From positions 1,568,001 to 1,632,000 of the forward strand of contig OZ245020.1 in assembly GCA_965223865.1 (NCBI GenBank): 64,000 nt of DNA, read 5' to 3'. The position numbers and the translations under genes were made by a program. Source of the stretch: Nitrosarchaeum sp. GTDB taxonomy: Archaea > Thermoproteota > Nitrososphaeria > Nitrososphaerales > Nitrosopumilaceae. The notes beneath the pieces were generated by a model. That model did no database searches. It worked only from the letters and a program-made list of their open reading frames with translations, and had not been told where the DNA came from. Positions 1 through 64,000 of this stretch are shown piece after piece; within the stretch, counting starts at the first letter, position 1; every line of letters begins with the position of its first letter.

Positions 1-528
1 ATTCTTCTTCCTATAATAACCGGCTTATTTCGTGATTTTTCATGAAAATGTACAAAATTAAAAATTTCAGAATATTTTACATCCAGAATGACATACTTGT
101 AGGATTTACTTTGATAGCATCCATTTTTGTAACAATTTTGATTTCAAAAAGCAGATTAATGAAAATAAATAGACGGCTGTGAGGTAACAGTCGGGAAAGA
201 AACCTCCAACCTGTCTATTTTCTGTTTTTGTGTTTGAGGATTTTACATAAAAGCAACTCGTAGAAATTATCAGTATTTTATGGGGTTTGTCTCTGGTATC
301 TTCATTGTTTTTTCTTGTCATTGTCGCAATAATTTCCAAACTCCGATTCCACCTACAATAATTGCAAGTCCAATCAAAATCCACATTACTGTCTTATTCC
401 AATTCATGTTGCTTCCAATGTCAACTCCTTTCTTTTCTAGTATGTATCGTCTTAGCTCTTCGTGGAATTTGTCTTCAAACATAAATTCGTTGAAAGGGCG
501 TTACAACATAATCATATGCGCCTTTGCG

Positions 529-543
529 CGCCAGGTAAGCGAT
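529..543. repeat. distal att core (copy of tRNA-Ser 3' end)
   Basis: cgccaggtaagcgat vs cgccaggtaagggat at 60498-60512 (11 bp identical, 14/15 overall); flanked by an imperfect 18-bp inverted repeat, 494-511 / 551-568. Confidence 0.78.
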
Positions 544-801
544 ATAAGGTTTATGTTGTGACGCTCTTGTCACCAATGATTTTAGAAAATCAAAATTGGT
601 TTTCTATGTGTTATAATACAATTACAACTTGAAAAAGTTTTCTAGAGGATTCAAATTTGGCTGGGAGCATGCATGTGATGCATGTATAGAAGTTGGCCGA
701 TTTTGTTCACAGAAATTAGAAAATTCTCATAAACTAACCAAATACTTTTGTCTATTGAACTCATGTAAAATGAAGTGATAAAAATAAACCAGATGTGAGT
801 A

Positions 802-1230
802 TCATCGTTGTTTTCTCACATTGGGTATGTCTTCATGTTGTAGCCATGCTTCCTTCTTGGTCTGTATCAGTGCCCAAACAGATCCAATTACGACTCCAAC
901 TTGAACTATTTTGGATACCATACCTAGATGTCCGATCTTTCCTGCGTGCTCCAAACCAAATGCGATTGCGCCTGCATCAGTTCTGGTAACTGCATACAGT
1001 GCGATTATTCCAATGGTTCCTGCTATGGTTACAAGATACGGAGCAGAACTGTTTGGACTCTTTAGCATCCAAAACGCAACTGGAATGTATGCTATTGCCA
1101 CCACCAAAAAGAATGGTCCTTTTATCATGTCTTGCTCTTCAAATAGTTCTTCAGATGTCTCAACAAAGTAAACGGCAGAAGTTGCTATCATAAGACCAAC
1201 GACAATCCCGACTAAAGATTTTTTGTTCAT
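802..1230 (-). CDS. membrane protein (~4 TM), unknown function
   Basis: 142 aa ORF with hydrophobic segments; TATA and operator motif upstream. Confidence 0.8.
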   Translation of the reverse strand: MNKKSLVGIVVGLMIATSAVYFVETSEELFEEQDMIKGPFFLVVAIAYIPVAFWMLKSPNSSAPYLVTIAGTIGIIALYAVTRTDAGAIAFGLEHAGKIGHLGMVSKIVQVGVVIGSVWALIQTKKEAWLQHEDIPNVRKQR

Positions 1231-1269
1231 GTATCAGATATGGTTGAATTTGGATATATTGAGGAAGTT

Positions 1270-1288
1270 TAGACTGCAATCATTTGCA
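1270..1288 (-). promoter_or_regulatory. operator motif 1 (TGCA-N11-TGYA-like)
   Basis: tgcaaatgattgcagtcta, 10 bp upstream of ATATAT box. Confidence 0.6.
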
Positions 1289-1375
1289 ATTATTGTTCTA
1301 AAGACAAATGCCCATTAGACCTAGATTTGCAATCCAAAGAAACTACAGCGGTGTAGTTGTATTCAGTAAAAATAT

Positions 1376-1897
1376 TCAATCATCTCCAACAACAATATGT
1401 AATGTTACCAATGAAGCAAGCAGCATGACAAGACCAAACTGGCCATGAAGAAGCTTGCCAAACAATTTGGAATTTCTAGACGATGTGTATTTTAGCAACA
1501 GTCCGCTTACCGTCATCACACTCATTACAATAGCCAAGGACAAAGAAACCGAATCTAGGTGTCTTGACAGCATAAAACCATGTGTCATTCCCGCAAAATA
1601 CCCTATCGAATTGAGCATTATGTGAAAATTAAGCAATGGTCTGTAGACAGTTCTAATTTGTTTTGCAACTTGCATTGTTGAATTGCCTGTCTTTATGGCA
1701 TATCTTCGGATTTTATTCATTGCAATAAATGGGATATTTGCAACTATTCCTGCTCCAACTGCAATCCATCCTAGGTTTTCTGCAACATCTTCTGCTTCAT
1801 CATCGTCATCTGCGTACGCTAGTGTGGGAGTCATAACTAACAAAGACAGTAGTGAGAAAACCAGAAGCGATTTTGGGGTGATTTTTTTGATTGTCAT
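1376..1897 (-). CDS. membrane protein with TM histidines (possible heme b binding)
   Basis: Signal-like N-terminus, acidic patch, TM helices carrying His (LNFHIML, MTHG, LLHGQ, TLHI). Confidence 0.7.
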   Translation of the reverse strand: MTIKKITPKSLLVFSLLSLLVMTPTLAYADDDDEAEDVAENLGWIAVGAGIVANIPFIAMNKIRRYAIKTGNSTMQVAKQIRTVYRPLLNFHIMLNSIGYFAGMTHGFMLSRHLDSVSLSLAIVMSVMTVSGLLLKYTSSRNSKLFGKLLHGQFGLVMLLASLVTLHIVVGDD

Positions 1898-2160
1898 GGT
1901 TTTGCTTTTTTCTTTGATGAGATCTTAAAAGCGGTGTAAGCTACTGAGACCACAATTGCTGCAATAGTTCCATACAAAATTACATTTCCCATTTCCGTGC
2001 CTAATGGAATTCCTTCATCTTGGTGTTCTCTTTCTCTTTTCATTTCTCCAAAACCAATTCTGTCCTCATCATTATCATCTTCTTCAGCATATGTAATTGG
2101 AATTACAAGCGTACCTGAAACTACAATTAAAAGTAAAAACATAATTGATATTAATTTCAT
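1894..2160 (-). CDS. small exported membrane-anchored protein
   Basis: Signal peptide, acidic linker, C-terminal TM plus basic tail; ATGA overlap with next gene. Confidence 0.75.
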   Translation of the reverse strand: MKLISIMFLLLIVVSGTLVIPITYAEEDDNDEDRIGFGEMKREREHQDEGIPLGTEMGNVILYGTIAAIVVSVAYTAFKISSKKKAKP

Positions 2161-2277
2161 GAATTATTCTGACCCGTTACTTTATGGATTTAAAGAAATA
2201 ATAGAATTTCCACAAATGAAATCCAGTCATGGAAAATACAGTCGATCTTATATTGATTTATCACACTTCTAAAGTAA

Positions 2278-3260
2278 TGAAAAAATACGATACTGCCATA
2301 TTCTTTCTTTTAGCTGTTCTGGTACTTTCGATACCAACTAGTTTTGTTTTTGCCAGTGAAGACAATGATGATGACAGGTATGACGATGACCGAGATGATG
2401 ACAGGTATGACGATGACCGAGATGATGACAGGTATGACGATGACCGAGATGATGACAGGTATGACGATGACCGAGATGATGACAGGTATGACGATGACCG
2501 AGATGATGACAGGTATGACGATGACCGAGATGATGACAGGTATGACGATGACCGAGATGATGACAGGTATGACGATGACCGAGATGATGACAGGTATGAC
2601 GATGACCGAGATGATGACAGGTATGACGATGACCGAGATGATGACAGGTATGACGATGACCGAGATGATGACAGAATCAGTGATGGTTCCAAGACATCCG
2701 ATTTCTTCAAAAGAGAAGTAAGAGCTGAAACCCTTGGTTTTCAGACTGAGATAAAAATAGAGATAGAGTTTGTCAGCAATACGACAGATACAAATCAACT
2801 AATTGATCAAATCATTGACAAATTCTCACTTACCAGAGAAGAGGCAGACATGGAACTGAGAATAGAACGTTCTGATGACCAAAGATTAGAAAAAAAATTA
2901 GAAGTTGAAATTGAAAAGAGAGGCAACACATCCAAAGTTGAAGTTGAACTTGAGACAGTAATTGACTCAACTAGCAGAGGAGCAATACTAGATGCTATTG
3001 TAAAAAACAGCCAGCTTACTAGAGAACAAATTAACGAACAACTCCAATTTGATTCTGATGATAATGACAACAATGACTTTTCAAGAAATGAAATGAGAAC
3101 CAATTCAGATTCAACCGAGCTTGAAAAACTAAGACAGGAAAATCAACAACTAAGAGATGAGATTAAGCAACTCAATCAAAAACTAGATGACCTGCAGCAA
3201 ATCATTATGGAACAGATGAAGGTCATAATGGATACTCTCAAAAATCTAAAATCTCAATAA
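2278..3260 (+). CDS. secreted protein with Asp-rich tandem repeat and C-terminal coiled coil
   Basis: Start MKKYD follows TATA near 2249; signal peptide; (DDDRYDDDR)x11; heptad-rich tail. Confidence 0.8.
2367..2674 (+). repeat. 27-bp perfect tandem repeat, 11 copies plus a partial
   Basis: Unit gatgatgacaggtatgacgatgaccga, 2367-2663 = 11 x 27 bp. Confidence 0.97.
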
Positions 3261-3287
3261 TTTTTTCTTTTTTGTTTTTTTATTTTA
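3261..3287 (+). terminator. oligo-T archaeal terminator
   Basis: T-runs immediately after the stop at 3260, between convergent genes. Confidence 0.55.
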
Positions 3288-3298
3288 GGATAATTGTT

Positions 3299-3976
3299 CT
3301 AAATTCTTATTATTCCATTTACAATCATAAATTGAATACTTTGTGCAAATTCTTCATCTGATGTGAGTCCTTGGGCCCACCAACCTGCATTCTTCCTTAA
3401 CCATTCAGGTATCTGTGTTTCAGATTCAACTTTCTCTGAATTTGTATTCTGTGGAATGATTATTACTCTAATCTTGATCAGATGTTCTAATCCTTTTGCA
3501 AAATCAGAATCAGATATTTGATTGGAAGACCACCATCCTGCATTGATTTTAATCCATTCTGGGATTTTTAACGAATCCTCTTGGTCATCCTTATTTTGTT
3601 GTGTTGAAACAACAATTACCTTTCCTATCATCCAGGGATGAATTGTACAAAAATAGTCAAAGGTTCCAGATTCCATAAAAGTAAATGACCAAGATTCGCC
3701 TGGACTATATAAGCCACTATCAAATTTCTGATCCATTGCGCCAGGCTTTCCACTTGTAACTGAATGAGGTTCAGAGTCATTATTTGGCCATGTTATTGTA
3801 TCTCCAACATTAATCTTAATTTCTTCAGGAGAATAACAATTATGGAAAGTCGCACATAATCGATTGTGAGCACCCTGTGGGATATTGACTACATGTTCTG
3901 TTGCATATACAAAACTAGGAGGGATTAAAAATACTAAAAACAGCAGGATTAGAATAACTTTTTTTGAATTATTCAT
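3299..3976 (-). CDS. plastocyanin/azurin-like blue copper protein with thaumarchaeal C-terminal IPEW repeats
   Basis: Type-1 Cu ligands H(SVTSG)...C-x2-H-x2-M (FCTIHPWM); IPEWIKINAGWW and IPEWLRKNAGWW. Confidence 0.92.
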   Translation of the reverse strand: MNNSKKVILILLFLVFLIPPSFVYATEHVVNIPQGAHNRLCATFHNCYSPEEIKINVGDTITWPNNDSEPHSVTSGKPGAMDQKFDSGLYSPGESWSFTFMESGTFDYFCTIHPWMIGKVIVVSTQQNKDDQEDSLKIPEWIKINAGWWSSNQISDSDFAKGLEHLIKIRVIIIPQNTNSEKVESETQIPEWLRKNAGWWAQGLTSDEEFAQSIQFMIVNGIIRI

Positions 3977-4053
3977 ATTTCAATCTACAAAATTTAGTCT
4001 TGTAAAGATTAAAATCAATTTGCATAATTGAAAGAATGAATTTCTTGTCTTGG

Positions 4054-4752
4054 CTAACCAAACAGTTTTCCTCTTTTAGTTAGAGATACTATTGCCAAAA
4101 CTACTCCTGCAGCCCCCAGAGACAATCCAAACACTGCAAAGTCGTATGCTCTACCAGTATCAGATTTTATCTCAATTCCAGAACCAGATCTGATTTCATT
4201 AACATCTCTTTGAATCTGAGATATTGCATTTTTTAGTGCAGCAACATCCGTGTTTGATGATGAACCGCTAGAAGGTGGAAAGTCAAGTATTGCAGTTGTC
4301 TCTACATCTTCTATTGGAACTTGTACATCCACTTGAATTCCTTCAACTTCTCCTTTCAAATCAATTGAGATACTGCCTGTCTTTGTTGGGATTACATGAG
4401 AATAATAGTGTCCAGGTCTTGGATCAGAGCCAATATCTAATACTTTGGTGACTCCTCCATATTTTGCAGTTACCTCTAAATTCTTAAAGGCGTTTTTTAT
4501 TCCCGTTCGTACTCCTTCGGTTTCACCAAGCTCGCTTATCTTAAAGACAAAATCATTTCTGTACCCTACTATTGGCGGCTCGATTCCCCACCCAACATCA
4601 ATCTCAATATTTTCAACTTCTATAGTAGTGTGTGCTGATGCTGGAGTCGTTGATCCGAGAACAAGAAATAGGACCAACAATACAGAAGCGGTAAAATATT
4701 TTCCGCATAGTTCGGATCGAGGAATAACAATTTTGACCATATCAGCACACAT
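4054..4752 (-). CDS. exported protein with C-terminal membrane anchor (mature N-terminal His)
   Basis: Signal ending ASA-H, C-terminal TM plus basic tail. Confidence 0.8.
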   Translation of the reverse strand: MCADMVKIVIPRSELCGKYFTASVLLVLFLVLGSTTPASAHTTIEVENIEIDVGWGIEPPIVGYRNDFVFKISELGETEGVRTGIKNAFKNLEVTAKYGGVTKVLDIGSDPRPGHYYSHVIPTKTGSISIDLKGEVEGIQVDVQVPIEDVETTAILDFPPSSGSSSNTDVAALKNAISQIQRDVNEIRSGSGIEIKSDTGRAYDFAVFGLSLGAAGVVLAIVSLTKRGKLFG

Positions 4753-4787
4753 TTCATTATGTCTCCAAACAATATAACAACAAAGAC

Positions 4788-4806
4788 TACAATGTGGTCA
4801 ATTGCA
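4788..4806 (-). promoter_or_regulatory. operator motif 1
   Basis: tgcaattgaccacattgta, 10 bp upstream of TTATAT. Confidence 0.7.
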
Positions 4807-4848
4807 GCTAAACTGATAAACTAGTAAAATTGCAAAATCATTAGAAAA

Positions 4849-5376
4849 ATGAGCAGCAAAAAGACATCTAGCATCTCATTTAGAATAGATGAAGAATATG
4901 AAAAAGTGCTAAGAGATATAGCTGAGGAGAACAAAACAAGCCTAAACACTCTTGCAAACCAGATTTTTGGTCAATATGTAGAGTTTGAACTTTATGCCAA
5001 GAAATTTGGTACACTAAGAATGAGCACAGACACCTTTCGTAGAATGCTAAACAGTATAGATGAGAAAAATCTAATTGAGATTGCCACAAGATGTGGAAGT
5101 CAAGAAGTTAAAGAATTCATTTTGTTCAAATGGAAGAGACTTGACTCAAAGACTGTGACTGATTTTATTAAAATCTATTTTGATTTGTGCGGTTATGGAA
5201 GATGTAGTTTAGATAAAACAGAAGGCAATGTCATGTTTAGTGTACATCATGATCTTCAGGAGAAAGGATCCTTGTTTTTAAAACATCTCTTTGAGTCCTT
5301 AATTAGGACAGCACTAGACAAAGATTGCAAAACTGAGATGACTAGTGATACAATAACAGTTAGTTTTCAACCATAA
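4849..5376 (+). CDS. ribbon-helix-helix regulator with C-terminal effector-binding-like domain
   Basis: N-terminal SISFRIDEEYEKVLRDIAEENKTSLNTLANQIF fits the RHH pattern. Confidence 0.8.
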   Translation: MSSKKTSSISFRIDEEYEKVLRDIAEENKTSLNTLANQIFGQYVEFELYAKKFGTLRMSTDTFRRMLNSIDEKNLIEIATRCGSQEVKEFILFKWKRLDSKTVTDFIKIYFDLCGYGRCSLDKTEGNVMFSVHHDLQEKGSLFLKHLFESLIRTALDKDCKTEMTSDTITVSFQP

Positions 5377-5385
5377 TGCTTTGAG

Positions 5386-5404
5386 TGCAATTGACTACAT
5401 TGTA
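5386..5404 (+). promoter_or_regulatory. operator motif 1
   Basis: tgcaattgactacattgta, 10 bp upstream of TTATAT. Confidence 0.7.
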
Positions 5405-5443
5405 AACTGACCTGTTATATCAAATTCTGCCAATATTATACAC

Positions 5444-5617
5444 ATGGCTAGAACATGTAGAGGAGTATGCATTGAATCAAAAGGAATTCCGATGAGTAAT
5501 AGTATCAGATATCAAAATGGGCAAAAACGATGTACTTTTTGCAGTATATTTTTAGAAGTGTCTAGTATTAGATGCCCCTGTTGCAAAGCAATCCTACGCA
5601 CAAAACCTCGTGGGTAA
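5444..5617 (+). CDS. 57-aa Cys-rich microprotein (CxGxC...CxxC...CPCC family)
   Basis: Own translation MARTCRGVCIESK...RCTFC...RCPCCKAILRTKPRG; paralogs at 6070 and 8132; TATA upstream. Confidence 0.85.
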   Translation: MARTCRGVCIESKGIPMSNSIRYQNGQKRCTFCSIFLEVSSIRCPCCKAILRTKPRG

Positions 5618-5649
5618 AATCATGAATTTAGTTGAGGACATGACAAAAA

Positions 5650-5766
5650 ATGGAAAAAATAATCTGCGTCAGTTGCAGAGTCGAAATAATTCAATACTAC
5701 AATCACAATTACAATGGGGAAAGAGGTCTCTGTCCAATTTGTAAGACAGACTTTCCACTAGAATAA
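5650..5766 (+). CDS. 38-aa zinc-ribbon microprotein
   Basis: MEKIICVSC...GLCPICKTDFPLE, two CxxC; GAGG upstream. Confidence 0.65.
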   Translation: MEKIICVSCRVEIIQYYNHNYNGERGLCPICKTDFPLE

Positions 5767-5906
5767 TTATTGATTTGTACATGCATAATTTTATGCAATC
5801 TATGTTCCAAGAAATTTTTTCATAAGTGTTCTACTGTTTCTTTAGCTGCAATTGATTGCAGAGTAATCTTTCTAGTTAAATCAAATCCATACCAAGTATC
5901 AATGAT

Positions 5907-6086
5907 ATGTTACAATTAGTTACTATTCTAAAAGAAAGTAAGGATGACAAGTTTGCAAAAAGAGGGGTAAAAATTTGCCTTGATTGCGGTAGCTCTAATA
6001 CTTGTTATAATCATAATGGCATTTTTTGCAAAAAATGTGGTAATATTAGAAGGTACGAGTGGGAGAAAAATGGGTACGAGTTGTAA
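5907..6086 (+). CDS. 59-aa zinc-ribbon microprotein
   Basis: MLQLV...CLDCGSSNTC...GIFCKKCG; paralog of 7970-8125; operator 1 at 5847-5865. Confidence 0.75.
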   Translation: MLQLVTILKESKDDKFAKRGVKICLDCGSSNTCYNHNGIFCKKCGNIRRYEWEKNGYEL

Positions 6087-6258
6087 AGGTATTTGTGTAC
6101 AGCTAAAAAGTAGCAGTGTAAGCAACGGCCAAAAATATCTAAAAGGACACAAAAGATGCACATATTGCAGTACGTTTTTGATTACCTCTGAGATCAGGTG
6201 CCCATGTTGTAAGACTATTTTGAGAACCAAGTCTCGTCATCGAAAACATTTTTCTTAA
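6070..6258 (+). CDS. 62-aa Cys-rich microprotein (CxGxC...CxxC...CPCC family)
   Basis: MGTSCKGIC...RCTYC...RCPCCKTILRTK. Confidence 0.85.
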   Translation: MGTSCKGICVQLKSSSVSNGQKYLKGHKRCTYCSTFLITSEIRCPCCKTILRTKSRHRKHFS

Positions 6259-6331
6259 AATTTAATTGCAAATAACCACAATGTAATCTTCTTGATTATA
6301 TCTCATTGTTGTAAAGTTAAGTTGAAGAGAA

Positions 6332-6655
6332 ATGTCTCAATCAAAACAACAAGAAAAAAAGATGCCATGGAAGTGGTATGTTGGATTTGTGCTAGCAGGA
6401 CTGGCAATACTGTTGATGGTTACTCTTGTACCAATCTGGCATTGGTTTCCAGTAGAGATTACAGAACAGGGAACTGTAGTGGCTATTGTAGATAGAGGAT
6501 GTGTGATTGATACTCCCTCAGTGTCCATGCCAGTGATTCAGGAATGTAGTGCACAGCCAGGAGAAACAGTTGAAGTAACTTACTTTGTTCCTGCAAAGGT
6601 TACAAGTGGATACTTTGAGAGAATGCAAGAAAGAGCTGCACTAGTCCAACCGTAG
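6332..6655 (+). CDS. small membrane-anchored protein
   Basis: N-terminal TM, two Cys; operator 1 at 6267-6285. Confidence 0.75.
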   Translation: MSQSKQQEKKMPWKWYVGFVLAGLAILLMVTLVPIWHWFPVEITEQGTVVAIVDRGCVIDTPSVSMPVIQECSAQPGETVEVTYFVPAKVTSGYFERMQERAALVQP

Positions 6656-6661
6656 ATTTTT

Positions 6662-6802
6662 TTATTTTTTCCAAATTTGGTGCTGATCACAGATATACCT
6701 GTTATTTTCCTTGTCATACATACAAACCATTCCACCAATATCTGCATCACACAATGAACATTTGGTGCCTTTTTTTGCTGTGACAATATGTGGTTTTACC
6801 AT
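6662..6802 (-). CDS. 46-aa zinc-finger microprotein (CxxC...CxxH)
   Basis: Own translation MVKPHIVTAKKGTKCSLC...YICDQHQIWKK. Confidence 0.6.
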   Translation of the reverse strand: MVKPHIVTAKKGTKCSLCDADIGGMVCMYDKENNRYICDQHQIWKK

Positions 6803-6877
6803 CTTTAAGCACTAGTTTTCAAGTAGACTAGTGTATATGCATTATCAAAGATAAAAAAAAAGAGAGAAGAGGAATTA

Positions 6878-7843
6878 CTAATGATCTGGAAGCTCATGAA
6901 CATTTAGTATGTATGGCTCTCCAATTGGATATGTGTCCCCATAGCTCCAAAAGTAGTACACTTTACCATATGTTTCATCCAGAATCGGAATAATTGATTC
7001 TAATTCCTTATCGGTGAGTTCCGGAAATGTTGCCTCTGCTCTTGGAAATTCTGTTTTGTGATAATGCCAGTATTGTTTTTCTTCTTCTGGAAGTTCATTA
7101 TATTGCTCTGTTGTTATGACATATTCTATTCCGTATGGTTTGTCTTGGTCAGTCATTCCATATGGATATAGAAGACAAGATGCTGTCATGTCATCATAGA
7201 CTTTGCAGTGATGATGAACTATGGTCTGCAAAAGATGGTCTACTGATCCAAGTGATCTTTCTGGATCAAGATGTCTGTTTGCATGAATGTGCAGATCATT
7301 GAAACCTAGAATGTTTGGATAGTCAATCTGTCTTGGATTCAATGTTTCATTGTATGCTGGTTCTTTTTGCATCATCATTTTTTGACCGTGTTGCATGTGC
7401 TGTTTGTCCTTCATCATGTCTCCCATCATGCTCATGTGCTGAGTCATGTCCATTGACTCCATCTTTTCTATCATCTGACTCATTTTCTGAATCATTTGGG
7501 ACTGTTCTTGTGGAGTCATTGTCTGCCACATCTGCATCATTTGTGTTTGATGCTTCTCGTGAACTTTATCCATCCTATCTAAAACATCATTTAGATTTGT
7601 TTGAGATGACGAATCACTTTTAGGAGTAATTTTTTGCTTCATGTTTTGCCTTTCTTCAGGTGGCATCTCAGAGCATAGTCTGTCTCCACAAACCTGGTTT
7701 TGGGTTGCCTGGCCGTATTTTGATGTGTATGTGCCTTTTGCTTTTGCGGCATCTGCTGTCTGTGTAAAATCAACTGGGATTGTCATTGTTACAGCAAACA
7801 GGATTGTTGTTGCCGTGATTGCTGCAATCATTGTTTTTCTCAT
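6878..7843 (-). CDS. secreted Met/His-rich protein with C-terminal DUF1264/OBAP-like domain
   Basis: Signal peptide from MRKTM; VCGDRLC motif; Met-rich middle; VHHHC..CLLY..GIEYVI..YWHYH..ETYGK. Confidence 0.82.
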   Translation of the reverse strand: MRKTMIAAITATTILFAVTMTIPVDFTQTADAAKAKGTYTSKYGQATQNQVCGDRLCSEMPPEERQNMKQKITPKSDSSSQTNLNDVLDRMDKVHEKHQTQMMQMWQTMTPQEQSQMIQKMSQMIEKMESMDMTQHMSMMGDMMKDKQHMQHGQKMMMQKEPAYNETLNPRQIDYPNILGFNDLHIHANRHLDPERSLGSVDHLLQTIVHHHCKVYDDMTASCLLYPYGMTDQDKPYGIEYVITTEQYNELPEEEKQYWHYHKTEFPRAEATFPELTDKELESIIPILDETYGKVYYFWSYGDTYPIGEPYILNVHELPDH

Positions 7844-7969
7844 TATCTGCAGAACTTGAAATTTCATATATAACCAAAACACACAGTTTCCGATGCCGAT
7901 TTCCGCATATGGTAATCGTATATGGAAATTGTCTTTTTCTGCATATATTGTGAAATGATTTTACAGACC

Positions 7970-8125
7970 ATGAGACAAGTTTTAGATGTTCCCAGACACC
8001 CACAAAACCATTGCCACAAGAACCTACAAACACGAACATGTCTTGTTTGTAAAAGTAACAGCACCTGTGTAAACCAAGGGATGTATTGCAAATCATGTGG
8101 ATTTTTGTGGGACATGAAAAAATGA
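7970..8125 (+). CDS. zinc-ribbon microprotein
   Basis: CLVCKSNSTC...GMYCKSCG; start chosen from promoter spacing. Confidence 0.7.
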   Translation: MRQVLDVPRHPQNHCHKNLQTRTCLVCKSNSTCVNQGMYCKSCGFLWDMKK

Positions 8126-8131
8126 TGAACC

Positions 8132-8332
8132 ATGGCAACTGCGTGCAAGGGAGTATGTCATCACTACAAAAGTAAAGGCATCTCAACTAAAGACAAATAT
8201 CAACCAGGTCAAAAGAGATGCTCATACTGCAATGTCTTTTTGTCTTATGATGGGCTGCGTTGTCCATGTTGTGAAATGATACTCAGAACACATTCACATG
8301 GTACAAAACACAAGTCTACCAATAAGAACTAG
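8132..8332 (+). CDS. 66-aa Cys-rich microprotein (CxGxC...CxxC...CPCC family)
   Basis: MATACKGVC...RCSYC...RCPCCEMILRT. Confidence 0.85.
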   Translation: MATACKGVCHHYKSKGISTKDKYQPGQKRCSYCNVFLSYDGLRCPCCEMILRTHSHGTKHKSTNKN

Positions 8333-8666
8333 TTCCCATTCCATCATTGTCTACAATTTGCACATCCAAAGCATCCAGTCCAAACACCACGTAGATTGCC
8401 TTGATTCTACTCTGGTAAAGAAAGTATTTTTTTCCGTCATCAGTAACAATTGAACCTGTAACCTTTAGGATCTTGTTTTCTTCTAGTTCATGAACACGTC
8501 TGTATGCGGTAGTCATTGGAATGTTGCAGTCTTTGACAATATCTACTACCGATTTTGGTTTTTCAATGGCATAATTCATGATGGTTCTAGAATATTCATC
8601 AGACAAGGCCTTTAGAATCGCCTTTCTAAAATTTGAATCCCTTGGAAGGATCTTAAAATCCGCCAT
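8316..8666 (-). CDS. ArsR-like winged-helix regulator
   Basis: ALSDEYSRTIM...PKS..DI....IPMTTAYRRVHEL; paralog of 13789. Confidence 0.88.
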   Translation of the reverse strand: MADFKILPRDSNFRKAILKALSDEYSRTIMNYAIEKPKSVVDIVKDCNIPMTTAYRRVHELEENKILKVTGSIVTDDGKKYFLYQSRIKAIYVVFGLDALDVQIVDNDGMGTSSYW

Positions 8667-8735
8667 AGTAGTCTGTTATGGTGCAATCCTTATTGCATAT
8701 AATCTTGGTTTTGTAAAAACAAAAAATAATGGAAT

Positions 8736-9488
8736 TTACATTCCCATCTGTTTAATGTCAGAGTTCCATGCCTTCATGCCGCCTTCTAGAACTTGAAAGT
8801 CAATATTTTCTTGGGCAAGTGCATATGTAGCAATTGTTGCCCTATTTCCTGAACCACAGATAACTATTACTGGTTTGTCAGTAGGAATTTCATCTGCACC
8901 ATTAGGCTCAAATATTTGTGACAAAGGTATGTTTACTGCGCCATCTATCTTGGATTGAAGTAATTCATCAGGTTCCCTTACATCTAGCAGATAAATATCC
9001 TCATTTGCAGTAATTTTCTGCATCAGTTCTTCAGAATCAATTACAGCTTGAGAACTAGATACAAGATTTTCAGACAAATGATTCATGCCTCCATTGAGAT
9101 AGAACGTCTTGATTCCCATCTGAGTCATGGTTTGCGCTGCCTGCTTTGCTTTTGTACCATCCTCATCAACTAAAACAAGATTGTATTGTGATGCAACATC
9201 AGGCAGCCTATTTTGGATTGTAGCCACTCGTTTTTCTAGTGTTGCTGAATCCACATAGTTATCATGAGATGCACCATTCAGATGTCCTGCTTGGTATTGT
9301 TCTGCAGTTCTAATATCGACAACCAAGACAGGTTCATTGTTTTGAAGCTGTGCAAAAACTGTTGTTTGGTCAATTGCATATTTGTCAACAGCATATTGAG
9401 AACTGTACTGTTCTATAGATAATAATACTCCAATTACTGCCACTCCGATGACAATTGATGCAATAATTCCTATTTTTTTAATTTGCAT
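8736..9488 (-). CDS. membrane-anchored tandem rhodanese sulfurtransferase
   Basis: VDIR..EQY..GHLNGA and LDVREP.E...IDGA; catalytic loop ICGSGNRA in domain 2. Confidence 0.92.
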   Translation of the reverse strand: MQIKKIGIIASIVIGVAVIGVLLSIEQYSSQYAVDKYAIDQTTVFAQLQNNEPVLVVDIRTAEQYQAGHLNGASHDNYVDSATLEKRVATIQNRLPDVASQYNLVLVDEDGTKAKQAAQTMTQMGIKTFYLNGGMNHLSENLVSSSQAVIDSEELMQKITANEDIYLLDVREPDELLQSKIDGAVNIPLSQIFEPNGADEIPTDKPVIVICGSGNRATIATYALAQENIDFQVLEGGMKAWNSDIKQMGM

Positions 9489-9599
9489 AGATTAACAGAG
9501 ATGCTGACTGCTATTATACCAAAACACATTTTTCAGAAATAGTTTTCAGGTGTGGAAATCGTATTTCTGTAATATATTCATTTGAAATGTAAGTGAGCC

Positions 9600-9986
9600 A
9601 TGAGCTTTTCTCACACTGTAAAAACCCAAAAAAGTATTGATGAGGCAATTGCAAGTCTCACTGAAAATCTTAAAGATATTGGTTTTGGAGTTTTAGAAAT
9701 TTTGGATTTTAAGAAAATTCTATCAGAGAAAGGATTAGAATTTTCTGATAATTACAGGCTAATGGAAGTGTGTAATCCCAATCTCGCAAAACAAGTTTTA
9801 GAATCTAATCCTGATCTTGGACTATTATTGCCATGTACCATTGCGGTATATCAAAAAGAAAATGAAAATTATATTAGTTTAGCGAGGCCTACATCTTTGT
9901 TAGCAATGGCATCAGAACAAAATTTTCAGTTTACAGGAGAAGAGATTGAAAGTAATCTCATCAAAATTATAGATAGTGCAAAATAG
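9600..9986 (+). CDS. DUF302 family protein
   Basis: GFGVL..D....EVCNP..A......GLLLPC signature. Confidence 0.9.
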   Translation: MSFSHTVKTQKSIDEAIASLTENLKDIGFGVLEILDFKKILSEKGLEFSDNYRLMEVCNPNLAKQVLESNPDLGLLLPCTIAVYQKENENYISLARPTSLLAMASEQNFQFTGEEIESNLIKIIDSAK

Positions 9987-10002
9987 AAAAAGGATAGATG
10001 GT

Positions 10003-10518
10003 ATGTCTTTTTTTAAAACTGTTGAAAAGAGACGCTCAATCAGATCATTTTCTAATAAACCTGTAGAAAAATCAAAAATTCAGAAAATACTCAATACCTC
10101 AATGGCTAGCCCTTCTGCAAAAGGACTGCAAAGTTACAGAGTATATGTAGTCGAAGATGACAAGAAAAAGAAAAAACTGGTACCTGCATGTCATGATCAA
10201 GAATATGTTGATACCTCATTACTTTTGATATTTTGCACCGAATCCACAAAAATTAGAAAGGAAATGGGAGTAAGAGGAGAAAGATTACTGTCAGTCCAAG
10301 ATGCTACAATTGCTGCAAGTTATGCACAGCTAGCTGCAACTTCACTAGGATTGTCCAGTGTCTGGATTGGAAATTTTAATGAAAAACAGGTTGCCAAAAT
10401 CATTAGAACCAAACTACGTCCTGTAGTTGTTCTTCCAATTGGCTATGAAAAAAAATCCAACAAGAAACATTTTCCTCCTGAAAAGAAAAAGATTCAAGAC
10501 ATGATAAAAATGGTGTAA
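10003..10518 (+). CDS. nitroreductase family protein
   Basis: KRRSIRSF, SPSAKGLQ, A.SLGLSSVWIG. Confidence 0.92.
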   Translation: MSFFKTVEKRRSIRSFSNKPVEKSKIQKILNTSMASPSAKGLQSYRVYVVEDDKKKKKLVPACHDQEYVDTSLLLIFCTESTKIRKEMGVRGERLLSVQDATIAASYAQLAATSLGLSSVWIGNFNEKQVAKIIRTKLRPVVVLPIGYEKKSNKKHFPPEKKKIQDMIKMV

Positions 10519-10526
10519 AACAAATA

Positions 10527-10889
10527 ATGAAAGGCACCTATGCATTGATTCTAAATGTTAGAAAAGAATTTTCTTCTGATGTCGGTAGTCTAAAAAACAT
10601 GAAATTCAAGAAAGGAAATTACATCTATGTAGGATCTGCTTTAAATTCTCTGGAGAAAAGAGTACAAAGGCACATCAGAAAAGAGAAAAAGATTCATTGG
10701 CACATAGACCGTTTAACCACATCTCAGCATTCATCAATTAAAAAAATACTATATCTAAAAACAGAGTCAAGACTAGAATGCAAACTAAGCCAGAATGTTG
10801 CAAAGTTACCAAATGTTATGCCAGTGCAGAAATTTGGTTCGACCGACTGTAGATCAGGATGTAAGTCTCATCTGTATTATGTCAATTGA
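10527..10889 (+). CDS. GIY-YIG (DUF123/Uri-like) nuclease family protein
   Basis: GTYAL...YIYVGSA...RVQRH...HWHID...FGSTDC...CKSHL. Confidence 0.88.
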   Translation: MKGTYALILNVRKEFSSDVGSLKNMKFKKGNYIYVGSALNSLEKRVQRHIRKEKKIHWHIDRLTTSQHSSIKKILYLKTESRLECKLSQNVAKLPNVMPVQKFGSTDCRSGCKSHLYYVN

Positions 10890-10988
10890 ATCTGATTGCA
10901 TGTTCAGAGATAGTGGTTATAATAGTGTGTTTGGTCTGAATCAAAAAGAATAACCAAATCAAATCATACTTTTTTTCTTGACAGGGAA

Positions 10989-11147
10989 CTATCTGCTCTT
11001 CAAACCATCTCTTAAGACAGAATTTACCACGTGAGAAAAACTGACGTTTCTTTTTGTTTTTCTTATCATGTTGGCCTGTCTCTCTCTTAGCGCATCTTCA
11101 ATTTCTCTGTCAATCATAACCGAGATTCTACTTGTTTCTGGTTTCAT
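10989..11147 (-). CDS. 52-aa ribbon-helix-helix protein
   Basis: Own translation MKPETSRISVMIDREIEDALRERQANMIRKTKRNVSFSHVVNSVLRDGLKSR. Confidence 0.72.
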   Translation of the reverse strand: MKPETSRISVMIDREIEDALRERQANMIRKTKRNVSFSHVVNSVLRDGLKSR

Positions 11148-11176
11148 GCTAAATTCACCAAAAAAGAAAAGAGAGG

Positions 11177-11713
11177 CTAGTAGTCTAGCACTACATCAGC
11201 TTCGGCCAGAACTCTCTGAAGTTTTGGCATGTACGGATGTGGATCAATCTCTACTCCGCGGAGAAGATTATCGACATCAAAGCTTCCAATACAGTGCTCA
11301 CATGCAATCACTCGTCCACCATCGTTGATGAATGCCTTTAGAGCCTCATACTGTACAGTCAATGCAGTTGGTCTGTCATCGTCTGCAATTCGAACTCCGT
11401 CAACATCCAATAGTACTACAACATGTTTCCCGGCATCCTGAAATGCCTTGGCATGTTGAATTCCCATCATGGCCGAATGTCTTTCATGCTGACTATCAGG
11501 ATCTCCACTGGTTATGTGAACAACATATAACCTGTCCATACCTGTGCTTAATCCTGCATGTAGTCTTTCTATCTCAAGGCCTTCTTGAGGCGCACCCTCT
11601 GGATAGACATAAGCATCTGCATCAAAACCTCCACTTTGAACAGAAATTGCCGCAACGATCAAAAGAGTTGCAAGGGCAGATCCCGTAATGGAATATTTCA
11701 GAATTGATTTCAT
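11177..11713 (-). CDS. exported DsrE/DsrF-family protein
   Basis: VVVLLDVDGV, GGRVIACEHC; signal peptide. Confidence 0.85.
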   Translation of the reverse strand: MKSILKYSITGSALATLLIVAAISVQSGGFDADAYVYPEGAPQEGLEIERLHAGLSTGMDRLYVVHITSGDPDSQHERHSAMMGIQHAKAFQDAGKHVVVLLDVDGVRIADDDRPTALTVQYEALKAFINDGGRVIACEHCIGSFDVDNLLRGVEIDPHPYMPKLQRVLAEADVVLDY

Positions 11714-11774
11714 TGATTGTATAATGGAACAATATTAAAAAACAAAATTGGGAGGTTCATCGAATGTACCAATA

Positions 11775-12272
11775 TTACAATGCCAAAAAAATATCCTCAG
11801 AATGTTCTTTTTTATTATTGAGTAGTTTTGAAAACTCTTTTCTAAATGTGTATTTTAGCAATCCCATATTTTTTATCTCATAGTATGTTTTTTTGTCATT
11901 TGTTATTTTTTCTATTATGTCATTTTTTATTAATTCCGAAATATTCCACGATGTTGTCGCAGGACTCTTGCCAATTTTGGATACAATCTCCCTGAAAGTG
12001 GGAGTTCCTTTCACTATTATTGTAAAGAGGATTTTCTTTTTCGTAGGTTTTCTCAAGTTTCTTATAATATCAAATTCTTCTTCATCTATATCTAGAGAAA
12101 AATATCGGTGATACCTTGTGTATTTTTTTGATTTTATCTTTCCTTCTTTTTCTAATTTTCGCAGGTAATGCTCAGTTACACCCTTTTCTAGTCCAGTTTC
12201 ATTAATTATACCACAGAAATGAATCCCAGGATTATCCTTGATGGTCTCCAGTATGAGATCTGATCTTTTCAA
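11775..12272 (-). CDS. tandem winged-helix transcription regulator
   Basis: I.DNPGIHF..I......G...HYL.KLE and second HTH FREI....KSPATTSWNISEL. Confidence 0.88.
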   Translation of the reverse strand: MKRSDLILETIKDNPGIHFCGIINETGLEKGVTEHYLRKLEKEGKIKSKKYTRYHRYFSLDIDEEEFDIIRNLRKPTKKKILFTIIVKGTPTFREIVSKIGKSPATTSWNISELIKNDIIEKITNDKKTYYEIKNMGLLKYTFRKEFSKLLNNKKEHSEDIFLAL

Positions 12273-12300
12273 CCTAGGTTTTGTTGATGTTTATCAATAT

Positions 12301-12429
12301 CTAAGATTTTTGATGTATCTTGTATCTGGTTCCATCTTCATGGATGCATTCATCTCCGATGTGATGATGATTTTCATGTCCTTTGTGTTTGTGATGTTCT
12401 TGGTCTTCACAGTTGCAGGTTTTTTCCAA
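12301..12429 (-). CDS. 42-aa His/Cys-rich peptide
   Basis: TTG start, MEKTCNCEDQEHHKHKGHENHHHIGDECIHEDGTRYKIHQKS; paralog at 26073; operator 2 and TATA upstream. Confidence 0.75.
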   Translation of the reverse strand: MEKTCNCEDQEHHKHKGHENHHHIGDECIHEDGTRYKIHQKS

Positions 12430-12535
12430 TGTTTGATGGCATCAAACTTGCTATTAATAATAAAAATATGATTTCCAATATTGAAATCAAAAATATTAAA
12501 AATTGATTTGATTCCAACCAACTACATTCAAAAAA

Positions 12536-13249
12536 CTAGCCATAGATAGTATCTCTAATCTGTTCTGTCTCTTTTTGTGTTTTTTTGATTCTTTTTTCAG
12601 CCTTGGCAGACTCATTTTTTATTATTTTAAGATTGCACGGTAGTTTTGGTATGAACATTCCCATTGTAAGGCATAATTTTGCTCCAGATTCAAAATCTGG
12701 ACTATTCTTTGTTTTAGGAAAAAATAGCAAAACTATGACCCCTTGATTAGAAAATCTTCCTTGGTTTAACAACATACCTGGAATTCCGGGTATTGTAAGA
12801 TCCAAGGACATCTCAATTCCAAGAGATTTTATCTCGTTTCTTGCATTCTCAGTACTGCCAATTGCAGCTATGTCTTTAGTGAGTTTTGGATTCATTACCA
12901 TTCCTACAGTGCTGATTATCTTCTTGCAATGATGTTTTTTTGCATATTCTAACATTACCTTTGCAATTGCTCGTGAAAATGATTCGGGTAAAGACAGATG
13001 TGACAAAAATACTGCAACTTTGAGTTTTTCATTTACAAAGATGTTTACTGGATAATATGGAATACCACCTCTTACTAGACTTATTGGAGGAAAATCTACT
13101 GAGTTTAAAAAACCTGCAAGTTTAAAATCGGATGTACTTGTCATTGATTCTGCAGCAATACTGCCTGCAAGACCCACATTTGGAAAACCATCTATTACGT
13201 AGCCCCCTTCCAGATCACAATCCAGAAGTTCTGTTATTTCGATGATCAT
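12536..13249 (-). CDS. PAC2 family (proteasome assembly chaperone-like) protein
   Basis: IDGFPNVGLAGSIAA, GIPGMLL, PDFESGA. Confidence 0.88.
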   Translation of the reverse strand: MIIEITELLDCDLEGGYVIDGFPNVGLAGSIAAESMTSTSDFKLAGFLNSVDFPPISLVRGGIPYYPVNIFVNEKLKVAVFLSHLSLPESFSRAIAKVMLEYAKKHHCKKIISTVGMVMNPKLTKDIAAIGSTENARNEIKSLGIEMSLDLTIPGIPGMLLNQGRFSNQGVIVLLFFPKTKNSPDFESGAKLCLTMGMFIPKLPCNLKIIKNESAKAEKRIKKTQKETEQIRDTIYG

Positions 13250-13526
13250 GAGATCAGTTATGCATTATAATCTAAAAGAAAGCAAGAACAATATCAAAGG
13301 TGAAAATGAACAAGACAAGATACATGAAAAATTATCTCAAATTTATTATTTGCATGCATGTATTTTCTGTAACAAATTATAGATAACCCACAATATTGTT
13401 TTGGGATGATTGCAAAACTGAAATGACTTGTGACACAATTAAGGTTGGTTTTCAGTCACAATTATAATTGCAATTCAACACATTGCAAACGGACCTATTA
13501 TATCAAATTCTGCCAATATCTACTGT

Positions 13527-13696
13527 ATGACCATAATCTGTAAGGGATATGCATTGAATCAAAGGGAATTCCTATGAGTAACAGTAAAAGATATCAAAAT
13601 GGGTAAAGACGATGTACATTTTGTAGTATATTCTTAGTAGCAGGTATTAGATGCCCTTGTTGTAAAGCAATATTGCGAACAAAACCACGCACTTGA
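13527..13696 (+). pseudogene. degraded copy of the 5444-5617 Cys-rich gene
   Basis: Collinear with 5444-5617 but with a 1-nt deletion after codon ~7 and a CAA>TAA change. Confidence 0.82.
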
Positions 13697-13788
13697 AATT
13701 TAATTTCAATTAACCAAGCACGCTACCGGATTATGTTTTATAATTATAAAATTAATTTGAAGAAAAATTAAAATCAGATGTTGAACAT

Positions 13789-14118
13789 TTATTGGTTGAA
13801 AATTAATTCTACTTCCATCTGACCTTTTTTGAATTGGCTTTGAATTCCTTTTATTTTACTCTTGTACAAGAAAAATTTCTTTCCATCCTCATTTATCATG
13901 CCAGACGTTTGGAGCAGTTTATTGTCATGAAGTGTTTGTATTCGTCTATATACAGTGCTGATTGGAATGTGAGTTTCTGTAGCTATTTCCATTGCTGATT
14001 TTGGCACATTCAAAATTGTTTTTATGATGGAGCGACAATATTTGTCTGAAACAACTGAGAGTATTGCATCTTTTGTAATGTCTTCTTCTATTTTGAATGC
14101 AGATTGTAACTCTTGCAT
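13789..14118 (-). CDS. ArsR-like winged-helix regulator
   Basis: VSDKYCRSII...PKSAMEIA....IPISTVYRRIQTL; start MQELQ fits promoter spacing. Confidence 0.88.
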   Translation of the reverse strand: MQELQSAFKIEEDITKDAILSVVSDKYCRSIIKTILNVPKSAMEIATETHIPISTVYRRIQTLHDNKLLQTSGMINEDGKKFFLYKSKIKGIQSQFKKGQMEVELIFNQ

Positions 14119-14311
14119 GATTATACTTAACAGGCTATGATAAATTATGGATACATATTTTCTGAATTTGGTTTTCAACAATGGAAATCGTAGTGGGAAA
14201 TTGTCTATTTCTTTTGATGCCGTCCATAGATTTGAGGATCCAGATGTATTTATTGAGAATTGAATATGAAAATGAGTTTAATTTTTGAGAATATTTTATA
14301 CTTTTTTTCTA

Positions 14312-14893
14312 TTAATCATTAGCATATCCTCTAAGTTGATCATACAATGAAATCTGTTCTAAGCTTAAAACATCTGCTGTCTTAAGGTGAGCCTGAAGAT
14401 GGATATTTCTTAGTTGCCACTTTATCTCGCTGCTATTTTTTAGAAGTTCACTTAACTCCTCAGAAGTTATAGATTTGTCCACAAACTTTCCATCAATTTC
14501 TCTTTCAATTTCAATAAATTGCTGGCCAAGTGGCACTGCTTGTTGAGACATTTCCTGATAGAATAATTCAATTTGTTCTTTCTGTTCAGGGGTCAAATTA
14601 AGTTCTTCAGACAAATCTAAAACGTGTCTTGGTCCTGGATAGCTATTCAATTCAGCTGGTAAAGCCATTCCTACTCCATGACCTTTTGGAATTCCTGTCA
14701 ATTCTCTAGCAGTCAATGACTTTATTTCTCTTGTTTGCTCTCCTGCCCAAGGAGAATGAGTCATTGGTGTACTAGACATTTCTTCCTGATGGCCTTTTGG
14801 GTCTTCAGTTTCAAACATGATATATCCTACACCGATTCCAACAAGAAATACTCCAACTACGATTGGAATCCATAAAACCTGATTAAACGACAT
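14312..14893 (-). CDS. Spy/CpxP/ZraP-like helical protein, membrane anchored
   Basis: AELNSYPGPRHVLDL, LTPEQ and LSLEQ...YDQLRGY (LTxxQ motifs). Confidence 0.82.
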   Translation of the reverse strand: MSFNQVLWIPIVVGVFLVGIGVGYIMFETEDPKGHQEEMSSTPMTHSPWAGEQTREIKSLTARELTGIPKGHGVGMALPAELNSYPGPRHVLDLSEELNLTPEQKEQIELFYQEMSQQAVPLGQQFIEIEREIDGKFVDKSITSEELSELLKNSSEIKWQLRNIHLQAHLKTADVLSLEQISLYDQLRGYAND

Positions 14894-14914
14894 TTTATTC
14901 CCGATGTTTCAGAT

Positions 14915-15382
14915 TCAAGAATGCGAATACCCACGTAAAATGTCGTATTGCCTGATTTGTTCAGGATCTAGGATTTTTTTTGTAGCTAAATGACATCGTA
15001 AATGTGTAAAACGAAGTTTTCCCCATAATTCTCCTGATTTTTTCAGATACTCTTGCAATTGTTGCTCAGTCATCTCTTCTTTTGCAAATCCATCATCAAT
15101 CATTTTTTCCGTTTTGATAAACTCTTCACCTAATTCTTTTGCATCTTTTTCCATCTCATCGTAGATTTCTTGAGTCTGTTTTCTTTGCTCATTTGTTATG
15201 CCAAGTTGTTCACCTAGTTCTAAGACATGAATAGGTCCAGGATGGTGGTTTAACTCAGCAAGAATTGCCATTCCACCAAAAATTCCACCTCTTCCTCTTC
15301 GAATGATTTGAATATCTTTTTCAGAAAGGGATTTGATTTCTCTAGTTTCAAGACCAGAATATTTTGATTTTGTTTCACTCAT
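14915..15382 (-). CDS. Spy/CpxP/ZraP-like paralog without signal peptide
   Basis: AELNHHPGPIHVLEL, ITNEQ, LDPEQ...YDILRGY. Confidence 0.82.
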   Translation of the reverse strand: MSETKSKYSGLETREIKSLSEKDIQIIRRGRGGIFGGMAILAELNHHPGPIHVLELGEQLGITNEQRKQTQEIYDEMEKDAKELGEEFIKTEKMIDDGFAKEEMTEQQLQEYLKKSGELWGKLRFTHLRCHLATKKILDPEQIRQYDILRGYSHS

Positions 15383-15446
15383 GATATACTATTGTTACAA
15401 TTATGAAATTAAAACATCAGTACAATTTCCAAAGTTGGTTTTTGTT

Positions 15447-16325
15447 TCATAACAATAATGCAGCTTTACTTAGAAGGAAAATACCTGATGAAAATATTAT
15501 TAGAGAAAATACAAGTATGAGTTTTCTTGTGCTTATTTTATCAACTAATTTCACACCTAAAATTGAACCTGGAATAGAACCAATCAGTAACAGAAGAAGC
15601 GATGTGAATGAAATAGTATCCATCGAGTAGTGTAAAGTAGTTCCGACAAATGCCGCTACGATTCCAAATAATGCCATGGTTCCAGCAGCAATTTTAGGAG
15701 AATGTAATGTCTTTACCAAAACGGGAAGCATCATAGAAACTGCACCTAGTCCAGAAATTTGATAAATCAGGCTAATCGGGCTGCCTGAGAAAAGCCATGT
15801 AATGATGTTTTTCTTTGATGTGATTTCAGATTTTTGTGATGAATGATTTTCTTTAGTAATAAAATCAAGATGTTCAAAATCCTTTTTCAAAACATGAAAT
15901 TTTATCAGGTACAGAGTCAATCCCATGAAGATCATTCCCAGAAGTAGAAAGATCATATTGTCTAACACTTGAGAACCTTGAGTTGTTTCAACATACTCCC
16001 AGATAATTTTTCCTAAAAACATTGATGGAGGGACTGGAATTATCATTACTGCCAATGCTTTCCAATTTACATTGTGGTTTTTTGCATGAATCGTTGCAGC
16101 TGAAATTCTAGTAAATGCAAGAAATGCAATACTTGTTCCAACAACAGCCTGTGCAGGCATTCCAAGAATAATGAGAACTGGAAAAAGCATAGGAGCCCCA
16201 ATTCCAGATATTCCAATTGCAATGCCAATGCTAAAACCCACTATTATCAGGATAATTGCAATGATTGGCTCTGAAATTGCAGATACAAATTCTCCATTAA
16301 AAAAAAGCGTAAAATTTTCAATCAT
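15447..16325 (-). CDS. sulfite exporter TauE/SafE family protein
   Basis: GISGIG....P, AVVGTS, AAGT, GSIPGSILG; multi-TM. Confidence 0.88.
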   Translation of the reverse strand: MIENFTLFFNGEFVSAISEPIIAIILIIVGFSIGIAIGISGIGAPMLFPVLIILGMPAQAVVGTSIAFLAFTRISAATIHAKNHNVNWKALAVMIIPVPPSMFLGKIIWEYVETTQGSQVLDNMIFLLLGMIFMGLTLYLIKFHVLKKDFEHLDFITKENHSSQKSEITSKKNIITWLFSGSPISLIYQISGLGAVSMMLPVLVKTLHSPKIAAGTMALFGIVAAFVGTTLHYSMDTISFTSLLLLLIGSIPGSILGVKLVDKISTRKLILVFSLIIFSSGIFLLSKAALLL

Positions 16326-17773
16326 CTAAAAATCGCAGGGACAAGAGTAGTCATAAGTATCGTCAAAACTACCACCATTATCAGAGTAAGAGGTAACCCC
16401 ACTTTGGCTAGTTGTTTTGTAGTTACATACCCACTCCCTAAAACAACTATGTTTGGAGGAGTACCCACAGGCAGAATAAATCCATAGCTAGTTGCAATGG
16501 CAACTGGAATCATGAATAGTAGTGGGTCCATATTTAATGATGTAGACAATGCAGCAGCTACAGGAATCAAAAGTGCCGCAGTTGCAGTATTGACTACAAA
16601 TTGAGTCGTAATCATAGCAACTACCACCAACACCAGAACTATGACAAAGGGTGGGAAATTTTCAAGAAATTCCAATTGGGTTGCCATCCATTGGTCAACA
16701 CCTGTAGATGTAAATCCAGCTGCTAAAGCAAGACCGCCACCTATCAGTAACAAAACGCCCCATGGAATTTTGATTCCTTCATCCTTTGATAAGATCCTTC
16801 CATTTTCTTTTGAGGGTAAAACAAAAAATGACATTGCAGCAATTATTGCAATTACCGCATCATCTATCATTGGAAGGTACGGCTTCCACAAAATATGAGT
16901 AATCCAAGCAGTTGCAGTAGCTCCAAATACTGCTAGGACTAATTTTTGATCACGTGTAATACTACCTAACTCTTTTAATTTTTTTACAATGACTTCTTTT
17001 TCATCAATAATGTTTGTTGATTTTAGTTTAAAACCAACATTAGTCAAATACCATCCCGCAATAATTAATGAAATTATTGTAACAGGAATTCCAATCATCA
17101 TCCATGATGAAAAATTAATGTCAATCTCAAACATTTTGTCAGCTACAGAAGAACAGATGATGTTTGGTGGAGTTCCAACCAATGTTGCAATTCCTCCTAT
17201 ACTTGCAGCAAATGCAATCGAAATCATCAGGGAACTTCCAAATTTTCCTCGTTCCTCTGGTTGTTTTACCTGGCTAATCACGGCCAAGGCAATCGGCAAT
17301 ATCATCAAAGTTGTTGCAGTATTACAAATCCATGCACTAATTGATGCAGTAACTACCATGAATGCAAAAATAATTAGTTTGGGACTGCCATTGGGAATAA
17401 TCTTTAAAGTTGTCAGAGCAAATCGTTCATGAAGATTGGTTTTCTGAATTGCTTTAGCTAAAATAAAACCTCCCAAAAGCAGGAAAACTAACCGATGAGC
17501 ATAATTTGTGGCAGTATCTGAAAGAGGAGTTACCTGCATTACTGGAAAAAGCACTATGGGCAAAAGTGCTGCAACATAAAGTGGAACTGCCTCTGTGACC
17601 CACCAGGTTGCCATCCAAATGGCAGTTCCCAGGACAATTTGACCTTCAAAAGAAAGTCCCTCTATTGGCAAAAAAATGGTAATTAGGAATAATATGGGTC
17701 CTAAAATCAAACCAATTCTGCTGATCTGATTTCCTGTTTTACCAAGAATTTCAATCGGCCTTTTTTTAAGCAA
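16322..17773 (-). CDS. SLC13/DASS anion:sodium symporter
   Basis: WWVTEAVP, CNTAT, VGTPPN, NTATA, PVGTPPN. Confidence 0.94.
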   Translation of the reverse strand: MLKKRPIEILGKTGNQISRIGLILGPILFLITIFLPIEGLSFEGQIVLGTAIWMATWWVTEAVPLYVAALLPIVLFPVMQVTPLSDTATNYAHRLVFLLLGGFILAKAIQKTNLHERFALTTLKIIPNGSPKLIIFAFMVVTASISAWICNTATTLMILPIALAVISQVKQPEERGKFGSSLMISIAFAASIGGIATLVGTPPNIICSSVADKMFEIDINFSSWMMIGIPVTIISLIIAGWYLTNVGFKLKSTNIIDEKEVIVKKLKELGSITRDQKLVLAVFGATATAWITHILWKPYLPMIDDAVIAIIAAMSFFVLPSKENGRILSKDEGIKIPWGVLLLIGGGLALAAGFTSTGVDQWMATQLEFLENFPPFVIVLVLVVVAMITTQFVVNTATAALLIPVAAALSTSLNMDPLLFMIPVAIATSYGFILPVGTPPNIVVLGSGYVTTKQLAKVGLPLTLIMVVVLTILMTTLVPAIFR

Positions 17774-20219
17774 TTTTTGCCTCCCTGACCTTGCTTGGAG
17801 GAGTCCATCTCTTTAGGAGTAGAGAGCTAGATACAACAGAGACAGAACTTGCAGCCATTGCTAATCCTGCAAGTGCAGGATAGAGCAATCCAATTCCGGC
17901 TACAGGAATCAAAATTGTATTGTAAACAAATGCATAAAACAAATTGTATTTTATTTTGCTGATTGTTTTTTTGCTGATTTCTATTGCAGAAACCACATCT
18001 TTTAGCTCTTCTCTTACAAGAATAATCATTCCAGCTTCCAAAGCAATGTCTGTACCACCTCCAATTGCAATTCCAACATCAGATTGAGTAAGTGCTGGAG
18101 CATCATTGATACCATCCCCAACCATTGCAACAATTTTTCCTTGATCCTGAATTTTTTTTACTTCATCAACTTTTTCTGAGGGAATAACGTTTGCCACAAT
18201 TTTTTCAATACCCAAGTCCTTCCCAATTGTCTTTGCAGTTTTTTCATTATCGCCTGTTAGCATTACAACTTCAATTCCTAACTTTTTTAACAAAGAAACA
18301 GTTTCTTTGGAGTCTCTTTTTGGCATATCTAAAAATGAGATAATACCTATCGGTTTGTTATCCAATGCGATTATTGAAACAGTCTTTCCTTGTTCTTGCA
18401 GTTTGATAACATCTTGCATTGCATTTTTGATTTCAATTTTTTCTTTTTCAAACAACTTTGGATTTCCAACAACAATTGTTTTATTTTCAAAAGTAGCTCT
18501 TACCCCACCTCCTGGAATGGATTCAAATGTGTCAGGATCTTTTACATCAATTTTGTTTTTTATTGCTTGTTTGACTACTGATTTTGATAGAGGATGCTCA
18601 GAATTTTTTTCGGCAATAGCTGCAAATCGTAAAACATCAGATTTTTCAATTGGCACATCTTGTTTCACAGTAAGAATATCTGAAATCTTTGGTTTTCCTT
18701 CTGTCAGAGTTCCTGTTTTATCAAAAACAATTGTCTGAACTTTGCCCAACAATTCAAGTCCTTGACCACCCTTGAAAATTACTCCATTTTGGGCAGCTTT
18801 TCCCATCCCCACCATGACTGCTGTAGGGGTTGCCAACCCCAATGCACATGGACATGCTACCACAAGGATAGCCACAGTAGGAATAATTGCAGCCAATATC
18901 AAGCCAGGAGCTCCAAAGAAATACCATGCAAGAAAAGTAATTATTGCCACGCCTATTACAATGAATGAAAAATATCCTGCAATTTTGTCTACCATCTTTT
19001 GCATTGGAGGTTTTCGGCCCATTGCGTCTTCAACCAATCCAACAACTTGAGAAAGGAACGTGTCACTTCCAACTTTGAGTGTCTTTAACAATAACGAACC
19101 TTCTTTGTTGATAGTTCCCCCAATGACTTTGTCATTGATCTTTTTAGTTACGGGCAAGGACTCGCCAGTTACCATGGATTCATCCACTGCTGAAATTCCT
19201 TCAATTACAATAGAATCTACGGGGATTTTTTCTCCAGGCTTAACAATTACAATATCTCCTTGCTGTAATAGTTCAATGGGAATATCTTCTTCGTTTTCTC
19301 CTCTTTTCACTCTAGCAACCTTTGGTTGAAGCTCTAACATTTTTCGGATAACTGAGGATGCCTTTCCTTTGGTTTTGTTTTCCAGATATTTTCCCAATAA
19401 AATGAATGTGATCACCATGACTGCTGCCATGTAATGAATATTTTCCCATACTGGAATAGGAAATGTGTTGACTGCGCTGAAAACATAAGCAGTTGTTGTT
19501 CCAAGAACAATCAGGGTATCCATGTTTGCTGATTTCATTTTGGCCATCTTGAAGGCACCGACATAAAATCGCCAGCCCATTCCAATCTGAACTACACTTG
19601 CGCATGCAAAAGAAAAGTAGGCTCCCTCAATTGTTCCTGCGTAAGGAAATCCAAGATACATTCTGGAGAGCTCACCTAAGAGTACAACAGGAATTGAAAA
19701 AATCACCCCAATAATAAACAGCCGTTTGATTTTTTTTGCTTCAATCTCTTCAGCAGAAGCTGAGAGATCTTCACTGAGAATTTCAAAACCTGAATCTGTG
19801 ACATATTTTCGAATGTCTGATAATGAAAGCAAGGCGGGATTGTATTCAACACGAATTTGCCCTGTTCCAAAATTTACGGATGAGAATCGTACACCTTCTT
19901 TTTTTGCCAACAAAGTTTCTAACTTTTGAGCATCACTGGCATCAGATATTCCTGATACTACCAACATCAATTTTTCATAAACTACTTTGTATCCTGCATC
20001 AGTAACTGCTTTTTCAAGTATGTCTAGGTTAACTTTAGATGGATCATATTGCATGACGGCTTTTTCAGCACCTAAATTAACATCACATTTTTCTACGCCT
20101 GGAATATTTGAAACATGTTTTTGGATTGCAGAAACACACCCTGCACAGGTCATTCCACCAATTTTTACTACTGCCCTTTTTTGAGACTCTAATTTTGATT
20201 TATTCATTTTATCCACCAT
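17766..20219 (-). CDS. copA: copper-translocating P1B-type ATPase
   Basis: GMTCAGC, TGES, CPC, DKTGT, SEHP, GDGIND, YN, MAASS. Confidence 0.97.
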   Translation of the reverse strand: MVDKMNKSKLESQKRAVVKIGGMTCAGCVSAIQKHVSNIPGVEKCDVNLGAEKAVMQYDPSKVNLDILEKAVTDAGYKVVYEKLMLVVSGISDASDAQKLETLLAKKEGVRFSSVNFGTGQIRVEYNPALLSLSDIRKYVTDSGFEILSEDLSASAEEIEAKKIKRLFIIGVIFSIPVVLLGELSRMYLGFPYAGTIEGAYFSFACASVVQIGMGWRFYVGAFKMAKMKSANMDTLIVLGTTTAYVFSAVNTFPIPVWENIHYMAAVMVITFILLGKYLENKTKGKASSVIRKMLELQPKVARVKRGENEEDIPIELLQQGDIVIVKPGEKIPVDSIVIEGISAVDESMVTGESLPVTKKINDKVIGGTINKEGSLLLKTLKVGSDTFLSQVVGLVEDAMGRKPPMQKMVDKIAGYFSFIVIGVAIITFLAWYFFGAPGLILAAIIPTVAILVVACPCALGLATPTAVMVGMGKAAQNGVIFKGGQGLELLGKVQTIVFDKTGTLTEGKPKISDILTVKQDVPIEKSDVLRFAAIAEKNSEHPLSKSVVKQAIKNKIDVKDPDTFESIPGGGVRATFENKTIVVGNPKLFEKEKIEIKNAMQDVIKLQEQGKTVSIIALDNKPIGIISFLDMPKRDSKETVSLLKKLGIEVVMLTGDNEKTAKTIGKDLGIEKIVANVIPSEKVDEVKKIQDQGKIVAMVGDGINDAPALTQSDVGIAIGGGTDIALEAGMIILVREELKDVVSAIEISKKTISKIKYNLFYAFVYNTILIPVAGIGLLYPALAGLAMAASSVSVVSSSLLLKRWTPPSKVREAKIA

Positions 20220-20291
20220 TGATTCTTCGCAATTCGTGTTGTTTTGGAAGTCAAAAAGAAAAAAAGAATTTACGCATATACACTTCTGAAT

Positions 20292-20588
20292 TTAGCTTGA
20301 ACCAGCAACAGAATTGAAGAATTTAGGTCCTTCAGGATCTCTCTCCATGTAACTTCTGGCTTGCTCATGCATTTTACCATGAGTTTCACTAGAATGTAGT
20401 TTGTCAAACTGTTCTTTGCTGTCCCATTCGGCTACAATTGTATATGTGCCCTCTTCGGATTCCAAAAGCCTTCTGGATACAAATCCATCATTTTTTGAAA
20501 TCTCCTTGTTTGATTCATTAAACCAATTCTTAAAATCAGCAATAGAATCTTTCTTTATTGGTACGTTGCTATGAATTGCTACGAACAT
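20292..20588 (-). CDS. antibiotic biosynthesis monooxygenase (ABM/IsdG-like) family protein
   Basis: GFVSRRLL....Y....EWDSKE.F....SETH. Confidence 0.85.
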   Translation of the reverse strand: MFVAIHSNVPIKKDSIADFKNWFNESNKEISKNDGFVSRRLLESEEGTYTIVAEWDSKEQFDKLHSSETHGKMHEQARSYMERDPEGPKFFNSVAGSS

Positions 20589-20757
20589 GTTGTAATTGTC
20601 ACATTTCCATAATTAAGGAAGTATCACAATTTCCAATGTTGGTTGTAGTGTTGGTTCATTCGATAAAAGTACCAAAAAGCTAAAGAAGGATTTGTGAGAC
20701 AGCAAGGTCTTAGCTATTTTTTGCTCTAACTTTTTGTTTAATTTTAAAATAATATCG

Positions 20758-22272
20758 TCATTTTATAATCATATCCAAAAAGATTGTTTTTACTACAAGT
20801 CCGTTTGATGCGCTAATTGCAAGTGTATGATTGCTTGATGACATGTTATCATTGGTCAGTGTCAAGTTTATGATCTTTGAATTTTCTATTTCGTTTAGAT
20901 CAATAGTATCCGAAGGAAATGATGATGTCATATTTACCAGCTTCCCTGAAATTCCTATCGAACTTGATGTAGTTAAGTGAATTTTGGAATGGTCACCATA
21001 GCTCCATAAATTTTCAAATTCTGTATTTTTTGATAATGTGATTTTTACCGTCTTTTTGGATTTGTCAAGTGGAGATTCAAACTCTATTATGTTAGTATCT
21101 GAGCTAATCTCAAAGGGAAGCAGCAAACTTTTATCCACAACCCCAATCTTTCCAAGATTCCACTCAGAAAACCAAAGGTTATCGTGATTGGTAGGATCCG
21201 TATCTATGTTAAGAATCTGAACCAAAAAACCATCTTTGGGCCTACTTTGAATCTCGTATTCTGTTAATGTGTTATCTGTCAAATTGAAAAAAGCCACTCT
21301 GTTTCCAGTGTGTTCATTGAACCATATCCCTTCATTATCGCCGCTTGCTCTTAGCCAAAAAGGCAGTGATGTTCCAACCTGTGATAGTGGAGAGGTGGGA
21401 TATCTCTTCCATTCTTTTGTACTCATATCATATTCAGTCAGAAAACTGGTTCCATGCTCAGTAGTCCATAATGTGTCATTTAGAATCAGAATATCTGTGG
21501 GGGATGCTGGAAAAAGACTTTCATGGTCGGGGATTTCAAGGGATTTCTTTAGATCTAAAACATCACCAAATTCATCTCTAATCACTAAAAATTTTACAAT
21601 CTTGTTATCTGTTATTTGAGAGACCCATACAGCATCTTCTGATTTATCTAAAACTATTCCACTGGGTCCTGTATTTTCTCCAACATCAAATTCTGAAATC
21701 TCAAATATGTCTAGATTAGGATTTTTTTGTACAACTCCAACTTTGTTACTTTGCAAAGCAGTGTACCAGATTTCCCCTGTATTAAGATCGGACTTCATCT
21801 GAAAGGGAGCAACACTTGTGTAATTGAAAGATGTAAATTTTTTTGTTTCAGGATTGAATTGCAGTAGGTGATTAGCACCTGTTCTTGAAAACCAAATTGT
21901 TCCATCATTATTTTGTAGTATTGACCATGTCATCTAGTTATTGTCATTTTGATCAATATTGTTTTGATTGATCAAATATGATGCAATTATCTTCTCACTT
22001 GCAGGATCAAAATGCACCAATCGAGGAAGATTTGTGTCTGTAATCCAAATTGTACCTTTTTCATCTATCTCAATTGCATTGGGAAATACATTTTCTTGTA
22101 ACTGATATTCTTTTACATATGAGATTTTTTGCTTTGGCTCATTGAAATGTGGCACATTTATTGGAATAGATTCAATATCATCCGATTCTTGTGATGTTAA
22201 TTCATCAGCAATAAAGTATGAAACAATTGCAATAATGCCAATCATTATTGCAATAGCCTGAACTCTTCTCAT
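20758..22272 (-). pseudogene. Vgb/NHL-like beta-propeller membrane protein interrupted by an in-frame TAG
   Basis: ORFs 21934-22272 and 20758-21933 are in the same frame, separated only by TAG; IW(F/I)T/S and WFNEH propeller repeats run across the junction. Confidence 0.78.
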
Positions 22273-22419
22273 TTAGTATGCCTCATTAGATATTCAATCA
22301 TGACTAATTTTGATTTTTATGACCTGCAAGCAAAAGATACAAACATCATAGTAAACATTCCAGATTTTTCGTTCACATCCACAATTACAACAACATTTCT
22401 TGTCTTGCAAGGCTAGCTT

Positions 22420-22938
22420 TTACTCATTGTATTCAAAAAATTCTTCACATTTGTAACAGTATAATCTATGTGTACCATCAGTCAGTTCTGTCTTGACAAG
22501 ATCAACTTCAGTATGAAGAGGACAGGTTCCCTTGATTTGTTCATTTGTTGAGAATCTAAAAAAACGCAAAATATCGGTTGCTGTAATGATGCCGGAAATC
22601 TCTCCTGCATCAAAAACTGGAATCTTTCTTATCTTTTTTTCAATCATGATATCAGATACTTGCAAAACTGACTCTTCAGGTGAAACATGAATAACAGGTG
22701 AAGTCATTACTTCAGAAATTTTTGTAGATGGAGAAATTTCATTGGAAATTACTTTGACTGCAAAATCTCTTTCAGTCATAATTCCAACAGGTTTGCTATT
22801 CTTCATTATTACTACTGAACCAACTCCATCATCTTCCATTATTTTTGCTGCTTGTTGTATGGTGTGTTCTGAATGAACCATCTCCACATCTTTTGTCATT
22901 AAATTTTTCACTGGAATTTTTGAAGGATCATTTCTCAA
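22420..22938 (-). CDS. CBS-pair protein with C-terminal zinc knuckle
   Basis: GIMTERDF, GIITATDI; CPLH...CYKC. Confidence 0.9.
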   Translation of the reverse strand: MRNDPSKIPVKNLMTKDVEMVHSEHTIQQAAKIMEDDGVGSVVIMKNSKPVGIMTERDFAVKVISNEISPSTKISEVMTSPVIHVSPEESVLQVSDIMIEKKIRKIPVFDAGEISGIITATDILRFFRFSTNEQIKGTCPLHTEVDLVKTELTDGTHRLYCYKCEEFFEYNE

Positions 22939-23015
22939 GATAAACAAGATATACTTCAAATCAATTTAACATACAAGATAATTTTCAAACTTGAAAGAAA
23001 CTATATGCTGTACAA

Positions 23016-23321
23016 TTACTCTTGAAAATAAAAAGTATCGTATTTTTCATGTAATTTTCTTACTTGTTTTTTACAAATAATCCAGAATTGTTTGTATTCT
23101 CCGTCAGTCATTGAACGTCCGTAACTGGAATAAAACCACTTTACAAACTCATCTTCTATTTTGCCAAACACAAATCCCAGATGAAAGTCCTCTGAGATTT
23201 TTATTCCAAATTGTCTTTTTGGTTGTAAATCGTCCCATCTTGAAGACATTCCTTCAAAGGAGTACTGAGAATTTTCAAGTAGGTTTTCTAGATATTTTAT
23301 TGCAGTATCTTCAAGTTTCAT
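23016..23321 (-). CDS. hypothetical protein
   Basis: 101-aa ORF directly downstream of the propeller gene. Confidence 0.7.
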   Translation of the reverse strand: MKLEDTAIKYLENLLENSQYSFEGMSSRWDDLQPKRQFGIKISEDFHLGFVFGKIEDEFVKWFYSSYGRSMTDGEYKQFWIICKKQVRKLHEKYDTFYFQE

Positions 23322-23331
23322 GCTTATGATA

Positions 23332-24912
23332 TTATTCTAGAATTGTTCCCCAACCACGCTCAGCAAGCTTCTTTGCAGTGGCAGGAAGGGTGCATGCAAT
23401 CTTGCCCTTTATGCTCTCAATCCAAACTTTACCTTCACAGATAATGTCTTTTGACATCATTTCAGGCTCTGTAGTCATTGTGCTTTGTAATGATTCACCT
23501 ATCTCTTGTGCAGATATGGTTCCAGAAACTGTCATGGTTTGTGCATTTTTTGGTATTTGAAGCGAGATCATACGTGTCTTTTCGCCCAGTTTGAATTCCT
23601 CATGAGTGATAGAATTTCCATCTAATCTTACATCAAACTTTGCGTCATCGCCATCACTTTGTTTTGCATCCAAGACATTTCGTGGAATTTGTATGGCAAC
23701 TTTTCCTCCATCTTCTGTTTCTAGATTTAGCATAAGCATGTTTGATTGAGTGTTAACAAATGCATCAGATGCTGTGACATCCTGTCCATGAAAGTGAATC
23801 AAATCCAAAAAGACAGCCGGGGTCTCGAGTGTAACTACAGGCAATGAAATAGAAATTGATTCAGGTCCCAATATCAAAATCTCATCAGTTGCCTTTAAGG
23901 ATGCATAAAACTTGTGTGTGTTTGGATTTACTTCAAGATCCCATGATTTAGAGTCAACATCCCAACTTGAGACAATCTCATTTGTGTTGCCATCTATTTT
24001 TACAATCTTGTTTTGTGTAAGATAAGAAGCAAAAATTTGGTGTTCTGCCGTATCCACCGCAATTGCTTGTGCCCTATCACCTAGAGAAATAGTATCAACA
24101 ACTTCTTTTTCTAAAATGTTGATAACTGTAATACAGTCGCAGCCTCGATTAGTTACATAAGCTAGATGCCATAATGGATCAATATCTAAACCCCAAGGAG
24201 CTCCCAAAACTTGAATAGTTTCAGTAATTTGATGTACTGGAGTAGAAGAGTGTTGTGTACGCGGCACTTGCTCTAAAAATGAAATTTCATTTCCTGCAAG
24301 ACTTGCAACGATTACGGTATTAGTTATAGGGTCTGCACGTACAGTAAATGGATGTCTTGGCACAGGCACAGTTTCAATTACTTCATCGTTATTTCCGTCT
24401 ATGACGTAAATCAAATGTGAGTTGTAATCGGCCACGTAAAGTAGTTGGTTTGTTGGGTTGTAATCAATCGACCAACCACCTGTTAGAAAGTGCAAATCTG
24501 ATCTATGTCCATAAGGTTGGTTTGATGTGGTCTGAATTGTAATCTCAGATTCTGGCAAAGGAATGGTCTTTATGAGTAGTTTTGTGCTTAATGCGTAGAC
24601 GTCAATGCCTCCACTCTCAAATGCAGCAACGTAAATCTTATTTTTATCAGGAACTGGCTTGATGTCCATTATTCCTGATGAGGACGTGGTGATAAAACCA
24701 GCATCTTTGTTATTTTTTATATCAATTATTGATACTCGTGGATACTCAAAACTTGACACATAGAGGGAATCATCTACTAGTGCCATGTTCATTGGAGTAC
24801 CTGTAACAGGGATTTTTTCTAAGACATGATGAGCAAAAGCACTTTCTTCTTGATTAGCATAAACTGAGAATGTAATTACAAAAATTAAGATACTTACTAG
24901 AAGAATTTTCAT
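23332..24912 (-). CDS. secreted YVTN/YncE-type beta-propeller
   Basis: LYVS, IYVA, LYVAD, AYVTN repeats; signal peptide from MKILL; QIPRNVLDA thaumarchaeal domain. Confidence 0.88.
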   Translation of the reverse strand: MKILLVSILIFVITFSVYANQEESAFAHHVLEKIPVTGTPMNMALVDDSLYVSSFEYPRVSIIDIKNNKDAGFITTSSSGIMDIKPVPDKNKIYVAAFESGGIDVYALSTKLLIKTIPLPESEITIQTTSNQPYGHRSDLHFLTGGWSIDYNPTNQLLYVADYNSHLIYVIDGNNDEVIETVPVPRHPFTVRADPITNTVIVASLAGNEISFLEQVPRTQHSSTPVHQITETIQVLGAPWGLDIDPLWHLAYVTNRGCDCITVINILEKEVVDTISLGDRAQAIAVDTAEHQIFASYLTQNKIVKIDGNTNEIVSSWDVDSKSWDLEVNPNTHKFYASLKATDEILILGPESISISLPVVTLETPAVFLDLIHFHGQDVTASDAFVNTQSNMLMLNLETEDGGKVAIQIPRNVLDAKQSDGDDAKFDVRLDGNSITHEEFKLGEKTRMISLQIPKNAQTMTVSGTISAQEIGESLQSTMTTEPEMMSKDIICEGKVWIESIKGKIACTLPATAKKLAERGWGTILE

Positions 24913-25246
24913 GATTTTTGTAAAAAAATACAAAATAAAAGAGAGCATCACAATTTCCAATTTTGGGTTTTAGAAGATATTCGGATTTGAAAACTCTGAA
25001 AATAAAAAAACAGATCCGTTATATCTAGAATCAAGCATATTATTTTGATGATAATACACTGTGAATGTGGAATTTGTAGACACCAAGTTGAACCTGAATG
25101 CATCGAAAAAGAATGTCAGTGTTGTTCTAATTTCCACTTGCGTTCTGGATAACACGCTGAAATTTTAATTATAATCAGAACTTGTAGTTTTACAAGTTTT
25201 ACTAAAAAGAATTATTTCATCTGTTATCCACTAGATCTGAAATTTC

Positions 25247-25597
25247 TTAACTTCGGATAATCGGACTTGCTCTACCAGATATTTTCACAATATCAGAATC
25301 AGATGCAATTTTAGCTACTTGTTCTAAGTTCAACCTACTCATTGCAAGAAGAGCAGTTTCAGCCGTGGATTCTGCTTCCAATGCAAACTTGTCTCTTAAT
25401 TCATTGAGTTTCCTATTCATATCCAAACCTGATTTGTATTCTATGACAAGAGTCACTTGAGGTTCTTTGACGTATTCCGAAGCCAGTTTTCTTTCCAGAT
25501 ACATTACTCTATGTACAAAATTAGGATCTACATTTGGTAATTTGCTTTGCAGGTTTGACAAGTACTGATCGTAAATAGATTCTATTTCTTGACTCAT
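25247..25597 (-). CDS. hypothetical protein
   Basis: 116-aa ORF with TATA ~24 nt upstream. Confidence 0.7.
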   Translation of the reverse strand: MSQEIESIYDQYLSNLQSKLPNVDPNFVHRVMYLERKLASEYVKEPQVTLVIEYKSGLDMNRKLNELRDKFALEAESTAETALLAMSRLNLEQVAKIASDSDIVKISGRASPIIRS

Positions 25598-25678
25598 GAC
25601 ATATCAACCATTTCGATAATTATAAAACAAATTGATGAATATCACATATGATTTTCAAATTACAATAAATGCTATGGT

Positions 25679-26086
25679 TTAGAACCAAAAAGTATTTCCA
25701 TTTTTCATTACTGACAATTGCGAAGAACTTTGATATTCTGATGCACCATGCCAGTGAATAGTGCCAGAAGGAATCAACACTGCATCATTTTCTTCTAATT
25801 CAATTGATTTTTCTATTCTGAGATTTGCCTTTGTATTGTCACTGATGGGGTCAATTCCAGAATATGCAACAAGATGACCTTTTCCTTTAATGGCAACAAT
25901 AATCTGATCAGAGTCATGAAGGTGGAGTTTTGATCTTGAACCCTTCTCAAAATCAATAAAGTACATCTTTAATTCTGATGTGGATAGTTTTTCAGATAAT
26001 CTGTTTAGTCTAATTTTGCCTAGCTTGTGACCCGTTTTATCAATTTCTAACTTTTGATTGATTTTGATTTTCTTAATGCTGTTCAT
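25679..26086 (-). CDS. cupin domain protein
   Basis: HLHDSDQ...G.G and IPSGTIHWHGA; start MNSIK overlaps the stop of the upstream peptide gene. Confidence 0.88.
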   Translation of the reverse strand: MNSIKKIKINQKLEIDKTGHKLGKIRLNRLSEKLSTSELKMYFIDFEKGSRSKLHLHDSDQIIVAIKGKGHLVAYSGIDPISDNTKANLRIEKSIELEENDAVLIPSGTIHWHGASEYQSSSQLSVMKNGNTFWF

Positions 26087-26195
26087 GAATTGGGTGTCTT
26101 GTTCCATCTGGATGAATGCATTCGCCATTCTCATGTTTATGGGTACTCTTATCTCCCTTGCAATGCTCATCTGAGCAGTTACATTCAGTTGCCAT
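26073..26195 (-). CDS. 40-aa His/Cys-rich peptide
   Basis: MATECNCSDEHCKGDKSTHKHENGECIHPDGTRHPIHEQH; paralog of 12301; operator 2 and TATA upstream. Confidence 0.8.
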   Translation of the reverse strand: MATECNCSDEHCKGDKSTHKHENGECIHPDGTRHPIHEQH

Positions 26196-26306
26196 GTGTG
26201 CCATGAAGCTAATGTATTATTAAAAAAGATTTATGATTTCCACCAATGATTTCCAAAAAAGGATTTTGTGTCTCTGTTCTAAATATGGTATTTTACAATT
26301 TTCTAC

Positions 26307-26564
26307 ATGATTCGAGGAGCCCCAAAATTTGTAATGATTGCGTTTTTTGCAATAGGAGTGCTGTTCATTGGATTCTCATTATGGGCCTTGTATCTGACTG
26401 ATATTCCACAAGAACAATTCCTAGAAGATCCGAGATTTGAAGAGGAGTACGTCAAATATTATCAATGGTTGACAATATTTGGGATCGTATTGGTAGCAAT
26501 AGGAGGAGTTTTAGCAGTTCTAGGACGCAAAATGATAGGCAATAAACGATTTAAATTGCAATAA
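26307..26564 (+). CDS. small 2-TM membrane protein
   Basis: Two hydrophobic helices. Confidence 0.75.
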   Translation: MIRGAPKFVMIAFFAIGVLFIGFSLWALYLTDIPQEQFLEDPRFEEEYVKYYQWLTIFGIVLVAIGGVLAVLGRKMIGNKRFKLQ

Positions 26565-26699
26565 ATTATTTTATTACCATTTGTTTAATGCATTTCTTTT
26601 TCAGAAAATCTTTAGTAAAATCATAGGAATAGACAGTTGTGAGGCCTCATTGCGAAAAAATCTGGTGGCAGATGAGGTCAAAAACAAATTCTAACCATA

Positions 26700-26966
26700 T
26701 TATTTTTTATTTTTCTCGATGTCATCAACAAGCAACTCATCTCCAACATAGATGTACGCAAAAAGCTCCTGGTTTCCAGTTGTCTCTATTGTCATCCATC
26801 CTGTGGGACCAAGTCCCTCCAGAACATACATTGTCTCTACCTTGGATGTGTTTCTGTCAATTACCTTGACCCTTGTCCTCTGTATGATTATCTCTTCAGA
26901 ATGTGAAAAGATCCGGATCGGCTCCTGTTTGCCGTCCTTGTTAATTCTGACTAGTTGAATCTTCAG
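26700..26966 (-). CDS. 88-aa hypothetical protein, probable CTG start
   Basis: Open frame LKIQLVRINKDGKQEPIRIF...DDIEKNKK; AAGGTG upstream. Confidence 0.55.
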   Translation of the reverse strand: MKIQLVRINKDGKQEPIRIFSHSEEIIIQRTRVKVIDRNTSKVETMYVLEGLGPTGWMTIETTGNQELFAYIYVGDELLVDDIEKNKK

Positions 26967-27103
26967 TTAGCAGCACCTTCATTGAATGCAAAGTTAATGC
27001 CATCTTGTTTGAGACAAACCAAATTCAGATTATCCAAACCACTCATTGTTGTGGTATACTATTAGTATACTATTGCATATATACTTTTAGTATACCGGGA
27101 TTT

Positions 27104-27256
27104 ATGGGCATTGTGAAGAGCATAGAGATTGTTACTAGAGTTTCCAACATGGGAGACAAAAAGATCATAATTATACCAAAACACTATCATGAACTACTGA
27201 AAAAACGCAATCTTTTGGACAAGGAAATAGCTGTTACACTGGAACAGCTTACCTAA
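27104..27256 (+). CDS. small AbrB-like (swapped hairpin) DNA-binding protein
   Basis: RVSNMGDKKIIIIPK...IAVTLE. Confidence 0.6.
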   Translation: MGIVKSIEIVTRVSNMGDKKIIIIPKHYHELLKKRNLLDKEIAVTLEQLT

Positions 27257-27450
27257 TTAGTGTTAACATAATCAAGTAGGAACATACAGTGTTAACATAA
27301 GCAATTGAATTTGTGCGCAATTCTTATCTACGATCATTGTGTTATTACTGTCTCATGAGGGAAAGCATGTCAACCCAATTAGAATTCCATATAAAAAACA
27401 GCAAGATGTCAACGCTGAGGCTTACCTATATTCAGAGGTAGGTAATCAAG

Positions 27451-28005
27451 CTGCCTGGCAAAAAGATACACCAGTTAAACATACGGTTAAACCAGAACAA
27501 TTACGACATGCTAAACAAAATATCAAAGGATAAAAACCAAAGCCCAAGCACAGTGGGTTCACAAATAATATCACAGTGGATTGAGTTCTACTATTACAAG
27601 ATACATCGGGGCGATGTAATTTTTTCAAGACATGTAATCAAAAAGTTAATCAGTATTTTGGACAAGTCAAAGATTGAAAAGGTTTCTGAATTTATGGCAA
27701 ACCATATCATAAAAGAGATACGACTACAGGAAGGCAATGTCACATATCCTGTATTGACTGAGCACATTCTAAAATGGAACAGGGGAAACAGTCTAAAACT
27801 AAACAAGATAACAAAAAAAGATGCTGGCAACTACAATGATTCCTCAGACATGTTTATCTCAAAACACAGCCTTGGATGCAACTGGTCTGAGCTAGAATGC
27901 AAGACATACACAAAAGCCTTTGAGAAGATAGGACAAACGGTGACATCAATCGAATATGATGAGGATAGTTTTTGTTTTAGTATAACCAACAGATATAACA
28001 AATAA
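27451..28005 (+). CDS. RHH regulator related to 4849-5376, probable CTG start
   Basis: Frame open upstream of 27508: PGKKIHQLNIRLNQNNYDMLNKISKDKNQSPSTVGSQII completes an RHH. Confidence 0.68.
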   Translation: MPGKKIHQLNIRLNQNNYDMLNKISKDKNQSPSTVGSQIISQWIEFYYYKIHRGDVIFSRHVIKKLISILDKSKIEKVSEFMANHIIKEIRLQEGNVTYPVLTEHILKWNRGNSLKLNKITKKDAGNYNDSSDMFISKHSLGCNWSELECKTYTKAFEKIGQTVTSIEYDEDSFCFSITNRYNK

Positions 28006-28040
28006 TAAAACACAACAATTTTTTGCAAAAAATTATGCGT

Positions 28041-28078
28041 AAATGCTAGCATTTGTAGCATTTCTAGCATTTGTAGCA
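28041..28078. repeat. 9-bp tandem repeat with 14-bp palindrome upstream of the tfb-like gene
   Basis: tagcatttg/tagcatttc/tagcatttg/tagca; aaatgctagcattt. Confidence 0.85.
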
Positions 28079-28124
28079 AAGATAACATGGGTGGTTATAT
28101 GCAATTGGCACCATACCATGTTGC

Positions 28125-28982
28125 ATGACATATTCACAAACACAAAACATCAAAACAAATCGCACGATAAATAGAACAGAAAGATTACAAGCATCATCGA
28201 CACAAGACATATGTCTATGTCAAAACAAAGAACGTCAATTAGTCACAACAGTTGAGGAAAGTGAGATTGTCTGCAAGAATTGTGGAGTTGTTTTTGGTTT
28301 TGATGAGGAGGACAACAGCAACATCATTTCGTATCAACACTTTACAAGATCCAAAATCAACTTGTATCAAAAAAGACAAAAGGGTGGAAATCCACATGAT
28401 GTAAAAAAGATAACACATATTCCCAATCTAAGATTGGAGAAAAGTAACAACTCAGACATCATTGCATTTGCAGATATTTGTGACAAGCTAAAACTATCTG
28501 ATGTCATATCTGAGAACTGCTGGAAGTTATACTGTGATTTGAAAAGGCATACAGGGAAATTTACCCGAGCAAAGGTGATGTGTCTTGCCATTTACCAGAC
28601 CTGCATGGACAGCTGCATTCCCTTTGATGAGGGAAAAATCCGAGACATGGTGTGCCAAAGCTTGGGAGTCAAAAATGCACCAATGCTAAAAAGCATTATC
28701 TTCAAGAGAGAAAAAGGAAAATACGGCATAAAATCAAACAATAAGGAGACATTCTATCTGAATTTGCATCTCTCCCAGGCACAACAAGACCATGATATCA
28801 AGGATATTACCATGCTAAGACGGATTGCAGCAAGATACTATGAAACCATTATAAAGCCGGCCTCTTCTTCTTCCTTAAAAAATAACGGATTATCACCTGT
28901 AATGAGAAATAATAATTCAGACTACAACACACTGGCCAAAAGGGCTGTGACACTGGCAATTCAGAGGTGTGCCATACAATGA
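28125..28982 (+). CDS. tfb: divergent transcription factor B (TFIIB)-like protein
   Basis: Zn ribbon CLC...EIVCKNCGVV; cyclin-fold repeat ICDKLKLSDVISENCWKLY...AIYQTC; canonical C-terminal BRE-binding HTH not recognisable. Confidence 0.75.
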   Translation: MTYSQTQNIKTNRTINRTERLQASSTQDICLCQNKERQLVTTVEESEIVCKNCGVVFGFDEEDNSNIISYQHFTRSKINLYQKRQKGGNPHDVKKITHIPNLRLEKSNNSDIIAFADICDKLKLSDVISENCWKLYCDLKRHTGKFTRAKVMCLAIYQTCMDSCIPFDEGKIRDMVCQSLGVKNAPMLKSIIFKREKGKYGIKSNNKETFYLNLHLSQAQQDHDIKDITMLRRIAARYYETIIKPASSSSLKNNGLSPVMRNNNSDYNTLAKRAVTLAIQRCAIQ

Positions 28983-30145
28983 GCAGCAACATACCATTAA
29001 AGACTAGAGTAGGGATTTCAGAGATACTTTCACCACCTGTAAGTGTGGGAATATGCACTCAATCTAACATTGACAAGTTTGCATATATTGCAAGGAATGA
29101 TCCAGAGTCATTGCCTGAAATCAAGCTAACAAAAGTAGATGGAAAACTCTATGCAATTAATCATCACGATGTCATATTGGGATGTATGCAGGCAGGTCCA
29201 AGTGTTATCTCAGAGATTAATGGAGTAATCACAGATGAGAATTGTAAAGGATCTCATGATATTTTACTTGCACATTTCAAAGAGATTCTGGAAAACGAGG
29301 TGCTTAATCCAGTGTCAGTCTTTGATAGCATATACTATCTAGAAGAGAAGATGCAATTACAAAAACAAGACATACTTGAGATGTTGCATATCAGTGGGAC
29401 ACCATTTGAGAAAATAATTCTCTCCAAAAATAACAACCACATCTATGCAAAATCAATTGAACAGTTACAACTAATTGTAAACCAACTATCTCATAGAAAG
29501 AATCTGATACCATCCCAGGTATGTGTCCCGTTGTATGTAATATCAAGAATCTCAAGACTGAATGAAGAGTCGCATCAGTTGCAGCTGATAACTCAGATTC
29601 ATTCAGATCTTGATGCAATGAGTGATGGCTCCTTTGCATGGACTACACCTGAACAGATTGATTCCATGATAAGATACATCAGACAGGATGCAACACACGA
29701 GGAAAACAACAGGGAAGAATCAACTATAGCCAACATGACAAAAACAAAAGACATAGGAATACCAGAAAAGAAATCAAAAAAAGAGAACAAGGACACAAAG
29801 CCCCAACCTGAAAAGACAGACCCTGAAACCCTTATGGTAAAAAAGTCAATACCCAACATGATAATCATCCCCGATGAAAAGACAGGCAAGCCTCAGATTC
29901 TTGTAAACAAGAGGACCGGCGCAGTATCAAAGATAGAGCCATCAGACAACCACAATATCATAAAGACCACTTCTGTAGGCACAAAACCACTCTATTCCAT
30001 CCCGCTTGATGTCATAAATCACCTGAAATTTGACAAATCCCAGATAAAGCACAAGAACCTCGAGTCGCCAAGGCAGCTAATTGATGCATTGAAGACATTT
30101 CCAAAGGGTACAAGACTGTCCGTATTCTGGAGCGTTGCGCAATAG
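28979..30145 (+). CDS. ParB/Srx-like N-terminal domain protein
   Basis: LPEIKLTKVDGKLYAINHH resembles the ParB core, followed by a helical HTH-like region; ATGA-coupled to tfb. Confidence 0.55.
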   Translation: MSSNIPLKTRVGISEILSPPVSVGICTQSNIDKFAYIARNDPESLPEIKLTKVDGKLYAINHHDVILGCMQAGPSVISEINGVITDENCKGSHDILLAHFKEILENEVLNPVSVFDSIYYLEEKMQLQKQDILEMLHISGTPFEKIILSKNNNHIYAKSIEQLQLIVNQLSHRKNLIPSQVCVPLYVISRISRLNEESHQLQLITQIHSDLDAMSDGSFAWTTPEQIDSMIRYIRQDATHEENNREESTIANMTKTKDIGIPEKKSKKENKDTKPQPEKTDPETLMVKKSIPNMIIIPDEKTGKPQILVNKRTGAVSKIEPSDNHNIIKTTSVGTKPLYSIPLDVINHLKFDKSQIKHKNLESPRQLIDALKTFPKGTRLSVFWSVAQ

Positions 30146-30156
30146 TAGTTCCATGA

Positions 30157-30882
30157 ATGACGCACAAAACCACACTGTCAGAGCTTGACAGAAAGATAAA
30201 GGGTTTTTTGCTCTACAAGAAAAAAATTCACAGAAATTCCACATGCAGCAACATTATGGATATGTTGTATCCGGATGTATGGCTTGCCGTTTCACAAATA
30301 GCATCAAGGACACGCAAGCCGTACCTTTACACAAAAAAGATTGTATTGCAGATGCACTCAGACGGATATCTACTCCATGATGAAAAAAGATACAACAGAA
30401 AATATTTCCTATCAGATGCAGGACGATGGTTTGCAGTATGTGTGCAGTTGGATTACATATCATTTCAGTCATTGTGTATTTTGTCTCAGACATACTGCAA
30501 AGTCAAAAGGAACCCAAACAGCAAGGCAAGCTGCTACATGATATCAAAGTTCAGAGATGTATTTGACAAGTCACACGATGATGAAGATGGTATATGTGCA
30601 AGTGCAGTGTATACGCCAAGAAACATTTCACAGTCAATTAGAATGCTGACTGACAGGAATTTATTATATTGGGCAAACGAGGATTTTGTAAGGATCAGCC
30701 CAGAAATTTTTGTTTACTTGCAAAAATATGATAGGGACTTTGTATCTCTTGTGTCATGGCAGAGAAGAATGGTTGAAAAATGCCGAAAGGAACAATTCAA
30801 AGCTGTCATGACTAGTCCAGAAAAAAATAATCTGTTCTCATTAATTGGCCAAATCAATGAACAATTGAAAGGTCCACTCTGA
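30157..30882 (+). CDS. hypothetical protein, probable winged-helix domains
   Basis: SQIASRT......KIVLQMHSDGYL....KYFLSDAGR. Confidence 0.6.
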   Translation: MTHKTTLSELDRKIKGFLLYKKKIHRNSTCSNIMDMLYPDVWLAVSQIASRTRKPYLYTKKIVLQMHSDGYLLHDEKRYNRKYFLSDAGRWFAVCVQLDYISFQSLCILSQTYCKVKRNPNSKASCYMISKFRDVFDKSHDDEDGICASAVYTPRNISQSIRMLTDRNLLYWANEDFVRISPEIFVYLQKYDRDFVSLVSWQRRMVEKCRKEQFKAVMTSPEKNNLFSLIGQINEQLKGPL

Positions 30883-30945
30883 CTTCCAGAAATTTGGAAG
30901 TGAGACTGGACCTTTTGGGTTTCAGAGTTTTATTGTTATTTCTGG

Positions 30946-31647
30946 TTGTTCTTTGTGGAAACAGAACTACGTATCATTTTGCTGATATCAATGTTGGGCA
31001 TTGCAGCAACATTTGATGTAAAGTCAAGAAAGATTCCCGATGCAATATGGCTGGTTTTTGGTGGGATTGGGGCTGTATTGTATATCTGGGACTATGATGA
31101 TGGAATGACCTCATACCATGTCATTACTATTCTTACATCAGTCTTTGCAGGAATGATGTTATGGAAATGGAAAATAGCAGGCTTGGCTGATACGTTTGCT
31201 GTTCTTGCAATGGCCGTAATCCTGCCAGTTCATTACGAATTTGTAATGATGCCAATAATGATTCTGGTAACGGCATTTCTTTTGATGGTGGTTTTTGTTA
31301 CTTTGTACAACGTGTCTCTGAATGTATTTGATATCCTCAGGTCAAGAAAGATGTGTATATTCTCTGAATTTTCAGAACCAAGATACAAAAAGGTTTTTGC
31401 ATTTCTTGTTGTTCACAGAAAAAGAAGATTTGAAAAATTTGTCATTCCAGTGGAGAATTCAATGAGCATAACGCCTTATGTCAAGTCATTTGCGTTTCTA
31501 TTATCTAGAAACAGAGTAAAAAGAGACAGCCAGTTACTGCAATCAAATGGAATGTATGTGCAAAGCATACCACCGCTAACAGTTTACATGTTTGGGGTTG
31601 ATTTGTTTTTGTTGTTACCTGAAATTCTAAGTATCTTGTTTTCTTAA
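30946..31647 (+). CDS. A24 prepilin peptidase (PibD/FlaK-like)
   Basis: ATFDVKSRKIPDAIW and GLAD catalytic Asp motifs; multi-TM. Confidence 0.85.
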   Translation: MFFVETELRIILLISMLGIAATFDVKSRKIPDAIWLVFGGIGAVLYIWDYDDGMTSYHVITILTSVFAGMMLWKWKIAGLADTFAVLAMAVILPVHYEFVMMPIMILVTAFLLMVVFVTLYNVSLNVFDILRSRKMCIFSEFSEPRYKKVFAFLVVHRKRRFEKFVIPVENSMSITPYVKSFAFLLSRNRVKRDSQLLQSNGMYVQSIPPLTVYMFGVDLFLLLPEILSILFS

Positions 31648-31869
31648 TTTATATTATAAAATTAATTTCTAATTGATCTAAGATTTTTTTGTAATGTTGC
31701 GACCTGCAGGATTTGAAGGTTTTTGGGATTGTTTTGGTATCAGTACATACAAAATGAATTCTTAGTGAGATAAATTTGGATTAGATTGAACTTTTAGATC
31801 CATTTAACATCTTATGAATGAAGATAGATTCAGGTGGTCATGAAAAATAAAAAAAGAGGAGATGAATTT

Positions 31870-32604
31870 CTAGTCGTCTTCGTCATTACTATTTTGATGA
31901 TCTAGAATTTTTTTGCATATTTTTTCTCCATTTTTAGTTGGCTCTAAAAGCATCTTAACATAGGGCGCTTTATGATCTGGTCTATCTTCAAGTTCACCAT
32001 GAACTGCAGAGAAAACCTTACCCTCACATAATAGACCTAGGTTTTCAGTCAACGTGTGAGAATTATCAGGCTCACCATAAGACAGGTTTTCATCTCCATC
32101 ATCCCAAATCCCCTTTACGATTCCTTGTACTGGTTTTACCACTACTTGAGAATCATCAAATCCAGGATTTCCAAATACATTGAGTTGGTGGGGTCCTTTT
32201 GGATTACTAGTATCATCATTTGTCATTTTATGGATATGCATACCATCAATATCATCTAATGCACCATCAGGCGTATGGTGATCAGTATTACTATCAATTA
32301 ATTCCATACCAGTGACCTGAATTTTGTACTTTAGAGCTTTACCCTTTTTGTCTAGCCATGCAGTCATCTTACAATCCAGTTCCTCAAAGTTTCCTGGAGG
32401 CAAAAATTGTTCTGCAAAGGGTGTTATGATACAGTTTTCAGAAACAAAGCTAGGTTTTTTTTGAAAATTTAGTTTTTTTCTATCATCATGATCATCATCA
32501 TCTCTGTCTGCAGCAGCTTGTTGTATGTTGCCTGCAGTGATTAACGATGCAGATAATATCGCTCCTAACGTTATTACAAAAAATGCACGTGTTTTTGAAT
32601 TCAT
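31870..32604 (-). CDS. secreted CHRD-like domain protein
   Basis: Signal peptide; LKYKI.VTG...GMHIH...GP...AVH. Confidence 0.72.
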   Translation of the reverse strand: MNSKTRAFFVITLGAILSASLITAGNIQQAAADRDDDDHDDRKKLNFQKKPSFVSENCIITPFAEQFLPPGNFEELDCKMTAWLDKKGKALKYKIQVTGMELIDSNTDHHTPDGALDDIDGMHIHKMTNDDTSNPKGPHQLNVFGNPGFDDSQVVVKPVQGIVKGIWDDGDENLSYGEPDNSHTLTENLGLLCEGKVFSAVHGELEDRPDHKAPYVKMLLEPTKNGEKICKKILDHQNSNDEDD

Positions 32605-32836
32605 TGATTGAAGTTTCTTTATTTTTATTCTTAATCAGTTTGGTATATTCGTAGAATGTACCTATTTTTGTTAAAAAGCCGGATTAAGAGTGTGGTGATT
32701 ATTTTGATACCAAAATAATGTTAATGCTGTGAATGATTTCTTGAATTATTTTGAAAATCTAAACCCTCATACAAATCACAACCTAATGAAAATTTCCTAT
32801 CTTTTATCAAAATTTCTCATATCTTTTTGATTTTAT

Positions 32837-35800
32837 TTGGGAAACTATTGGTCACTGTCAAACATCCAAAAACCAAGTGGACATCTTGACTCTGTAAGAG
32901 ATTTTTTAGGAATAACAGACAAGTCAAAGATATCATGCTGCCAGGTAATCGTACCCATATCTATTGACGTCAAGCTTGCTATACAGTCAGCTTCTAATAT
33001 TCTGGGATTGCCATCAAAGAACCCATACCACAACACAGTACGCTCCTTTGAGATCTGGTGGAACGGCGCAAAAAAGCAATTAAAGCTAGTTCTGGTATCG
33101 CATTCCCCTGAAGACTTGGAATCATTCAAGACTTCATTCTCACAAATGTATCCCAATACCACATATTCTGACCTGAAAACAATTTCACCGGAATGGTACA
33201 ACATATCAAAAGAATACAAGATATTTGACGTGTCAACTCGCCACGGTCACTACAGTACCCTGTTTGACAGGTCAAATGCCCATAGTACCATCACCAGAGT
33301 TGCAAACACGATACAGCTTGCTAATTTTGCATGGATTCAGTTTGTATTTGCACCATACAATTTTACCCCGTATCTCAAGTCTCACCACAACCAGCTAAAC
33401 CGCAGAATAAAATTTGTTACAAGCAAAAAGTTTCGTAGCTGGATTGATGAGATCAAAGATATCAAGCCATACGAGAATCCGGAAAACGGAATGGACTTTT
33501 ACAACAACTACAAGACTATGCAGTCAGACACTTCACAGAAGATGCAAAAGTCGCATGTCATCATGAGCATCAGAGGATTGTTGTCCTCATCTGAAAATAG
33601 TAATTTAGAATCAATTCCATTTGATGATATAAAGTCAAACTATGAGCATCTAACCTCATACACATACAACTATTCAAAGTTCTGCAACAAAAAACCAAAG
33701 AGAGCTGGCTCTCCAATTACAATATCCGGAGAAAAGAAACATTTTGAACGCCAATCATTATTTGAGTTAAGGCTGATTCCTGCTGCAAAAAAGTCACTTG
33801 AAAATGCAATTAGTGGCTACTTTAATGCGTCAAAACTTACCGGGGATTACAAAATTAGAAAGCCACTACCATTTCTCGTACTGAATAATGACGAGATGTC
33901 TTTGTTTGTGCACCTACCTGATGCAGTAACTACAAAAAACTTGCAGACATCAAGGAATGTCTCATTGCCAACCAAGATAACATCAAAGAAGGGATTCAAT
34001 CTAGGATATTTGCAAGAATCCAAGATTAATTTTAGCCAGTATGGTAAAATTGTAAAATCAACTGACCAACAATGCTCAGTAGTATCGCCTGCAGATTTCT
34101 CGAGGCATGGCTATATCGTGGGTGGAACTGGTTCAGGCAAGACCACACTACTAAGAATAATTGCAAAGCATCTGGAGACATCAAATCTCAATGGAGAGTT
34201 CCCAAACAGTTTCATTTACCTGGATCCAAAAGGTGATGACTCACTCAAGTTCATCGAACAGTGTGGCAAACAATCAATTGAAAACCACAACGTACACTTT
34301 TTGGATCCAATTGAAACTGATTTCTCAATCAATCCATTGGAATTACCAAGGTATTCTCCTGAGAAAAGACAAGAGACAGTGTCCCGATATGTCGGATATT
34401 TCATGGATATTCTAAAGGAGTGGTACAAACAGCAGCAGAGCTTTGTGCAGATGGAGAGAATCTTTCGCGTGTTGCTCTTTTACATGTACCAGAACAATGA
34501 TGCACCAACTTTTTTGGACATGTATGATATCATAATAAACATCCAAGAAGAACAAGAAAAGTTTCTGCAGATAATGTTCAAGGCATTAGGGATGCCAGAT
34601 TCAGAAGCAATGAAGCAAGCTTTGACATCAATTGCAACATTACGTCCTGAATCATTTGTGCCATTGCTAAACAGAGTTGAGCAGTTTGCAACAGACCCAA
34701 TACTAAAAAAGGTGTTTTGTGTCAGACATGGAACCGTAAAGTTTGAAGATTTGATAAAACCAAACCAGTACACAATAGTCAGGATATCATCGCTACACTT
34801 GGCGCACCACATACAACCATTGGCAATCCAAGCTTTTGTCATAAAGTTGTGGTTTACCATACAGGAAAGAGCATCTCACACCACAGAGAATGACAGAAAC
34901 TATGTCATTCTAGCTTTGGATGAGTTCCAGATAGTATCAGATTTGCATGTGTTGCCGATGATACTATCGCAAGCGAGATCATATCGTCTTGGGTTGTTGT
35001 TGGCACACCAGACTACGGCTCAAATTTCAGACTCTTTACTAGAAGAAATAACTGGAAACTGTGGGACTCAGCTAGCCGGAAGAATATCAGGCAAGGATGC
35101 ATCAAAACTTGCAAACATCTGGGATCCTCGATTCTCAAAGGAGATTCAGCAGCAGCTAGCCTCGCAAGAAGACTATCACTGGACCATCAAGATGAGAGCA
35201 GAACCAGGCGAAGAACAGCCCACACCACTCCAGTTCTGGTTGCACAACCCGCCACCAAATCTCAATGAGAATGGGCATTTTCTTGATAATTTTATCTCAA
35301 AGCAAAAGAAACTGTATGGGAATTATGATGGAGATGATGACAAAAAAGAGAGTTCATTTGATGAAGATGACAATTCCTCCATTTTACAGCAAAAACAGAT
35401 TCAAAGAGACAGGTGGATGAGACACATCACAGTTTCACTTCCTGCAAAAGAGCAATGGCAAATAATGGTGGCATTGCACAAAAACAAGAAGAGTCCACTC
35501 CTGCTAACTGAAATCACAGAGCAAGTCAGAGCTGAGACACGTGATGATGTCATATCTATACTAAAGAAGATGATAAAAAATGGAATTGTAGAAAAGGATG
35601 ATTCAACCCGGAATGTAAAATATTTTCTGTCCAAAAAGGCTGTCAAGAACTATTTCACATTTGATGATACTAAAATTGGAACAGCTAAAGACATTTCAAG
35701 AATAACACAAAAGGTCATAAAAAATTATCTGGACAAGGGAGTGTTCATCACCATAGCATCTCAGAATATTGAAAAAGACAAGTATCGCCCTGACCTGATT

Positions 35801-36013
35801 GGATATCATTATGATGAGGAAAAATCAATCAGTATAGAGATAGAGTCGGCAAGTGAATTGACAAGCCATCCAGAACATGTCCGACTCAACATGGAAAAGT
35901 GGAAGGACATGGGATTTGACATGTGTCATTGCTGGTCTGAAAGCAAGAAACTATTGGAGGTTTATGATTACCAGGTAACGGACAAGAAAAATGTCAAGGC
36001 ATTTCTAATTTAA
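32837..36013 (+). CDS. virD4: VirD4/TraG-like coupling ATPase with C-terminal wHTH and PD-(D/E)xK-like domain
   Basis: HGYIVGGTGSGKT, LDPKGD, INPLE, LALDEFQ, SQARSYRLGLLLAHQ; C-terminal RPDL...ISIEIES. Confidence 0.85.
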   Translation: MGNYWSLSNIQKPSGHLDSVRDFLGITDKSKISCCQVIVPISIDVKLAIQSASNILGLPSKNPYHNTVRSFEIWWNGAKKQLKLVLVSHSPEDLESFKTSFSQMYPNTTYSDLKTISPEWYNISKEYKIFDVSTRHGHYSTLFDRSNAHSTITRVANTIQLANFAWIQFVFAPYNFTPYLKSHHNQLNRRIKFVTSKKFRSWIDEIKDIKPYENPENGMDFYNNYKTMQSDTSQKMQKSHVIMSIRGLLSSSENSNLESIPFDDIKSNYEHLTSYTYNYSKFCNKKPKRAGSPITISGEKKHFERQSLFELRLIPAAKKSLENAISGYFNASKLTGDYKIRKPLPFLVLNNDEMSLFVHLPDAVTTKNLQTSRNVSLPTKITSKKGFNLGYLQESKINFSQYGKIVKSTDQQCSVVSPADFSRHGYIVGGTGSGKTTLLRIIAKHLETSNLNGEFPNSFIYLDPKGDDSLKFIEQCGKQSIENHNVHFLDPIETDFSINPLELPRYSPEKRQETVSRYVGYFMDILKEWYKQQQSFVQMERIFRVLLFYMYQNNDAPTFLDMYDIIINIQEEQEKFLQIMFKALGMPDSEAMKQALTSIATLRPESFVPLLNRVEQFATDPILKKVFCVRHGTVKFEDLIKPNQYTIVRISSLHLAHHIQPLAIQAFVIKLWFTIQERASHTTENDRNYVILALDEFQIVSDLHVLPMILSQARSYRLGLLLAHQTTAQISDSLLEEITGNCGTQLAGRISGKDASKLANIWDPRFSKEIQQQLASQEDYHWTIKMRAEPGEEQPTPLQFWLHNPPPNLNENGHFLDNFISKQKKLYGNYDGDDDKKESSFDEDDNSSILQQKQIQRDRWMRHITVSLPAKEQWQIMVALHKNKKSPLLLTEITEQVRAETRDDVISILKKMIKNGIVEKDDSTRNVKYFLSKKAVKNYFTFDDTKIGTAKDISRITQKVIKNYLDKGVFITIASQNIEKDKYRPDLIGYHYDEEKSISIEIESASELTSHPEHVRLNMEKWKDMGFDMCHCWSESKKLLEVYDYQVTDKKNVKAFLI

Positions 36014-36333
36014 AACACTTCATCTAATGGATTGTAACTATTGGTATCATCTTGCTTTTCCTGCATAGGGGTTTTTGATTCTAATTGTTTTTCATCAGTT
36101 GTTTCTGGATTGATCTTTTGAATCTTTTCAATCTCATTTTTTGATAGCTTGTGGTTTATTTTTCGTACACCAAATGTTGCATCATTAACCAGTTCAACAT
36201 ACAGAAAACTGCCTGAATGGATATTCATCTTTTTGACGATTTCAGATGGAATGCTAAAACACAACGAACCGCTGCCCTCACCCCATACATTTCTGATGAA
36301 GCAATATGACGGTTTACTACTGCTGATTCTCAT
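36010..36333 (-). CDS. AbrB/MazE-like DNA-binding protein
   Basis: GSGSLCFSIPSEIVKKMNIHSGS. Confidence 0.78.
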   Translation of the reverse strand: MRISSSKPSYCFIRNVWGEGSGSLCFSIPSEIVKKMNIHSGSFLYVELVNDATFGVRKINHKLSKNEIEKIQKINPETTDEKQLESKTPMQEKQDDTNSYNPLDEVF

Positions 36334-36362
36334 AGCATGACATATTTCATTTGTATTTAACC

Positions 36363-36405
36363 TCCTGACTGTCAGGATAATCCGGACTGTCATGACCATC
36401 CTGAC
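36363..36405. repeat. 18-bp-period palindromic repeats
   Basis: tcctgactgtcagga / tccggactgtcatga / tcctgac. Confidence 0.8.
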
Positions 36406-36780
36406 TATATTTTTGATGATTTGGTGTGAATTATGGGCTAATCAGGCACAAAAACACGACAAACTTCCCTAAACTGCACAAAATCTACAAAGTTCGCAAT
36501 TATACCTAATAGTTGATAATTTTATTATTTTTTTCTTTTTTTGAATTTTAGATTTTCTAAGGAAAATCATCCAAGGTTAAATCAAACTGAATAATACCAT
36601 TTCATGAATGAAATCCAGTATTTCAAACTATTAAAAGAAACAGTAAGAGAATCCAAAAAATTTGGAAGAATAATAATTGTTGTTAACAAGAATTCCCTAG
36701 ATGTAGAGAAACACTAGACAGAATTGAGTCTGAAATCAGAAAAGTAGCAACTCTAAATTAAAAGTATCAATCATTTTATT

Positions 36781-37299
36781 TTGTATTTGGCATACAATAA
36801 ACTAAATGTTGATTTTTCCCACAGACCATACTTTCTCAATCTTGTACTGATTCTTGTGATTGGCTACTTTTGTCTTTTGATGGTACCTATGATTTTGGGT
36901 CTTGTACCAGATTTTATTGTTAACCTTTCTCCATATGGAGTTCTTTTATCATTATACTTTGTACTGGGTATTCCAACCTATATTTACTCTAGAAAGATTT
37001 TCAGAGGAATCTCAGGGAGTACACGCTCTAAAATCTTAATAGTTTCATTTTTTATTCTATTTGGATTTCACTTGTTTCTGTTGAATTCACACCACATCTA
37101 TTCTTATTTTGAATCAGACAAAGAGGACAGATTTTCCAAAATCGCTGAGGAGATTAGACAAAGGATTCCAGATGAGACAAGATTTGAAGGACTGTCAGAT
37201 CCTGAAATATTTGAGATTCTATATACTGAACATATGTGTCTAGAAGAAGGAGAATTTTGTGAGCGATACCGTGATCTTCTCAGCATCTCAAAACCATAG
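36781..37299 (+). CDS. membrane protein (3 TM)
   Basis: Three hydrophobic segments and a soluble tail. Confidence 0.65.
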   Translation: MYLAYNKLNVDFSHRPYFLNLVLILVIGYFCLLMVPMILGLVPDFIVNLSPYGVLLSLYFVLGIPTYIYSRKIFRGISGSTRSKILIVSFFILFGFHLFLLNSHHIYSYFESDKEDRFSKIAEEIRQRIPDETRFEGLSDPEIFEILYTEHMCLEEGEFCERYRDLLSISKP

Positions 37300-37300
37300 C

Positions 37301-37561
37301 CTATCTAGTCCTAGAATTGTTTTTTCTCCATGTTAGGAGATATCTTATCATATAGACCAAAATTAGGCTCAACAGCACATAATACAGAATGGTCCCATAG
37401 GGAAACGGAAGCAATAGATGAAGTCCCATCTGTATTCCTGAAAGTACTGCCCATCCTACTATCGCAGTCAAGGTTACGATAATGATGATTTTGGTCTTGG
37501 AGTCAGCAGTTATGTTCATTTTAGTTTGAGGTTTTGTAATTGTGAATGTATTGTTTTCCAT
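37301..37561 (-). CDS. small 2-TM membrane protein
   Basis: Two hydrophobic helices around LLPFPYG. Confidence 0.65.
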   Translation of the reverse strand: MENNTFTITKPQTKMNITADSKTKIIIIVTLTAIVGWAVLSGIQMGLHLLLPFPYGTILYYVLLSLILVYMIRYLLTWRKNNSRTR

Positions 37562-37641
37562 TTATTGAGAGAATCTATCATACTCTTTACAGAGTTAGAG
37601 ATTCTTTTCAGGAGAATCAAGCAAATGATTAGCCTTTTTTG

Positions 37642-37764
37642 CTAGCCATTAATGGCATTCCAACAACAGCATTCATCCCATGAACAATTTGGACACTCTT
37701 TTGGAGACACACTATGTTTGCATTCTTCTGGAGTACAACCGCAATCAGCACAATTGATTTGCAC
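37642..37764 (-). CDS. 40-aa metallothionein-like Cys-rich peptide
   Basis: GTG start, MQINCADCGCTPEECKHSVSPKECPNCSWDECCCWNAING (9 Cys); TTTTAT box upstream. Confidence 0.7.
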   Translation of the reverse strand: MQINCADCGCTPEECKHSVSPKECPNCSWDECCCWNAING

Positions 37765-37949
37765 AAATATGGTGTGATGCTCTAAGATAAAAAGTTCTTA
37801 CTCGAATCAAAATTTTTGCCCTTTTCTGTTTCATTCTTTTAGAAAAATCAAATTCTTAGTTGTGTTATGATGATTATTTTGTTAAACAAAGCTATGAACG
37901 ATTTATCAGTTCTACCATTCCCTTTTATCAAATTATTCGAACATACAAT

Positions 37950-38120
37950 ATGGAAATGGAAATACCTATACCCTGTCCCAAGTGCAGTGGAAAGATGCGT
38001 TGCATTTCATATGAGGGTGCAACGTTACAAATTTTGAGAAAGAGAAGCTGGCAGGTCTGTAAGACTTGTGATTTTGAGAGAAGCACTGATGATTTTAAGC
38101 GACTGCTTTGTTGTGTGTAA
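37950..38120 (+). CDS. zinc-ribbon microprotein
   Basis: MEMEIPIPCPKC...VCKTC; CCTTTTA promoter 29 nt upstream. Confidence 0.75.
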   Translation: MEMEIPIPCPKCSGKMRCISYEGATLQILRKRSWQVCKTCDFERSTDDFKRLLCCV

Positions 38121-38236
38121 GAAACCGACAAAGATTGATTATCATTGTTCCATTATGTGACACATTTCTTTTATTCTCATTACCAATATTTTTTGTCACA
38201 TCATAATCATATACAATGTCTTGATTTACATAAAAA

Positions 38237-38395
38237 ATGGCAACTTCAAAGAAAGCAACCAGAAAAACTGCATCTAAAAGAACAACAGCAAAGAAATCAA
38301 CATCATCAAAGAGAAAAACAGCAGCAGCAAGATCTGAAGCTTCAAAAAAAGGCTGGGCAACCAGAAGAAAGAACGCAAAGAAATCCAAAAAATAG
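38237..38395 (+). CDS. 52-aa highly basic histone H1-like protein
   Basis: MATSKKATRKTASKRTTAKK...RSEASKKGWATRRKNAKKSKK; 21 K/R, 1 acidic residue. Confidence 0.75.
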   Translation: MATSKKATRKTASKRTTAKKSTSSKRKTAAARSEASKKGWATRRKNAKKSKK

Positions 38396-38606
38396 CCTCA
38401 AATGACAGTATCTTGTAAGATAGACTGTCTTTATTTTTCTAACTGAATTAGTTCATTTAATATCGGAGATGCGATGTCTCGAGATAATGCCTGGTCTAAT
38501 CTAATAAAATCAAGGCATAGTTTCACAGTTGGGAATAACTTTAGAAAATTTATGATTGAAAAGAAAAAATATTTTTTGCTTTTATTTAATTTGATAATAC
38601 CATTGC

Positions 38607-38744
38607 ATGAGAATCAAATGCAAAAGATGTTCACATAAACAGGACATTGCATATGACAGAATAATCTTTGATGATGAGGACGAGAAAGTTTTTGTCAGTT
38701 ATCTTGCAGCAGAGATGGCAAAATCTGAAGATACAGGAGAATAA
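38607..38744 (+). CDS. 45-aa hypothetical microprotein
   Basis: MRIKCKRCSHKQ...; GCTTTTAT 29 nt upstream. Confidence 0.5.
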   Translation: MRIKCKRCSHKQDIAYDRIIFDDEDEKVFVSYLAAEMAKSEDTGE

Positions 38745-38788
38745 AAACAATATTTTTTGCTTTTATGAAAAAATTCCATTGCCATTTA

Positions 38789-38941
38789 ATGGAGTCACCC
38801 AAAGAGTCTTGCAACATTTCAAAGAAGATTCATTGCGGCAAAGTAATTACTGATGAATATGCAGGAGAATTAGTCTGTCAAAAGTGTGGCGTCGTACTGG
38901 AAGAAAAGACTCCATCATACAACCAAGAAAAAGTGAAATAG
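38789..38941 (+). CDS. stand-alone TFIIB-type zinc ribbon (50 aa)
   Basis: VITDEYAGELVCQKCGVVLEEK matches the TFB N-terminal ribbon; own promoter 30 nt upstream. Confidence 0.75.
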   Translation: MESPKESCNISKKIHCGKVITDEYAGELVCQKCGVVLEEKTPSYNQEKVK

Positions 38942-38987
38942 AATTATCATAATTTCTGCCTTTTTAACAAAATAGTCATCTCATTTT

Positions 38988-41522
38988 ATGAAATATGGAT
39001 TTTTTCTTGTCATGTTGTTAATTTTTGGGACCTTTCTCATGCCACTCAACACCATGCAAAGCTCGTATGGAGATTCAGTACTGTTGTATACGGTTAATCA
39101 AGTAGCTGGAAGTGGGGATGTCAACACTGATACCCTGAGAAAAGAGAGATGCTTTGTTCATGTTCAGATTGATGTGTATTCAGCACATCATGGACCATAC
39201 CATAGGAACAATCCTGACAAGACATTCTATCCGGGAGACGCATTTGAATATAGAACCACAGCTTGGAAGGATGGTTGTGGCAGCTTTTGGCAGCCATGTC
39301 CCATACAATCAACTCCAAACAATACTGTTCCAAACGGCCCTAACTGCATCAAGGGAGTCACATATGGCGGTGCATCGGATTCTGGAACGGGAGTGATAAC
39401 ACCAAGCTATACTGCAGGTTCGGTGTCCTTGTCAAAAAGGGCAATGGCAGAGCAGTATGTCTGTCACAAAGGCGATTCTGGATGGAGCTGCAGCTGGAAT
39501 ACCGTGTCTGCAAGCGCAACACAGGCAGTGCCTATGAGGCTGCCAAATATGACAGTAGACATGTGGACGGTAGGTGAAGAGTTTACTGAAAGTGCAGGAT
39601 ACACATCAAGGAATCTTGATGAGTCATATTATGTGTGGGATGCAATCAACGTGGTTCACAATCCAATATACCCCTTCAAAAACGATAGGGTTGGAACAAT
39701 CTTTGTGGAGTATGAAAAGATTCATGATCCACTTGTACTAGAAGACGAGTTCTTTTGTGATGCATCTCTTTGTGTCAATACCATGGAGATACCCGGTTTC
39801 TTGCCATGGACTGGAACATTTGATTATGGCGGCGGCAACACAGTGTACAATGCCACATCATTAGAGAACATTGGAGAACATGAGATAAAGTACATTGCAA
39901 GACTGTACAATATCATTCCGCAGATAGACGAGTTTACACAGACCATTGATGAGTTGGTAGTGGAGTATGAACCAGTATACGAGAGTTATGTGTATCCTGT
40001 TTTGTCTGATGACAGAAAGGTTGCATTTGATGACAGGATAGGATATGCGTTACACTATTTTGGAAACGAGAGCACTGATGCAAACCCTGATGATGAGATT
40101 GGCATCCACGAGGACCGTCGTTCCAAGATTAATGATTATTTCTATTCGACTTGGGGTGCAGATCCTTGGGAGTTTGACTTTATTGATGGAACAGTTGGAA
40201 CATCAGACTATTCAGATGATATTCAGTTAACTTGGGATGAAGCCAATCATGTTGGAATAATAACAAACGAGATTCCTGTTGGAAGATCAATCGAGATAGA
40301 AGACGAATTGATACCAACTGAATTTCCTGGAATCATTCCATATGAGGTCGGAGAGCATGGTACTGCCAACTTTTTGAAGGCAGGGTACGGCAAGATAAAG
40401 TTCAGCTATGACGGGTTGCTGGATGTAGTCTTGGATCCAGTACTAAAAATTCCAAGATACGAAAATGCAACAGTGTTTAACGTTTTGGAATCTGCAAACT
40501 TTGCAGGACATGAGGTATCGTTTCTTACATTTGATGAATACATGTATCCAGAGTCTTTTTTTCACAATACGGTAAACGTGTTGGCAGTGAATTCAGATGG
40601 TATGCAGGATGACTCGATAAATCTTTCAATAACCATGATTCCAAGAGAAGAGATTGCAGGCACCACATACCTTGACCAGTATGTGCATGACAAGGTAATC
40701 TTTGATACTGATGATGACGGGTTTGCGCAGATAATAACAGGACTTGACATGGATGGGAATGATATTGTCATAGTAAATGGCCATGACATCTATCCTCTTG
40801 ATAATCTGACAATAGAGGGAACGGGAAGCATATCACTTGAAAAGACTAGGCGTGTACTATCATCATTTACACAATATGACACTACGATTGACCAGACATT
40901 TGATCCAAATGAGATAGTTGATGTGTCTGGCAAGTATCTGCTTGATACTGCAGATGGCATACTTCCAATTCCATTGACTACGGGACTTGATGCCTTGTCA
41001 CCATATGTCATATCAATTACCGCTGATAATGGTTCCATAGAACATACAAACGAGTTTGACCACATCTGGTATGATTTCTCAATTGACTATTCCTATCAGC
41101 TAAACATGGATGATTCCAATTTGCTAAACATGCAAAGGGATCCTGCAAACATGAAGGTGCTGAAATATTTTTATGATGAGAACTTTGGTGTGCTAGAATC
41201 GTTATCGATTAATAGTATATCATATGATGAACTGCCTGAATGCTTTGGTGTAAAGTCAAGTGGTGCATGTTACATTTCGGTACCACAAGACCAACAGCTA
41301 GCAGAACTGGAAATTATTGGAGTAAACATGTGGGGCGGAGAATCCAAAATCACATTACCCCCGATTACTCCTGAGCAACTCAGTCCCGTATCTCCAAACC
41401 CAATTAATTCCATATTCAATCTTACACTGTTTGACTTTGTGTCGATTCTTTTGGTGTTGATGATTGTAACGTACATTCTGTACAGAGCAGTCAGATGGTA
41501 TTTCAGAACGGTGCTCAAATAA
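38988..41522 (+). CDS. large acidic cell-surface protein, C-terminal TM anchor
   Basis: Signal peptide, paired Cys, beta-rich acidic body, C-terminal TM. Confidence 0.85.
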   Translation: MKYGFFLVMLLIFGTFLMPLNTMQSSYGDSVLLYTVNQVAGSGDVNTDTLRKERCFVHVQIDVYSAHHGPYHRNNPDKTFYPGDAFEYRTTAWKDGCGSFWQPCPIQSTPNNTVPNGPNCIKGVTYGGASDSGTGVITPSYTAGSVSLSKRAMAEQYVCHKGDSGWSCSWNTVSASATQAVPMRLPNMTVDMWTVGEEFTESAGYTSRNLDESYYVWDAINVVHNPIYPFKNDRVGTIFVEYEKIHDPLVLEDEFFCDASLCVNTMEIPGFLPWTGTFDYGGGNTVYNATSLENIGEHEIKYIARLYNIIPQIDEFTQTIDELVVEYEPVYESYVYPVLSDDRKVAFDDRIGYALHYFGNESTDANPDDEIGIHEDRRSKINDYFYSTWGADPWEFDFIDGTVGTSDYSDDIQLTWDEANHVGIITNEIPVGRSIEIEDELIPTEFPGIIPYEVGEHGTANFLKAGYGKIKFSYDGLLDVVLDPVLKIPRYENATVFNVLESANFAGHEVSFLTFDEYMYPESFFHNTVNVLAVNSDGMQDDSINLSITMIPREEIAGTTYLDQYVHDKVIFDTDDDGFAQIITGLDMDGNDIVIVNGHDIYPLDNLTIEGTGSISLEKTRRVLSSFTQYDTTIDQTFDPNEIVDVSGKYLLDTADGILPIPLTTGLDALSPYVISITADNGSIEHTNEFDHIWYDFSIDYSYQLNMDDSNLLNMQRDPANMKVLKYFYDENFGVLESLSINSISYDELPECFGVKSSGACYISVPQDQQLAELEIIGVNMWGGESKITLPPITPEQLSPVSPNPINSIFNLTLFDFVSILLVLMIVTYILYRAVRWYFRTVLK

Positions 41523-41559
41523 GACATTGGTTCTTTTATGGAAATCATCTTTAGTTTTT

Positions 41560-41751
41560 GTGGCAAAACAGATCAGATTGCAATACAGGACATATCTTGG
41601 TGCAGATAACACTACAAAATACATTCAGTACAGAATCAACCTACCTGAGAAAATAATTAAAAAAATAGGATGGGAAAAAGAAGATCATATCACAGTATCA
41701 GTTGAATCAAGAAACGGCAAAAAGATGATATCGCTAAAAATCAAAGACTAG
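41560..41751 (+). CDS. AbrB/MazE-like DNA-binding protein
   Basis: QYRINLPEKIIKKIGWEKED.I.V. Confidence 0.8.
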   Translation: MAKQIRLQYRTYLGADNTTKYIQYRINLPEKIIKKIGWEKEDHITVSVESRNGKKMISLKIKD

Positions 41752-41799
41752 AAGTTGCTGTTAGTTCTTGCCTTTTATGCAAACCAGACATAGTTTTCT

Positions 41800-43212
41800 G
41801 TGAAATACCTGACCGTGTTTGCAATAATAATGATTGGCCTGATGATGGCCATTCCAAATTCTTTTGCGTTGTTGCCACCTCATCCTAGTGCAGACTATAA
41901 CGAACAAGTCTCATGGCAGCAAGATCGCATGTGGCATCTTGGAAAGAATCTCTCAGCTGGGAATTCTTACACCTACAAGATCTGTGATCCCAAAACAATA
42001 CAGACTTCTGCTGCAAACTATCACTACTTTACCCAGGGAAACGAGAATCACAATTCCAGTGTTTGCTATATGATAAAGATGGACTTTGTCAATCTGCTAA
42101 CCTCTGATGAAAACCAGATTAATAGTGATGTCTGGGTGGTACAGGCAGCAATTAGTGATTTTGCAGCAAATAAAGACGTCAGATATTCCGTGTTTCATGT
42201 TGATTCACAAACTTTTGAAGTGAATTCAGCTGATACCATTCATCCAGACACCATAAAATATGCTGATTCGCTGCAAAAAACCCTGTTTTCACTTTTCAAG
42301 TATACTGCACCTGAGCCACAACTATTGCAGATTGAAACAGAATGGGGCGAGGTAACTGAAGCACTGCGTGAAAGAGGATACAACCCACACATGGTAGTGT
42401 TTGACGATAACCAGGAATATTCTGTGACTCAGAACAACATACGCATGATTGACAAACAAAACACTCCAGTTACAAGAAATATTTCAGATGCGTTCAAGGT
42501 AGGATATGAGATTGACATTTTTGATCCGCTCATCATATCTCAGGACAAGAAAACGAAAATTGTAGAGGAAGACAACAACAACGTGACAAGTTATTTTTTG
42601 ATATCATCTGACTTGCCATTTCCATTATCTGCTATATCTTACAGTCCAGTGCACATAGTGCAGCCCCAAAAACAATACGAGTTTGAATTAGTGGAATTTC
42701 TTGCAAACAACAAAAATGTGGACATTGGAATAAAACCTGTTTTTGAGAAACCAGAAGAAATTGTTATTCCTGAAATACCAATTGAGACTGGCACAATTGC
42801 ATTAACTTTTCCAGAAGACAGTGTTCCAGATGATACAGGTATTGTTGTTGACGATGTAGTTGTTGACGATGTAGTTGTTGACGATGTAGTTCCTGATGGT
42901 GATGTAGTTACAGATGACATTGTTACAGATAACGATAGTGTTGCTGTTGACGATGTAGTTCCTGATGGTGATGGCATTGCTGATCCTACTCCATCTGAGG
43001 ATATTGACCATTCCAAGATTGCAGGACTAGTGGTGTTACTGGTTGTAATGATTGCAGTTTTTGTAGTCTTTAAGAAATTCAAGGAATCTGGATTCAAGAC
43101 CGGACTCAAAAATACAATAAAGAAAAAACGACAACAGCATACAACAAAACAGATTGTTCAGTTTGATGACAAACTGCACATTGACATCAAGACCATTACT
43201 GATGTCAACTAG
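41800..43212 (+). CDS. exported protein with acidic DDVVV linker and TM anchor
   Basis: Signal peptide; 15-bp repeat x3 at 42844-42888; TM near C-terminus. Confidence 0.85.
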   Translation: MKYLTVFAIIMIGLMMAIPNSFALLPPHPSADYNEQVSWQQDRMWHLGKNLSAGNSYTYKICDPKTIQTSAANYHYFTQGNENHNSSVCYMIKMDFVNLLTSDENQINSDVWVVQAAISDFAANKDVRYSVFHVDSQTFEVNSADTIHPDTIKYADSLQKTLFSLFKYTAPEPQLLQIETEWGEVTEALRERGYNPHMVVFDDNQEYSVTQNNIRMIDKQNTPVTRNISDAFKVGYEIDIFDPLIISQDKKTKIVEEDNNNVTSYFLISSDLPFPLSAISYSPVHIVQPQKQYEFELVEFLANNKNVDIGIKPVFEKPEEIVIPEIPIETGTIALTFPEDSVPDDTGIVVDDVVVDDVVVDDVVPDGDVVTDDIVTDNDSVAVDDVVPDGDGIADPTPSEDIDHSKIAGLVVLLVVMIAVFVVFKKFKESGFKTGLKNTIKKKRQQHTTKQIVQFDDKLHIDIKTITDVN

Positions 43213-43260
43213 GCTCTTGAGCAATCCTCCCTTTTATACAAATGACACATCATATCTCAG

Positions 43261-44118
43261 ATGAGCACCAGAAACATCGATTTGGTAACATTTGAAAATG
43301 ACTCGGTACTTAATCAAAAATCGATTTCACTTCCCATAGGAAAGGTATCAATCAGGCAGACTGCCATACTGTTCTCAGGAATATTGGTGACATTTCTTGT
43401 CTTTATGACCACTGACAATGTAATAGTGGCCGGTTTGATCTTTGCAGTATTTTTAGGGTTGGGGTTGATTGGATCCAGAGTAATGGCTGCAGACCAGATG
43501 ATAAAGAACCACCTGATGCTTTTGATAAGAGGAACCTCACTTGATGTCAAGCACGAATACATTGAAAAGAAAAAGAAAAAACAATCACAACAAACTGATA
43601 ATAATGTCATACTCAATTCAAAACAAGAAAAAGAATTGCAAAAAAACAACAATGGATTGGTAAACCAGGCTCTCTCAGAGATAGAGTCATTACTATTCAA
43701 GAAAAAAGACATACAGCAAAAAGAACAGTATGAAAGTGATGAACTACAAGAGAAAGATACACAAAAATCTTCAGAAGACAAGAGATTCTCAAGTACAATA
43801 GAACTCACTGATCAAAACATTCTCAATGTCTCACTTTACAAAAAAACAAAACGGAACCAAAACTATGATGATAGCAATAATCCAGTAGAAAAGATGCTAA
43901 TGAGCCTTTCAAAAAAACAGACTTTAACAGAATTATCCAAAGAAAAGATCACAGAACATGTCATTATAACGCTTGACGGGAAAGAACTAGAACAAACCCA
44001 ATATGCAATAAAATCCAATAATGTCATTTCACTTGTATTAGAGAACAATCATGGTGTGGCCTATCAAATCAGTGCAACTGCAGATGATGATGATAATGAA
44101 CATACAGTAACAGTCTAG
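43261..44118 (+). CDS. PrgI/VirB3-like membrane protein with soluble C-terminus
   Basis: IGKVSIRQ followed by two TM helices, upstream of virB4. Confidence 0.6.
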   Translation: MSTRNIDLVTFENDSVLNQKSISLPIGKVSIRQTAILFSGILVTFLVFMTTDNVIVAGLIFAVFLGLGLIGSRVMAADQMIKNHLMLLIRGTSLDVKHEYIEKKKKKQSQQTDNNVILNSKQEKELQKNNNGLVNQALSEIESLLFKKKDIQQKEQYESDELQEKDTQKSSEDKRFSSTIELTDQNILNVSLYKKTKRNQNYDDSNNPVEKMLMSLSKKQTLTELSKEKITEHVIITLDGKELEQTQYAIKSNNVISLVLENNHGVAYQISATADDDDNEHTVTV

Positions 44119-44167
44119 GATAAACCACTGTGTCTTCTCCTTTTAAACAAACCAGAATAACTATTCA

Positions 44168-44536
44168 ATGATTAGAAAAAAGGACGGTGAGCTGAAAGAA
44201 GGCGAATCCATTGGCGGTTTTTTCATAAAGCTGGTAGTGGCCCTTGTGGCAGTAATCATCGTTGCAACCATTGTACCTGACGTGCTTGGTGTGAACGTAC
44301 AAGAGCTCTGTATCGTAGATGGCAGCATCTTGGGCGGAATCACTGCAAACCATTGTGGTGATGCTTCTGTGTTCCTGACTGATGCAGTCAAGACCATAAT
44401 TGGAGACGGCTATAGCTTCTTGCTTGTGGGAATTGCACTTGCATTCATAGGCATTGGCGCCTACAAGGGAGTCACCTACAAGGTTCTACCTCCATTGCCA
44501 CTAGGCTCTGCAAGAGCAAAAGGCGCAATAGTATAA
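44168..44536 (+). CDS. pilin-like (VirB2-type) 2-TM protein
   Basis: 122 aa, two hydrophobic helices, Cys pair, position in transfer cluster. Confidence 0.5.
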   Translation: MIRKKDGELKEGESIGGFFIKLVVALVAVIIVATIVPDVLGVNVQELCIVDGSILGGITANHCGDASVFLTDAVKTIIGDGYSFLLVGIALAFIGIGAYKGVTYKVLPPLPLGSARAKGAIV

Positions 44537-44548
44537 GAAAACGACAAA

Positions 44549-45022
44549 ATGAACAACAAAACAGACTTCAAGAAAAAACAGAGAATTCTTCCAGTCTTGT
44601 TTTATTCACTTTTGTTTTCTCCTCTCTTTTTTTATTTATTATTTTTTGACAGACCTGAACTGCATTTTTGGGGAATTGTGATGCCCTTGTATGGTTTCTG
44701 GGTTGTCATGATGTCACTTGACATGAAAATCACACTGTCCTTAAAACAGTTGATTTTGCAGTACGAGGCAAATCCGATATTTAGAGTTCTGTATGCAAAG
44801 TACAGAACATCGGTTACAGTGATGATCCAGTTACTAATTGAGTCAGCATTCATTTTTGTTCTGCCATCTCTAATGTTTCCAAGGGATTTTGGGGTGAAAC
44901 TATTTTTTGACTATCAATCAAGTGCGATATTTGCAGGAATTGTTGGTGTCTTTCATTTGGTTGCATGGCGTAATAACAGAAAAAACATCAAAGAAATTCT
45001 AGAGAGTCAAAAATATCAGTGA
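44549..45022 (+). CDS. membrane protein with D..T....EANP motif
   Basis: SLDMKITL...YEANPIFR; 4 TM. Confidence 0.7.
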   Translation: MNNKTDFKKKQRILPVLFYSLLFSPLFFYLLFFDRPELHFWGIVMPLYGFWVVMMSLDMKITLSLKQLILQYEANPIFRVLYAKYRTSVTVMIQLLIESAFIFVLPSLMFPRDFGVKLFFDYQSSAIFAGIVGVFHLVAWRNNRKNIKEILESQKYQ

Positions 45023-45069
45023 TTGCAATGCTAATAGTTGCCTTTTATGTAAATGATTCATCATGAATC

Positions 45070-47025
45070 GTGAAATTAAATCCATTTGCAGACAAACAAT
45101 CTGTCAAGAAAAACTCTGAAAAAAATAATCCAAATAAAAAACAACACATACCATCATCAAAGAAAAAATCATCCCCCCACAAGTTTGCATTCAGTTACAG
45201 CATAATCCCTACAAACTTTATCAATCTGTCAGAAGAGGCCCAGATACAAAGACTTGGACAATTCTTTGACATTCTCAATGTTATTGATGACCGTATCAAA
45301 ATCACAATGTCAAGGAGGATGGTGCCAATTACAGTGGAAGGACAAATTCAGAATATGCCTGTAATGCAGGTGCACCTTGAATCACATACCCCAATTGCCG
45401 ATACCTTGGAGCAAAACAGGCTAGAGTACATCTCAGGTATTACCCCTCCACAATTTCAGATAAAAAAAGAGCATTTCTCCATGATGGAACTTGTTGAGAT
45501 GATTCCAGATGAGACAAACAGTGATGACGACAATGCCAACACTGGAGAGAAAATATTCTCAAGAACATTTACGCTTGATGGAATCCCTGCTACTCTGCCT
45601 TATGCATGGATAACCAAAGTCTTTGACATCTGCTCTCAGATACAAATGTGGTACAATCCGCTTGACAAAGACGAGGCAATAATCAGGATGGTCCGATTCA
45701 AAAACATCATCTATGACGATGCAAAATCCAACAGGGCAACATCGGAGTTATTCAAGAGAGCAGATAATGCTGAAAACTCTTTGAGAAAAGACACAACACG
45801 ACTCTATGAGGTTATCGTAAACTGCACTGTAATTGGACAAGACAGGAAATCACTCAAGGAAAACTGCAAGACATTCAAGAAACACCTCAAGAGGTATGGC
45901 GGGCATTTTAGTGCAATTTCTGCCAAACAAGCAAGCATGCTGTATGAAGGATTTGGAAAAAAGATAACTTTTGACCGTGGCTCCTGTGCAATCTTGTATT
46001 CGTTTGCATCAGCTGACATGCTAGAGATTCCTGATGGCATCCCATTGGGAATCAACATGGACTCCAAGGGTCCGATAATATTTGACATTGGAAAACGCAC
46101 CAACTACAACATTGCAGTGATTGGCAAGTCAGGTTCAGGAAAGTCATTTACTGTCAAGATTTTGCTGAATCGTTTGTTGCAAAGGTTTCCTGATTCACAT
46201 GTTTATGTGATAGACCCAATGGGGGAATACTCCAAGATTGCTGACTTTTTTGGAATGGATGTACTGTATCTCAAGGATGAAAAAGATCAGCTTGGTTTGG
46301 ATCCGTTTGTTTTGCTGGAACCATTGGATGCAGCAGACATCTTATCTGAGATTACAAACGCGCCTGATGATGTAAAGAGACAGTTCCAGACATACTGTGG
46401 AAAGGCCAGAACCTTTGAGGAATTCTTTGAAATGATTCCAAAAAAATACAAGGACAGCCTTATCAATCTGAAGAAAGGTCCACTGTCTAGAATAATTCTG
46501 GGCAAACCAAAACTAAACTCTCAGAAAAAAGTGATAATGTCAATGGAAGGGGCAACAGGATCTGAGACAGAACAGATGATTTTGTTGTTACTGTTAAACA
46601 AAATATTCAAGATTTGCAACGACTTGCCTGCAAGGACAAGAAAGATTGTCTTGATAGATGAGGCCTGGATGCTGCTGCGAATGAGGAATGCTGCAAAGTA
46701 TGTCAACATGATTGTTCGCATGGGACGGAAACTGAACATCACCTTTGGATTCATCTCCCAAAGACTGGAGGACATCTCAAAGGAAGATGACTCTGGAATT
46801 GGCAAAATCATTGACAACATGGAGACCAAAATCATCTTGGGTCTAGAGGAACAAGCAGCAGAGACTGCAAGAAATGTCTTGAGATTGTCTGATTCTGAGA
46901 CAAACAAAATCCGTGCATTTAATGCAGGACATGCGTTGTTTCTCACAAAGAACCATAGGATTCACGCAAAGTTTATGCCAACGACACAGGAAAAAGAGAT
47001 GTTTGATACAAGACCGTTGGAATAG
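45070..47025 (+). CDS. virB4: VirB4-like type IV secretion ATPase
   Basis: NYNIAVIGKSGSGKSFTVK, VIDPMGEY, LIDEAW, RMGRK...ISQ. Confidence 0.93.
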   Translation: MKLNPFADKQSVKKNSEKNNPNKKQHIPSSKKKSSPHKFAFSYSIIPTNFINLSEEAQIQRLGQFFDILNVIDDRIKITMSRRMVPITVEGQIQNMPVMQVHLESHTPIADTLEQNRLEYISGITPPQFQIKKEHFSMMELVEMIPDETNSDDDNANTGEKIFSRTFTLDGIPATLPYAWITKVFDICSQIQMWYNPLDKDEAIIRMVRFKNIIYDDAKSNRATSELFKRADNAENSLRKDTTRLYEVIVNCTVIGQDRKSLKENCKTFKKHLKRYGGHFSAISAKQASMLYEGFGKKITFDRGSCAILYSFASADMLEIPDGIPLGINMDSKGPIIFDIGKRTNYNIAVIGKSGSGKSFTVKILLNRLLQRFPDSHVYVIDPMGEYSKIADFFGMDVLYLKDEKDQLGLDPFVLLEPLDAADILSEITNAPDDVKRQFQTYCGKARTFEEFFEMIPKKYKDSLINLKKGPLSRIILGKPKLNSQKKVIMSMEGATGSETEQMILLLLLNKIFKICNDLPARTRKIVLIDEAWMLLRMRNAAKYVNMIVRMGRKLNITFGFISQRLEDISKEDDSGIGKIIDNMETKIILGLEEQAAETARNVLRLSDSETNKIRAFNAGHALFLTKNHRIHAKFMPTTQEKEMFDTRPLE

Positions 47026-47200
47026 ACAGTATTTTCTTCTTCCTCTCAATTAATATTTTGGATTTTCACTGTTTTTGATTTGTTTTGGAATTTCACTTGC
47101 AATAGTGAAAGATATTTGAAAAAATGCTGGATGGGGCATTAGACAGGATTGAAAGACTTGAAAATTATAAGAGTAGTACTATATACCACACAGACAATTT

Positions 47201-50200
47201 TTGATTGTGAAGGTTTTAGAACTTTTAGAAGAGGAACTTCCAAAGTATATTGAAGAAGTAAAACTAAAACATTCTGAAAATGCCAAAGCAGTTGCATTTT
47301 CATCTTTCATTCAGAAAGTTTTTGATATTGAGTCTAAAGATCTAGATTTTGAAGTTCCAATTAAAACTGAAGTATTAGAAATGAGAGGTAGAATTGATGC
47401 AGTATTTGGAAATTTAATAATTGAATTTAAGAAAGATTTGTTAAAAAGCCTGGAAGAAGCAAAAGATGAATTAGAAAAATATTTTCAAGCGTTTAAAGAA
47501 AGATATTCAGATGCAAATTATCTTGGAATAGCTAACGATGGTATTAGATTTCAAGTATACCAACCGATTTTTGAAGATAAAAAAATTAAAGAAATTGAGA
47601 AAATTGATGAAATAAATTTAGAAAACAGTTCACCTAGAGATGTTTTTTTATGGTTCGATTCTTATTTTTTTACTTCTGAAAAAATAATTCCTACTTCAGA
47701 TGATCTAAAAAAAAGATTCGGATTAGATAGTCCTACATTTTCAGCAATGAGAAGACAGTTAGAAGAATTATTTAACAAAGTTTTCGAATACAGACCTGTT
47801 AAAGTAAAGTATGATAGTTGGGCTCGTTATTTAGAAATTGTTTATGGAGACAAACCAAATGAGAAAAAACTTTTTTTCAAACATACTTATCTCTCAACAT
47901 TTGTGAAATTACTTGTTCATATTAAATTAACAAAAAATTCTCAAAGGCAAAATCACTCAATTGTGCCTATTCTTTTTGGAGATACATTTACTCAATATGG
48001 AATTAATAATTTTCTCGAGGAAGATTTTTTTACTTGGATAATGTTTGTGACTATTCGTAAACAAGCAAGTAAGATTTTTGAAAAATTACTTGACGAGCTT
48101 TATGTTTATGATTTAGACAAGATTGATGAGGATGTTTTAAAAGAACTTTATCAAGAGTTGGTTGATCCCGATGTAAGAAAGCTTTTGGGTGAATTTTACA
48201 CGCCTGATTGGCTTGCGGAGAAAATGATCGATGAATCTCTGCAAAAAAATCCTTTGTCAAGTGTAATGGATCCTTCATGTGGTTCAGGGACTTTTTTGTT
48301 TAAAACCATTAGATACAAAATAGATAGACTAAAAAAAGATAGATTATCCAATTCTGAAATTCTTAATCACATAGTTGAAAATGTGATTGGTTTTGACGTA
48401 CATCCATTAGCAGCTATTATTTCAAAAACTAATTATCTTCTAGCACTTCGTGATTTGTTATCTTCAAAAACAGGCTCCATAAGCATACCTGTTTTCTTAA
48501 GCGATTCTCTCAAGGTTCCAACTAAAAAAATGGATGTTGCACTGGGCGTTACATTATTCGAATATACTGCTTTAGATAAAAAATTTGTATTTCCAGTAGA
48601 TATTGCAAAAAATATGCAAAAAATGGATCAGGTGATTGATAGCTTACGAACTCATGGAATAGAATTTGAAAAAATCTATGATAGAAAATATGAATCTAGT
48701 TATGTAGACAATACTGTAATAGATGGAGCTTATGAAAATCTTGTCCAAAGTTTTAAGCGATCATTAGTGAAGGTTGTTAGTAAATCAGAATTAATAATTT
48801 TGGAACAAAATGTAAAAACTTTATTCGATCTTATAAAAGAAGAATCAAATTCAATTTGGACTTATGTTCTTCGAAATATGTACAAACCTATTGCAGTGTC
48901 TTATCGAAAGGTTGATCTCTTAATTGGAAATCCTCCATGGTTAGGATTAAACAATATGAAAAATGAGGAATATCAAGACTACCTAAGAGAACGTAGTAAA
49001 CATTATCTACTTACAGAAAAGAGAAAAAGTCAAAATATTTCTAACTTGAATCTTGCTACATTATTTTTTGTTCAATGTGTAGATCAATATTTGGATAATA
49101 AAGGAAAAATATCTTTTGTGATGCCTCAAGGAATTCTTTTTGCATCACAACATGCTAATTTTTTGAAATTTGAAAAAATTCCTATAAAATTAACTCAAAT
49201 TTATGATTTAGAAAAAGTTACTCCTCTTTTTAGAATATTATCATGCGTAATTTTTGGTACAAAAGGTTCAACAACGGAATATCCAATAACATCTTATGAT
49301 GTGAGCGGCAATTTACCGTCAAACAATTCCAATTTAGAAACAGCAAAGTCAGTATTAACATTCAAAAAACTAGAATATTCTCCTGTAGAAAGAAAGGAAG
49401 AAAAATCATTTTATTATGATAGATTTTCTCAAGGCGCCCAAATTATTCCTAGATGTTTCTGGTTTGTAGATCTCTTAAGTGATAGTTTTCTTGGTTTTAA
49501 CCCCGAAAAACCTCTTGTTGAATCATCTGAAAATAAAGATGCTAAGCATCCTTGGGATAAAATTAGGCTCAAAGGTAATGTGGAAAAACAATTTCTTTCT
49601 ACGTCAATTTTAAGTAAAGACGTTGTTCCATTTGGAAATCTACCTCGAAGAGTAATTGTTGTACCATTACTTATGGATGAACACAATGTCAAATTACTTG
49701 ATAATTCGCAACAAATTGAAATTAGTGGATTATCAATTTCAAAATATTTAGAAGATGCAGAAAAAAAATGGGAGAAAAATGCACCCGTAAAATCCAGAAA
49801 AAATATGACCATTTATGATAGAATTGATTATCAAAAAGATCTTTCTTCACAAAATCCTTTTCAGGGATACACGGTACTTTATGTGAAATCAGCAACTTAT
49901 CTTGCTAGTTGTGTTATAGAAAATAATGAAATCAGTTTAATCCCAGTTGGTGAAAATAGTTTAAAGATTAAAGGTTTTTTTGCTGAAGGAACAACATATT
50001 TCTTTACAACTGATTCTAAAGAGGAGGCATACTATCTTTGTTCTATTTTTAATTCAAAAACCCTAGACGAAAAAATTAAACCATTTCAAAGTAGAGGTAT
50101 GTTTGGCGGAGCAAGAGATATTCATAAGTTGCCTCTTTCATTTAATATCCTTAAATACGATTCTTCAAATAAAATCCACAAATTGCTGTCTGACGAAGGA

Positions 50201-50341
50201 ATAAAATGTGCAAAAACTGTTAAACAAAATCTTTCTGGTTTATCAACAAAATCATCTGGTCAATTAAGAAAAAAAATTCGAACAATGCTTGAAAAAGAAT
50301 TAGACATAATAAATGAAAAATCGAAACAGCTATTAAAATAA
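47201..50341 (+). CDS. Type IIG-like restriction-modification enzyme (nuclease + amino-methyltransferase + TRD)
   Basis: GRIDA....IIEFK nuclease motif; LGEFYTP, DPSCGSGTF, GNPPW. Confidence 0.92.
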   Translation: MIVKVLELLEEELPKYIEEVKLKHSENAKAVAFSSFIQKVFDIESKDLDFEVPIKTEVLEMRGRIDAVFGNLIIEFKKDLLKSLEEAKDELEKYFQAFKERYSDANYLGIANDGIRFQVYQPIFEDKKIKEIEKIDEINLENSSPRDVFLWFDSYFFTSEKIIPTSDDLKKRFGLDSPTFSAMRRQLEELFNKVFEYRPVKVKYDSWARYLEIVYGDKPNEKKLFFKHTYLSTFVKLLVHIKLTKNSQRQNHSIVPILFGDTFTQYGINNFLEEDFFTWIMFVTIRKQASKIFEKLLDELYVYDLDKIDEDVLKELYQELVDPDVRKLLGEFYTPDWLAEKMIDESLQKNPLSSVMDPSCGSGTFLFKTIRYKIDRLKKDRLSNSEILNHIVENVIGFDVHPLAAIISKTNYLLALRDLLSSKTGSISIPVFLSDSLKVPTKKMDVALGVTLFEYTALDKKFVFPVDIAKNMQKMDQVIDSLRTHGIEFEKIYDRKYESSYVDNTVIDGAYENLVQSFKRSLVKVVSKSELIILEQNVKTLFDLIKEESNSIWTYVLRNMYKPIAVSYRKVDLLIGNPPWLGLNNMKNEEYQDYLRERSKHYLLTEKRKSQNISNLNLATLFFVQCVDQYLDNKGKISFVMPQGILFASQHANFLKFEKIPIKLTQIYDLEKVTPLFRILSCVIFGTKGSTTEYPITSYDVSGNLPSNNSNLETAKSVLTFKKLEYSPVERKEEKSFYYDRFSQGAQIIPRCFWFVDLLSDSFLGFNPEKPLVESSENKDAKHPWDKIRLKGNVEKQFLSTSILSKDVVPFGNLPRRVIVVPLLMDEHNVKLLDNSQQIEISGLSISKYLEDAEKKWEKNAPVKSRKNMTIYDRIDYQKDLSSQNPFQGYTVLYVKSATYLASCVIENNEISLIPVGENSLKIKGFFAEGTTYFFTTDSKEEAYYLCSIFNSKTLDEKIKPFQSRGMFGGARDIHKLPLSFNILKYDSSNKIHKLLSDEGIKCAKTVKQNLSGLSTKSSGQLRKKIRTMLEKELDIINEKSKQLLK

Positions 50342-50353
50342 GTTTCAAAATTT

Positions 50354-51757
50354 TTAAAGACTGAACTTAGTTCCTTCAGTAATCATAGTTACATTTTGTT
50401 CAATAGTTTTGTAAACCTCTGGATGTTCAGTGTGAATTGGAAAAATGAGTTTTCCACCAATCTCTGAAACTGCTTTGAGAAGATCACTTCCTCTAGCATG
50501 ACCTGAGCAATGACTCTGAAATTTATGCATACCAAAGTGATCAATCCATGCATTAAGTCGTTCCTGAGATAATTCTTGTTCCTCATTATATGGTTCAGAT
50601 GAAGAGTGGATATATCTTGCACCCGGTTTTAGTTTCATGTCAATTAGAGCAGTAAAACTGTAAAATCCTATGGCACAAAGCACCTTATCTGGTCTCTGAG
50701 CAATTTGTTCAGCTGTCCATGTATTATGCAAATCTAAAAATTCTTTATCTTTACCTTTGTAATCTCTATCGGAGTATGTTCCAGATCCTCTTTTTGGAAG
50801 ATAAATGATAATGTCTTCATCGTCAATATTTGGAACATCAAGATGCTTATCTTGTGAGAGATATTTTAAAAAATAAGCATCATTGATTTTTACAACAAAC
50901 TTTCTTCCTGTCTGTTTTGCAATATTAAAAAATGTACGAAGTCTATCAACATCTTTGAAATTAAAATCTGCAAAAACTAGATTATTAGTTTCATTCACGG
51001 TTTGACTAGATTCTTGGTAAACTTTTTGTTCAGATTCGTCTGTTTCTTTGTCTGTTATTCTAGTTCCTTCAGTGATTAATGCAATTGGTTTTATTTCTTT
51101 TGCACGATTGATAAAATCACATGTCATCTCAGAGTGTGTTCCATGTAGTCTAATATCTCCAGTATATGCAATTGGACCTTCTGATGTCCAAATAATGAAA
51201 CCATAGGCTCCAGGTACTGAGTGATCTACATGAATTGGTTCTACTTCTAATGAACCAACCTTGAATTTATCACCAGTTCTAAATTCATTAATTGTTCTTC
51301 TGATGGGAGAATCTTTTAGACTGTAAGGTCTTGGTTTGTAGTCAAGAATTTCTTTTTCAATAGTTCTTGATGCACGTTCTGATAATGCTTTGAGAATCAA
51401 ATGACATGCTGAGCCCATATGGATTGGTATGTCTTCATGCAGAAATGAAATGTAATCAGCATGGTCTGCATGAGCATGAGTTAGAAGAACTGCATCAATA
51501 TCTGGTTCTTGAGGTTTTCTACCCGCCATCACCATCAAATCATCTCGATAAACCCCTGGGATATCAGGTACTAGCCCCATGGTCAGAAAATCTACGATTC
51601 CATTGGAGGTTCTAGGATTGAGATATTCCTCAAAATAGGTTGCACGTCTTGAGAAACTCTTGCCAAAATCTAAGAAAACTTTGGTATCTTTATCTTCCAG
51701 CAGTATTTTATTTCCTCCAATTTCATTAACACCACCATAGAAGGTCAGAGAAGTCAC
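50354..51757 (-). CDS. MBL-fold metallo-hydrolase, RNase J/beta-CASP-like
   Basis: GGVNEIGGN, THAHADH, VDHS, YTGD, HCSGHA, PIHTEH. Confidence 0.9.
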   Translation of the reverse strand: MTSLTFYGGVNEIGGNKILLEDKDTKVFLDFGKSFSRRATYFEEYLNPRTSNGIVDFLTMGLVPDIPGVYRDDLMVMAGRKPQEPDIDAVLLTHAHADHADYISFLHEDIPIHMGSACHLILKALSERASRTIEKEILDYKPRPYSLKDSPIRRTINEFRTGDKFKVGSLEVEPIHVDHSVPGAYGFIIWTSEGPIAYTGDIRLHGTHSEMTCDFINRAKEIKPIALITEGTRITDKETDESEQKVYQESSQTVNETNNLVFADFNFKDVDRLRTFFNIAKQTGRKFVVKINDAYFLKYLSQDKHLDVPNIDDEDIIIYLPKRGSGTYSDRDYKGKDKEFLDLHNTWTAEQIAQRPDKVLCAIGFYSFTALIDMKLKPGARYIHSSSEPYNEEQELSQERLNAWIDHFGMHKFQSHCSGHARGSDLLKAVSEIGGKLIFPIHTEHPEVYKTIEQNVTMITEGTKFSL

Positions 51758-51867
51758 ACATCAAAGTCATATTATCATACATAAAAATACGATCAGATGA
51801 TTACAAACCACAAGTAAAGCTCAAACTGTTCCTGATCTTTTAAACAGAGAGTAGTGTAAACCTATCA

Positions 51868-52944
51868 TTGACTGAAAAAAAAGACAAGATCTCAATTTCC
51901 AGAAGACAACGAAATGCAGCATACAAAGCATGGGAAACAATGAAAAGACGGAAATGGGAATCAAGAGGAGAATTTTCTGAGAAGATAAAAGATTACATGA
52001 CATTACAACAGATTTCCAGAGTCAATCATCCAGAGTTAGAAGAGAAGATTCCTGAAAAAATAGCAAAGGGGATTGTAAGTCTTTTTCATAAAACACCAAA
52101 AGATATTGCTTGTGGTAAATTTTGGGAGTTACGTTGGGCTTATGGTTGCCCTTTGGATTGTAACTATTGTTATCTTCGTGGTACAATGAGAGGAAATATG
52201 AAACCAAGTCCATTAAAATCGGAACACGTTCTAAAAGCCATTGATGAGGCATTTGCAAAAATTAAAACACCATCTATTTTCAATACAGGTGAGCTTTCAG
52301 ATTCTCTGATGTTTCCATCGTTGATGGAGAAGATTGTAGATAAATTTGAAGAACAATCAACGCACAAAGTTGCATTACTTAGTAAAATGGGAACTCATCA
52401 TATTGATTTCCTTATGAAAAAATTACGAAAACAAACAATATGTTCATGGAGTATAAACGCAATTCCAGTGGCAAAGAGATGGGAAAAGGCCGCTACTGAT
52501 CCATACGATAGAATAGCTGCTGCATCGATGGTTGATTCGATGGGATATGACACACGAATACGAATTGATCCAATTTTTCCAATCTTCGAATGGAAAAAAC
52601 ACTACGAAGAAATTATAGATTATTTATTCTCAAAGTTGGAGCCTAGAAGGATAATTTTAGGCACACCTAGAGGATTATGGAAGACAATAAAGTATGCAAA
52701 GAATGCCAAAATAGACATGTCATGGGCAAATTTCTTCAATGAAGATTCTAGCTGGGGTAAAAAATTAGAATTTAACCAAAGAATGGAAATCTACCAATTT
52801 TTGATGGATAAATTAACATCAATCGGCTATTCACAATCCAAAATTAGCATGTGTAAGGAAACTACAGAAATGTGGTCTAAAATTGGACTCGATTACAAAC
52901 CATTAACCTGCAGTTGCTATGGAAAAAATGCGTTATCTATTTAG
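51868..52944 (+). CDS. spore photoproduct lyase-like radical SAM protein
   Basis: GCPLDCNYCYL, FNTGELSDSL, WSIN, RIDPI; TTG start. Confidence 0.88.
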   Translation: MTEKKDKISISRRQRNAAYKAWETMKRRKWESRGEFSEKIKDYMTLQQISRVNHPELEEKIPEKIAKGIVSLFHKTPKDIACGKFWELRWAYGCPLDCNYCYLRGTMRGNMKPSPLKSEHVLKAIDEAFAKIKTPSIFNTGELSDSLMFPSLMEKIVDKFEEQSTHKVALLSKMGTHHIDFLMKKLRKQTICSWSINAIPVAKRWEKAATDPYDRIAAASMVDSMGYDTRIRIDPIFPIFEWKKHYEEIIDYLFSKLEPRRIILGTPRGLWKTIKYAKNAKIDMSWANFFNEDSSWGKKLEFNQRMEIYQFLMDKLTSIGYSQSKISMCKETTEMWSKIGLDYKPLTCSCYGKNALSI

Positions 52945-54055
52945 CAAATTCAATCATACACTTTTCTGGATAATCTAATCGTTTAGTAGATCGATCAGTT
53001 ACGTTAATAATTTTGGGTGGAATGGCTTTTTCCAATGGTCGTAAAACTTTGGTTTTAGTAAAAAGAAAAGGAGTTTCGGTAATCACATACTCATGAATTT
53101 CTTCTAAAAGAACCGTTTTTCCTTTAAAATGTTCAAAAATCATTTTTCCAACCTCTGAAATCCAGTATTCTTCATCATTATAATCTAACAAAAACGTTTG
53201 ATTAGGATTTGTTCTGTCTGAAAATTTGTAATAACCGCCTTGGCCAACTTTCTGCATGGCTCTTTTGATTACCTCTAAACCTCTCCAATGTTTTGTTCCA
53301 TAAACCAGATGGTAAATTGTATTGTTATCCGAACCAATCATTTCAAATGTTCTAACAAATTTTGCACCACCAACATTTTTTAGTTGTTGTACGTACAATT
53401 CTAAAAGAAACTTACGTTTTTCATCGGGTGTTTCATAATCATCTACGTCTTTCCAAGAAGAAGATGCATACAATCCATTCAATGCATTTTCTCGTAGCTC
53501 GTCATGAAATCTAAGTACGAAGCCAGACATGAAAGTAACAAGCACTTCACATTTGTTGTAGTTTAACATTCTTTGTATAAGGTTCATTGGCAAACCAGAA
53601 AATCCAAATGGATCTAAAAAAGCAAAAGTTGGAGCTAACTTTGCACCATCATTTTCTAATTGGTCTAAAGTTTCTTCAAGGGATTGTGCAAATTCAGATT
53701 TTTGAACATGGTAGAGTATTTGATCATCTTCTTTGTTTTCAAGTTCTGGGAATTTAGATTTTAACACTTCTTGTAATTTATTACATCTGTCCTTATCTTT
53801 TTCAATAAACCAAAAAACAATTTTTTTGAAATGTTTTCTCATAGAATGTTCTACAGCGGTACGTATAGCGATTACAGGAGAACCTTCTTCACCTTTTGAA
53901 TAAACCCCAGGGCCAGCAAATCCATCAAGATATACTATTCGCCCATCAAATCTTGAAAGTATAGGAAACCAAGGTTTGAGATATTCACGAAGAATTTCAT
54001 GTTTAGCGTTGGTATGGGGATCAAGAGGCCAAACTGTCGAATTAATTCCGGACAA
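52937..54055 (-). CDS. tcmP: three-Cys-motif partner protein (SAM-dependent methyltransferase-like)
   Basis: HT.AKHEILREYL..W, YLDGFAGPG, GSP, FAFLDPFG; next to DUF5131. Confidence 0.9.
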   Translation of the reverse strand: MSGINSTVWPLDPHTNAKHEILREYLKPWFPILSRFDGRIVYLDGFAGPGVYSKGEEGSPVIAIRTAVEHSMRKHFKKIVFWFIEKDKDRCNKLQEVLKSKFPELENKEDDQILYHVQKSEFAQSLEETLDQLENDGAKLAPTFAFLDPFGFSGLPMNLIQRMLNYNKCEVLVTFMSGFVLRFHDELRENALNGLYASSSWKDVDDYETPDEKRKFLLELYVQQLKNVGGAKFVRTFEMIGSDNNTIYHLVYGTKHWRGLEVIKRAMQKVGQGGYYKFSDRTNPNQTFLLDYNDEEYWISEVGKMIFEHFKGKTVLLEEIHEYVITETPFLFTKTKVLRPLEKAIPPKIINVTDRSTKRLDYPEKCMIEFAK

Positions 54056-54198
54056 CTATATTTGATTTTATTTTAAATTCTTAATTTTTTCTATTGTTTT
54101 TCCTTTAATATTATCATAATCTAGTGAAAATAATGACTATGGAATTCATAATGGACTCGATTTATCCTTTAAATAGACTACTTTTATGGTGAGAATAA

Positions 54199-55038
54199 TT
54201 GGCTGATAATTCTGCAATAGAATGGACTGAAGCCACATGGAATCCAACTACTGGATGTACTAAAGTCTCTTCAGGATGTAAGAATTGCTATGCTGAAGCA
54301 CTGTCGAAAAGGCTCAAAGCCATGGGAATTAAAAAATACAAAAACAACTTCAAATTCACTCAACACAATAATGAAGTAGAGTTACCGCTTCGTTGGAAGA
54401 AACCTAAGAAAATTTTCGTAAATAGTATGTCTGATCTATTCCATGAAGAAGCAGAAATGGAATTTATTGCAAAATGTTTTGATACTATGACTAAAGCCCA
54501 TTGGCATGTCTACCAAGTATTGACTAAGCGACCATCAAAGATGGCAGAATTTTCAAAATTATTTTATAATTATTTTGGATTTCAAATACCAAATAATATT
54601 TGGATGGGCACAAGTATAGAAGACAACCAAACAACGTGGAGAATAAAAGAACTACGTAAAGTAAAATGTTATACTAAATTCATTAGTTTTGAACCATTAT
54701 TAGAAGACATAAACAAAGTAAACTTGTCAGGTATTGACTGGGCAATCATTGGAGGAGAAAGTGGCCATCATTACAGACCAGTAGAAAAAAAGTGGATTCA
54801 AAACCTAATCAAGCAGTGCCAAAAACAAAATGTCAAAGTATTTTTCAAACAATGGGGAGGATTTCGACCTAAAGCGGGGGGTAGAGTAATCAATGGAAGA
54901 ACATATAGTGAATATCCAAAATTAAAACCAGTTGTTAATAAACAACAAGCAATGAAAATGGATGCCATAAGAAAAGAAAAAATAAAATTCAAGAAAATCA
55001 AGTTCAAAAAAACACTTCCTCCAATTTTGAATTTATAA
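54199..55038 (+). CDS. DUF5131 / phage Gp37Gp68 family protein
   Basis: IEWTEATWNPTTGCTKVSSGCKNCYA, FVNSMSDLFH, SFEPLL, IIGGESG, FFKQWGG. Confidence 0.95.
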   Translation: MADNSAIEWTEATWNPTTGCTKVSSGCKNCYAEALSKRLKAMGIKKYKNNFKFTQHNNEVELPLRWKKPKKIFVNSMSDLFHEEAEMEFIAKCFDTMTKAHWHVYQVLTKRPSKMAEFSKLFYNYFGFQIPNNIWMGTSIEDNQTTWRIKELRKVKCYTKFISFEPLLEDINKVNLSGIDWAIIGGESGHHYRPVEKKWIQNLIKQCQKQNVKVFFKQWGGFRPKAGGRVINGRTYSEYPKLKPVVNKQQAMKMDAIRKEKIKFKKIKFKKTLPPILNL

Positions 55039-55056
55039 TTCAAAAAAATAATAGAT

Positions 55057-55941
55057 TTGTTAACTCTTAAAGAACAACTTGATTGTATTAGAGAGAACAT
55101 ATCAAATCCTATATGGTCACAGAAAGGCTTTGATTATTACGAATTACTTACAAAATTGCATTTATTATTAGTGAAAAATAATCTTCGAAAATCATACTAT
55201 GATGAAACTACGTTGGTTAGCTGTAAATATTTTGAAAATTGTTCTGATGACCAAATTGACGATATTATAATTGAACATGTTCCAGATTTCAAACCTAGAA
55301 TTAATGCATTAAATCAACTAAAAAAAATTAGTGAGAAAATGGGATTGCAAACATACCTGATTAGACAAATACCAATCGAAATCAGAACAAAATGTTATGT
55401 TCCAGAAAATATTATAAAGAAATTTGCAACTAGTTTTAGTTGTGGTAAACAGATTTTAATTTTTAATGATAAAAAAATAGAATCAGAAATTAGGCAATTA
55501 TTGACTGGCAAGAAGAGACTAGGAGACATACTAGAATATCCAAGATGTTGTGTTAATTGGATGGTTGAAACAAAAACCAAATCATTAGAAGATTGCTATA
55601 AATTTTATGAAGAAAATTTTGGTACAGAAGATCATGATAAAATGAAGGAATTTTTACTTAAAAATTTTGAAAGTGATAACATTTCAGGGAATAAAGAAAG
55701 AATGATTGAAATTCAAGATAATCATGTGATGAGAACAATTTCAACATATCCATTTGTTTTTCATCAAGCATGTAATTCATGTTTAAAAAATTCATATTCT
55801 TCTACTTCAAAATTAAATAAAAAATACAGTAATTTTGCTAAAAAAATTTCAAAAGAATTCCATGATAAAATTTTAGATGAGGCAAAAAGAATTTGGACAT
55901 TTAAACAAACTTCGTTCAATAAAAGAAATCCATTCTGTTAG
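55057..55941 (+). CDS. hypothetical protein with DUF483-like motif
   Basis: LGDILEYPRCC and FHQACNSC. Confidence 0.62.
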   Translation: MLTLKEQLDCIRENISNPIWSQKGFDYYELLTKLHLLLVKNNLRKSYYDETTLVSCKYFENCSDDQIDDIIIEHVPDFKPRINALNQLKKISEKMGLQTYLIRQIPIEIRTKCYVPENIIKKFATSFSCGKQILIFNDKKIESEIRQLLTGKKRLGDILEYPRCCVNWMVETKTKSLEDCYKFYEENFGTEDHDKMKEFLLKNFESDNISGNKERMIEIQDNHVMRTISTYPFVFHQACNSCLKNSYSSTSKLNKKYSNFAKKISKEFHDKILDEAKRIWTFKQTSFNKRNPFC

Positions 55942-56299
55942 ATCTTTTCTTTTAGTTTTTGGAAAATTATAATTTTGTTGCTTTTATCATAAAATTCTAA
56001 ATTAAAAAAAAGTATCCATATTGAAAATAATTTGAGAATATAATACAATTATTTTATCAATTTCAACATATTTCCGCTGATGTCATTGAATTAAGAATAC
56101 TATTAGAAAAGAGTCAACTCATATTTGAAAAAAGTAAAAAACACCTTGAAATAATGTCTCATCTTGAACCAACTACTAAAAATGTAAGTATGGTAATGAT
56201 AAAATTATCAAGCTATACACTCACATATTGTACTCCAACATAATCTGAGCCATTCATCGCAAATTTTTTTCCTTTTATGCAAATAACTCATTATTTTTT

Positions 56300-58156
56300 G
56301 TGAAGTTTGATTTCCGTTCATCGCATGAAGGGTTTGTCTTTTCAATTCCGTTGATGATTGGGATTGCATTTATCATATTTGCCGCACTAATTGGGATATC
56401 CCAGGGGTTCGTAGAGGTGGGAGGTTTGCTTGTACCTGAACTAATCACGGACATGCCCACCTTCTTTGACTATGATGAAATAACTGGGGATATGATACTT
56501 GATGGTGCTGGCAATCCTGCAACAAACGAGAGAATTGACCTTTACTGGTTGTTGGTGTCAATTTCGGTAATAATTTTGGTTGCCGTTGCAATGATTGCAG
56601 TTCTGGGTTATGTCTTTGAGGTAGCAAGATGGATTCATCCCGGCACTGCAATTGGAATCCTTAAAAAAATTGTCTTGTTTCTGATTGTATTTTTGGTGTT
56701 CCCATTTGTGTGGGATATTTACGCGATAATCATTGAGAATTTTTCATTATTTTTGCTTGATCCGTTTGGCTCAGGCGATGATCCTGCAGACAGGACGCTG
56801 GAGCTATGGCGTGCAATGGGAAGTGTAATACCAGTAGATATCTTTGATCTTGATGCATGGGCCTCGGCATTCACTGATCCTGGTGCATTTGCACAAGGAA
56901 TGATGAAAGATGTGTTTCTGGCATTGTTCAAGGGATTTGCGGTAATGTTCATGACTGCAATGATGTTTATCATCAGTACAGTCAGAATATTACTTACAAT
57001 AATCATTGCAATGTCGATTCCGTTATTGCTCACATTGAGTCTGATTCCAATGTTCAGGTCAGTCAAGGACATGCTTGTAAAGAACCTGATTGGGTTGTCT
57101 ATTGCGCCAGTATTTTCCGCCCTTGTATTGACTACGGGTCTTGCATACTTGGATTCGACTACCTTGTCTGCAATGCAGGACTGGTTTGCGTCCCTTGCAG
57201 TGGGATTTTTGGCAGTATTTTTTCCAGTGATGTTGGCACCAATGCTGGGAAACATTGTGACACAAGTTGGACAGATGATGTCTACTGCAATAATGGCAGG
57301 CTCCATAGTTGGAAGCATGGCAGGACAGGGTGCACTAGGTGGTGTTGCAAAGTCGTTGGGCAGTACAGCAGATGGAGCTGCTGCAATGGCTGGAATGAGT
57401 GGGGCTAGTGCAGGTCTTGGAAGTCTTGGAGGCAAAGAAGGCTCTGGAATGAGACCACCAATCTCTTCACAGGAACTAGGAATGGCAGGAATGGGTTCCC
57501 CTTCAATGGGACGTGTGTCAAGTGGAAGTACACCAATGGCTTTTGGAAATGATGCATTAACAAATACACCTGGAGTAATTGAGCATACACCAATTTCATT
57601 TGGAGAGAAATTCAAGACTGGAGTAAAAGGAGCTTTTTACGGCGGAAGTACAGGACTTGCCGCAGGAAGTCTGAAGGCAGCAGGGCACGTAATGCATATG
57701 GAACAGGCAGTAAATCCGATGGTCCATGACATTCAGAATGCTGGAATGAACAAAGCATTTGAAGCAGGACAGATCAGTGCAGCAAATCATTCCCTCAATG
57801 ACATCTCAAAATCCATGGCAATGATGGATCCACCACAAATCAATGTGGAAACAACACAGGCCATAATGCCTGAGACTGGAGAATCCGCCATGGCAGTAAC
57901 GAATCCAGGAGATTTAATCGACAATATGGAGAATCTTGACAGAGTTCACAATAGGTTTGGGACACTAGAAGGACAACAAGAATATCTCAATGTTCAAAGA
58001 AATAATGTACCTAATTTTGAATCTATAAAACCAGAGATACAGAATCAGATTGATCAAAGACTAGTTGAACAATTAGAAAAGCACCCATTCAGTGCAGAAA
58101 AGATTGTTGATGAAGCTAAAGTGAGTCAAGGACAGACTTTTCAAAATAGAATATAA
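56300..58156 (+). CDS. virB6: VirB6/TrbL-like polytopic membrane protein
   Basis: Multiple TM helices then a Gly/Ala/Met-rich tail; shares the transfer-gene promoter motif. Confidence 0.75.
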   Translation: MKFDFRSSHEGFVFSIPLMIGIAFIIFAALIGISQGFVEVGGLLVPELITDMPTFFDYDEITGDMILDGAGNPATNERIDLYWLLVSISVIILVAVAMIAVLGYVFEVARWIHPGTAIGILKKIVLFLIVFLVFPFVWDIYAIIIENFSLFLLDPFGSGDDPADRTLELWRAMGSVIPVDIFDLDAWASAFTDPGAFAQGMMKDVFLALFKGFAVMFMTAMMFIISTVRILLTIIIAMSIPLLLTLSLIPMFRSVKDMLVKNLIGLSIAPVFSALVLTTGLAYLDSTTLSAMQDWFASLAVGFLAVFFPVMLAPMLGNIVTQVGQMMSTAIMAGSIVGSMAGQGALGGVAKSLGSTADGAAAMAGMSGASAGLGSLGGKEGSGMRPPISSQELGMAGMGSPSMGRVSSGSTPMAFGNDALTNTPGVIEHTPISFGEKFKTGVKGAFYGGSTGLAAGSLKAAGHVMHMEQAVNPMVHDIQNAGMNKAFEAGQISAANHSLNDISKSMAMMDPPQINVETTQAIMPETGESAMAVTNPGDLIDNMENLDRVHNRFGTLEGQQEYLNVQRNNVPNFESIKPEIQNQIDQRLVEQLEKHPFSAEKIVDEAKVSQGQTFQNRI

Positions 58157-58161
58157 AAAAA

Positions 58162-58944
58162 TTAATTATTTTTCTTTTGTTCTCTTTCCCATTGTTTCAT
58201 GGTCTTTTTGTACTCTTTAGAATCATAGTGTCTACCTGCATTGGCTCTCAAGACATTCAATGGGGTTTTCACCAAACCTATCATAAATTCACAAGCAAAC
58301 AGATATTCTTGTTCAGTAAGATATCTTCCCAATACACTAATCCATGCTTCAGATCCAGAAGTATACAAAAATGCATTTTCTTGATTTTTAGGTTTTAGAG
58401 TTCCTTTAACAATCTCTTTGGTTAGCATTACATCAAATAATGTTGGAAGGGCAAACCAGGTTGGTTTATTTTTATCATTTTTTTGTAAAATAGAGGGCAG
58501 CCCATATCTAAACTGAATTTTTTCATCTTCAACAACAATCCCAACATTTGAGATATTTTCTGTTTCATATTTTACTTGAATTTCTCTAGTTCTGGAATTT
58601 TCTAACTGGAAGAAATAATCGTTTAATGTAACCCATGCATTTCTTTTCTCATCATACCATGCATCATTCCAAATGTGTTCATCCGGAATATTTTGAGGTA
58701 TGTTTAGATGTCTAAAATATTCCGTATTTTTCGAATAATCTATTGCCGTTATAAGTTCTGAAATGTTTGATTTTGTTTTCGATATTTTTTCTAGTGTTTG
58801 TAATATTTCTTGTTGTTTTCCCGTACTTTCATCAAAATTATTTTCTAGTTGTACCAATGTCTTTTGATTTTCTTTTAACATTTTCTTCAAAAACGGAATC
58901 TGAACTCCTTTTGGGAATTTTTGATTATTTTGTGAAAGCATCAA
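58162..58944 (-). CDS. hypothetical protein with N-terminal coiled coil
   Basis: 260-aa ORF; CTTTTTATGCAAAC promoter upstream. Confidence 0.72.
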   Translation of the reverse strand: MMLSQNNQKFPKGVQIPFLKKMLKENQKTLVQLENNFDESTGKQQEILQTLEKISKTKSNISELITAIDYSKNTEYFRHLNIPQNIPDEHIWNDAWYDEKRNAWVTLNDYFFQLENSRTREIQVKYETENISNVGIVVEDEKIQFRYGLPSILQKNDKNKPTWFALPTLFDVMLTKEIVKGTLKPKNQENAFLYTSGSEAWISVLGRYLTEQEYLFACEFMIGLVKTPLNVLRANAGRHYDSKEYKKTMKQWEREQKKNN

Positions 58945-59159
58945 TTAGAATAACCCTCGTTTGCATAAAAAGACTGGGATTCTTTTGAATGTGAACCACA
59001 GTGTTTGGCAAGAATTGTGCTTAAATTAAATTGAGCATTTACCAACATGGAAGAGATAATCCACATTCCAAAAAACAAATTGCTTGAATTAAAAAAATCA
59101 GTGGACCAATACAGAAATGAAATAAAAAAGATAAGATCAGACATTGCACAATGAGTCCT

Positions 59160-60488
59160 TTAGTTATCAGTCCTTTGCTTGAGCAATTCCTCAAATATCA
59201 AATCAATCTTGTCTCCAAGTTTTTCCACATTCTCCAGTCTATGTACAATAGAATCCATAGTGTGCTGTTGGGATACGGTAGTCTTTTCTAACAGTTTTGC
59301 ATCAAGAATATAACCGCATTTTGCACACCTCTGTCTTTCAGGGGTGTTATCGTGCTCACAACGTGGGCATTTTTTTAGCTGGGCAATGGCATTAGAGTTG
59401 TCTTTTTGCTTTATTCCGTGAAGCTCCAAAATTGCGTTTTCTGCATCCTTGCCAGAAAGATGCACGTATCTTGCAGTCATCTTTGATCCTGGTTTCCAAT
59501 TGCCGTACACACGCAGCGTCTGATCAGAGAGTTTTTTTGCCAAGTGTGTAAGTTGAGAGTGCCTCATCAGATAGTTCCAGACTCGTTTTTTTATTCCCGC
59601 TTTTTCCTTGCATCTTTTGAGATGCTCTCGTAGATAACCATAAGATACACGCTTTGTTTTTGAGGACTTCCATAAGGAATACCATAACGGTGCATTAGGG
59701 TCATCTTTTAGTGGGTGCTCATCAAGCCACTCCAAGAGAGGCTTGAATGACACTACCAGTGCAACACTTTTGCTTCCAGTCTTGCCAAATGTACTGACCA
59801 TGACATGGTCATCCCTAAAGTCAATGCCACCAACTCGCAAATGCAACAGCTCTCCTGGACGAAATGCCCCTTCAAACAATACCCAAAACATGGCCCTGTC
59901 TCGCTTGTTTGTAGTCTGGTTGATTATTGCATTTAGTTCATCAAGGGTAAGCAGATCTTTTGGCTGTATTCCTTGTTTGTTTTTGTCCTGATATCTTGAA
60001 GGAGAGATCCACTCAACCTCGTTTACGTATCCTCTCTTCTTGTCCCCAATGTCTCCAGTCTTTGCAAAGTGGACCAATCTCTGTAAGGTCAATGCATATG
60101 CAGACTTTGTCTCACCGGAATAGTTTTTTTGAGATATTAGATTAGAGAGTATGGACTCGCATTGGATTTTTTTGGCGTTTTTTAGCTTGAGGTGCAGTTT
60201 TTCAAATTCTGCAAGTATCAATGGGAGTCGATCGCCGTAATAGCAGAGGCGTGCATCAGATAATCCTACTAGTTTTAGTTTGTCAAGGAATTGGATACAT
60301 TTTTGTCCTTCATGCATCTTGGCAAAACGATTTTTTGCCCATCTTATCTTTCTTGGATAGTTGTAGATATCACCAGAATCATCATAACCCAGAGTCTTCT
60401 TGTCATTGCCAGCATCGCTTTTTACCACATGAACAGATGTCTGGTTTTCATTTAAGGCAGGATTTTTGTCAGAAGGGAGCAACAACAT
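59160..60488 (-). CDS. tyrosine integrase with C-terminal zinc ribbon
   Basis: AFRPGE, GKTG, YLMRHS, GNW, TARYVH; CPRC...CAKC; adjacent to tRNA. Confidence 0.95.
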   Translation of the reverse strand: MLLLPSDKNPALNENQTSVHVVKSDAGNDKKTLGYDDSGDIYNYPRKIRWAKNRFAKMHEGQKCIQFLDKLKLVGLSDARLCYYGDRLPLILAEFEKLHLKLKNAKKIQCESILSNLISQKNYSGETKSAYALTLQRLVHFAKTGDIGDKKRGYVNEVEWISPSRYQDKNKQGIQPKDLLTLDELNAIINQTTNKRDRAMFWVLFEGAFRPGELLHLRVGGIDFRDDHVMVSTFGKTGSKSVALVVSFKPLLEWLDEHPLKDDPNAPLWYSLWKSSKTKRVSYGYLREHLKRCKEKAGIKKRVWNYLMRHSQLTHLAKKLSDQTLRVYGNWKPGSKMTARYVHLSGKDAENAILELHGIKQKDNSNAIAQLKKCPRCEHDNTPERQRCAKCGYILDAKLLEKTTVSQQHTMDSIVHRLENVEKLGDKIDLIFEELLKQRTDN

Positions 60489-60497
60489 AATAGTATA

Positions 60498-60579
60498 CGC
60501 CAGGTAAGGGATTCGAACCCCTGCACGCTTACGCGTAGCCGTTTTCGAGACGGCCGCCTTACCACTTGGCTAACCTGGC
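60498..60579 (-). tRNA. tRNA-Ser(CGA)
   Basis: GCCAGGT acceptor stem, D-loop TGGTA, anticodon arm GCCGT-CTCGAAA-ACGGC, long variable arm, GTTCGAATC. Confidence 0.97.
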
Positions 60580-60638
60580 ATTTAATCTGAGATTATCTCC
60601 ATAATAAAGCAAATCAGAACTCGAGAAAATACCAAAAA

Positions 60639-60908
60639 TCAAATTTTGTCAATATCAAAGAGTTCATTTTGAAATTTTTCCTTGATTTGTACTTTAGATT
60701 TATTCCATTCTTCATCAGATATTTGATCAGAAAAGATAGAATGAAAATCATCACTTGATAACTTTGACCCTAACAAGTTTTGAATCTCTTTTTTCTCATT
60801 TTCAGATAATGGAAAGTATGAAATGAATTTTGTTACATTTTGCGTTTCATCAGTTTTAATTTCATAAATTTTATCAGAAAGATGTTCAGGCAAATCAAAA
60901 TTTTTCAT
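60639..60908 (-). CDS. hypothetical protein (host)
   Basis: 89-aa ORF outside the element. Confidence 0.7.
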   Translation of the reverse strand: MKNFDLPEHLSDKIYEIKTDETQNVTKFISYFPLSENEKKEIQNLLGSKLSSDDFHSIFSDQISDEEWNKSKVQIKEKFQNELFDIDKI

Positions 60909-60980
60909 AACAAAGGATTCTTTGAAGCAATTAATAAAAATAGATTGTAAAATGTGGATTAATTGATGAATGCAAAAAAA

Positions 60981-61163
60981 TTATTTCTTACGTTTGATAA
61001 AACCAACTCCAATCAAGACAATACCGACAAGAATCCAACCAATGGCATATCCTGAAAGATCCTCTTGAAAACTAACTGCTTCAGTAGCACCGATAGTAAG
61101 GGCCCAGCTTACAATGCCACCAATAATGAAGCTGATTCCTGCCCAAAGAAACCAGTTTTGCAT
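60981..61163 (-). CDS. small 2-TM membrane protein
   Basis: MQNWFLW...; two hydrophobic helices, basic tail. Confidence 0.65.
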   Translation of the reverse strand: MQNWFLWAGISFIIGGIVSWALTIGATEAVSFQEDLSGYAIGWILVGIVLIGVGFIKRKK

Positions 61164-61256
61164 AATTTTAAAAAATATTCTCAAAATATGGGTATTTCCT
61201 TTGTTTCAAAATAAGGACAAACACAAAATACCTCAAAAATTAAGAAAAGTCAAGAA

Positions 61257-62282
61257 ATGGGGTTAAATCTAAAATCTCTTGTAGTCAGGGAAAAAACAAA
61301 ACTAGAATCTTTTTCAAACAAAGTAATTGCAATTGATGCATATAATGCCATTTATCAGTTTCTGGCAATAATTAGAGGTCCTGATGGGATGCAGTTATCA
61401 GATTCGGAAGGAAGAATTACCAGTCACCTAAGCGGATTATTATACAGAAATATCAATTTCTTATCTTTAGGTATAAAACCAGTCTATGTTTTTGATGGAA
61501 AGCCACCCTCTCTAAAGACAGCAGAGATTGAAAGAAGAAAACAGATCAAAAAAGATGCCACTGTAAAATATGAAAAAGCAATAGCTGAAGGAAATCTAGA
61601 AGATGCAAGAAAATATGCACAACAAACTACAAGTATGAAAGATGGAATGGTAGATGATTCAAAGACGTTACTAAAATTTTTTGGAATTCCATTTATTGAT
61701 GCACCATCAGAAGGAGAATCAACTGCTGCGCACTTGACCAACACAGGACAAGCTTTTGCTTCAGCAAGTCAGGATTTTGATTCTGTGTTGTTTGGTGCAA
61801 AAAGACTTGTAAGAAATTTTACAAATAGTGGAAGAAGAAAAATTCCAAACAGAAATACATACATTGACATTGAGCCTGAAGTTATAGAGACTCAAAAAAC
61901 ATTAGAGATGTTAGGATTAACAAGAGAAGAATTAGTCGATGTAGGAATTTTAATTGGAACTGATTTTAATCCAGACGGATTTGAAAGAGTAGGTCCAAAG
62001 ACTGCATTAAAAATGATAAAACAACATAAAAGATTAGAAGATATTCCACAAATCCAAGAACAACTAAAAGAAATAGATTTTAACCAAATAAGAAAAATCT
62101 TTTTGGAACCAAATGTAGCAAAAGTAGATGAGATAATTTTTGACAAAGTTGACTATGAAGGAATTACAAATTATCTAGTAAGAGAGAGAAGTTTTTCAGA
62201 AGACAGAGTACAATCATCTCTTAATCGACTAAAAAAAGCAATTGAAAAGAAAAGTCATAACTTGGATCAGTGGTTCACTTGA
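61257..62282 (+). CDS. fen: flap endonuclease 1
   Basis: [33 protein letters not shown]-terminal PIP box LDQWF. Confidence 0.98.
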
Positions 62283-62320
62283 AATTTTAATTTAATAATA
62301 AGATAAGAGAAATTCATAAA

Positions 62321-62854
62321 GTGCTACAAACAGAGGCAAGGAAGATTCTCAAAGACGCTCCAATAATGTGGCGAAGAGTCAATTCTATTGGGATTATTCT
62401 TGACTGCAATTCAACGTATGCTGCAAAACTAGGATATGCAAAGTCAGAAATTTTGGGAAAGCCAATTTTTGAGCATGTGCCAAAAGAATCTTGGGAGGCC
62501 ATGAATGAGTCTCTTAAAACATGGTTTGAGACAGGCAAAGTAGTAGATAGAAAAATCATATTTAAAAAACAAGACGGAGGAGAATTCCCAGGAGTATTAC
62601 AAGCAACAAGTCTTTATGATGAGAAAAAAAATCTCATTGGGAGCAATACCGTTATTTTTGATGTAAATGAACTCAGTGATGAAAAAATTACAGAATTTGA
62701 AAACTATTTCAAAGAGGCAAAAAACAGACTCGATGAGATTAAAAATAAAGATTATGAACAGTTTGATGAAAATTCAAAATCAGAGTACAATGGCTTGAAA
62801 AAAATGTTTGATATGTTATTAGAAATAGATCTTAAATCACTAAAAAAAGAATAA
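62321..62854 (+). CDS. PAS domain protein
   Basis: GIILDCN...LGY...EILGK...KKQDG. Confidence 0.85.
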   Translation: MLQTEARKILKDAPIMWRRVNSIGIILDCNSTYAAKLGYAKSEILGKPIFEHVPKESWEAMNESLKTWFETGKVVDRKIIFKKQDGGEFPGVLQATSLYDEKKNLIGSNTVIFDVNELSDEKITEFENYFKEAKNRLDEIKNKDYEQFDENSKSEYNGLKKMFDMLLEIDLKSLKKE

Positions 62855-62859
62855 CAGAG

Positions 62860-64000
62860 TTATTTGTTTTTAATTGACTTTTGCAGTTCCTCAAAAGCTG
62901 TTTGAACTTCGGTCACTGCAGCACCATCTTCTAGAGTACTAATATCGCCAATCTTATCACTATTTGCTATTGCCTTTAGGAGTCTTCTCATAATTTTTCC
63001 ACTTCTAGTCTTTGGAAGTTTTGAGACAAAATAGATTTGTTTTGGAGTTGCAATAGCTCCAATATCTTCTCTAATTTTTGAAATTAATTCTTTTTCTAAG
63101 ACATCAGAATTTTTATCTACGTTTTCTTTTAGAACAGCAAATGCAATAATTACCTCACCTTTTACTTCATCAGGAATTCCACAAACTGCAGATTCTGCAA
63201 CATCATCATGGGATACAATACAACTTTCTAATTCTGCAGTACCTATTCTATGTCCTGCAACCTTTAGTACATCATCAGCTCTTCCAAGTAACCAAAAGTA
63301 TCCATCTTCATCTTTAATTGCATAATCACCTGGATAGTAATAATTTTCATATTTTGACCAGTAAACTTTTTTGTATTTTTCATTATCGCCCCATAATGTC
63401 AAAAGCATTCCAGGCCATGGGTTTTTGATTAAAAGATATCCCTTGGTGTTATCAGGAAGATCATTTCCTTTTTCATCAACAACTGAAATTGAAATTCCTG
63501 GAATTGGTTTTGTCCCAGAACCAGGTTTTAGAGGGATTGTCTCTAGTCCAGGCAGAGGGGAAATCAACATGCCACCTGTTTCTGTTTGCCACCAAGTATC
63601 AATAATTGGACATTTTTCTTTTCCAATTACTTTAAAGTACCATTTCCAGACCTCGGGATTAATAGGCTCACCAACCGTACCAAGTAGTCGAATTGATGAG
63701 AGATCAAAAGAGTTTGGAATATCATCTCCAAATTTCATAAACATTCGCAGTGCTGTAGGAGTGGTGTAAAATATTGTCACCTTGTATTTTTGAATTATAT
63801 TCCACATTCTTGAAGCATCAGGAAAATCAGGTGCTCCTTCATACATTACTTCTGTGGCACCATGAAGCAACGGAGCATATACAACATAGCTGTGACCTGT
63901 CACCCATCCAATATCTGCAGTGCAAAAAAATACATCAGAGTCTTTAATGTCAAATGCCCATTTGAATGTGGAGTACAAATGTGTAAGATACCCACCTGTT
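62860..64000 (-). CDS. acs: acetyl-CoA synthetase, 5'-truncated by the window edge
   Basis: TADIGWVTGHSY, VGEPINP, DTWWQTETG, GRADD, PKTRSGK. Confidence 0.97.
   Translation of the reverse strand, partial: TGGYLTHLYSTFKWAFDIKDSDVFFCTADIGWVTGHSYVVYAPLLHGATEVMYEGAPDFPDASRMWNIIQKYKVTIFYTTPTALRMFMKFGDDIPNSFDLSSIRLLGTVGEPINPEVWKWYFKVIGKEKCPIIDTWWQTETGGMLISPLPGLETIPLKPGSGTKPIPGISISVVDEKGNDLPDNTKGYLLIKNPWPGMLLTLWGDNEKYKKVYWSKYENYYYPGDYAIKDEDGYFWLLGRADDVLKVAGHRIGTAELESCIVSHDDVAESAVCGIPDEVKGEVIIAFAVLKENVDKNSDVLEKELISKIREDIGAIATPKQIYFVSKLPKTRSGKIMRRLLKAIANSDKIGDISTLEDGAAVTEVQTAFEELQKSIKNK

Follow-up and report, generated by a model that had tools for sequence, protein, structure and literature searches.

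The integrase gene of an integrative-conjugative element in Nitrosarchaeum probably has its own conserved promoter, with at most an auxiliary role for a box in the far attachment arm

Comparative analysis leads us to a view of the integrase gene (int) of a ~60-kb archaeal element as probably self-sufficient: int would be transcribed from a conserved TTAAAT promoter of its own and translated from a leaderless GTG start, and a promoter-like box in the far attachment arm would be at most auxiliary. We hold this reading with some confidence and with appreciable doubt. The element lies in the window, by which we mean the whole stretch of 64,000 nucleotides of Nitrosarchaeum sp. DNA that was analysed; G000 denotes this genome, and G004 a sister genome with an 88% identical integrase and the same tRNA. 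On the favored reading, positions 540–560 would be the core-proximal part of a ~105-nt P arm, on the attR side of an element inserted in the 3' end of tRNA-Ser(CGA). int would not depend on this far arm, its leaderless mRNA starting at GTG 60428 under the control of a BRE/TATA box, TTAAAT, that, lying inside the P' arm, would accompany the gene whether the element is integrated or excised. The upstream ATG at 60488 would belong to a conserved inverted repeat around the crossover core, a probable integrase-binding site, and TTATAT in the P arm would contribute no more than a further transcript made only in the circle, in the manner of Pcirc, which lies upstream of Pint in ICEclc. A sequence-only reading had proposed that excision assembles a TATA promoter for int and so acts as an on/off switch; if int has its own promoter when integrated, such a switch is not needed.

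The two ends of the element carry direct copies of an 11-bp core, CGCCAGGTAAG, which is complementary to the final 11 nt of the tRNA. Exactly two copies occur within the 64-kb window, a number reached in none of 100 shuffles, and when the core is extended into the tRNA, 14 of 15 bases match. The integrase reading frame beside attL is intact and has a Phage_integrase domain (Pfam PF00589, residues 180–345, scoring 58.7 bits where the cut-off is 27.1, E = 8e-16); with direct repeats that match the tRNA 3' end, this is the arrangement of a tRNA-targeting, non-split integrase. Further Pfam matches comprise a VirD4/TraG-like ATPase (32837–36013; TraG-D_C, TrwB and DUF87), a VirB4-like ATPase (45070–47025; AAA_10, TraG P-loop and DUF87), a DNA methylase (47201–50341), a weakly matching prepilin peptidase (30946–31647) and, as cargo, a heavy-metal P-type ATPase (17766–20219). 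Neither a TFIIB homologue nor a ParB-like gene was found by Pfam among the 71 ORFs scanned at E ≤ 0.001. With a VirB4/TrbE and VirD4/TraG pair inside it, the pair by which thaumarchaeal ICEs are recognized, this ~60-kb element belongs with the integrative-conjugative elements that have been surveyed in Thaumarchaeota.

Metagenome contigs from four runs, mapped on 58500–62500, place the same boundary in other strains, which leave the window exactly at 60498. Loose contig ends fall, among those listed, at 60498, 60445 and 60513, with a G004-like variant from 60445; over the same interval, the contigs of the four runs contained no circle junction of type A and no joints either. The tRNA flanks in three other genomes (G003, G005 and G006) are not simply alignable with the DNA left of the window, a comparison complicated by many short repeated gene families, and no syntenic counterpart of the G004 attR flank was found in G000. 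Because empty-site synteny gave no simple alignment, the element boundaries rest on the core repeats, on arm homology and on the break at 60498. The features of the element are collected in Table 1.

Table 1. Features of the integrated element and of its attachment sites (positions in the window)
Feature	Position	Strand	Basis or remark
Integrated ~60-kb integrative-conjugative element (ICE 'A')	529–60508	-	two direct 11-bp core copies
Core copy, far end (attR)	529–539
Core copy at attL, last 11 nt of the tRNA	60498–60508
tRNA-Ser(CGA), integration target	60497–60580	-
P arm of the att site, ~105 nt	540–644	-	homology to second G000 copy and to G004 far end
P' arm, int leader region	60429–60497	-	non-coding in relatives
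Left arm of 9-bp inverted repeat flanking the core	551–559
Right arm of 9-bp inverted repeat	60482–60490		contains ATG 60488–60486
TTATAT, BRE/TATA-like site	542–547	-	enriched hexamer and matrix score
TTAAAT, probable int promoter box	60450–60455	-	matrix score 9.0 and conservation
GTG, probable int start codon	60426–60428	-	ATG in G004 and 5 metagenome variants
Tyrosine integrase gene	59160–60428	-	PF00589; 422 codons from GTG, 442 from ATG 60488

Several repeats were observed in passing. Eleven head-to-tail copies with a 27-nt period occupy 2304–2728, inside a 343-codon ORF (2229–3260, plus strand) without a Pfam match, in which they would encode a nine-residue protein repeat. Two segments of ~300 nt (5323–5689 and 13408–13689) are 82–88% identical, with weaker copies at 5847 and 6191–6317, and look like a small duplicated gene family in the cargo region of the element. 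In the left flank, the stretch 162–323 recurs in the genome, with overlapping parts at four other places at 79–91% identity.

At the tRNA site, element A stands in a tandem array whose further part covers G000:C1:1557987-1568539 (L026 1987-12539; window 1–539). At 10.5 kb to the left of position 529 is a third copy of the core; before it stands the 105-nt P arm again, at 98% identity, and after it come a P' arm and a 5' fragment, ~450 nt long, of another, third integrase. In the sense of the tRNA, the order is tRNA, core, element A, core, 10.5-kb remnant, core and 5' integrase fragment; the remnant opens with a decayed int-start motif (window 507–528) and closes in an A-type P arm. The last junction of the array is a fossil circle-type junction preserved in the chromosome, where TTATAT precedes the decayed gene's ATG by 28 nt.

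Other insertions were seen elsewhere. The same genome holds a second integrated element of ~47 kb (G000:C1:1856198-1903352), with a paralogous, 58% identical integrase and lying between direct repeats of 20 bp that copy the 3' end of another tRNA, as well as a broken integrase beside an intron-containing tRNA (C1:865708-866674). In genome G133, tRNA-Ser(TGA) is present on two contigs (L065 = C35 and L066 = C86), with an integrase arm after one copy and unrelated sequence after the other, which suggests occupied and empty sites in one population.

Comparative evidence for the favored reading comes from the conserved geometry between the tRNA and the integrase homology. Our search covered 301 family genomes, 73 of which had integrase homologues; 30 loci were retrieved, and boxes and frames were counted on 29 (including L036, L037 and L047 from unpublished genomes, the first two of which are also among the 14 of the 30 loci where ARAGORN placed a co-oriented tRNA upstream). 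At 13 of these 14 loci, an in-frame start lies 67–73 nt past the tRNA end, the sole exception having its start at 210 nt. The codon 68 nt after the tRNA is GTG here and ATG in G004, and ATG stands at the same position in all five metagenome contigs with enough sequence on this arm. A TATA-like hexamer begins 25–28 nt before an in-frame start that lies immediately upstream of the protein homology (25–31 nt were searched) in 21 of the 29 loci, or in 19 of 26 when the three unpublished ones are set aside. TTAAAT is the hexamer in 17 of the 21 box-bearing loci, and GTG or TTG serves as the start in five of them. (Ranking the loci by the 'best box' of an 18-nt matrix was discarded as noisy, with flanking positions dominating, and the hexamer-set count was used instead.) In this genome the first base of TTAAAT is 27 nt before GTG 60428, and its score is reached by 0.027% of positions. 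The hexamer is invariant in elements G000-A and G000-C, in G004 and in five metagenome contigs. Judged by motif and conservation only (score 9.0; TTAAAT in 17 of 29 loci), the int-proximal region would not be one with a weak or absent promoter.

The stretch upstream of this start behaves as non-coding DNA would. The int frame is closed at most 42 nt upstream of the homology in 15 of the 29 loci, so that an extension back to a tRNA-proximal ATG is impossible there, and distant protein matches all begin at query residues 22–40 or later. From the tRNA to the start, the DNA is homologous to that of distant loci, in the order tRNA end, TTATAC-like motif, TTATGA, GAACAAAATTT, CCTTAAAT, ~21 nt and start. 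G000 and G004 share 36 identical nt that end in TTAAATGAAAA; of the 16 nt from there to the start, 10 are different, and every change would be non-synonymous in a coding reading, which is the pattern of a promoter-to-start spacer and not of codons. In the decayed third copy (C), the supposed N-terminal codons have four non-synonymous changes and one synonymous change. int thus most likely starts at GTG 60428 with its own conserved, predicted promoter. The sequence-only reading had taken int to start at 60488 and to lack a promoter when integrated, a premise that the conserved start and the TTAAAT box undercut.

Judged by the spacing of promoter motifs, leaderless GTG starts are normal in this genome. 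As a background we took 736 upstream regions of long ATG-started ORFs, in which A/T-only hexamers peak at −29/−28 before the ATG (~22% of genes against a background of ~10%), in keeping with the earlier statement that the spacing seen at the junction is typical of leaderless genes here. TTATAT is the most enriched hexamer at −31 to −26 (19 observed against 1.8 expected), followed by TTAAAT (35 against 5.1) and TTTTAT (30 against 6.7). The 18-nt BRE/TATA weight matrix, with the core consensus CC-TTWWAT, was refined on only 76 sites. Of 261 GTG codons upstream of the first ATG, 55 (21%) have a TATA-like hexamer at −30 to −27, close to the 187 of 1,051 (18%) for ATG codons, with control codons at 3–6%; TTG codons upstream of the first ATG have a promoter hexamer in 77 of 754 cases, a weaker signal than that of GTG. 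Leaderless non-ATG starts seem, on these counts, to be common genome-wide. ORF callers that favor the first ATG would misplace starts in this genome, and for int the corrected start means that an ORF finder would err by 60 nt in the upstream direction.

The junction geometry described by the sequence-only reading is itself accurate. The ATG at 60488–60486 lies 9 nt from the tRNA 3' end, with the discriminator at 60498; in the integrated state the TATA position falls in the tRNA T-loop and reads TCGAAT; and joining the ends through one core puts the first base of TTATAT, which lies 2 nt from the core, 28 nt before this ATG. Both promoters offered for comparison are also in place (ATATAT at 9572–9577 before ATG 9600, and TTAATT at 20611–20616 before ATG 20588). 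On the matrix, the junction site scores 5.64, a level that ~0.2% of genome positions reach, and is outscored by the TTAAAT site at 9.0. By motif and spacing, the junction hexamer is a real and respectable promoter look-alike at the right distance. TTATAT is composed of the TT of a conserved P-arm motif, AAACCTT, and a drifted copy of the tRNA T-loop. We also considered the plus-strand reading of 542–547, ATATAA, and rejected it: among plus-strand ORFs of 70 codons or more, the first to start does so at 911, and this ORF (911–1171) is overlapped by a longer minus-strand ORF.

The expectation that homologous elements would share this geometry holds for G004, which has a W-only hexamer at the same offset, and fails in more distant relatives. 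P arm and core together are matched over 116 nt at 98% identity by the second copy in this genome (G000:C1:1557987-1558102), and over 118 nt at 74% identity by the far end of the 76-kb G004 element, with no similarity beyond these stretches; the G004 hexamer is TTTTAT, with a matrix score of 10.3. The far arm of G007 has no box at the position of TTATAT, that of G146 reads TTATCT (score 0.6), that of G229 has TTTTAT displaced 5 nt further out (1.0–1.7) and the metagenome junction L108 scores −11.7 at the box position. Two unpublished genomes (G095 and G110) add nothing beyond G146 and were not relied on. In the second G000 element, AAACCTT directly abuts a perfect 20-bp tRNA copy, and no site scores above 3. 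Judged from these arms, the putative far-arm box is not a family feature.

Candidate P arms were chosen by eye through a GGCGTTGAC-like motif. The conserved distal block of the P arm was found in genome contigs only in G004 and in none of the metagenome contigs, the viral contigs searched gave no further P arms and the tRNA-Ser(TGA) 12-mer is not repeated in four of five genomes. Across 401 family genomes, the core pattern gave 42 matches in 35 genomes; most single matches are due to chance, because many genomes were matched by the reversed pattern, used as a control, as well. L028 (G004:C1:1364701) and L108 have P arms of another, second type, marked by a GTAGGGCGT-AACC motif, which connect via the same core to differing P' arms; several element families seem to use one tRNA site and to form hybrid junctions there.

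The ATG at 60488 does lie inside an arm repeat, as had been claimed: it is included in a perfect 9-bp inverted repeat whose arms flank the core. An inverted repeat of this length was reached in 18 of 5,000 shuffles and in 52 of 5,000 random genomic windows. The cores of G004 (12 of 15 positions), G007 (12 bp) and G146 (~22 bp) likewise stand between inverted repeats, which are probably integrase-binding sites. In distant homologues the counterpart of the right arm is the TTATGA motif found after the tRNA, which is out of the int frame there, and the region of this repeat is non-coding in most relatives. Autoregulation of int, acting at the internal promoter, is plausible because the right arm of the repeat sits just upstream of the TTAAAT box.

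Some observations count against the favored reading: TTATAT is the most enriched hexamer at its position, its G004 counterpart has a very high matrix score, G000 has GTG and not ATG at the conserved start and the far-arm box falls exactly 28 nt before an in-frame ATG, with the frame open in G000-A, G000-C, G004 and five metagenome variants. We entertain an arrangement of two promoters of the ICEclc type as a tentative possibility: int would have its own TTAAAT box, and an outward-facing BRE/TATA at 542–547 would also fire, being placed 60 nt upstream in the circle (or a tandem junction) alone. From there it would start a transcript at or next to ATG 60488 and supply extra int mRNA, possibly for a leaderless Int of 442 residues, 20 of them added at the N terminus, and favor re-integration. 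The quality and spacing of the junction site speak for it, as do the hexamer kept in G004 with its high score (10.3), the in-frame ATG and open frame kept in eight related sequences and the precedents excerpted from work on bacteria (Pcirc of ICEclc, PMC5812530; ICEKp1 and ICEEc1, PMC13023037). However, the box is missing from distant P arms and from the second element of the same genome, the inverted repeat holds the ATG in place at the DNA level, the 20 codons bear no sign of purifying selection and G000 and G004 share ancestry, so they amount to one observation. We find it doubtful that, in this lineage of elements, excision or tandem integration provides a complete BRE/TATA 28 nt before an otherwise promoter-less in-frame AUG and hence, in the circle, a leaderless mRNA for an Int longer by 20 residues, with the shorter GUG form made from the integrated copy; if true, this would be an archaeal leaderless-mRNA version of the Pcirc/Pint pair of ICEclc and would yield a state-specific integrase isoform.

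Very improbable, in our assessment, is the strict switch, in which int starts at ATG 60488, is promoter-less or served by tRNA read-through only when integrated, and is turned on by TTATAT. That ATG is the first of the open frame, attL has TCGAAT at the TATA position and the 69 nt between the tRNA and GTG 60428 contain no run of five or more T, so read-through is conceivable. Yet downstream there are both a strong TTAAAT box and a start, each of them conserved; leaderless GTG starts appear usual here; and excision could not be promoted by an integrase silent in the integrated state, unless read-through from the tRNA supplied it. The sequence-only reading had named a downstream start with an internal promoter as the finding that would speak against it, and the comparative evidence, as distinct from transcript data, points to just that.

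Taken as a self-sufficient int, the system offers a testable anatomy for one widespread family of ammonia-oxidizer elements, with an 11–20-bp tRNA-derived core, flanking inverted repeats, a ~105-nt P arm and, inside the P' arm, a conserved predicted TTAAAT promoter with leaderless ATG, GTG or TTG starts. If the far-arm box were active, the bacterial principle of promoter switching would extend to archaea, which is a minority reading as it stands. In the literature, a change of promoter on excision is established in bacteria, and we found no archaeal case; our search for integrase control in archaeal conjugative elements returned only a thaumarchaeal survey and the haloarchaeal virus SNJ2.

Circles of IS911, IS30 and similar elements create a new transcription unit for the recombinase when their ends are joined, with a promoter built from two halves. 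Unlike in those circles, the whole BRE/TATA lies in one arm here, and only its distance to the start codon is created. According to the excerpted text of the survey by Krupovic et al. 2019 (PMC6563490), thaumarchaeal ICEs integrate into the 3' part of tRNA genes, are bounded by direct repeats, encode an intact tyrosine integrase and carry VirB4, VirD4, a prepilin-peptidase-like gene and metal or metabolic cargo, with a TFIIB-ParB pair also reported. The present element resembles them in its size, near the reported median of 64 kb, and in forming arrays where one site is used repeatedly. The anatomy of the att arms, the predicted TTAAAT int promoter and the inverted repeats described here go beyond that excerpt, and the word 'promoter' does not appear in the paper. 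SNJ2 also has an archaeal tyrosine integrase with a tRNA target and its own mapped BRE/TATA promoters upstream of the int operon; it differs in being a virus, in its integrase family and in the co-transcription of int with two small genes, and the part of that paper used here describes no role for the circle junction (PMC5861418).

The closest parallels are bacterial. In the excerpts used here, Pcirc of ICEclc faces outwards and is fused upstream of a weaker Pint in the circle (PMC5812530), and for ICEKp1, ICEEc1 and ICEclc, tRNA read-through is described in the integrated state and a promoter at the 3' end after excision (PMC13023037). As in these three elements, int here adjoins a co-oriented tRNA, and a promoter-like site at the far end faces outwards and would come to lie upstream after circularization; as with Pint of ICEclc, int has a proximal promoter, predicted here from its motif. 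The bacterial promoters are of the sigma-70 type and were demonstrated by reporter assays and 5'-RACE, whereas ours are archaeal BRE/TATA-like motifs predicted from sequence. The balance also differs: according to the same excerpts, the 5' flank of int is weak in ICEclc, ICEKp1 and ICEEc1, whereas of the two promoters here, the proximal one seems the stronger.

Follow-up and report, generated by a model that had tools for sequence, protein, structure and literature searches.

Ammonia-oxidising archaea are drivers of nitrification in the sea and in soil and rely strongly on copper proteins, and to our knowledge the regulation of their stress response is almost unknown. Two very short reading frames rich in histidine and cysteine, found in a Nitrosarchaeum sp. 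genome, raised the questions of whether they are genes, under which control they stand and what their products might do. Both lie in a contiguous stretch of 64,000 nucleotides (C1:1568001-1632000 of the 2.01-Mb genome), here called the window. The original prediction, made from this stretch, described an unannotated and unrecognised family of two paralogs, metallothionein-like or chaperone-like in kind, hidden under longer reading frames and preceded in both cases by the same operator ('operator 2') and by a TATA box at suitable spacing.

Two mini-protein genes and the family to which they belong

The first gene, termed the type C copy, occupies positions 12301..12429 of the minus strand, starts with TTG, ends with a stop codon at 12301-12303 and encodes 42 aa. 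The second, termed the type B copy, occupies 26073..26195 of the minus strand, starts with ATG and encodes 40 aa. Both peptides had been quoted exactly as read, provided that the minus strand is used, the plus strand giving unrelated text; translation bore out the counts of nine His and three Cys for type C and of seven His and four Cys for type B. The two are identical at 17 of 41 positions (41%; BLASTP E=2e-08 for the pair). TTG or GTG start codons are used by the type C copies in this genome. For type B the open reading frame offers a second in-frame ATG at 26204; orthologs in two other genomes of the genus start with the same Met as 26195, and the position of the TATA-like A/T-rich box read from the sequence at 26215..26227 (minus strand; putative function) favours the ATG at 26195 over that at 26204.

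Four longer reading frames in other frames do cover the two genes. On type C these are 12238-12471 (plus strand, 77 aa) and 12294-12521 (minus strand, 75 aa), and on type B 26054-26206 (plus strand, 50 aa) and 25679-26170 (minus strand, 163 aa), the last of which encodes a cupin. The cupin call up to 26170 is probably an over-extension across the type B peptide gene: the Pfam Cupin_1 match (7.6e-09) begins at residue 55 and the NCBIfam match at residue 51 (model position 19), with which a start at Met29 (26086) fits, and the cupin gene 3' of type B would then span 25679..26086 (minus strand). At two loci with type B orthologs (L014, L032) the cupin is not adjacent.

The number of paralogs had been set too low, since the genome holds four copies and public collections hold 52 clusters at 50% identity. 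Besides the two in the window, a twin of type C with 88% identity to the copy at 12301-12429 (C1:1335747-1335869) and a type A paralog (C1:58763-58882) were located by genome search. When homologs with a conserved frame were searched for in genomes of the same taxonomic family, 38 matches without a single internal stop were obtained in 26 of 151 genomes, representing 8 of the 27 genera sampled. Pairwise differences at codon positions 1/2/3 amounted to 440/369/1162 among 12 type A orthologs from several genera, to 20/8/54 for type B and to 4/1/11 between the two type C copies of the window's genome. As the differences fall mainly at third codon positions, they indicate selection on the protein in this frame. 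The four paralogs, the intact homologous frames and the third-position bias together place the similarity of the two peptides beyond chance.

The distribution of the family is narrow. In a phylum-wide sample 5 of 401 genomes were matched, all from the same taxonomic family, and the 344 genomes of 60 other families gave no match. Pattern scans additionally led to two MAGs, a GC-rich one from Thaumarchaeota in which the member is intact and one from Nitrososphaeraceae in which it is broken, and a locus search with a narrower family alignment returned two genome loci and three metagenome loci. A word-indexed search of public proteins yielded 55 proteins at E<=0.01, and an exhaustive HMM search of 1.84 billion representatives yielded the 52 clusters at E<=0.001. 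Three much longer proteins in these clusters, one of them named S46 peptidase, look like clustering artefacts. Most members are 38-68 aa long, and metagenomic P0128 (160 aa) consists of three tandem Cys/His modules joined by Ala/Gly-rich linkers. The description as unannotated holds in so far as the exact window sequences are absent from a collection of 15 billion proteins; close homologs from Nitrosopumilaceae MAGs are deposited, with 'hypothetical protein' as the only informative name. Curated libraries do not recognise the family: neither window peptide matched a Pfam or NCBIfam family at E<=1, and a PDB sequence search with the family profile returned only a chance match of 12 residues to carbonic anhydrase (E 0.9). 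The ESM Atlas gave no usable match, and the family was not found in literature on His-rich small proteins or metallothionein in ammonia-oxidising archaea. An Rfam search over 11500-27000 returned only a sub-threshold snoRNA-like match at 13748-13824. Judged by the sequences, both reading frames are real genes of a conserved His/Cys family, which is uncharacterised and limited to ammonia-oxidising archaea.

An alignment of 71 sequences defined the motif CxC...[C/H]...H...C-x-H-x-D-G-x-x-H-x-I, in which seven Cys/His positions are at least 97% conserved (C5 in 70 sequences, C7 in 70, H21 in 69, C26 in 71, H28 in 70 and H34 in 70; position 12 holds Cys in 48 and His in 21). Conservation extends to non-ligand residues, namely G31 in 67 sequences, Asp (54) or Asn (14) at position 30 and Ile in 56. 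The average composition is 13.4% His and 8.7% Cys, and types A to C are acidic, with a net charge of -3 to -7 without His by manual count. The label metallothionein-like did not hold, since Cys accounts for just 7-10% of residues, thiolate-cluster motifs are missing, and Asp, Gly, Ile and the spacing are fixed as in a folded finger. A chaperone function, the alternative named in the original prediction, may still apply. As read from the alignment, the module is of fixed length, fold-like and equipped with seven ligands, and not a Cys-rich sponge; the natural reading of the seven conserved Cys/His positions is that the mini-proteins probably bind metal. AlphaFold2 models of modest confidence (mean pLDDT 62.2 and 70.5) consist of a beta-hairpin and a third strand. 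With these low-confidence models, Foldseek found nothing in the PDB at E<=0.001 and the wide VIA-align search gave a Dof zinc finger as best match at Z 2.1; these results do not point to a new fold.

Type A, the most conserved copy of the family, is chromosomal and lies directly 3' of the leucyl aminopeptidase gene. Its stop codon overlaps the start codon of a gene for a 62-aa helical protein of no known family (C1:58882-59067; L004:1614-1802; relatives L152-L168). This gene was found in 17 of the 151 genomes, in four genera, all of which also hold type A. An adjoining peptide match is present in 13 of the 17, two of these matches being devoid of the ligands, and the peptide is intact in 11; in the remaining six it is deleted (one genome), open and without ligands (two) or decayed (three). 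In the genome with the deletion, the 62-aa gene comes directly behind the operator-bearing promoter. Loss or decay in 6 of 17 genomes, combined with conservation of the intact copies, indicates that the peptide is under selection where present but dispensable. A complex prediction for the type A peptide with the 62-aa protein yielded no verdict (score 0.00). In two genomes of one genus (L155/G107 and L157/G054) the type A frame is open and of full length and retains the C-terminal residues; missing from it are one of the two CxC cysteines, the central Cys and the Gly.

A candidate stress operator and its putative regulon

Both window genes do have the predicted operator and TATA box: a palindrome ends 37-38 nt ahead of the start codon, and an A/T-rich TATA-like box lies between the two. 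The consensus of the operator is ATTATCA-N4-TGAAAAT, according to a second matrix built from 38 sites. The type C site (12468..12489, minus strand) scores 18.8 bits with this matrix, ends 38 nt before the TTG and is separated from the start codon by the TATA-like A/T-rich box at 12452..12467 (minus strand; putative function). The type B site (26233..26254, minus strand) scores 14.7 bits, reads as two direct 9-base repeats and has its end 37 nt ahead of the ATG at 26195. A third site in the window (22978..22999, minus strand; 14.1 bits) has an ORF start 39 nt downstream, that of 22420-22959, whose product contains a CBS domain at 4.5e-26. Across type A, B and C promoters, all 16 of the 16 carry an operator ending 35-38 nt before the start codon and then an A/T-rich box.

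A first matrix derived from the type A, B and C sites picked hsp20 genes, one thermosome gene and CBS-domain genes in the same genome. Among the hsp20 loci scored, 12 of 17 have the operator 37-39 nt before the ATG, an 18th locus without a start codon being left unscored. The thermosome genes were divided by identity to the site-bearing copy (29 loci; one locus from an unpublished genome, L078, left out). The clade at least 75% identical has the operator at 9 of 9 loci, with 6.5-17.1 bits and 35-53 nt upstream, whereas the clade at 60-67% identity has it at none of 20 loci, no score exceeding 4.6 bits.

The second matrix comprises the best site of each upstream window and omits the hsp20 loci L049, L058, L059 and L064 (low score or other spacing) and L065 (no start). 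Its sites are sharply positioned, 22 of the 38 ending 37 nt and 32 of the 38 ending 35-40 nt before the start. A scan of the genome gave 95 sites of at least 14 bits, of which 26 have an ORF start 34-41 nt downstream, compared with 0-3 for 20 column-permuted control matrices; seven of the 26 had served for training. All four peptide genes are among them, as are three hsp20 genes, five CBS-domain genes (one of them in the window), a UspA gene with a second UspA-like ORF behind it, an MgtC-like gene and a number of small unknowns; the CBS, UspA and MgtC-like labels outside the window are sequence readings only. The plain operator pattern with three mismatches was matched 34 times in the window with 29.4 expected, which is not above chance. 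As the plain pattern stays at chance level and the position-aware scan is informative, the signal resides in position and conservation.

Within the His-rich branch the operator extends to a metagenomic relative (19.7 bits at 39 nt) and, as a weak site at exactly 37 nt, to the GC-rich MAG. In the distant four-Cys subfamilies the score of six members stays under 10 bits, and weak sites at 54-60 nt are present in three.

Several further arrangements were observed during these scans. Housekeeping thermosome promoters of the 60-67% clade (L077, L080, L081, L090 and others) carry another conserved element 60-75 nt upstream, in several genera. At C1:251053-253605 an hsp20 gene stands in divergent arrangement with a second thermosome copy of the stress type, and hsp20-thermosome islands of a similar kind occur in other genera. 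Two small ORFs stand behind strong operator sites at canonical spacing (C1:1472272, 46 aa and very acidic; C1:1538502, 58 aa) and may be further unrecognised small stress proteins.

Because the operator is common to hsp20, thermosome, CBS and UspA genes, it is not metal-specific, and the expected signal is heat or proteotoxic stress; the window copies are thus placed in a putative heat or proteotoxic-stress regulon. No description of this operator was found in the literature searched. The operator-bearing gene classes are those that appear as heat-specific in Nitrosopumilus maritimus SCM1, according to a study of 2026 (PMC12974425). There, the highest growth temperature, 32 °C, was the only one at which HSP20, three UspA and two CBS-domain proteins were detected; a fourth UspA was increased 3.6- to 7-fold and a Cdc48-like ATPase was increased as well. 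In the same study these UspA proteins were absent from cultures inhibited by H2O2, and three of the uspA transcripts showed no significant regulation in response to Cu stress or ammonia starvation (PMC12974425). We infer heat induction of the mini-proteins from the proteome of this other species, by a comparison of gene classes and not of orthologs.

Neighbouring genes, fusions and possible functions

Two genes near type C encode winged-helix proteins. The gene of a two-winged-helix regulator (11775..12272, minus strand; 165 aa; Pfam HTH_24 1.9e-15, HTH_HVO_0163_N 9.3e-12) begins 28 nt 3' of the type C gene, an arrangement found at both type C loci of the genome, and the two genes are probably co-transcribed. 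Among 19 homologous regulator loci in other genomes none has an upstream peptide gene or operator. The regulator was also considered as the self-regulated factor of the operator and rejected, the 300 nt upstream of the 19 homologs containing no site that reaches 10 bits. The second gene (13789-14118, minus strand; 109 aa; paralog at C1:184785-185111) is preceded at a distance of 49 nt by an operator-like site (14168..14189, minus strand) that scores 21.9 bits with the first and 15.3 bits with the second matrix. Its family is present in 59 of 61 genomes (58/60 without the unpublished genome, which is one extra in the tallies, likewise turns 30/30 into 31/31 and carries no conclusion), often within a few kb of hsp20 or an extra thermosome gene and in three genomes less than 1.5 kb from hsp20. 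Its own promoters carry the operator in 4 of 27 cases, two loci without an ATG (L150, L151) having been left out. This 109-aa protein is a candidate heat-shock regulator. A PDB search in this connection did not return Phr.

Most of the window is a conjugative element of ~60 kb, with an integrase (59160-60488), HerA/TraG-type ATPases (32837-36013 and 45070-47025) and a type II methylase/restriction gene (47201-50341). Both peptide genes are located in its ~25-kb metal and stress cargo, together with a P1B-type ATPase with HMA domains (17766-20219), a cupredoxin (3299-3976), a DUF1264 protein, an ArsR-type regulator, a rhodanese, two LTXXQ proteins, TauE and CitMHS-type transporters, and CBS and PAC2 proteins. 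Some cargo genes carry the host stress operator, among them the peptide genes and the CBS gene at 22420-22959. Thaumarchaeal elements are known to carry stress genes such as UspA (PMC6563490). Other neighbours surround the type B orthologs, one of them an integrase fragment, and further family members adjoin UspA genes by sequence reading. The broken homolog of the Nitrososphaeraceae MAG lies between a homolog of the 542-aa protein of the window and a DUF1264-like protein, again as read from the sequence. A RiPP precursor was considered and rejected, no modifying enzyme being conserved beside any subfamily.

Five fusion architectures were found among the 52 clusters. The module follows a small domain of DNA-binding type in P0131 (a label given by sequence reading), a C2H2 finger in P0130 (zf-C2H2_11, 5.5e-4) and a treble-clef-like or zinc-ribbon-like segment with weak matches in P0139; it precedes a zinc-ribbon-like segment in P0101 and L019, and NitrOD1 in P0138 (3.9e-05; 24.0 bits vs a cut-off of 25). 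NitrOD1 has been described as a response-regulator output domain (PMC5847659). A free homolog of the N-terminal half of metagenomic P0131 is encoded in the window, 1.15 kb downstream of type C (10989..11147, minus strand; 52 aa; 43% identity over 44 residues, BLASTP E=2e-13). Neither this protein nor the P0131 half has a Pfam match; in our own reading of its sequence the 52-aa protein would be a ribbon-helix-helix protein. The fusions mark the module as an autonomous unit and hint at a regulatory use of it.

Our preferred reading, held with somewhat less than even confidence, is that the window genes encode heat-inducible metal-binding mini-proteins which capture or relay metal during proteotoxic stress. 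The ~40-residue proteins would fold round a metal by means of the CxC pair, one Cys-or-His, a His, the C-x-H pair and a further His. The His-rich branch, which includes both window copies, would be transcribed from the palindrome promoters that also control hsp20, the extra thermosome, CBS and UspA genes, and as this promoter is common to the hsp20 group the mini-proteins should be made under heat or proteotoxic stress. They might then capture Zn or Cu released by damaged metalloproteins and hold it or pass it on, with the acidic His-rich loop adding binding capacity. Metal binding, the identity of the metal, heat induction and the buffering or relay role are what we infer in this reading. Counting against it are the weak structure models, the dispensability of type A, the operator-poor distant subfamilies, the TTG and GTG starts of type C and the placement of the operator upstream of the TATA-like box. 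The fusions to DNA-binding or output domains would fit better with a regulatory role than with a buffer, and a metal-stabilised regulatory or sensor module is the main rival explanation, of somewhat lower probability. Such a module would be a zinc-finger-like switch docking on regulators or other partners, with free copies acting in trans and fused ones in cis, and loosening of the metal by heat or oxidation would change the activity of the partner. The five fusion architectures, including those of P0131 and NitrOD1 type, point in this direction, as do the type C gene 28 nt before the two-winged-helix regulator at both loci, the overlap of type A with the 62-aa gene start and the peptide match beside that gene in 13 of 17 genomes, and the fixed spacing and conserved non-ligand residues, which suggest a docking surface. 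However, every fusion occurs in just one or two clusters, the winged-helix pairing is absent at the 19 homologous regulator loci elsewhere, no partner is common to all subfamilies, and the acidity of types A to C makes it unlikely that they bind DNA themselves.

The same ligands could instead hold a [2Fe-2S] cluster by three Cys and one His, in which case the proteins would be NEET/CDGSH-like cluster donors or sensors after stress. The invariant set of the His-rich branch comprises exactly three Cys and several His, and the CxC pair and later Cys with nearby Asp-Gly and His superficially recall the CDGSH signature; as the spacing differs, zf-CDGSH (PF09360) has no match at E<=1 in a genome holding four family members, and fold searches with the low-confidence models returned no NEET structure, this explanation is rather improbable. 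About as improbable is strict metal resistance, in which a metallothionein-like sponge carried as cargo would be induced by excess Cu, Zn or Ni. The location of both window copies amid the metal-handling genes of the element and the acidic, His/Cys-rich composition are in keeping with it, but the Cys content is low, the motif is fixed and fold-like, hsp20, thermosome, CBS and UspA genes, and not the ATPase gene, have the same promoter, and type A, the most conserved copy, sits on the chromosome and not on an element; in addition, neither Cu stress nor ammonia starvation is reported to have had a significant effect on three heat-induced UspA transcripts of SCM1 (PMC12974425). It is very improbable that no functional protein is made, the frame being either a leader ORF that tunes the downstream gene by translation or a decaying remnant. 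The overlap between type A and the adjoining start codon, the non-ATG starts of type C and the loss or decay of the peptide in 6 of 17 genomes that keep the 62-aa gene speak for this; against it stand the conservation of the amino-acid sequence across paralogs with different or no downstream genes, the strong third-position bias and the occurrence of the module inside larger proteins and as three tandem copies. A more speculative proposal, which we regard as unlikely, is that the mini-proteins are thermolabile or redox-labile metal switches of an undescribed thaumarchaeal heat-shock circuit. In it, heat would loosen the metal at the seven Cys/His ligands, and the module, once freed or refolded, would act on a transcription regulator, be it the probably co-transcribed winged-helix protein, the small DNA-binding protein known from the fusion or the factor that binds the operator.

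Beyond the choice of function, the data describe a conserved family of metal-ligand mini-proteins that often escape gene callers or disappear under false ORFs, and a candidate heat-shock operator and regulon for Nitrosopumilaceae that match the protein classes seen at high temperature only in N. maritimus. They also provide evidence that cargo of a conjugative element is wired to a host stress promoter. If the switch proposal were true, a protein of 40 residues would be part of temperature sensing in ammonia-oxidising archaea, and conjugative elements would plug cargo into the circuit via the same operator.

Comparison with known systems

The C(P)XCG zinc-finger micro-proteins of Haloferax volcanii, for example HVO_0758, are similar in kind: they too are reported to be free-standing archaeal proteins shorter than 70 residues that are built around Cys/His metal ligands, come in many paralogs and have roles that are for the most part unknown (PMC10716476, PMC11241148). 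Unlike them, the mini-protein family has CxC, C-x-H and His ligands at seven positions instead of four, occurs only in ammonia-oxidising archaea and is tied to a heat-type operator. The C(P)XCG motif is present in none of the displayed sequences of the 20- and 53-sequence family alignments, and no library searched revealed a sequence relation between the two groups.

With the prokaryotic metallothioneins SmtA and BmtA and with Hpn of Helicobacter the mini-proteins share small size, His/Cys richness, a plausible buffering function and proximity to metal-export genes. Prokaryotic metallothioneins are defined by a very high Cys content with clustered CxC and CxxC motifs that form thiolate clusters, whereas Cys accounts here for 3 of 42 and 4 of 40 residues with one CxC only. 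The mini-proteins further differ from metallothioneins and Hpn in that, at 7-10% Cys, they lack long His runs and any Pfam match and have conserved spacing and non-ligand residues. CDGSH/NEET domains are likewise ~40 residues long and combine a CxC pair with a later Cys that has Asp-Gly and His close by; from the three invariant Cys and the three invariant His of the 71 mini-protein sequences, three Cys and one His would be available to a putative cluster. The spacing of the ligand groups differs, the mini-proteins carry additional invariant His residues, and PF09360 does not match.

NikR consists of a small DNA-binding domain followed by a metal-binding domain. In P0131, likewise, the Cys/His module follows a small putative DNA-binding domain, the two corresponding parts being encoded by separate genes 1.15 kb apart in the window; unlike NikR, to which it has no sequence relation, P0131 owes the DNA-binding label of its N-terminal half to sequence reading. 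Phr of Pyrococcus and HSR1 of Archaeoglobus stand for archaeal heat-shock regulons in which hsp20 and chaperone promoters have in common a palindromic operator that relatives retain. Here, too, one palindrome recurs at hsp20 and further chaperone promoters and is retained in relatives. It differs in sequence from the Phr and HSR1 operators, lies upstream of the TATA-like box and occurs in Nitrosopumilaceae, and its gene set additionally includes CBS, UspA and mini-protein genes.

Follow-up and report, generated by a model that had tools for sequence, protein, structure and literature searches.

No relaxase is known for archaeal conjugative elements in the papers that deal with them (PMC6563490, PMC9905601, PMC12282955, PMC12857230), and that literature treats the way in which these elements generate and choose the DNA for transfer as unsolved. 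The conjugative pili of archaea are too narrow for double-stranded DNA, and pilus structures from 2023 argue that single-stranded DNA passes (PMC9905601). Double-stranded transfer has also been suggested, as cited by Krupovic et al. (2019; PMC6563490). HerA-NurA was proposed as the source of single-stranded DNA for archaeal Ced/Ted transfer (Beltran et al., 2023; PMC9905601), and a ParB-domain nuclease has been invoked in DNA processing by the Ced system of Sulfolobales (PMC11868833). In the Thermococcus plasmid pT33-3, mutation of the VirB4- and VirD4-like genes abolished conjugation (PMC12857230); because this knockout takes out the whole gene, it is uninformative on the nuclease-like domain described below.

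The thaumarchaeal integrative-conjugative elements (ICEs) are of the same kind as the element analysed here: they carry VirB4 and VirD4 homologues together with genes for a TFIIB-like protein and a prepilin peptidase, have an integrase at a tRNA gene, and lack a relaxase candidate (PMC6563490). TFIIB homologues were found in all of them, and ParB-like genes adjoin TFIIB (Krupovic et al., 2019; PMC6563490). The available text of that paper describes the VirD4 homologue without mention of a nuclease-like or winged-helix domain, and the term 'nuclease domain' occurs 0 times in it. For the TraG proteins of archaeal plasmids, the available parts of the literature likewise speak only of homologues of VirD4/TraG, with no nuclease domain named (PMC6563490, PMC9905601, PMC12282955, PMC12857230). 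Further, the restriction-endonuclease-like relaxases of PD-(D/E)xK type (TraX of pAD1, MobC of CloDF13) are assigned to the MOBC family, and no covalent intermediate was observed for them (PMC12857230).

The window analysed here is a stretch of 64,000 nucleotides from Nitrosarchaeum sp. (contig OZ245020.1, positions 1,568,001 to 1,632,000). It encodes a coupling ATPase that ends in a winged helix and a predicted PD-(D/E)xK-fold domain, and this protein is a credible, if tentative, candidate for a relaxase equivalent built into the motor.

The coupling ATPase and its element

Judged from its sequence, the central gene of the element (Table 1) is the VirD4/TraG-like coupling ATPase of a Nitrosopumilaceae integrative-conjugative element, as originally predicted. 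Three Pfam families match it above their cut-offs, TraG-D_C (29 bits, cut-off 22), TrwB_AAD_bind (23.7 bits, cut-off 20.5) and DUF87/HerA (27.5 bits, cut-off 23.2), and FtsK_SpoIIIE reaches only E 0.11. The Walker A motif GGTGSGKT occupies residues 429-436 (34121-34144), and homologues have M at the position of the TTG start. Among the characters of a type IV coupling protein (T4CP), the P-loop ATPase above curated Pfam cut-offs is present, and so is a VirB4-type ATPase in the same mobile element (45070-47025), which has an integrase and tRNA-Ser at one end. The N-terminal transmembrane anchor is absent: over 19-residue windows, the Kyte-Doolittle maximum is 1.48 against a threshold of 1.6, in agreement with the lack of obvious N-terminal membrane helices noted before.

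In the ATPase, the P-loop motor is soluble, and an acidic linker joins it to a C-terminal part made up of a MarR-type winged helix and, last, a PD-(D/E)xK-fold domain. The motor core is the best-conserved part, with a mean identity of 0.85 within the family. Residues 1-399 have a mean pairwise identity of 0.66 in the family and gave no Pfam match up to E 10. The acidic linker varies in sequence and length across the alignment. The C-terminal stretch singled out by the original prediction (35400-36013) corresponds to residues 855-1058, in which LLLTEITEQV...KYFLS lies within residues 886-931 and RPDLIGY...ISIEIES at residues 984-1004.

Table 1. Features of the element, with positions in the window and the basis of each assignment
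Feature	Position	Strand	Basis and remarks
TFIIB-like gene	28125..28982	+	Weak zinc ribbon, Pfam Zn_Ribbon_TF E 0.0058, below cut-off
Prepilin (type IV leader) peptidase-like membrane protein	30946..31647	+	Pfam Peptidase_A24 E 4.3e-4, below cut-off; several transmembrane segments
VirD4/TraG-like coupling ATPase gene	32837..36013	+	1058 aa, TTG start; ORF list and translation, Pfam, BLASTP
N-terminal region, residues 1-399	32837..34033	+	No known family, no transmembrane helix
P-loop ATPase core, residues about 400-800	34034..35236	+	Pfam matches at residues 402-582 and 668-754
Acidic linker, probably disordered, residues 826-854	35312..35398	+	pLDDT <50 for model residues 1-29
MarR-type winged helix-turn-helix, residues 871-931	35447..35629	+	Predicted structure, Pfam matches in relatives
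PD-(D/E)xK-fold nuclease-like domain, residues 943-1058	35663..36010	+	AlphaFold2 model, structural matches, invariant residues
Convergent AbrB/MazE-like gene	36010..36399	-	4 nt overlap with ATPase stop codon; invariant C-terminal NPL tail
VirB4-like conjugation ATPase	45070..47025	+	Pfam AAA_10, DUF87, P-loop_TraG; NCBIfam VirB4 families
Tyrosine integrase (59160-60488) adjoining tRNA-Ser (60497-60580)	59160..60580	-	Phage_integrase E 8e-16; NCBIfam XerA-like; ARAGORN

The integrase and tRNA-Ser form one end of the element; a search for an att repeat of the tRNA-Ser end gave no exact 12-mer and short matches at chance level only. A further, newly noticed feature is the convergent AbrB/MazE-like gene that overlaps the ATPase stop codon. 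NCBIfam AbrB matches its product at E 0.004, and a paralogue (L003:2142-2447) matches PF04014 at 1.5e-8. Of 39 thaumarchaeal loci, 35 have an AbrB-like gene next to the end of the ATPase gene, and the NPL tail of its protein is invariant in all 20 sequences compared (20/20). The gene may encode an accessory factor or a regulator. Palindromic GACTGTCA repeats lie upstream of it at 36362-36410; their motif is no more frequent in the window than expected (11 matches, 11.7 expected). The small convergent genes that follow TraG in pHVE14 and pRT2 are not AbrB-like, and they share little likeness with one another (E 0.03).

Winged helix and nuclease-like domain

The C-terminal winged helix of the original prediction is borne out by the predicted structure, in which the elements H46-57, H65-71, H77-89, E93-96 and E103-106 (C-terminal model numbering) match MarR-type regulators, best 7wze_A at Z 13.3 and an rmsd of 1.6 over 74 residues. 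The window's own winged helix matches Penicillinase_R weakly (E 0.02); this Pfam family matches 12 of 20 members of the ATPase family, the best at 1.9e-6, and MarR matches 9 of the 20. Also, a sequence search of PDB chains with the ATPase C-terminus returned winged-helix regulators only. The position of the winged helix beside a nuclease-like domain suggests sequence recognition.

The AlphaFold2 model of residues 943-1058 agrees with the PD-(D/E)xK domain that had been proposed to follow the winged helix. This model has a pLDDT of 95.4 and an alpha-beta-beta-beta-alpha-beta topology (H11-24, E28-31, E45-49, E54-61, H70-79, E87-92). The predicted domain shows the PD-(D/E)xK core fold, and most of its 50 best structural matches are members of that superfamily. 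The best match is AF1548 (1y88_A) with 100 residues aligned at Z 9.5, which is only moderately above background, as best values of Z 7-8 are common for unmatched models. NucS (2vld_B, Z 8.8) and PaqCI (Z 8.5) come next, and the other best matches include Can2/Card1, BspD6I, FokI, Hjc (Z 6.0-6.5), VRR-NUC, HamA and BglII. Foldseek ranked NucS, Bax1, BstEII and Hjc at the top, and none of its PDB matches reached E 0.001. At the sequence level, the domain matches no family in Pfam or PHROGs, and no nuclease or relaxase family including PF13814. A profile comparison with Hjc-like proteins (PF01870; hhalign) gave a probability of 4.4% and E 0.0093 over 58 columns; in it the catalytic positions align, with D986 on the 'PD' Asp of Hjc and E1001-I-E1003 on its E-A-K.

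Conservation within the domain has the pattern of an active site. We aligned 14 sequences from thaumarchaeal elements, two Sulfolobales plasmids (pHVE14 and pRT2) and the Thermococcus plasmid pT33-3, in which Q976, D986, E1001, E1003, S1004, E1007, H1011, E1013, N1018 and K1021 are invariant; Q976, D986, E1001, E1003, H1011 and E1013 are also invariant in a second set of 12 sequences. In the predicted structure, D986 (35792-35794) lies just before or at the start of strand 2, the canonical Asp position. Strand 3 carries E1001 (35837-35839) and E1003 (35843-35845) as E-x-E, where the Glu E1003 replaces the canonical Lys of (D/E)xK. BamHI likewise has a Glu in place of this Lys. The helix after strand 3 holds H1011, E1013 and K1021, and its His-Pro-Glu (H-P-E) and N-x-x-K signature with the Lys is peculiar to this family of ATPase C-termini. 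The active-site-like residues are invariant across three archaeal lineages, which speaks for an enzyme rather than a fold in decay.

Search for a relaxase and distribution of the C-terminal module

No known relaxase family was found in the window, where Pfam was searched with 57 ORFs of at least 100 aa, NCBIfam with 21 ORFs and PHROGs with 13 ORFs, or above cut-off in the whole genome by six-frame profile searches. PF08751 and PF02486 had no genome matches (HUH, Rep_trans and TrwC-type relaxases); PF03432 had a single one, which scored 14.1 bits, below cut-off, and lies outside the window. The absence of PF03432, PF08751 and PF02486 from the 57 window ORFs fits the earlier view that no HUH relaxase is recognisable in the element. 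The ORFs starting at 30157 and 58162, named at that stage as alternative relaxases, do not score as such in Pfam, NCBIfam or PHROGs. Also, the ORFs 28967-30145, 30157-30882, 55057-55941 and 58162-58944 score as neither relaxase, ParB nor nuclease. Many ORFs of the element belong to no family in Pfam, NCBIfam or PHROGs, and one of them may hold the real processing enzyme.

Identity with Replic_Relax (PF13814) is rejected. A language-model lead pointed to this family (cluster score 0.85, in a cluster of which 12% of members carry PF13814), and residues 826-1058 gave no match to it at E up to 10. With E up to 1 as the limit, PF13814 was also silent on the whole genome and, among the 25 most-matched of 29 families, on the 20 family members. 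PF13814 gave no match in the MOBC comparator either, a record taken to be CloDF13 whose mob region reads as fragmented ORFs.

The original prediction of a candidate built-in relaxase stands in part. The fusion of the ATPase to a winged helix and a PD-(D/E)xK-fold domain, the missing membrane anchor and the lack of a recognisable relaxase were upheld, and its statement that the relaxases of many archaeal conjugative elements are unidentified agrees with the available parts of reviews up to December 2025, by which no archaeal relaxase has been identified. The proposed Replic_Relax-like architecture found no support in the profile searches, and the label 'MOBL' was misplaced, since restriction-endonuclease-like relaxases belong to MOBC in the text available (PMC12857230).

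Homology to the archaeal plasmid TraG family (pNOB8 type, pT33-3) is collinear and extends over the C-terminal module. BLASTP aligns residues 372-1058 of the ATPase with residues 256-889 of pHVE14 TraG (E 1e-51), and the VirD4-like ATPase of pT33-3 is likewise collinear (E 6e-59). A thaumarchaeal profile of the module matches pHVE14 at 1.9e-21 and pRT2 at 7.7e-22. Among archaeal plasmids, 17 records have the module within their TraG-like gene; pNOB8, pKEF9, pING1, pARN3/4, pAH1 and pT33-3 are examples. Of 134 relatives of the module, 44 were scanned and 27 of these carry T4CP Pfam domains; 15 of the 17 without them are shorter than 520 aa. Divergent copies occur in non-T4CP proteins, one of which adjoins OLD-family and KAP NTPase genes. 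By these sequence comparisons, the module is not confined to conjugation.

Possible roles of the module and likeness to known systems

The candidate relaxase role draws on the predicted fold, the active-site-like conservation, the association with the motor, the lack of a competing relaxase family and the literature. A site on the excised element would be located by the winged helix, either by itself or together with the AbrB-like protein encoded next to the ATPase, and there the nuclease domain would hydrolyse one strand or cut the duplex. The tethered hexameric motor would then pass the DNA to a VirB4/VirB6-type channel, and a covalent pilot protein would be absent, as reported for MOBC relaxases. 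We know of no oriT for any archaeal element. PD-(D/E)xK enzymes hydrolyse DNA, so piloting of the strand and its rejoining in the recipient are left unexplained, which we count against the relaxase role; the apparent replacement of the canonical Lys by E1003 also speaks against it. In its widest form, which we hold to be somewhat unlikely, the TraG hexamer would itself be the relaxase of archaeal conjugation (in Nitrososphaeria ICEs, Sulfolobales plasmids and pT33-3): its winged helix would recognise the origin, the PD-(D/E)xK domain would nick, and the strand would be threaded without a covalent pilot. In the thaumarchaeal elements, the AbrB-like protein would dock via its NPL tail to form a two-protein relaxosome.

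The winged helix and the nuclease-fold domain could instead serve recognition only, binding a site as FtsK gamma binds KOPS or TraB binds clt while the motor pumps double-stranded DNA, a mode of transfer once proposed for Sulfolobus plasmids. FtsK and TraB do combine a motor with a winged helix at the C-terminus, and the E-x-E motif lacks the canonical Lys, but FtsK_SpoIIIE matches only at E 0.11, and five acidic or His residues are invariant between lineages with a domain identity of only 36-39%, which would be difficult to account for if the domain neither catalysed nor bound metal. Pure recognition would also suit the double-stranded transfer cited in PMC6563490, against which stands the narrowness of archaeal conjugation-type pili (PMC9905601), and we regard this reading as unlikely. 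A nuclease that is active and not a site-specific relaxase, tethered to its motor and acting like HerA-NurA or a viral terminase, could open the DNA or degrade one strand while the other is exported. T4CPs belong to the FtsK-HerA superfamily, DUF87/HerA matches the ATPase, and HerA-NurA has been proposed to make the single strand for Ced/Ted transfer (PMC9905601). The nearest folds, NucS, Bax1 and Hjc, also belong to structure-specific and not sequence-specific enzymes. Since the adjoining winged helix suggests sequence recognition and the host chromosome would be at risk if strands were degraded without regulation, this alternative seems quite improbable to us.

The true processing enzyme could also be a host enzyme or another ORF of the element (e.g. 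28967-30145, 30157-30882, 55057-55941 or 58162-58944), which would leave the module a side role, such as the resolution of multimers or junctions, entry exclusion or defence. The many ORFs without a family leave room for such an enzyme, as do the ParB-domain nuclease of Ced (PMC11868833) and the ParB-like genes near TFIIB in ICEs (PMC6563490), and the divergent copies outside T4CPs, with the one beside OLD-family and KAP NTPase genes, would fit a different role of the module. Yet the named ORFs score as neither relaxase, ParB nor nuclease, and in all the plasmid records the module forms part of the T4CP, as it accompanies T4CP domains in 27 of the 44 scanned relatives. Further, among the element proteins compared across lineages, only the TraG-like protein was seen to be shared with the Sulfolobales plasmids and pT33-3. 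We consider this explanation decidedly doubtful.

A nuclease-fold domain with invariant acidic residues, on a motor common to these elements, opens the question of DNA processing to a simple experiment: genetic systems exist for pT33-3 and Sulfolobus plasmids, and point mutants are feasible. If the motor does hold the relaxase equivalent, conjugation in these archaea would start in a relaxase-free, motor-integrated way, and the module would serve as a marker for spotting transfer-competent archaeal elements in genomes.

FtsK, through its gamma domain, and TraB of Streptomyces represent hexameric FtsK-HerA-type translocases that read DNA by a winged helix at the C-terminus. HerA-NurA pairs a translocase of this type with a nuclease, NurA, of RNase H-like fold. 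To our knowledge, none of the FtsK, TraB and HerA motors is fused to a PD-(D/E)xK domain. NucS/EndoMS, Hjc, Bax1 and AF1548 have the core fold in common with residues 943-1058 (Z 9.5 to 6.0), and in Hjc the strand-2 Asp and the strand-3 acidic residue fall in the same register. These archaeal nucleases have E-x-K where the ATPase domain has E-x-E with its own H-P-E and N-x-x-K, and they show no significant sequence or profile similarity to it (hhalign 4.4%).

The MOBC relaxases, with a catalytic PD-(D/E)xK domain and no covalent DNA intermediate in the available account, set a precedent for the chemistry proposed here. They are bacterial and separate proteins, whereas the nuclease-like domain of the ATPase is fused to the motor, and no sequence relationship between the two was detected with PF13814, the only profile compared. 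The closest relatives are the TraG proteins of archaeal conjugative plasmids (pNOB8, pHVE14, pKEF9, pING1, pARN3/4, pSOG1/2, pAH1, pTC1, pMGB1, pYN01, and pT33-3 of Thermococcus nautili). The N-terminal 370 residues do not align between them and the thaumarchaeal ATPase, and the plasmid proteins continue for 200-450 residues past the nuclease-like domain, where the thaumarchaeal protein ends. At an identity of about 26-27%, the two are collinear from the ATPase through the winged helix to the nuclease-like domain and carry the same invariant residues.

Architecture of the coupling ATPase

The 1058-aa protein has a P-loop ATPase in its middle part, which scores above the curated Pfam cut-offs for coupling proteins, matching TraG-D_C (29 bits, cut-off 22), TrwB_AAD_bind (23.7 bits, cut-off 20.5) and DUF87/HerA (27.5 bits, cut-off 23.2). 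Residues 1–399 are without any family match in Pfam, and the start position aligns with Met in relatives. N-terminal transmembrane helices were said to be lacking; indeed, no hydrophobic 19-residue window reaches a Kyte–Doolittle value of 1.6 anywhere in the protein (maximum 1.48).

Both sequence strings quoted in the original prediction are found in the C-terminus. There, an acidic linker that is disordered in the model (residues 826–854) is followed by a winged helix (residues 871–931; AlphaFold2 model of the C-terminus, pLDDT 81.8). The winged helix of this copy has a weak Pfam match (E 0.02); Penicillinase_R is matched by 12 of 20 family members (best 1.9e-6) and MarR by 9 of 20, and the modelled domain superimposes on MarR-type regulators with Z 13.3 and rmsd 1.6 over 74 residues. 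Residues 943–1058, folded on their own from a 34-sequence alignment, gave a model with pLDDT 95.4 and pTM 0.88 and the topology helix, three strands, helix, strand, helix, strand. In a structural comparison with 48,161 solved chains, independent of Foldseek, the best match was AF1548 (Z 9.5, rmsd 3.2, 100 residues), followed by NucS (Z 8.8), PaqCI (Z 8.5) and Upx (Z 8.1), with further matches to Can2/Card1, BspD6I, FokI, SdaI, Hjc, VRR-NUC, HamA, BglII, NgoMIV, Vsr and HindIII. Unrelated proteins (ribosomal proteins, RNA-polymerase subunits, a mutase) are a minority of the best 50 rows. With Foldseek no match reached E 0.001; NucS (5.2e-3), Bax1, BstEII and Hjc ranked first. Because best Z values of 7–8 are common for unmatched models in this structural comparison, the case for the fold rests more on the consistency of the list and the register of the motif than on one score. 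Together, the cut-offs passed, the MarR-type match and the nuclease-fold matches bear out the proposed architecture of coupling ATPase, winged helix and PD-(D/E)xK-fold domain: the protein is shown to be a soluble motor of the coupling type that also carries one domain for binding DNA and one with a nuclease fold.

In the model of residues 943–1058, D986 immediately precedes strand 2, E1001-I-E1003 lies on strand 3, and E1007, H1011-P-E1013, N1018 and K1021 come in the next helices. A profile comparison with Hjc-like proteins of related genomes was not significant (probability 4.4%, E 0.0093); in it, D986 aligns with the Asp of the Hjc 'PD' and E1001-I-E1003 with the Hjc E-A-K, so that the canonical Lys is a Glu in the nuclease-like domain. 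The same Lys-to-Glu substitution is found in BamHI. An alignment of 14 sequences from thaumarchaeal, Sulfolobales and Thermococcus lineages shows no variation at Q976, D986, E1001, E1003, S1004, E1007, H1011, E1013, N1018 and K1021; the active-site-like residues of the nuclease-fold domain are under strong constraint. Within the close family, mean pairwise identity is 0.85 for the ATPase, and the nuclease-like domain (0.70) is more conserved than the N-terminal region (0.66) and the winged helix (0.65).

Relatives and distribution of the module

When the search was limited to proteins about as long as this one, the C-terminus had 26 relatives; all carry TraG-D_C, and 24 are 960–1083 aa long. 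At E up to 0.001, 134 proteins among 1.84 billion representatives matched the profile. Coupling-protein domains are present in 27 of the 44 relatives taken from these for Pfam scanning, and 15 of the 17 others have fewer than 520 aa; these may be fragments or may stand alone. Further, tblastn with the thaumarchaeal C-terminus as query found two Sulfolobus plasmids, which the thaumarchaeal profile hits at 1.9e-21 and 7.7e-22. The module of pHVE14 recurs in 17 plasmid records (12 Sulfolobus, 3 Saccharolobus, 1 Acidianus, 1 Thermococcus), including pNOB8, pKEF9, pING1, pARN3/4, pAH1 and the 103-kb Thermococcus nautili plasmid, and in all 17 the gene bearing it carries the annotation ATP-binding, T4SS DNA-binding or HerA-like protein. 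Alignments with full-length plasmid homologues (1e-51 and 6e-59) start in the ATPase and run collinearly until the nuclease-like domain ends. The ATPase–wHTH–nuclease unit is thereby shown to be common to TraG of Sulfolobales conjugative plasmids and the pT33-3 protein; the pT33-3 gene for the VirD4-like protein is required for transfer (PMC12857230).

Of 301 Nitrososphaeria genomes sampled at class level, 36 have the module, 34 of them among the 191 of the family Nitrosopumilaceae; in a sample of the phylum Thermoproteota it is present in 18 of 401, a patchy distribution as expected for a mobile element. The source genome itself holds a second full-length ATPase–wHTH–nuclease copy (L003, G000:C1 about 734300–737460; 1056-aa frame, C-terminus 59% identical) and a 62-aa remnant of the nuclease-like domain (L004, 1871732–1871896). 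Each adjoins an AbrB-like gene, pointing to a second element and to one that has decayed. Two frames meet at G000:C1:651416–652800 (L005): one of 384 aa, which has membrane segments at its N-terminus and a winged helix, and after it one of 130 aa, which has the nuclease-like domain (E 2.4e-13 against the profile). Together they resemble a membrane-anchored wHTH–nuclease protein broken by a frameshift, a divergent copy of the module and not a coupling ATPase. In a related genome (L071:4539–6029; G074:C1:1335538–1337028), a protein of about 500 aa without the ATPase ends in a divergent wHTH–nuclease module (E 2.9e-10) and adjoins OLD-family (AAA_15 and TOPRIM) and KAP NTPase genes, a setting that is defence-island-like; similar frames of 486–529 aa occur in three other genomes.

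The element and the convergent AbrB-like gene

The genes around the ATPase form a thaumarchaeal integrative-conjugative element. The nearest named genome is a Nitrosarchaeum MAG (88% identity). Elements like this one have been described, and a relaxase candidate was not found in them (Krupovic et al., 2019, PMC6563490).

Features of the element around the coupling ATPase
Feature	Position	Strand	Remarks
Gene with TFIIB zinc-ribbon match	28125-28982		weak match
Prepilin-peptidase-like gene	30946-31647
Coupling ATPase ORF	32837..36013	+	1058 aa, TTG start
AbrB/MazE-like gene	36010-36399	-	129 aa; converges on ATPase gene, 4-nt overlap with its stop codon
VirB4-like ATPase	45070-47025
N6 DNA methylase, Eco57I/MmeI type	47201-55038		cargo; 1046 aa
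Metallo-beta-lactamase-fold RNA-specificity protein	47201-55038		cargo
Spore-photoproduct-lyase-like radical SAM protein	47201-55038		cargo
TcmP / DUF5131 pair	47201-55038		cargo
Tyrosine integrase	59160-60488		adjoins tRNA-Ser
tRNA-Ser	60497-60580
Cargo positions refer to the common cargo region.

Tandem 15- and 18-nt repeats at 42809–42984, within an ORF at 41800–43212, would encode a repetitive, acidic and Val-rich segment; the protein itself has a signal-like N-terminus and, at the C-terminal end, a transmembrane segment. An 11-nt exact match links the tRNA-Ser 3' end (60498–60508) to 529–539 near the window start and is, alone, at chance level.

The AbrB-like gene matches NCBIfam AbrB at E 0.004, and its paralogue beside the second ATPase copy matches PF04014 at 1.5e-8. 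A relative lies in the same convergent position at 35 of 39 thaumarchaeal-type loci and at none of five Sulfolobales or Thermococcus loci. All 20 aligned AbrB-like sequences have a variable acidic linker followed by an invariant terminal Asn-Pro-Leu (NPL). A DNA-binding domain with a conserved terminal peptide is the layout expected of proteins that dock on a partner, and this one may assist the motor as an accessory factor or regulate the nuclease. At 36362–36410, at or just upstream of the AbrB-like gene start, imperfect palindromes (CCTGACTGTCAGG, CCGGACTGTCATGACC, TCCTGAC) cluster; they could be an operator, and the rest of the window shows no enrichment of the motif.

A candidate relaxase and its alternatives

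The statement that the element has no recognisable relaxase holds: no relaxase family scored on 57 ORFs of at least 100 aa (Pfam), 21 ORFs (NCBIfam) or 13 ORFs (PHROGs), and PF13814, PF08751 and PF02486 had no match in six frames of the 99.98%-complete genome, where PF03432 had one match, below cut-off (14.1 bits) and outside the window. The ORFs at 30157 and 58162, named as possible relaxases, do not score as such and are without informative match in Pfam (E up to 10), PDB sequences or the protein atlas, which is absence of evidence only. The link drawn to Replic_Relax fails, as PF13814 matches neither the C-terminus (E up to 10) nor the genome (E up to 1), and is not among the 25 most-matched of 29 Pfam families in 20 relatives (E up to 1). 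The label MOBL also needs correction, restriction-enzyme-like relaxases being MOBC according to the review PMC12857230.

On the excised element, a site would be located by the winged helix and nicked or cut by the nuclease domain, and the tethered motor would feed the DNA into the channel. Duplex DNA is too wide for conjugation-type pili (PMC9905601), the MOBC relaxases of bacteria belong to the PD-(D/E)xK enzymes and no covalent intermediate has been seen with them (PMC12857230), and the archaeal relaxase was still given as unknown in reviews from July and December 2025 (PMC12282955; PMC12857230). These three points make a built-in relaxase attractive, and we regard it as the likeliest reading, though a tentative one. 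A module that only recognises a site, with a motor that pumps dsDNA, fits poorly with the narrow pili and seems unlikely. Non-specific strand processing of the HerA–NurA kind is rather improbable. A side role for the module, with the real enzyme elsewhere, is improbable to the same degree.

Overall, the observation behind the original prediction is confirmed and its interpretation partly supported. A nuclease domain on archaeal TraG/VirD4 is not named in the main text consulted of the papers cited here. The ATPase belongs to a pan-archaeal TraG family, here in its thaumarchaeal form. The nuclease-like module built into it is a strong and testable candidate for the relaxase missing from archaeal conjugation, but one that is wholly unproven.
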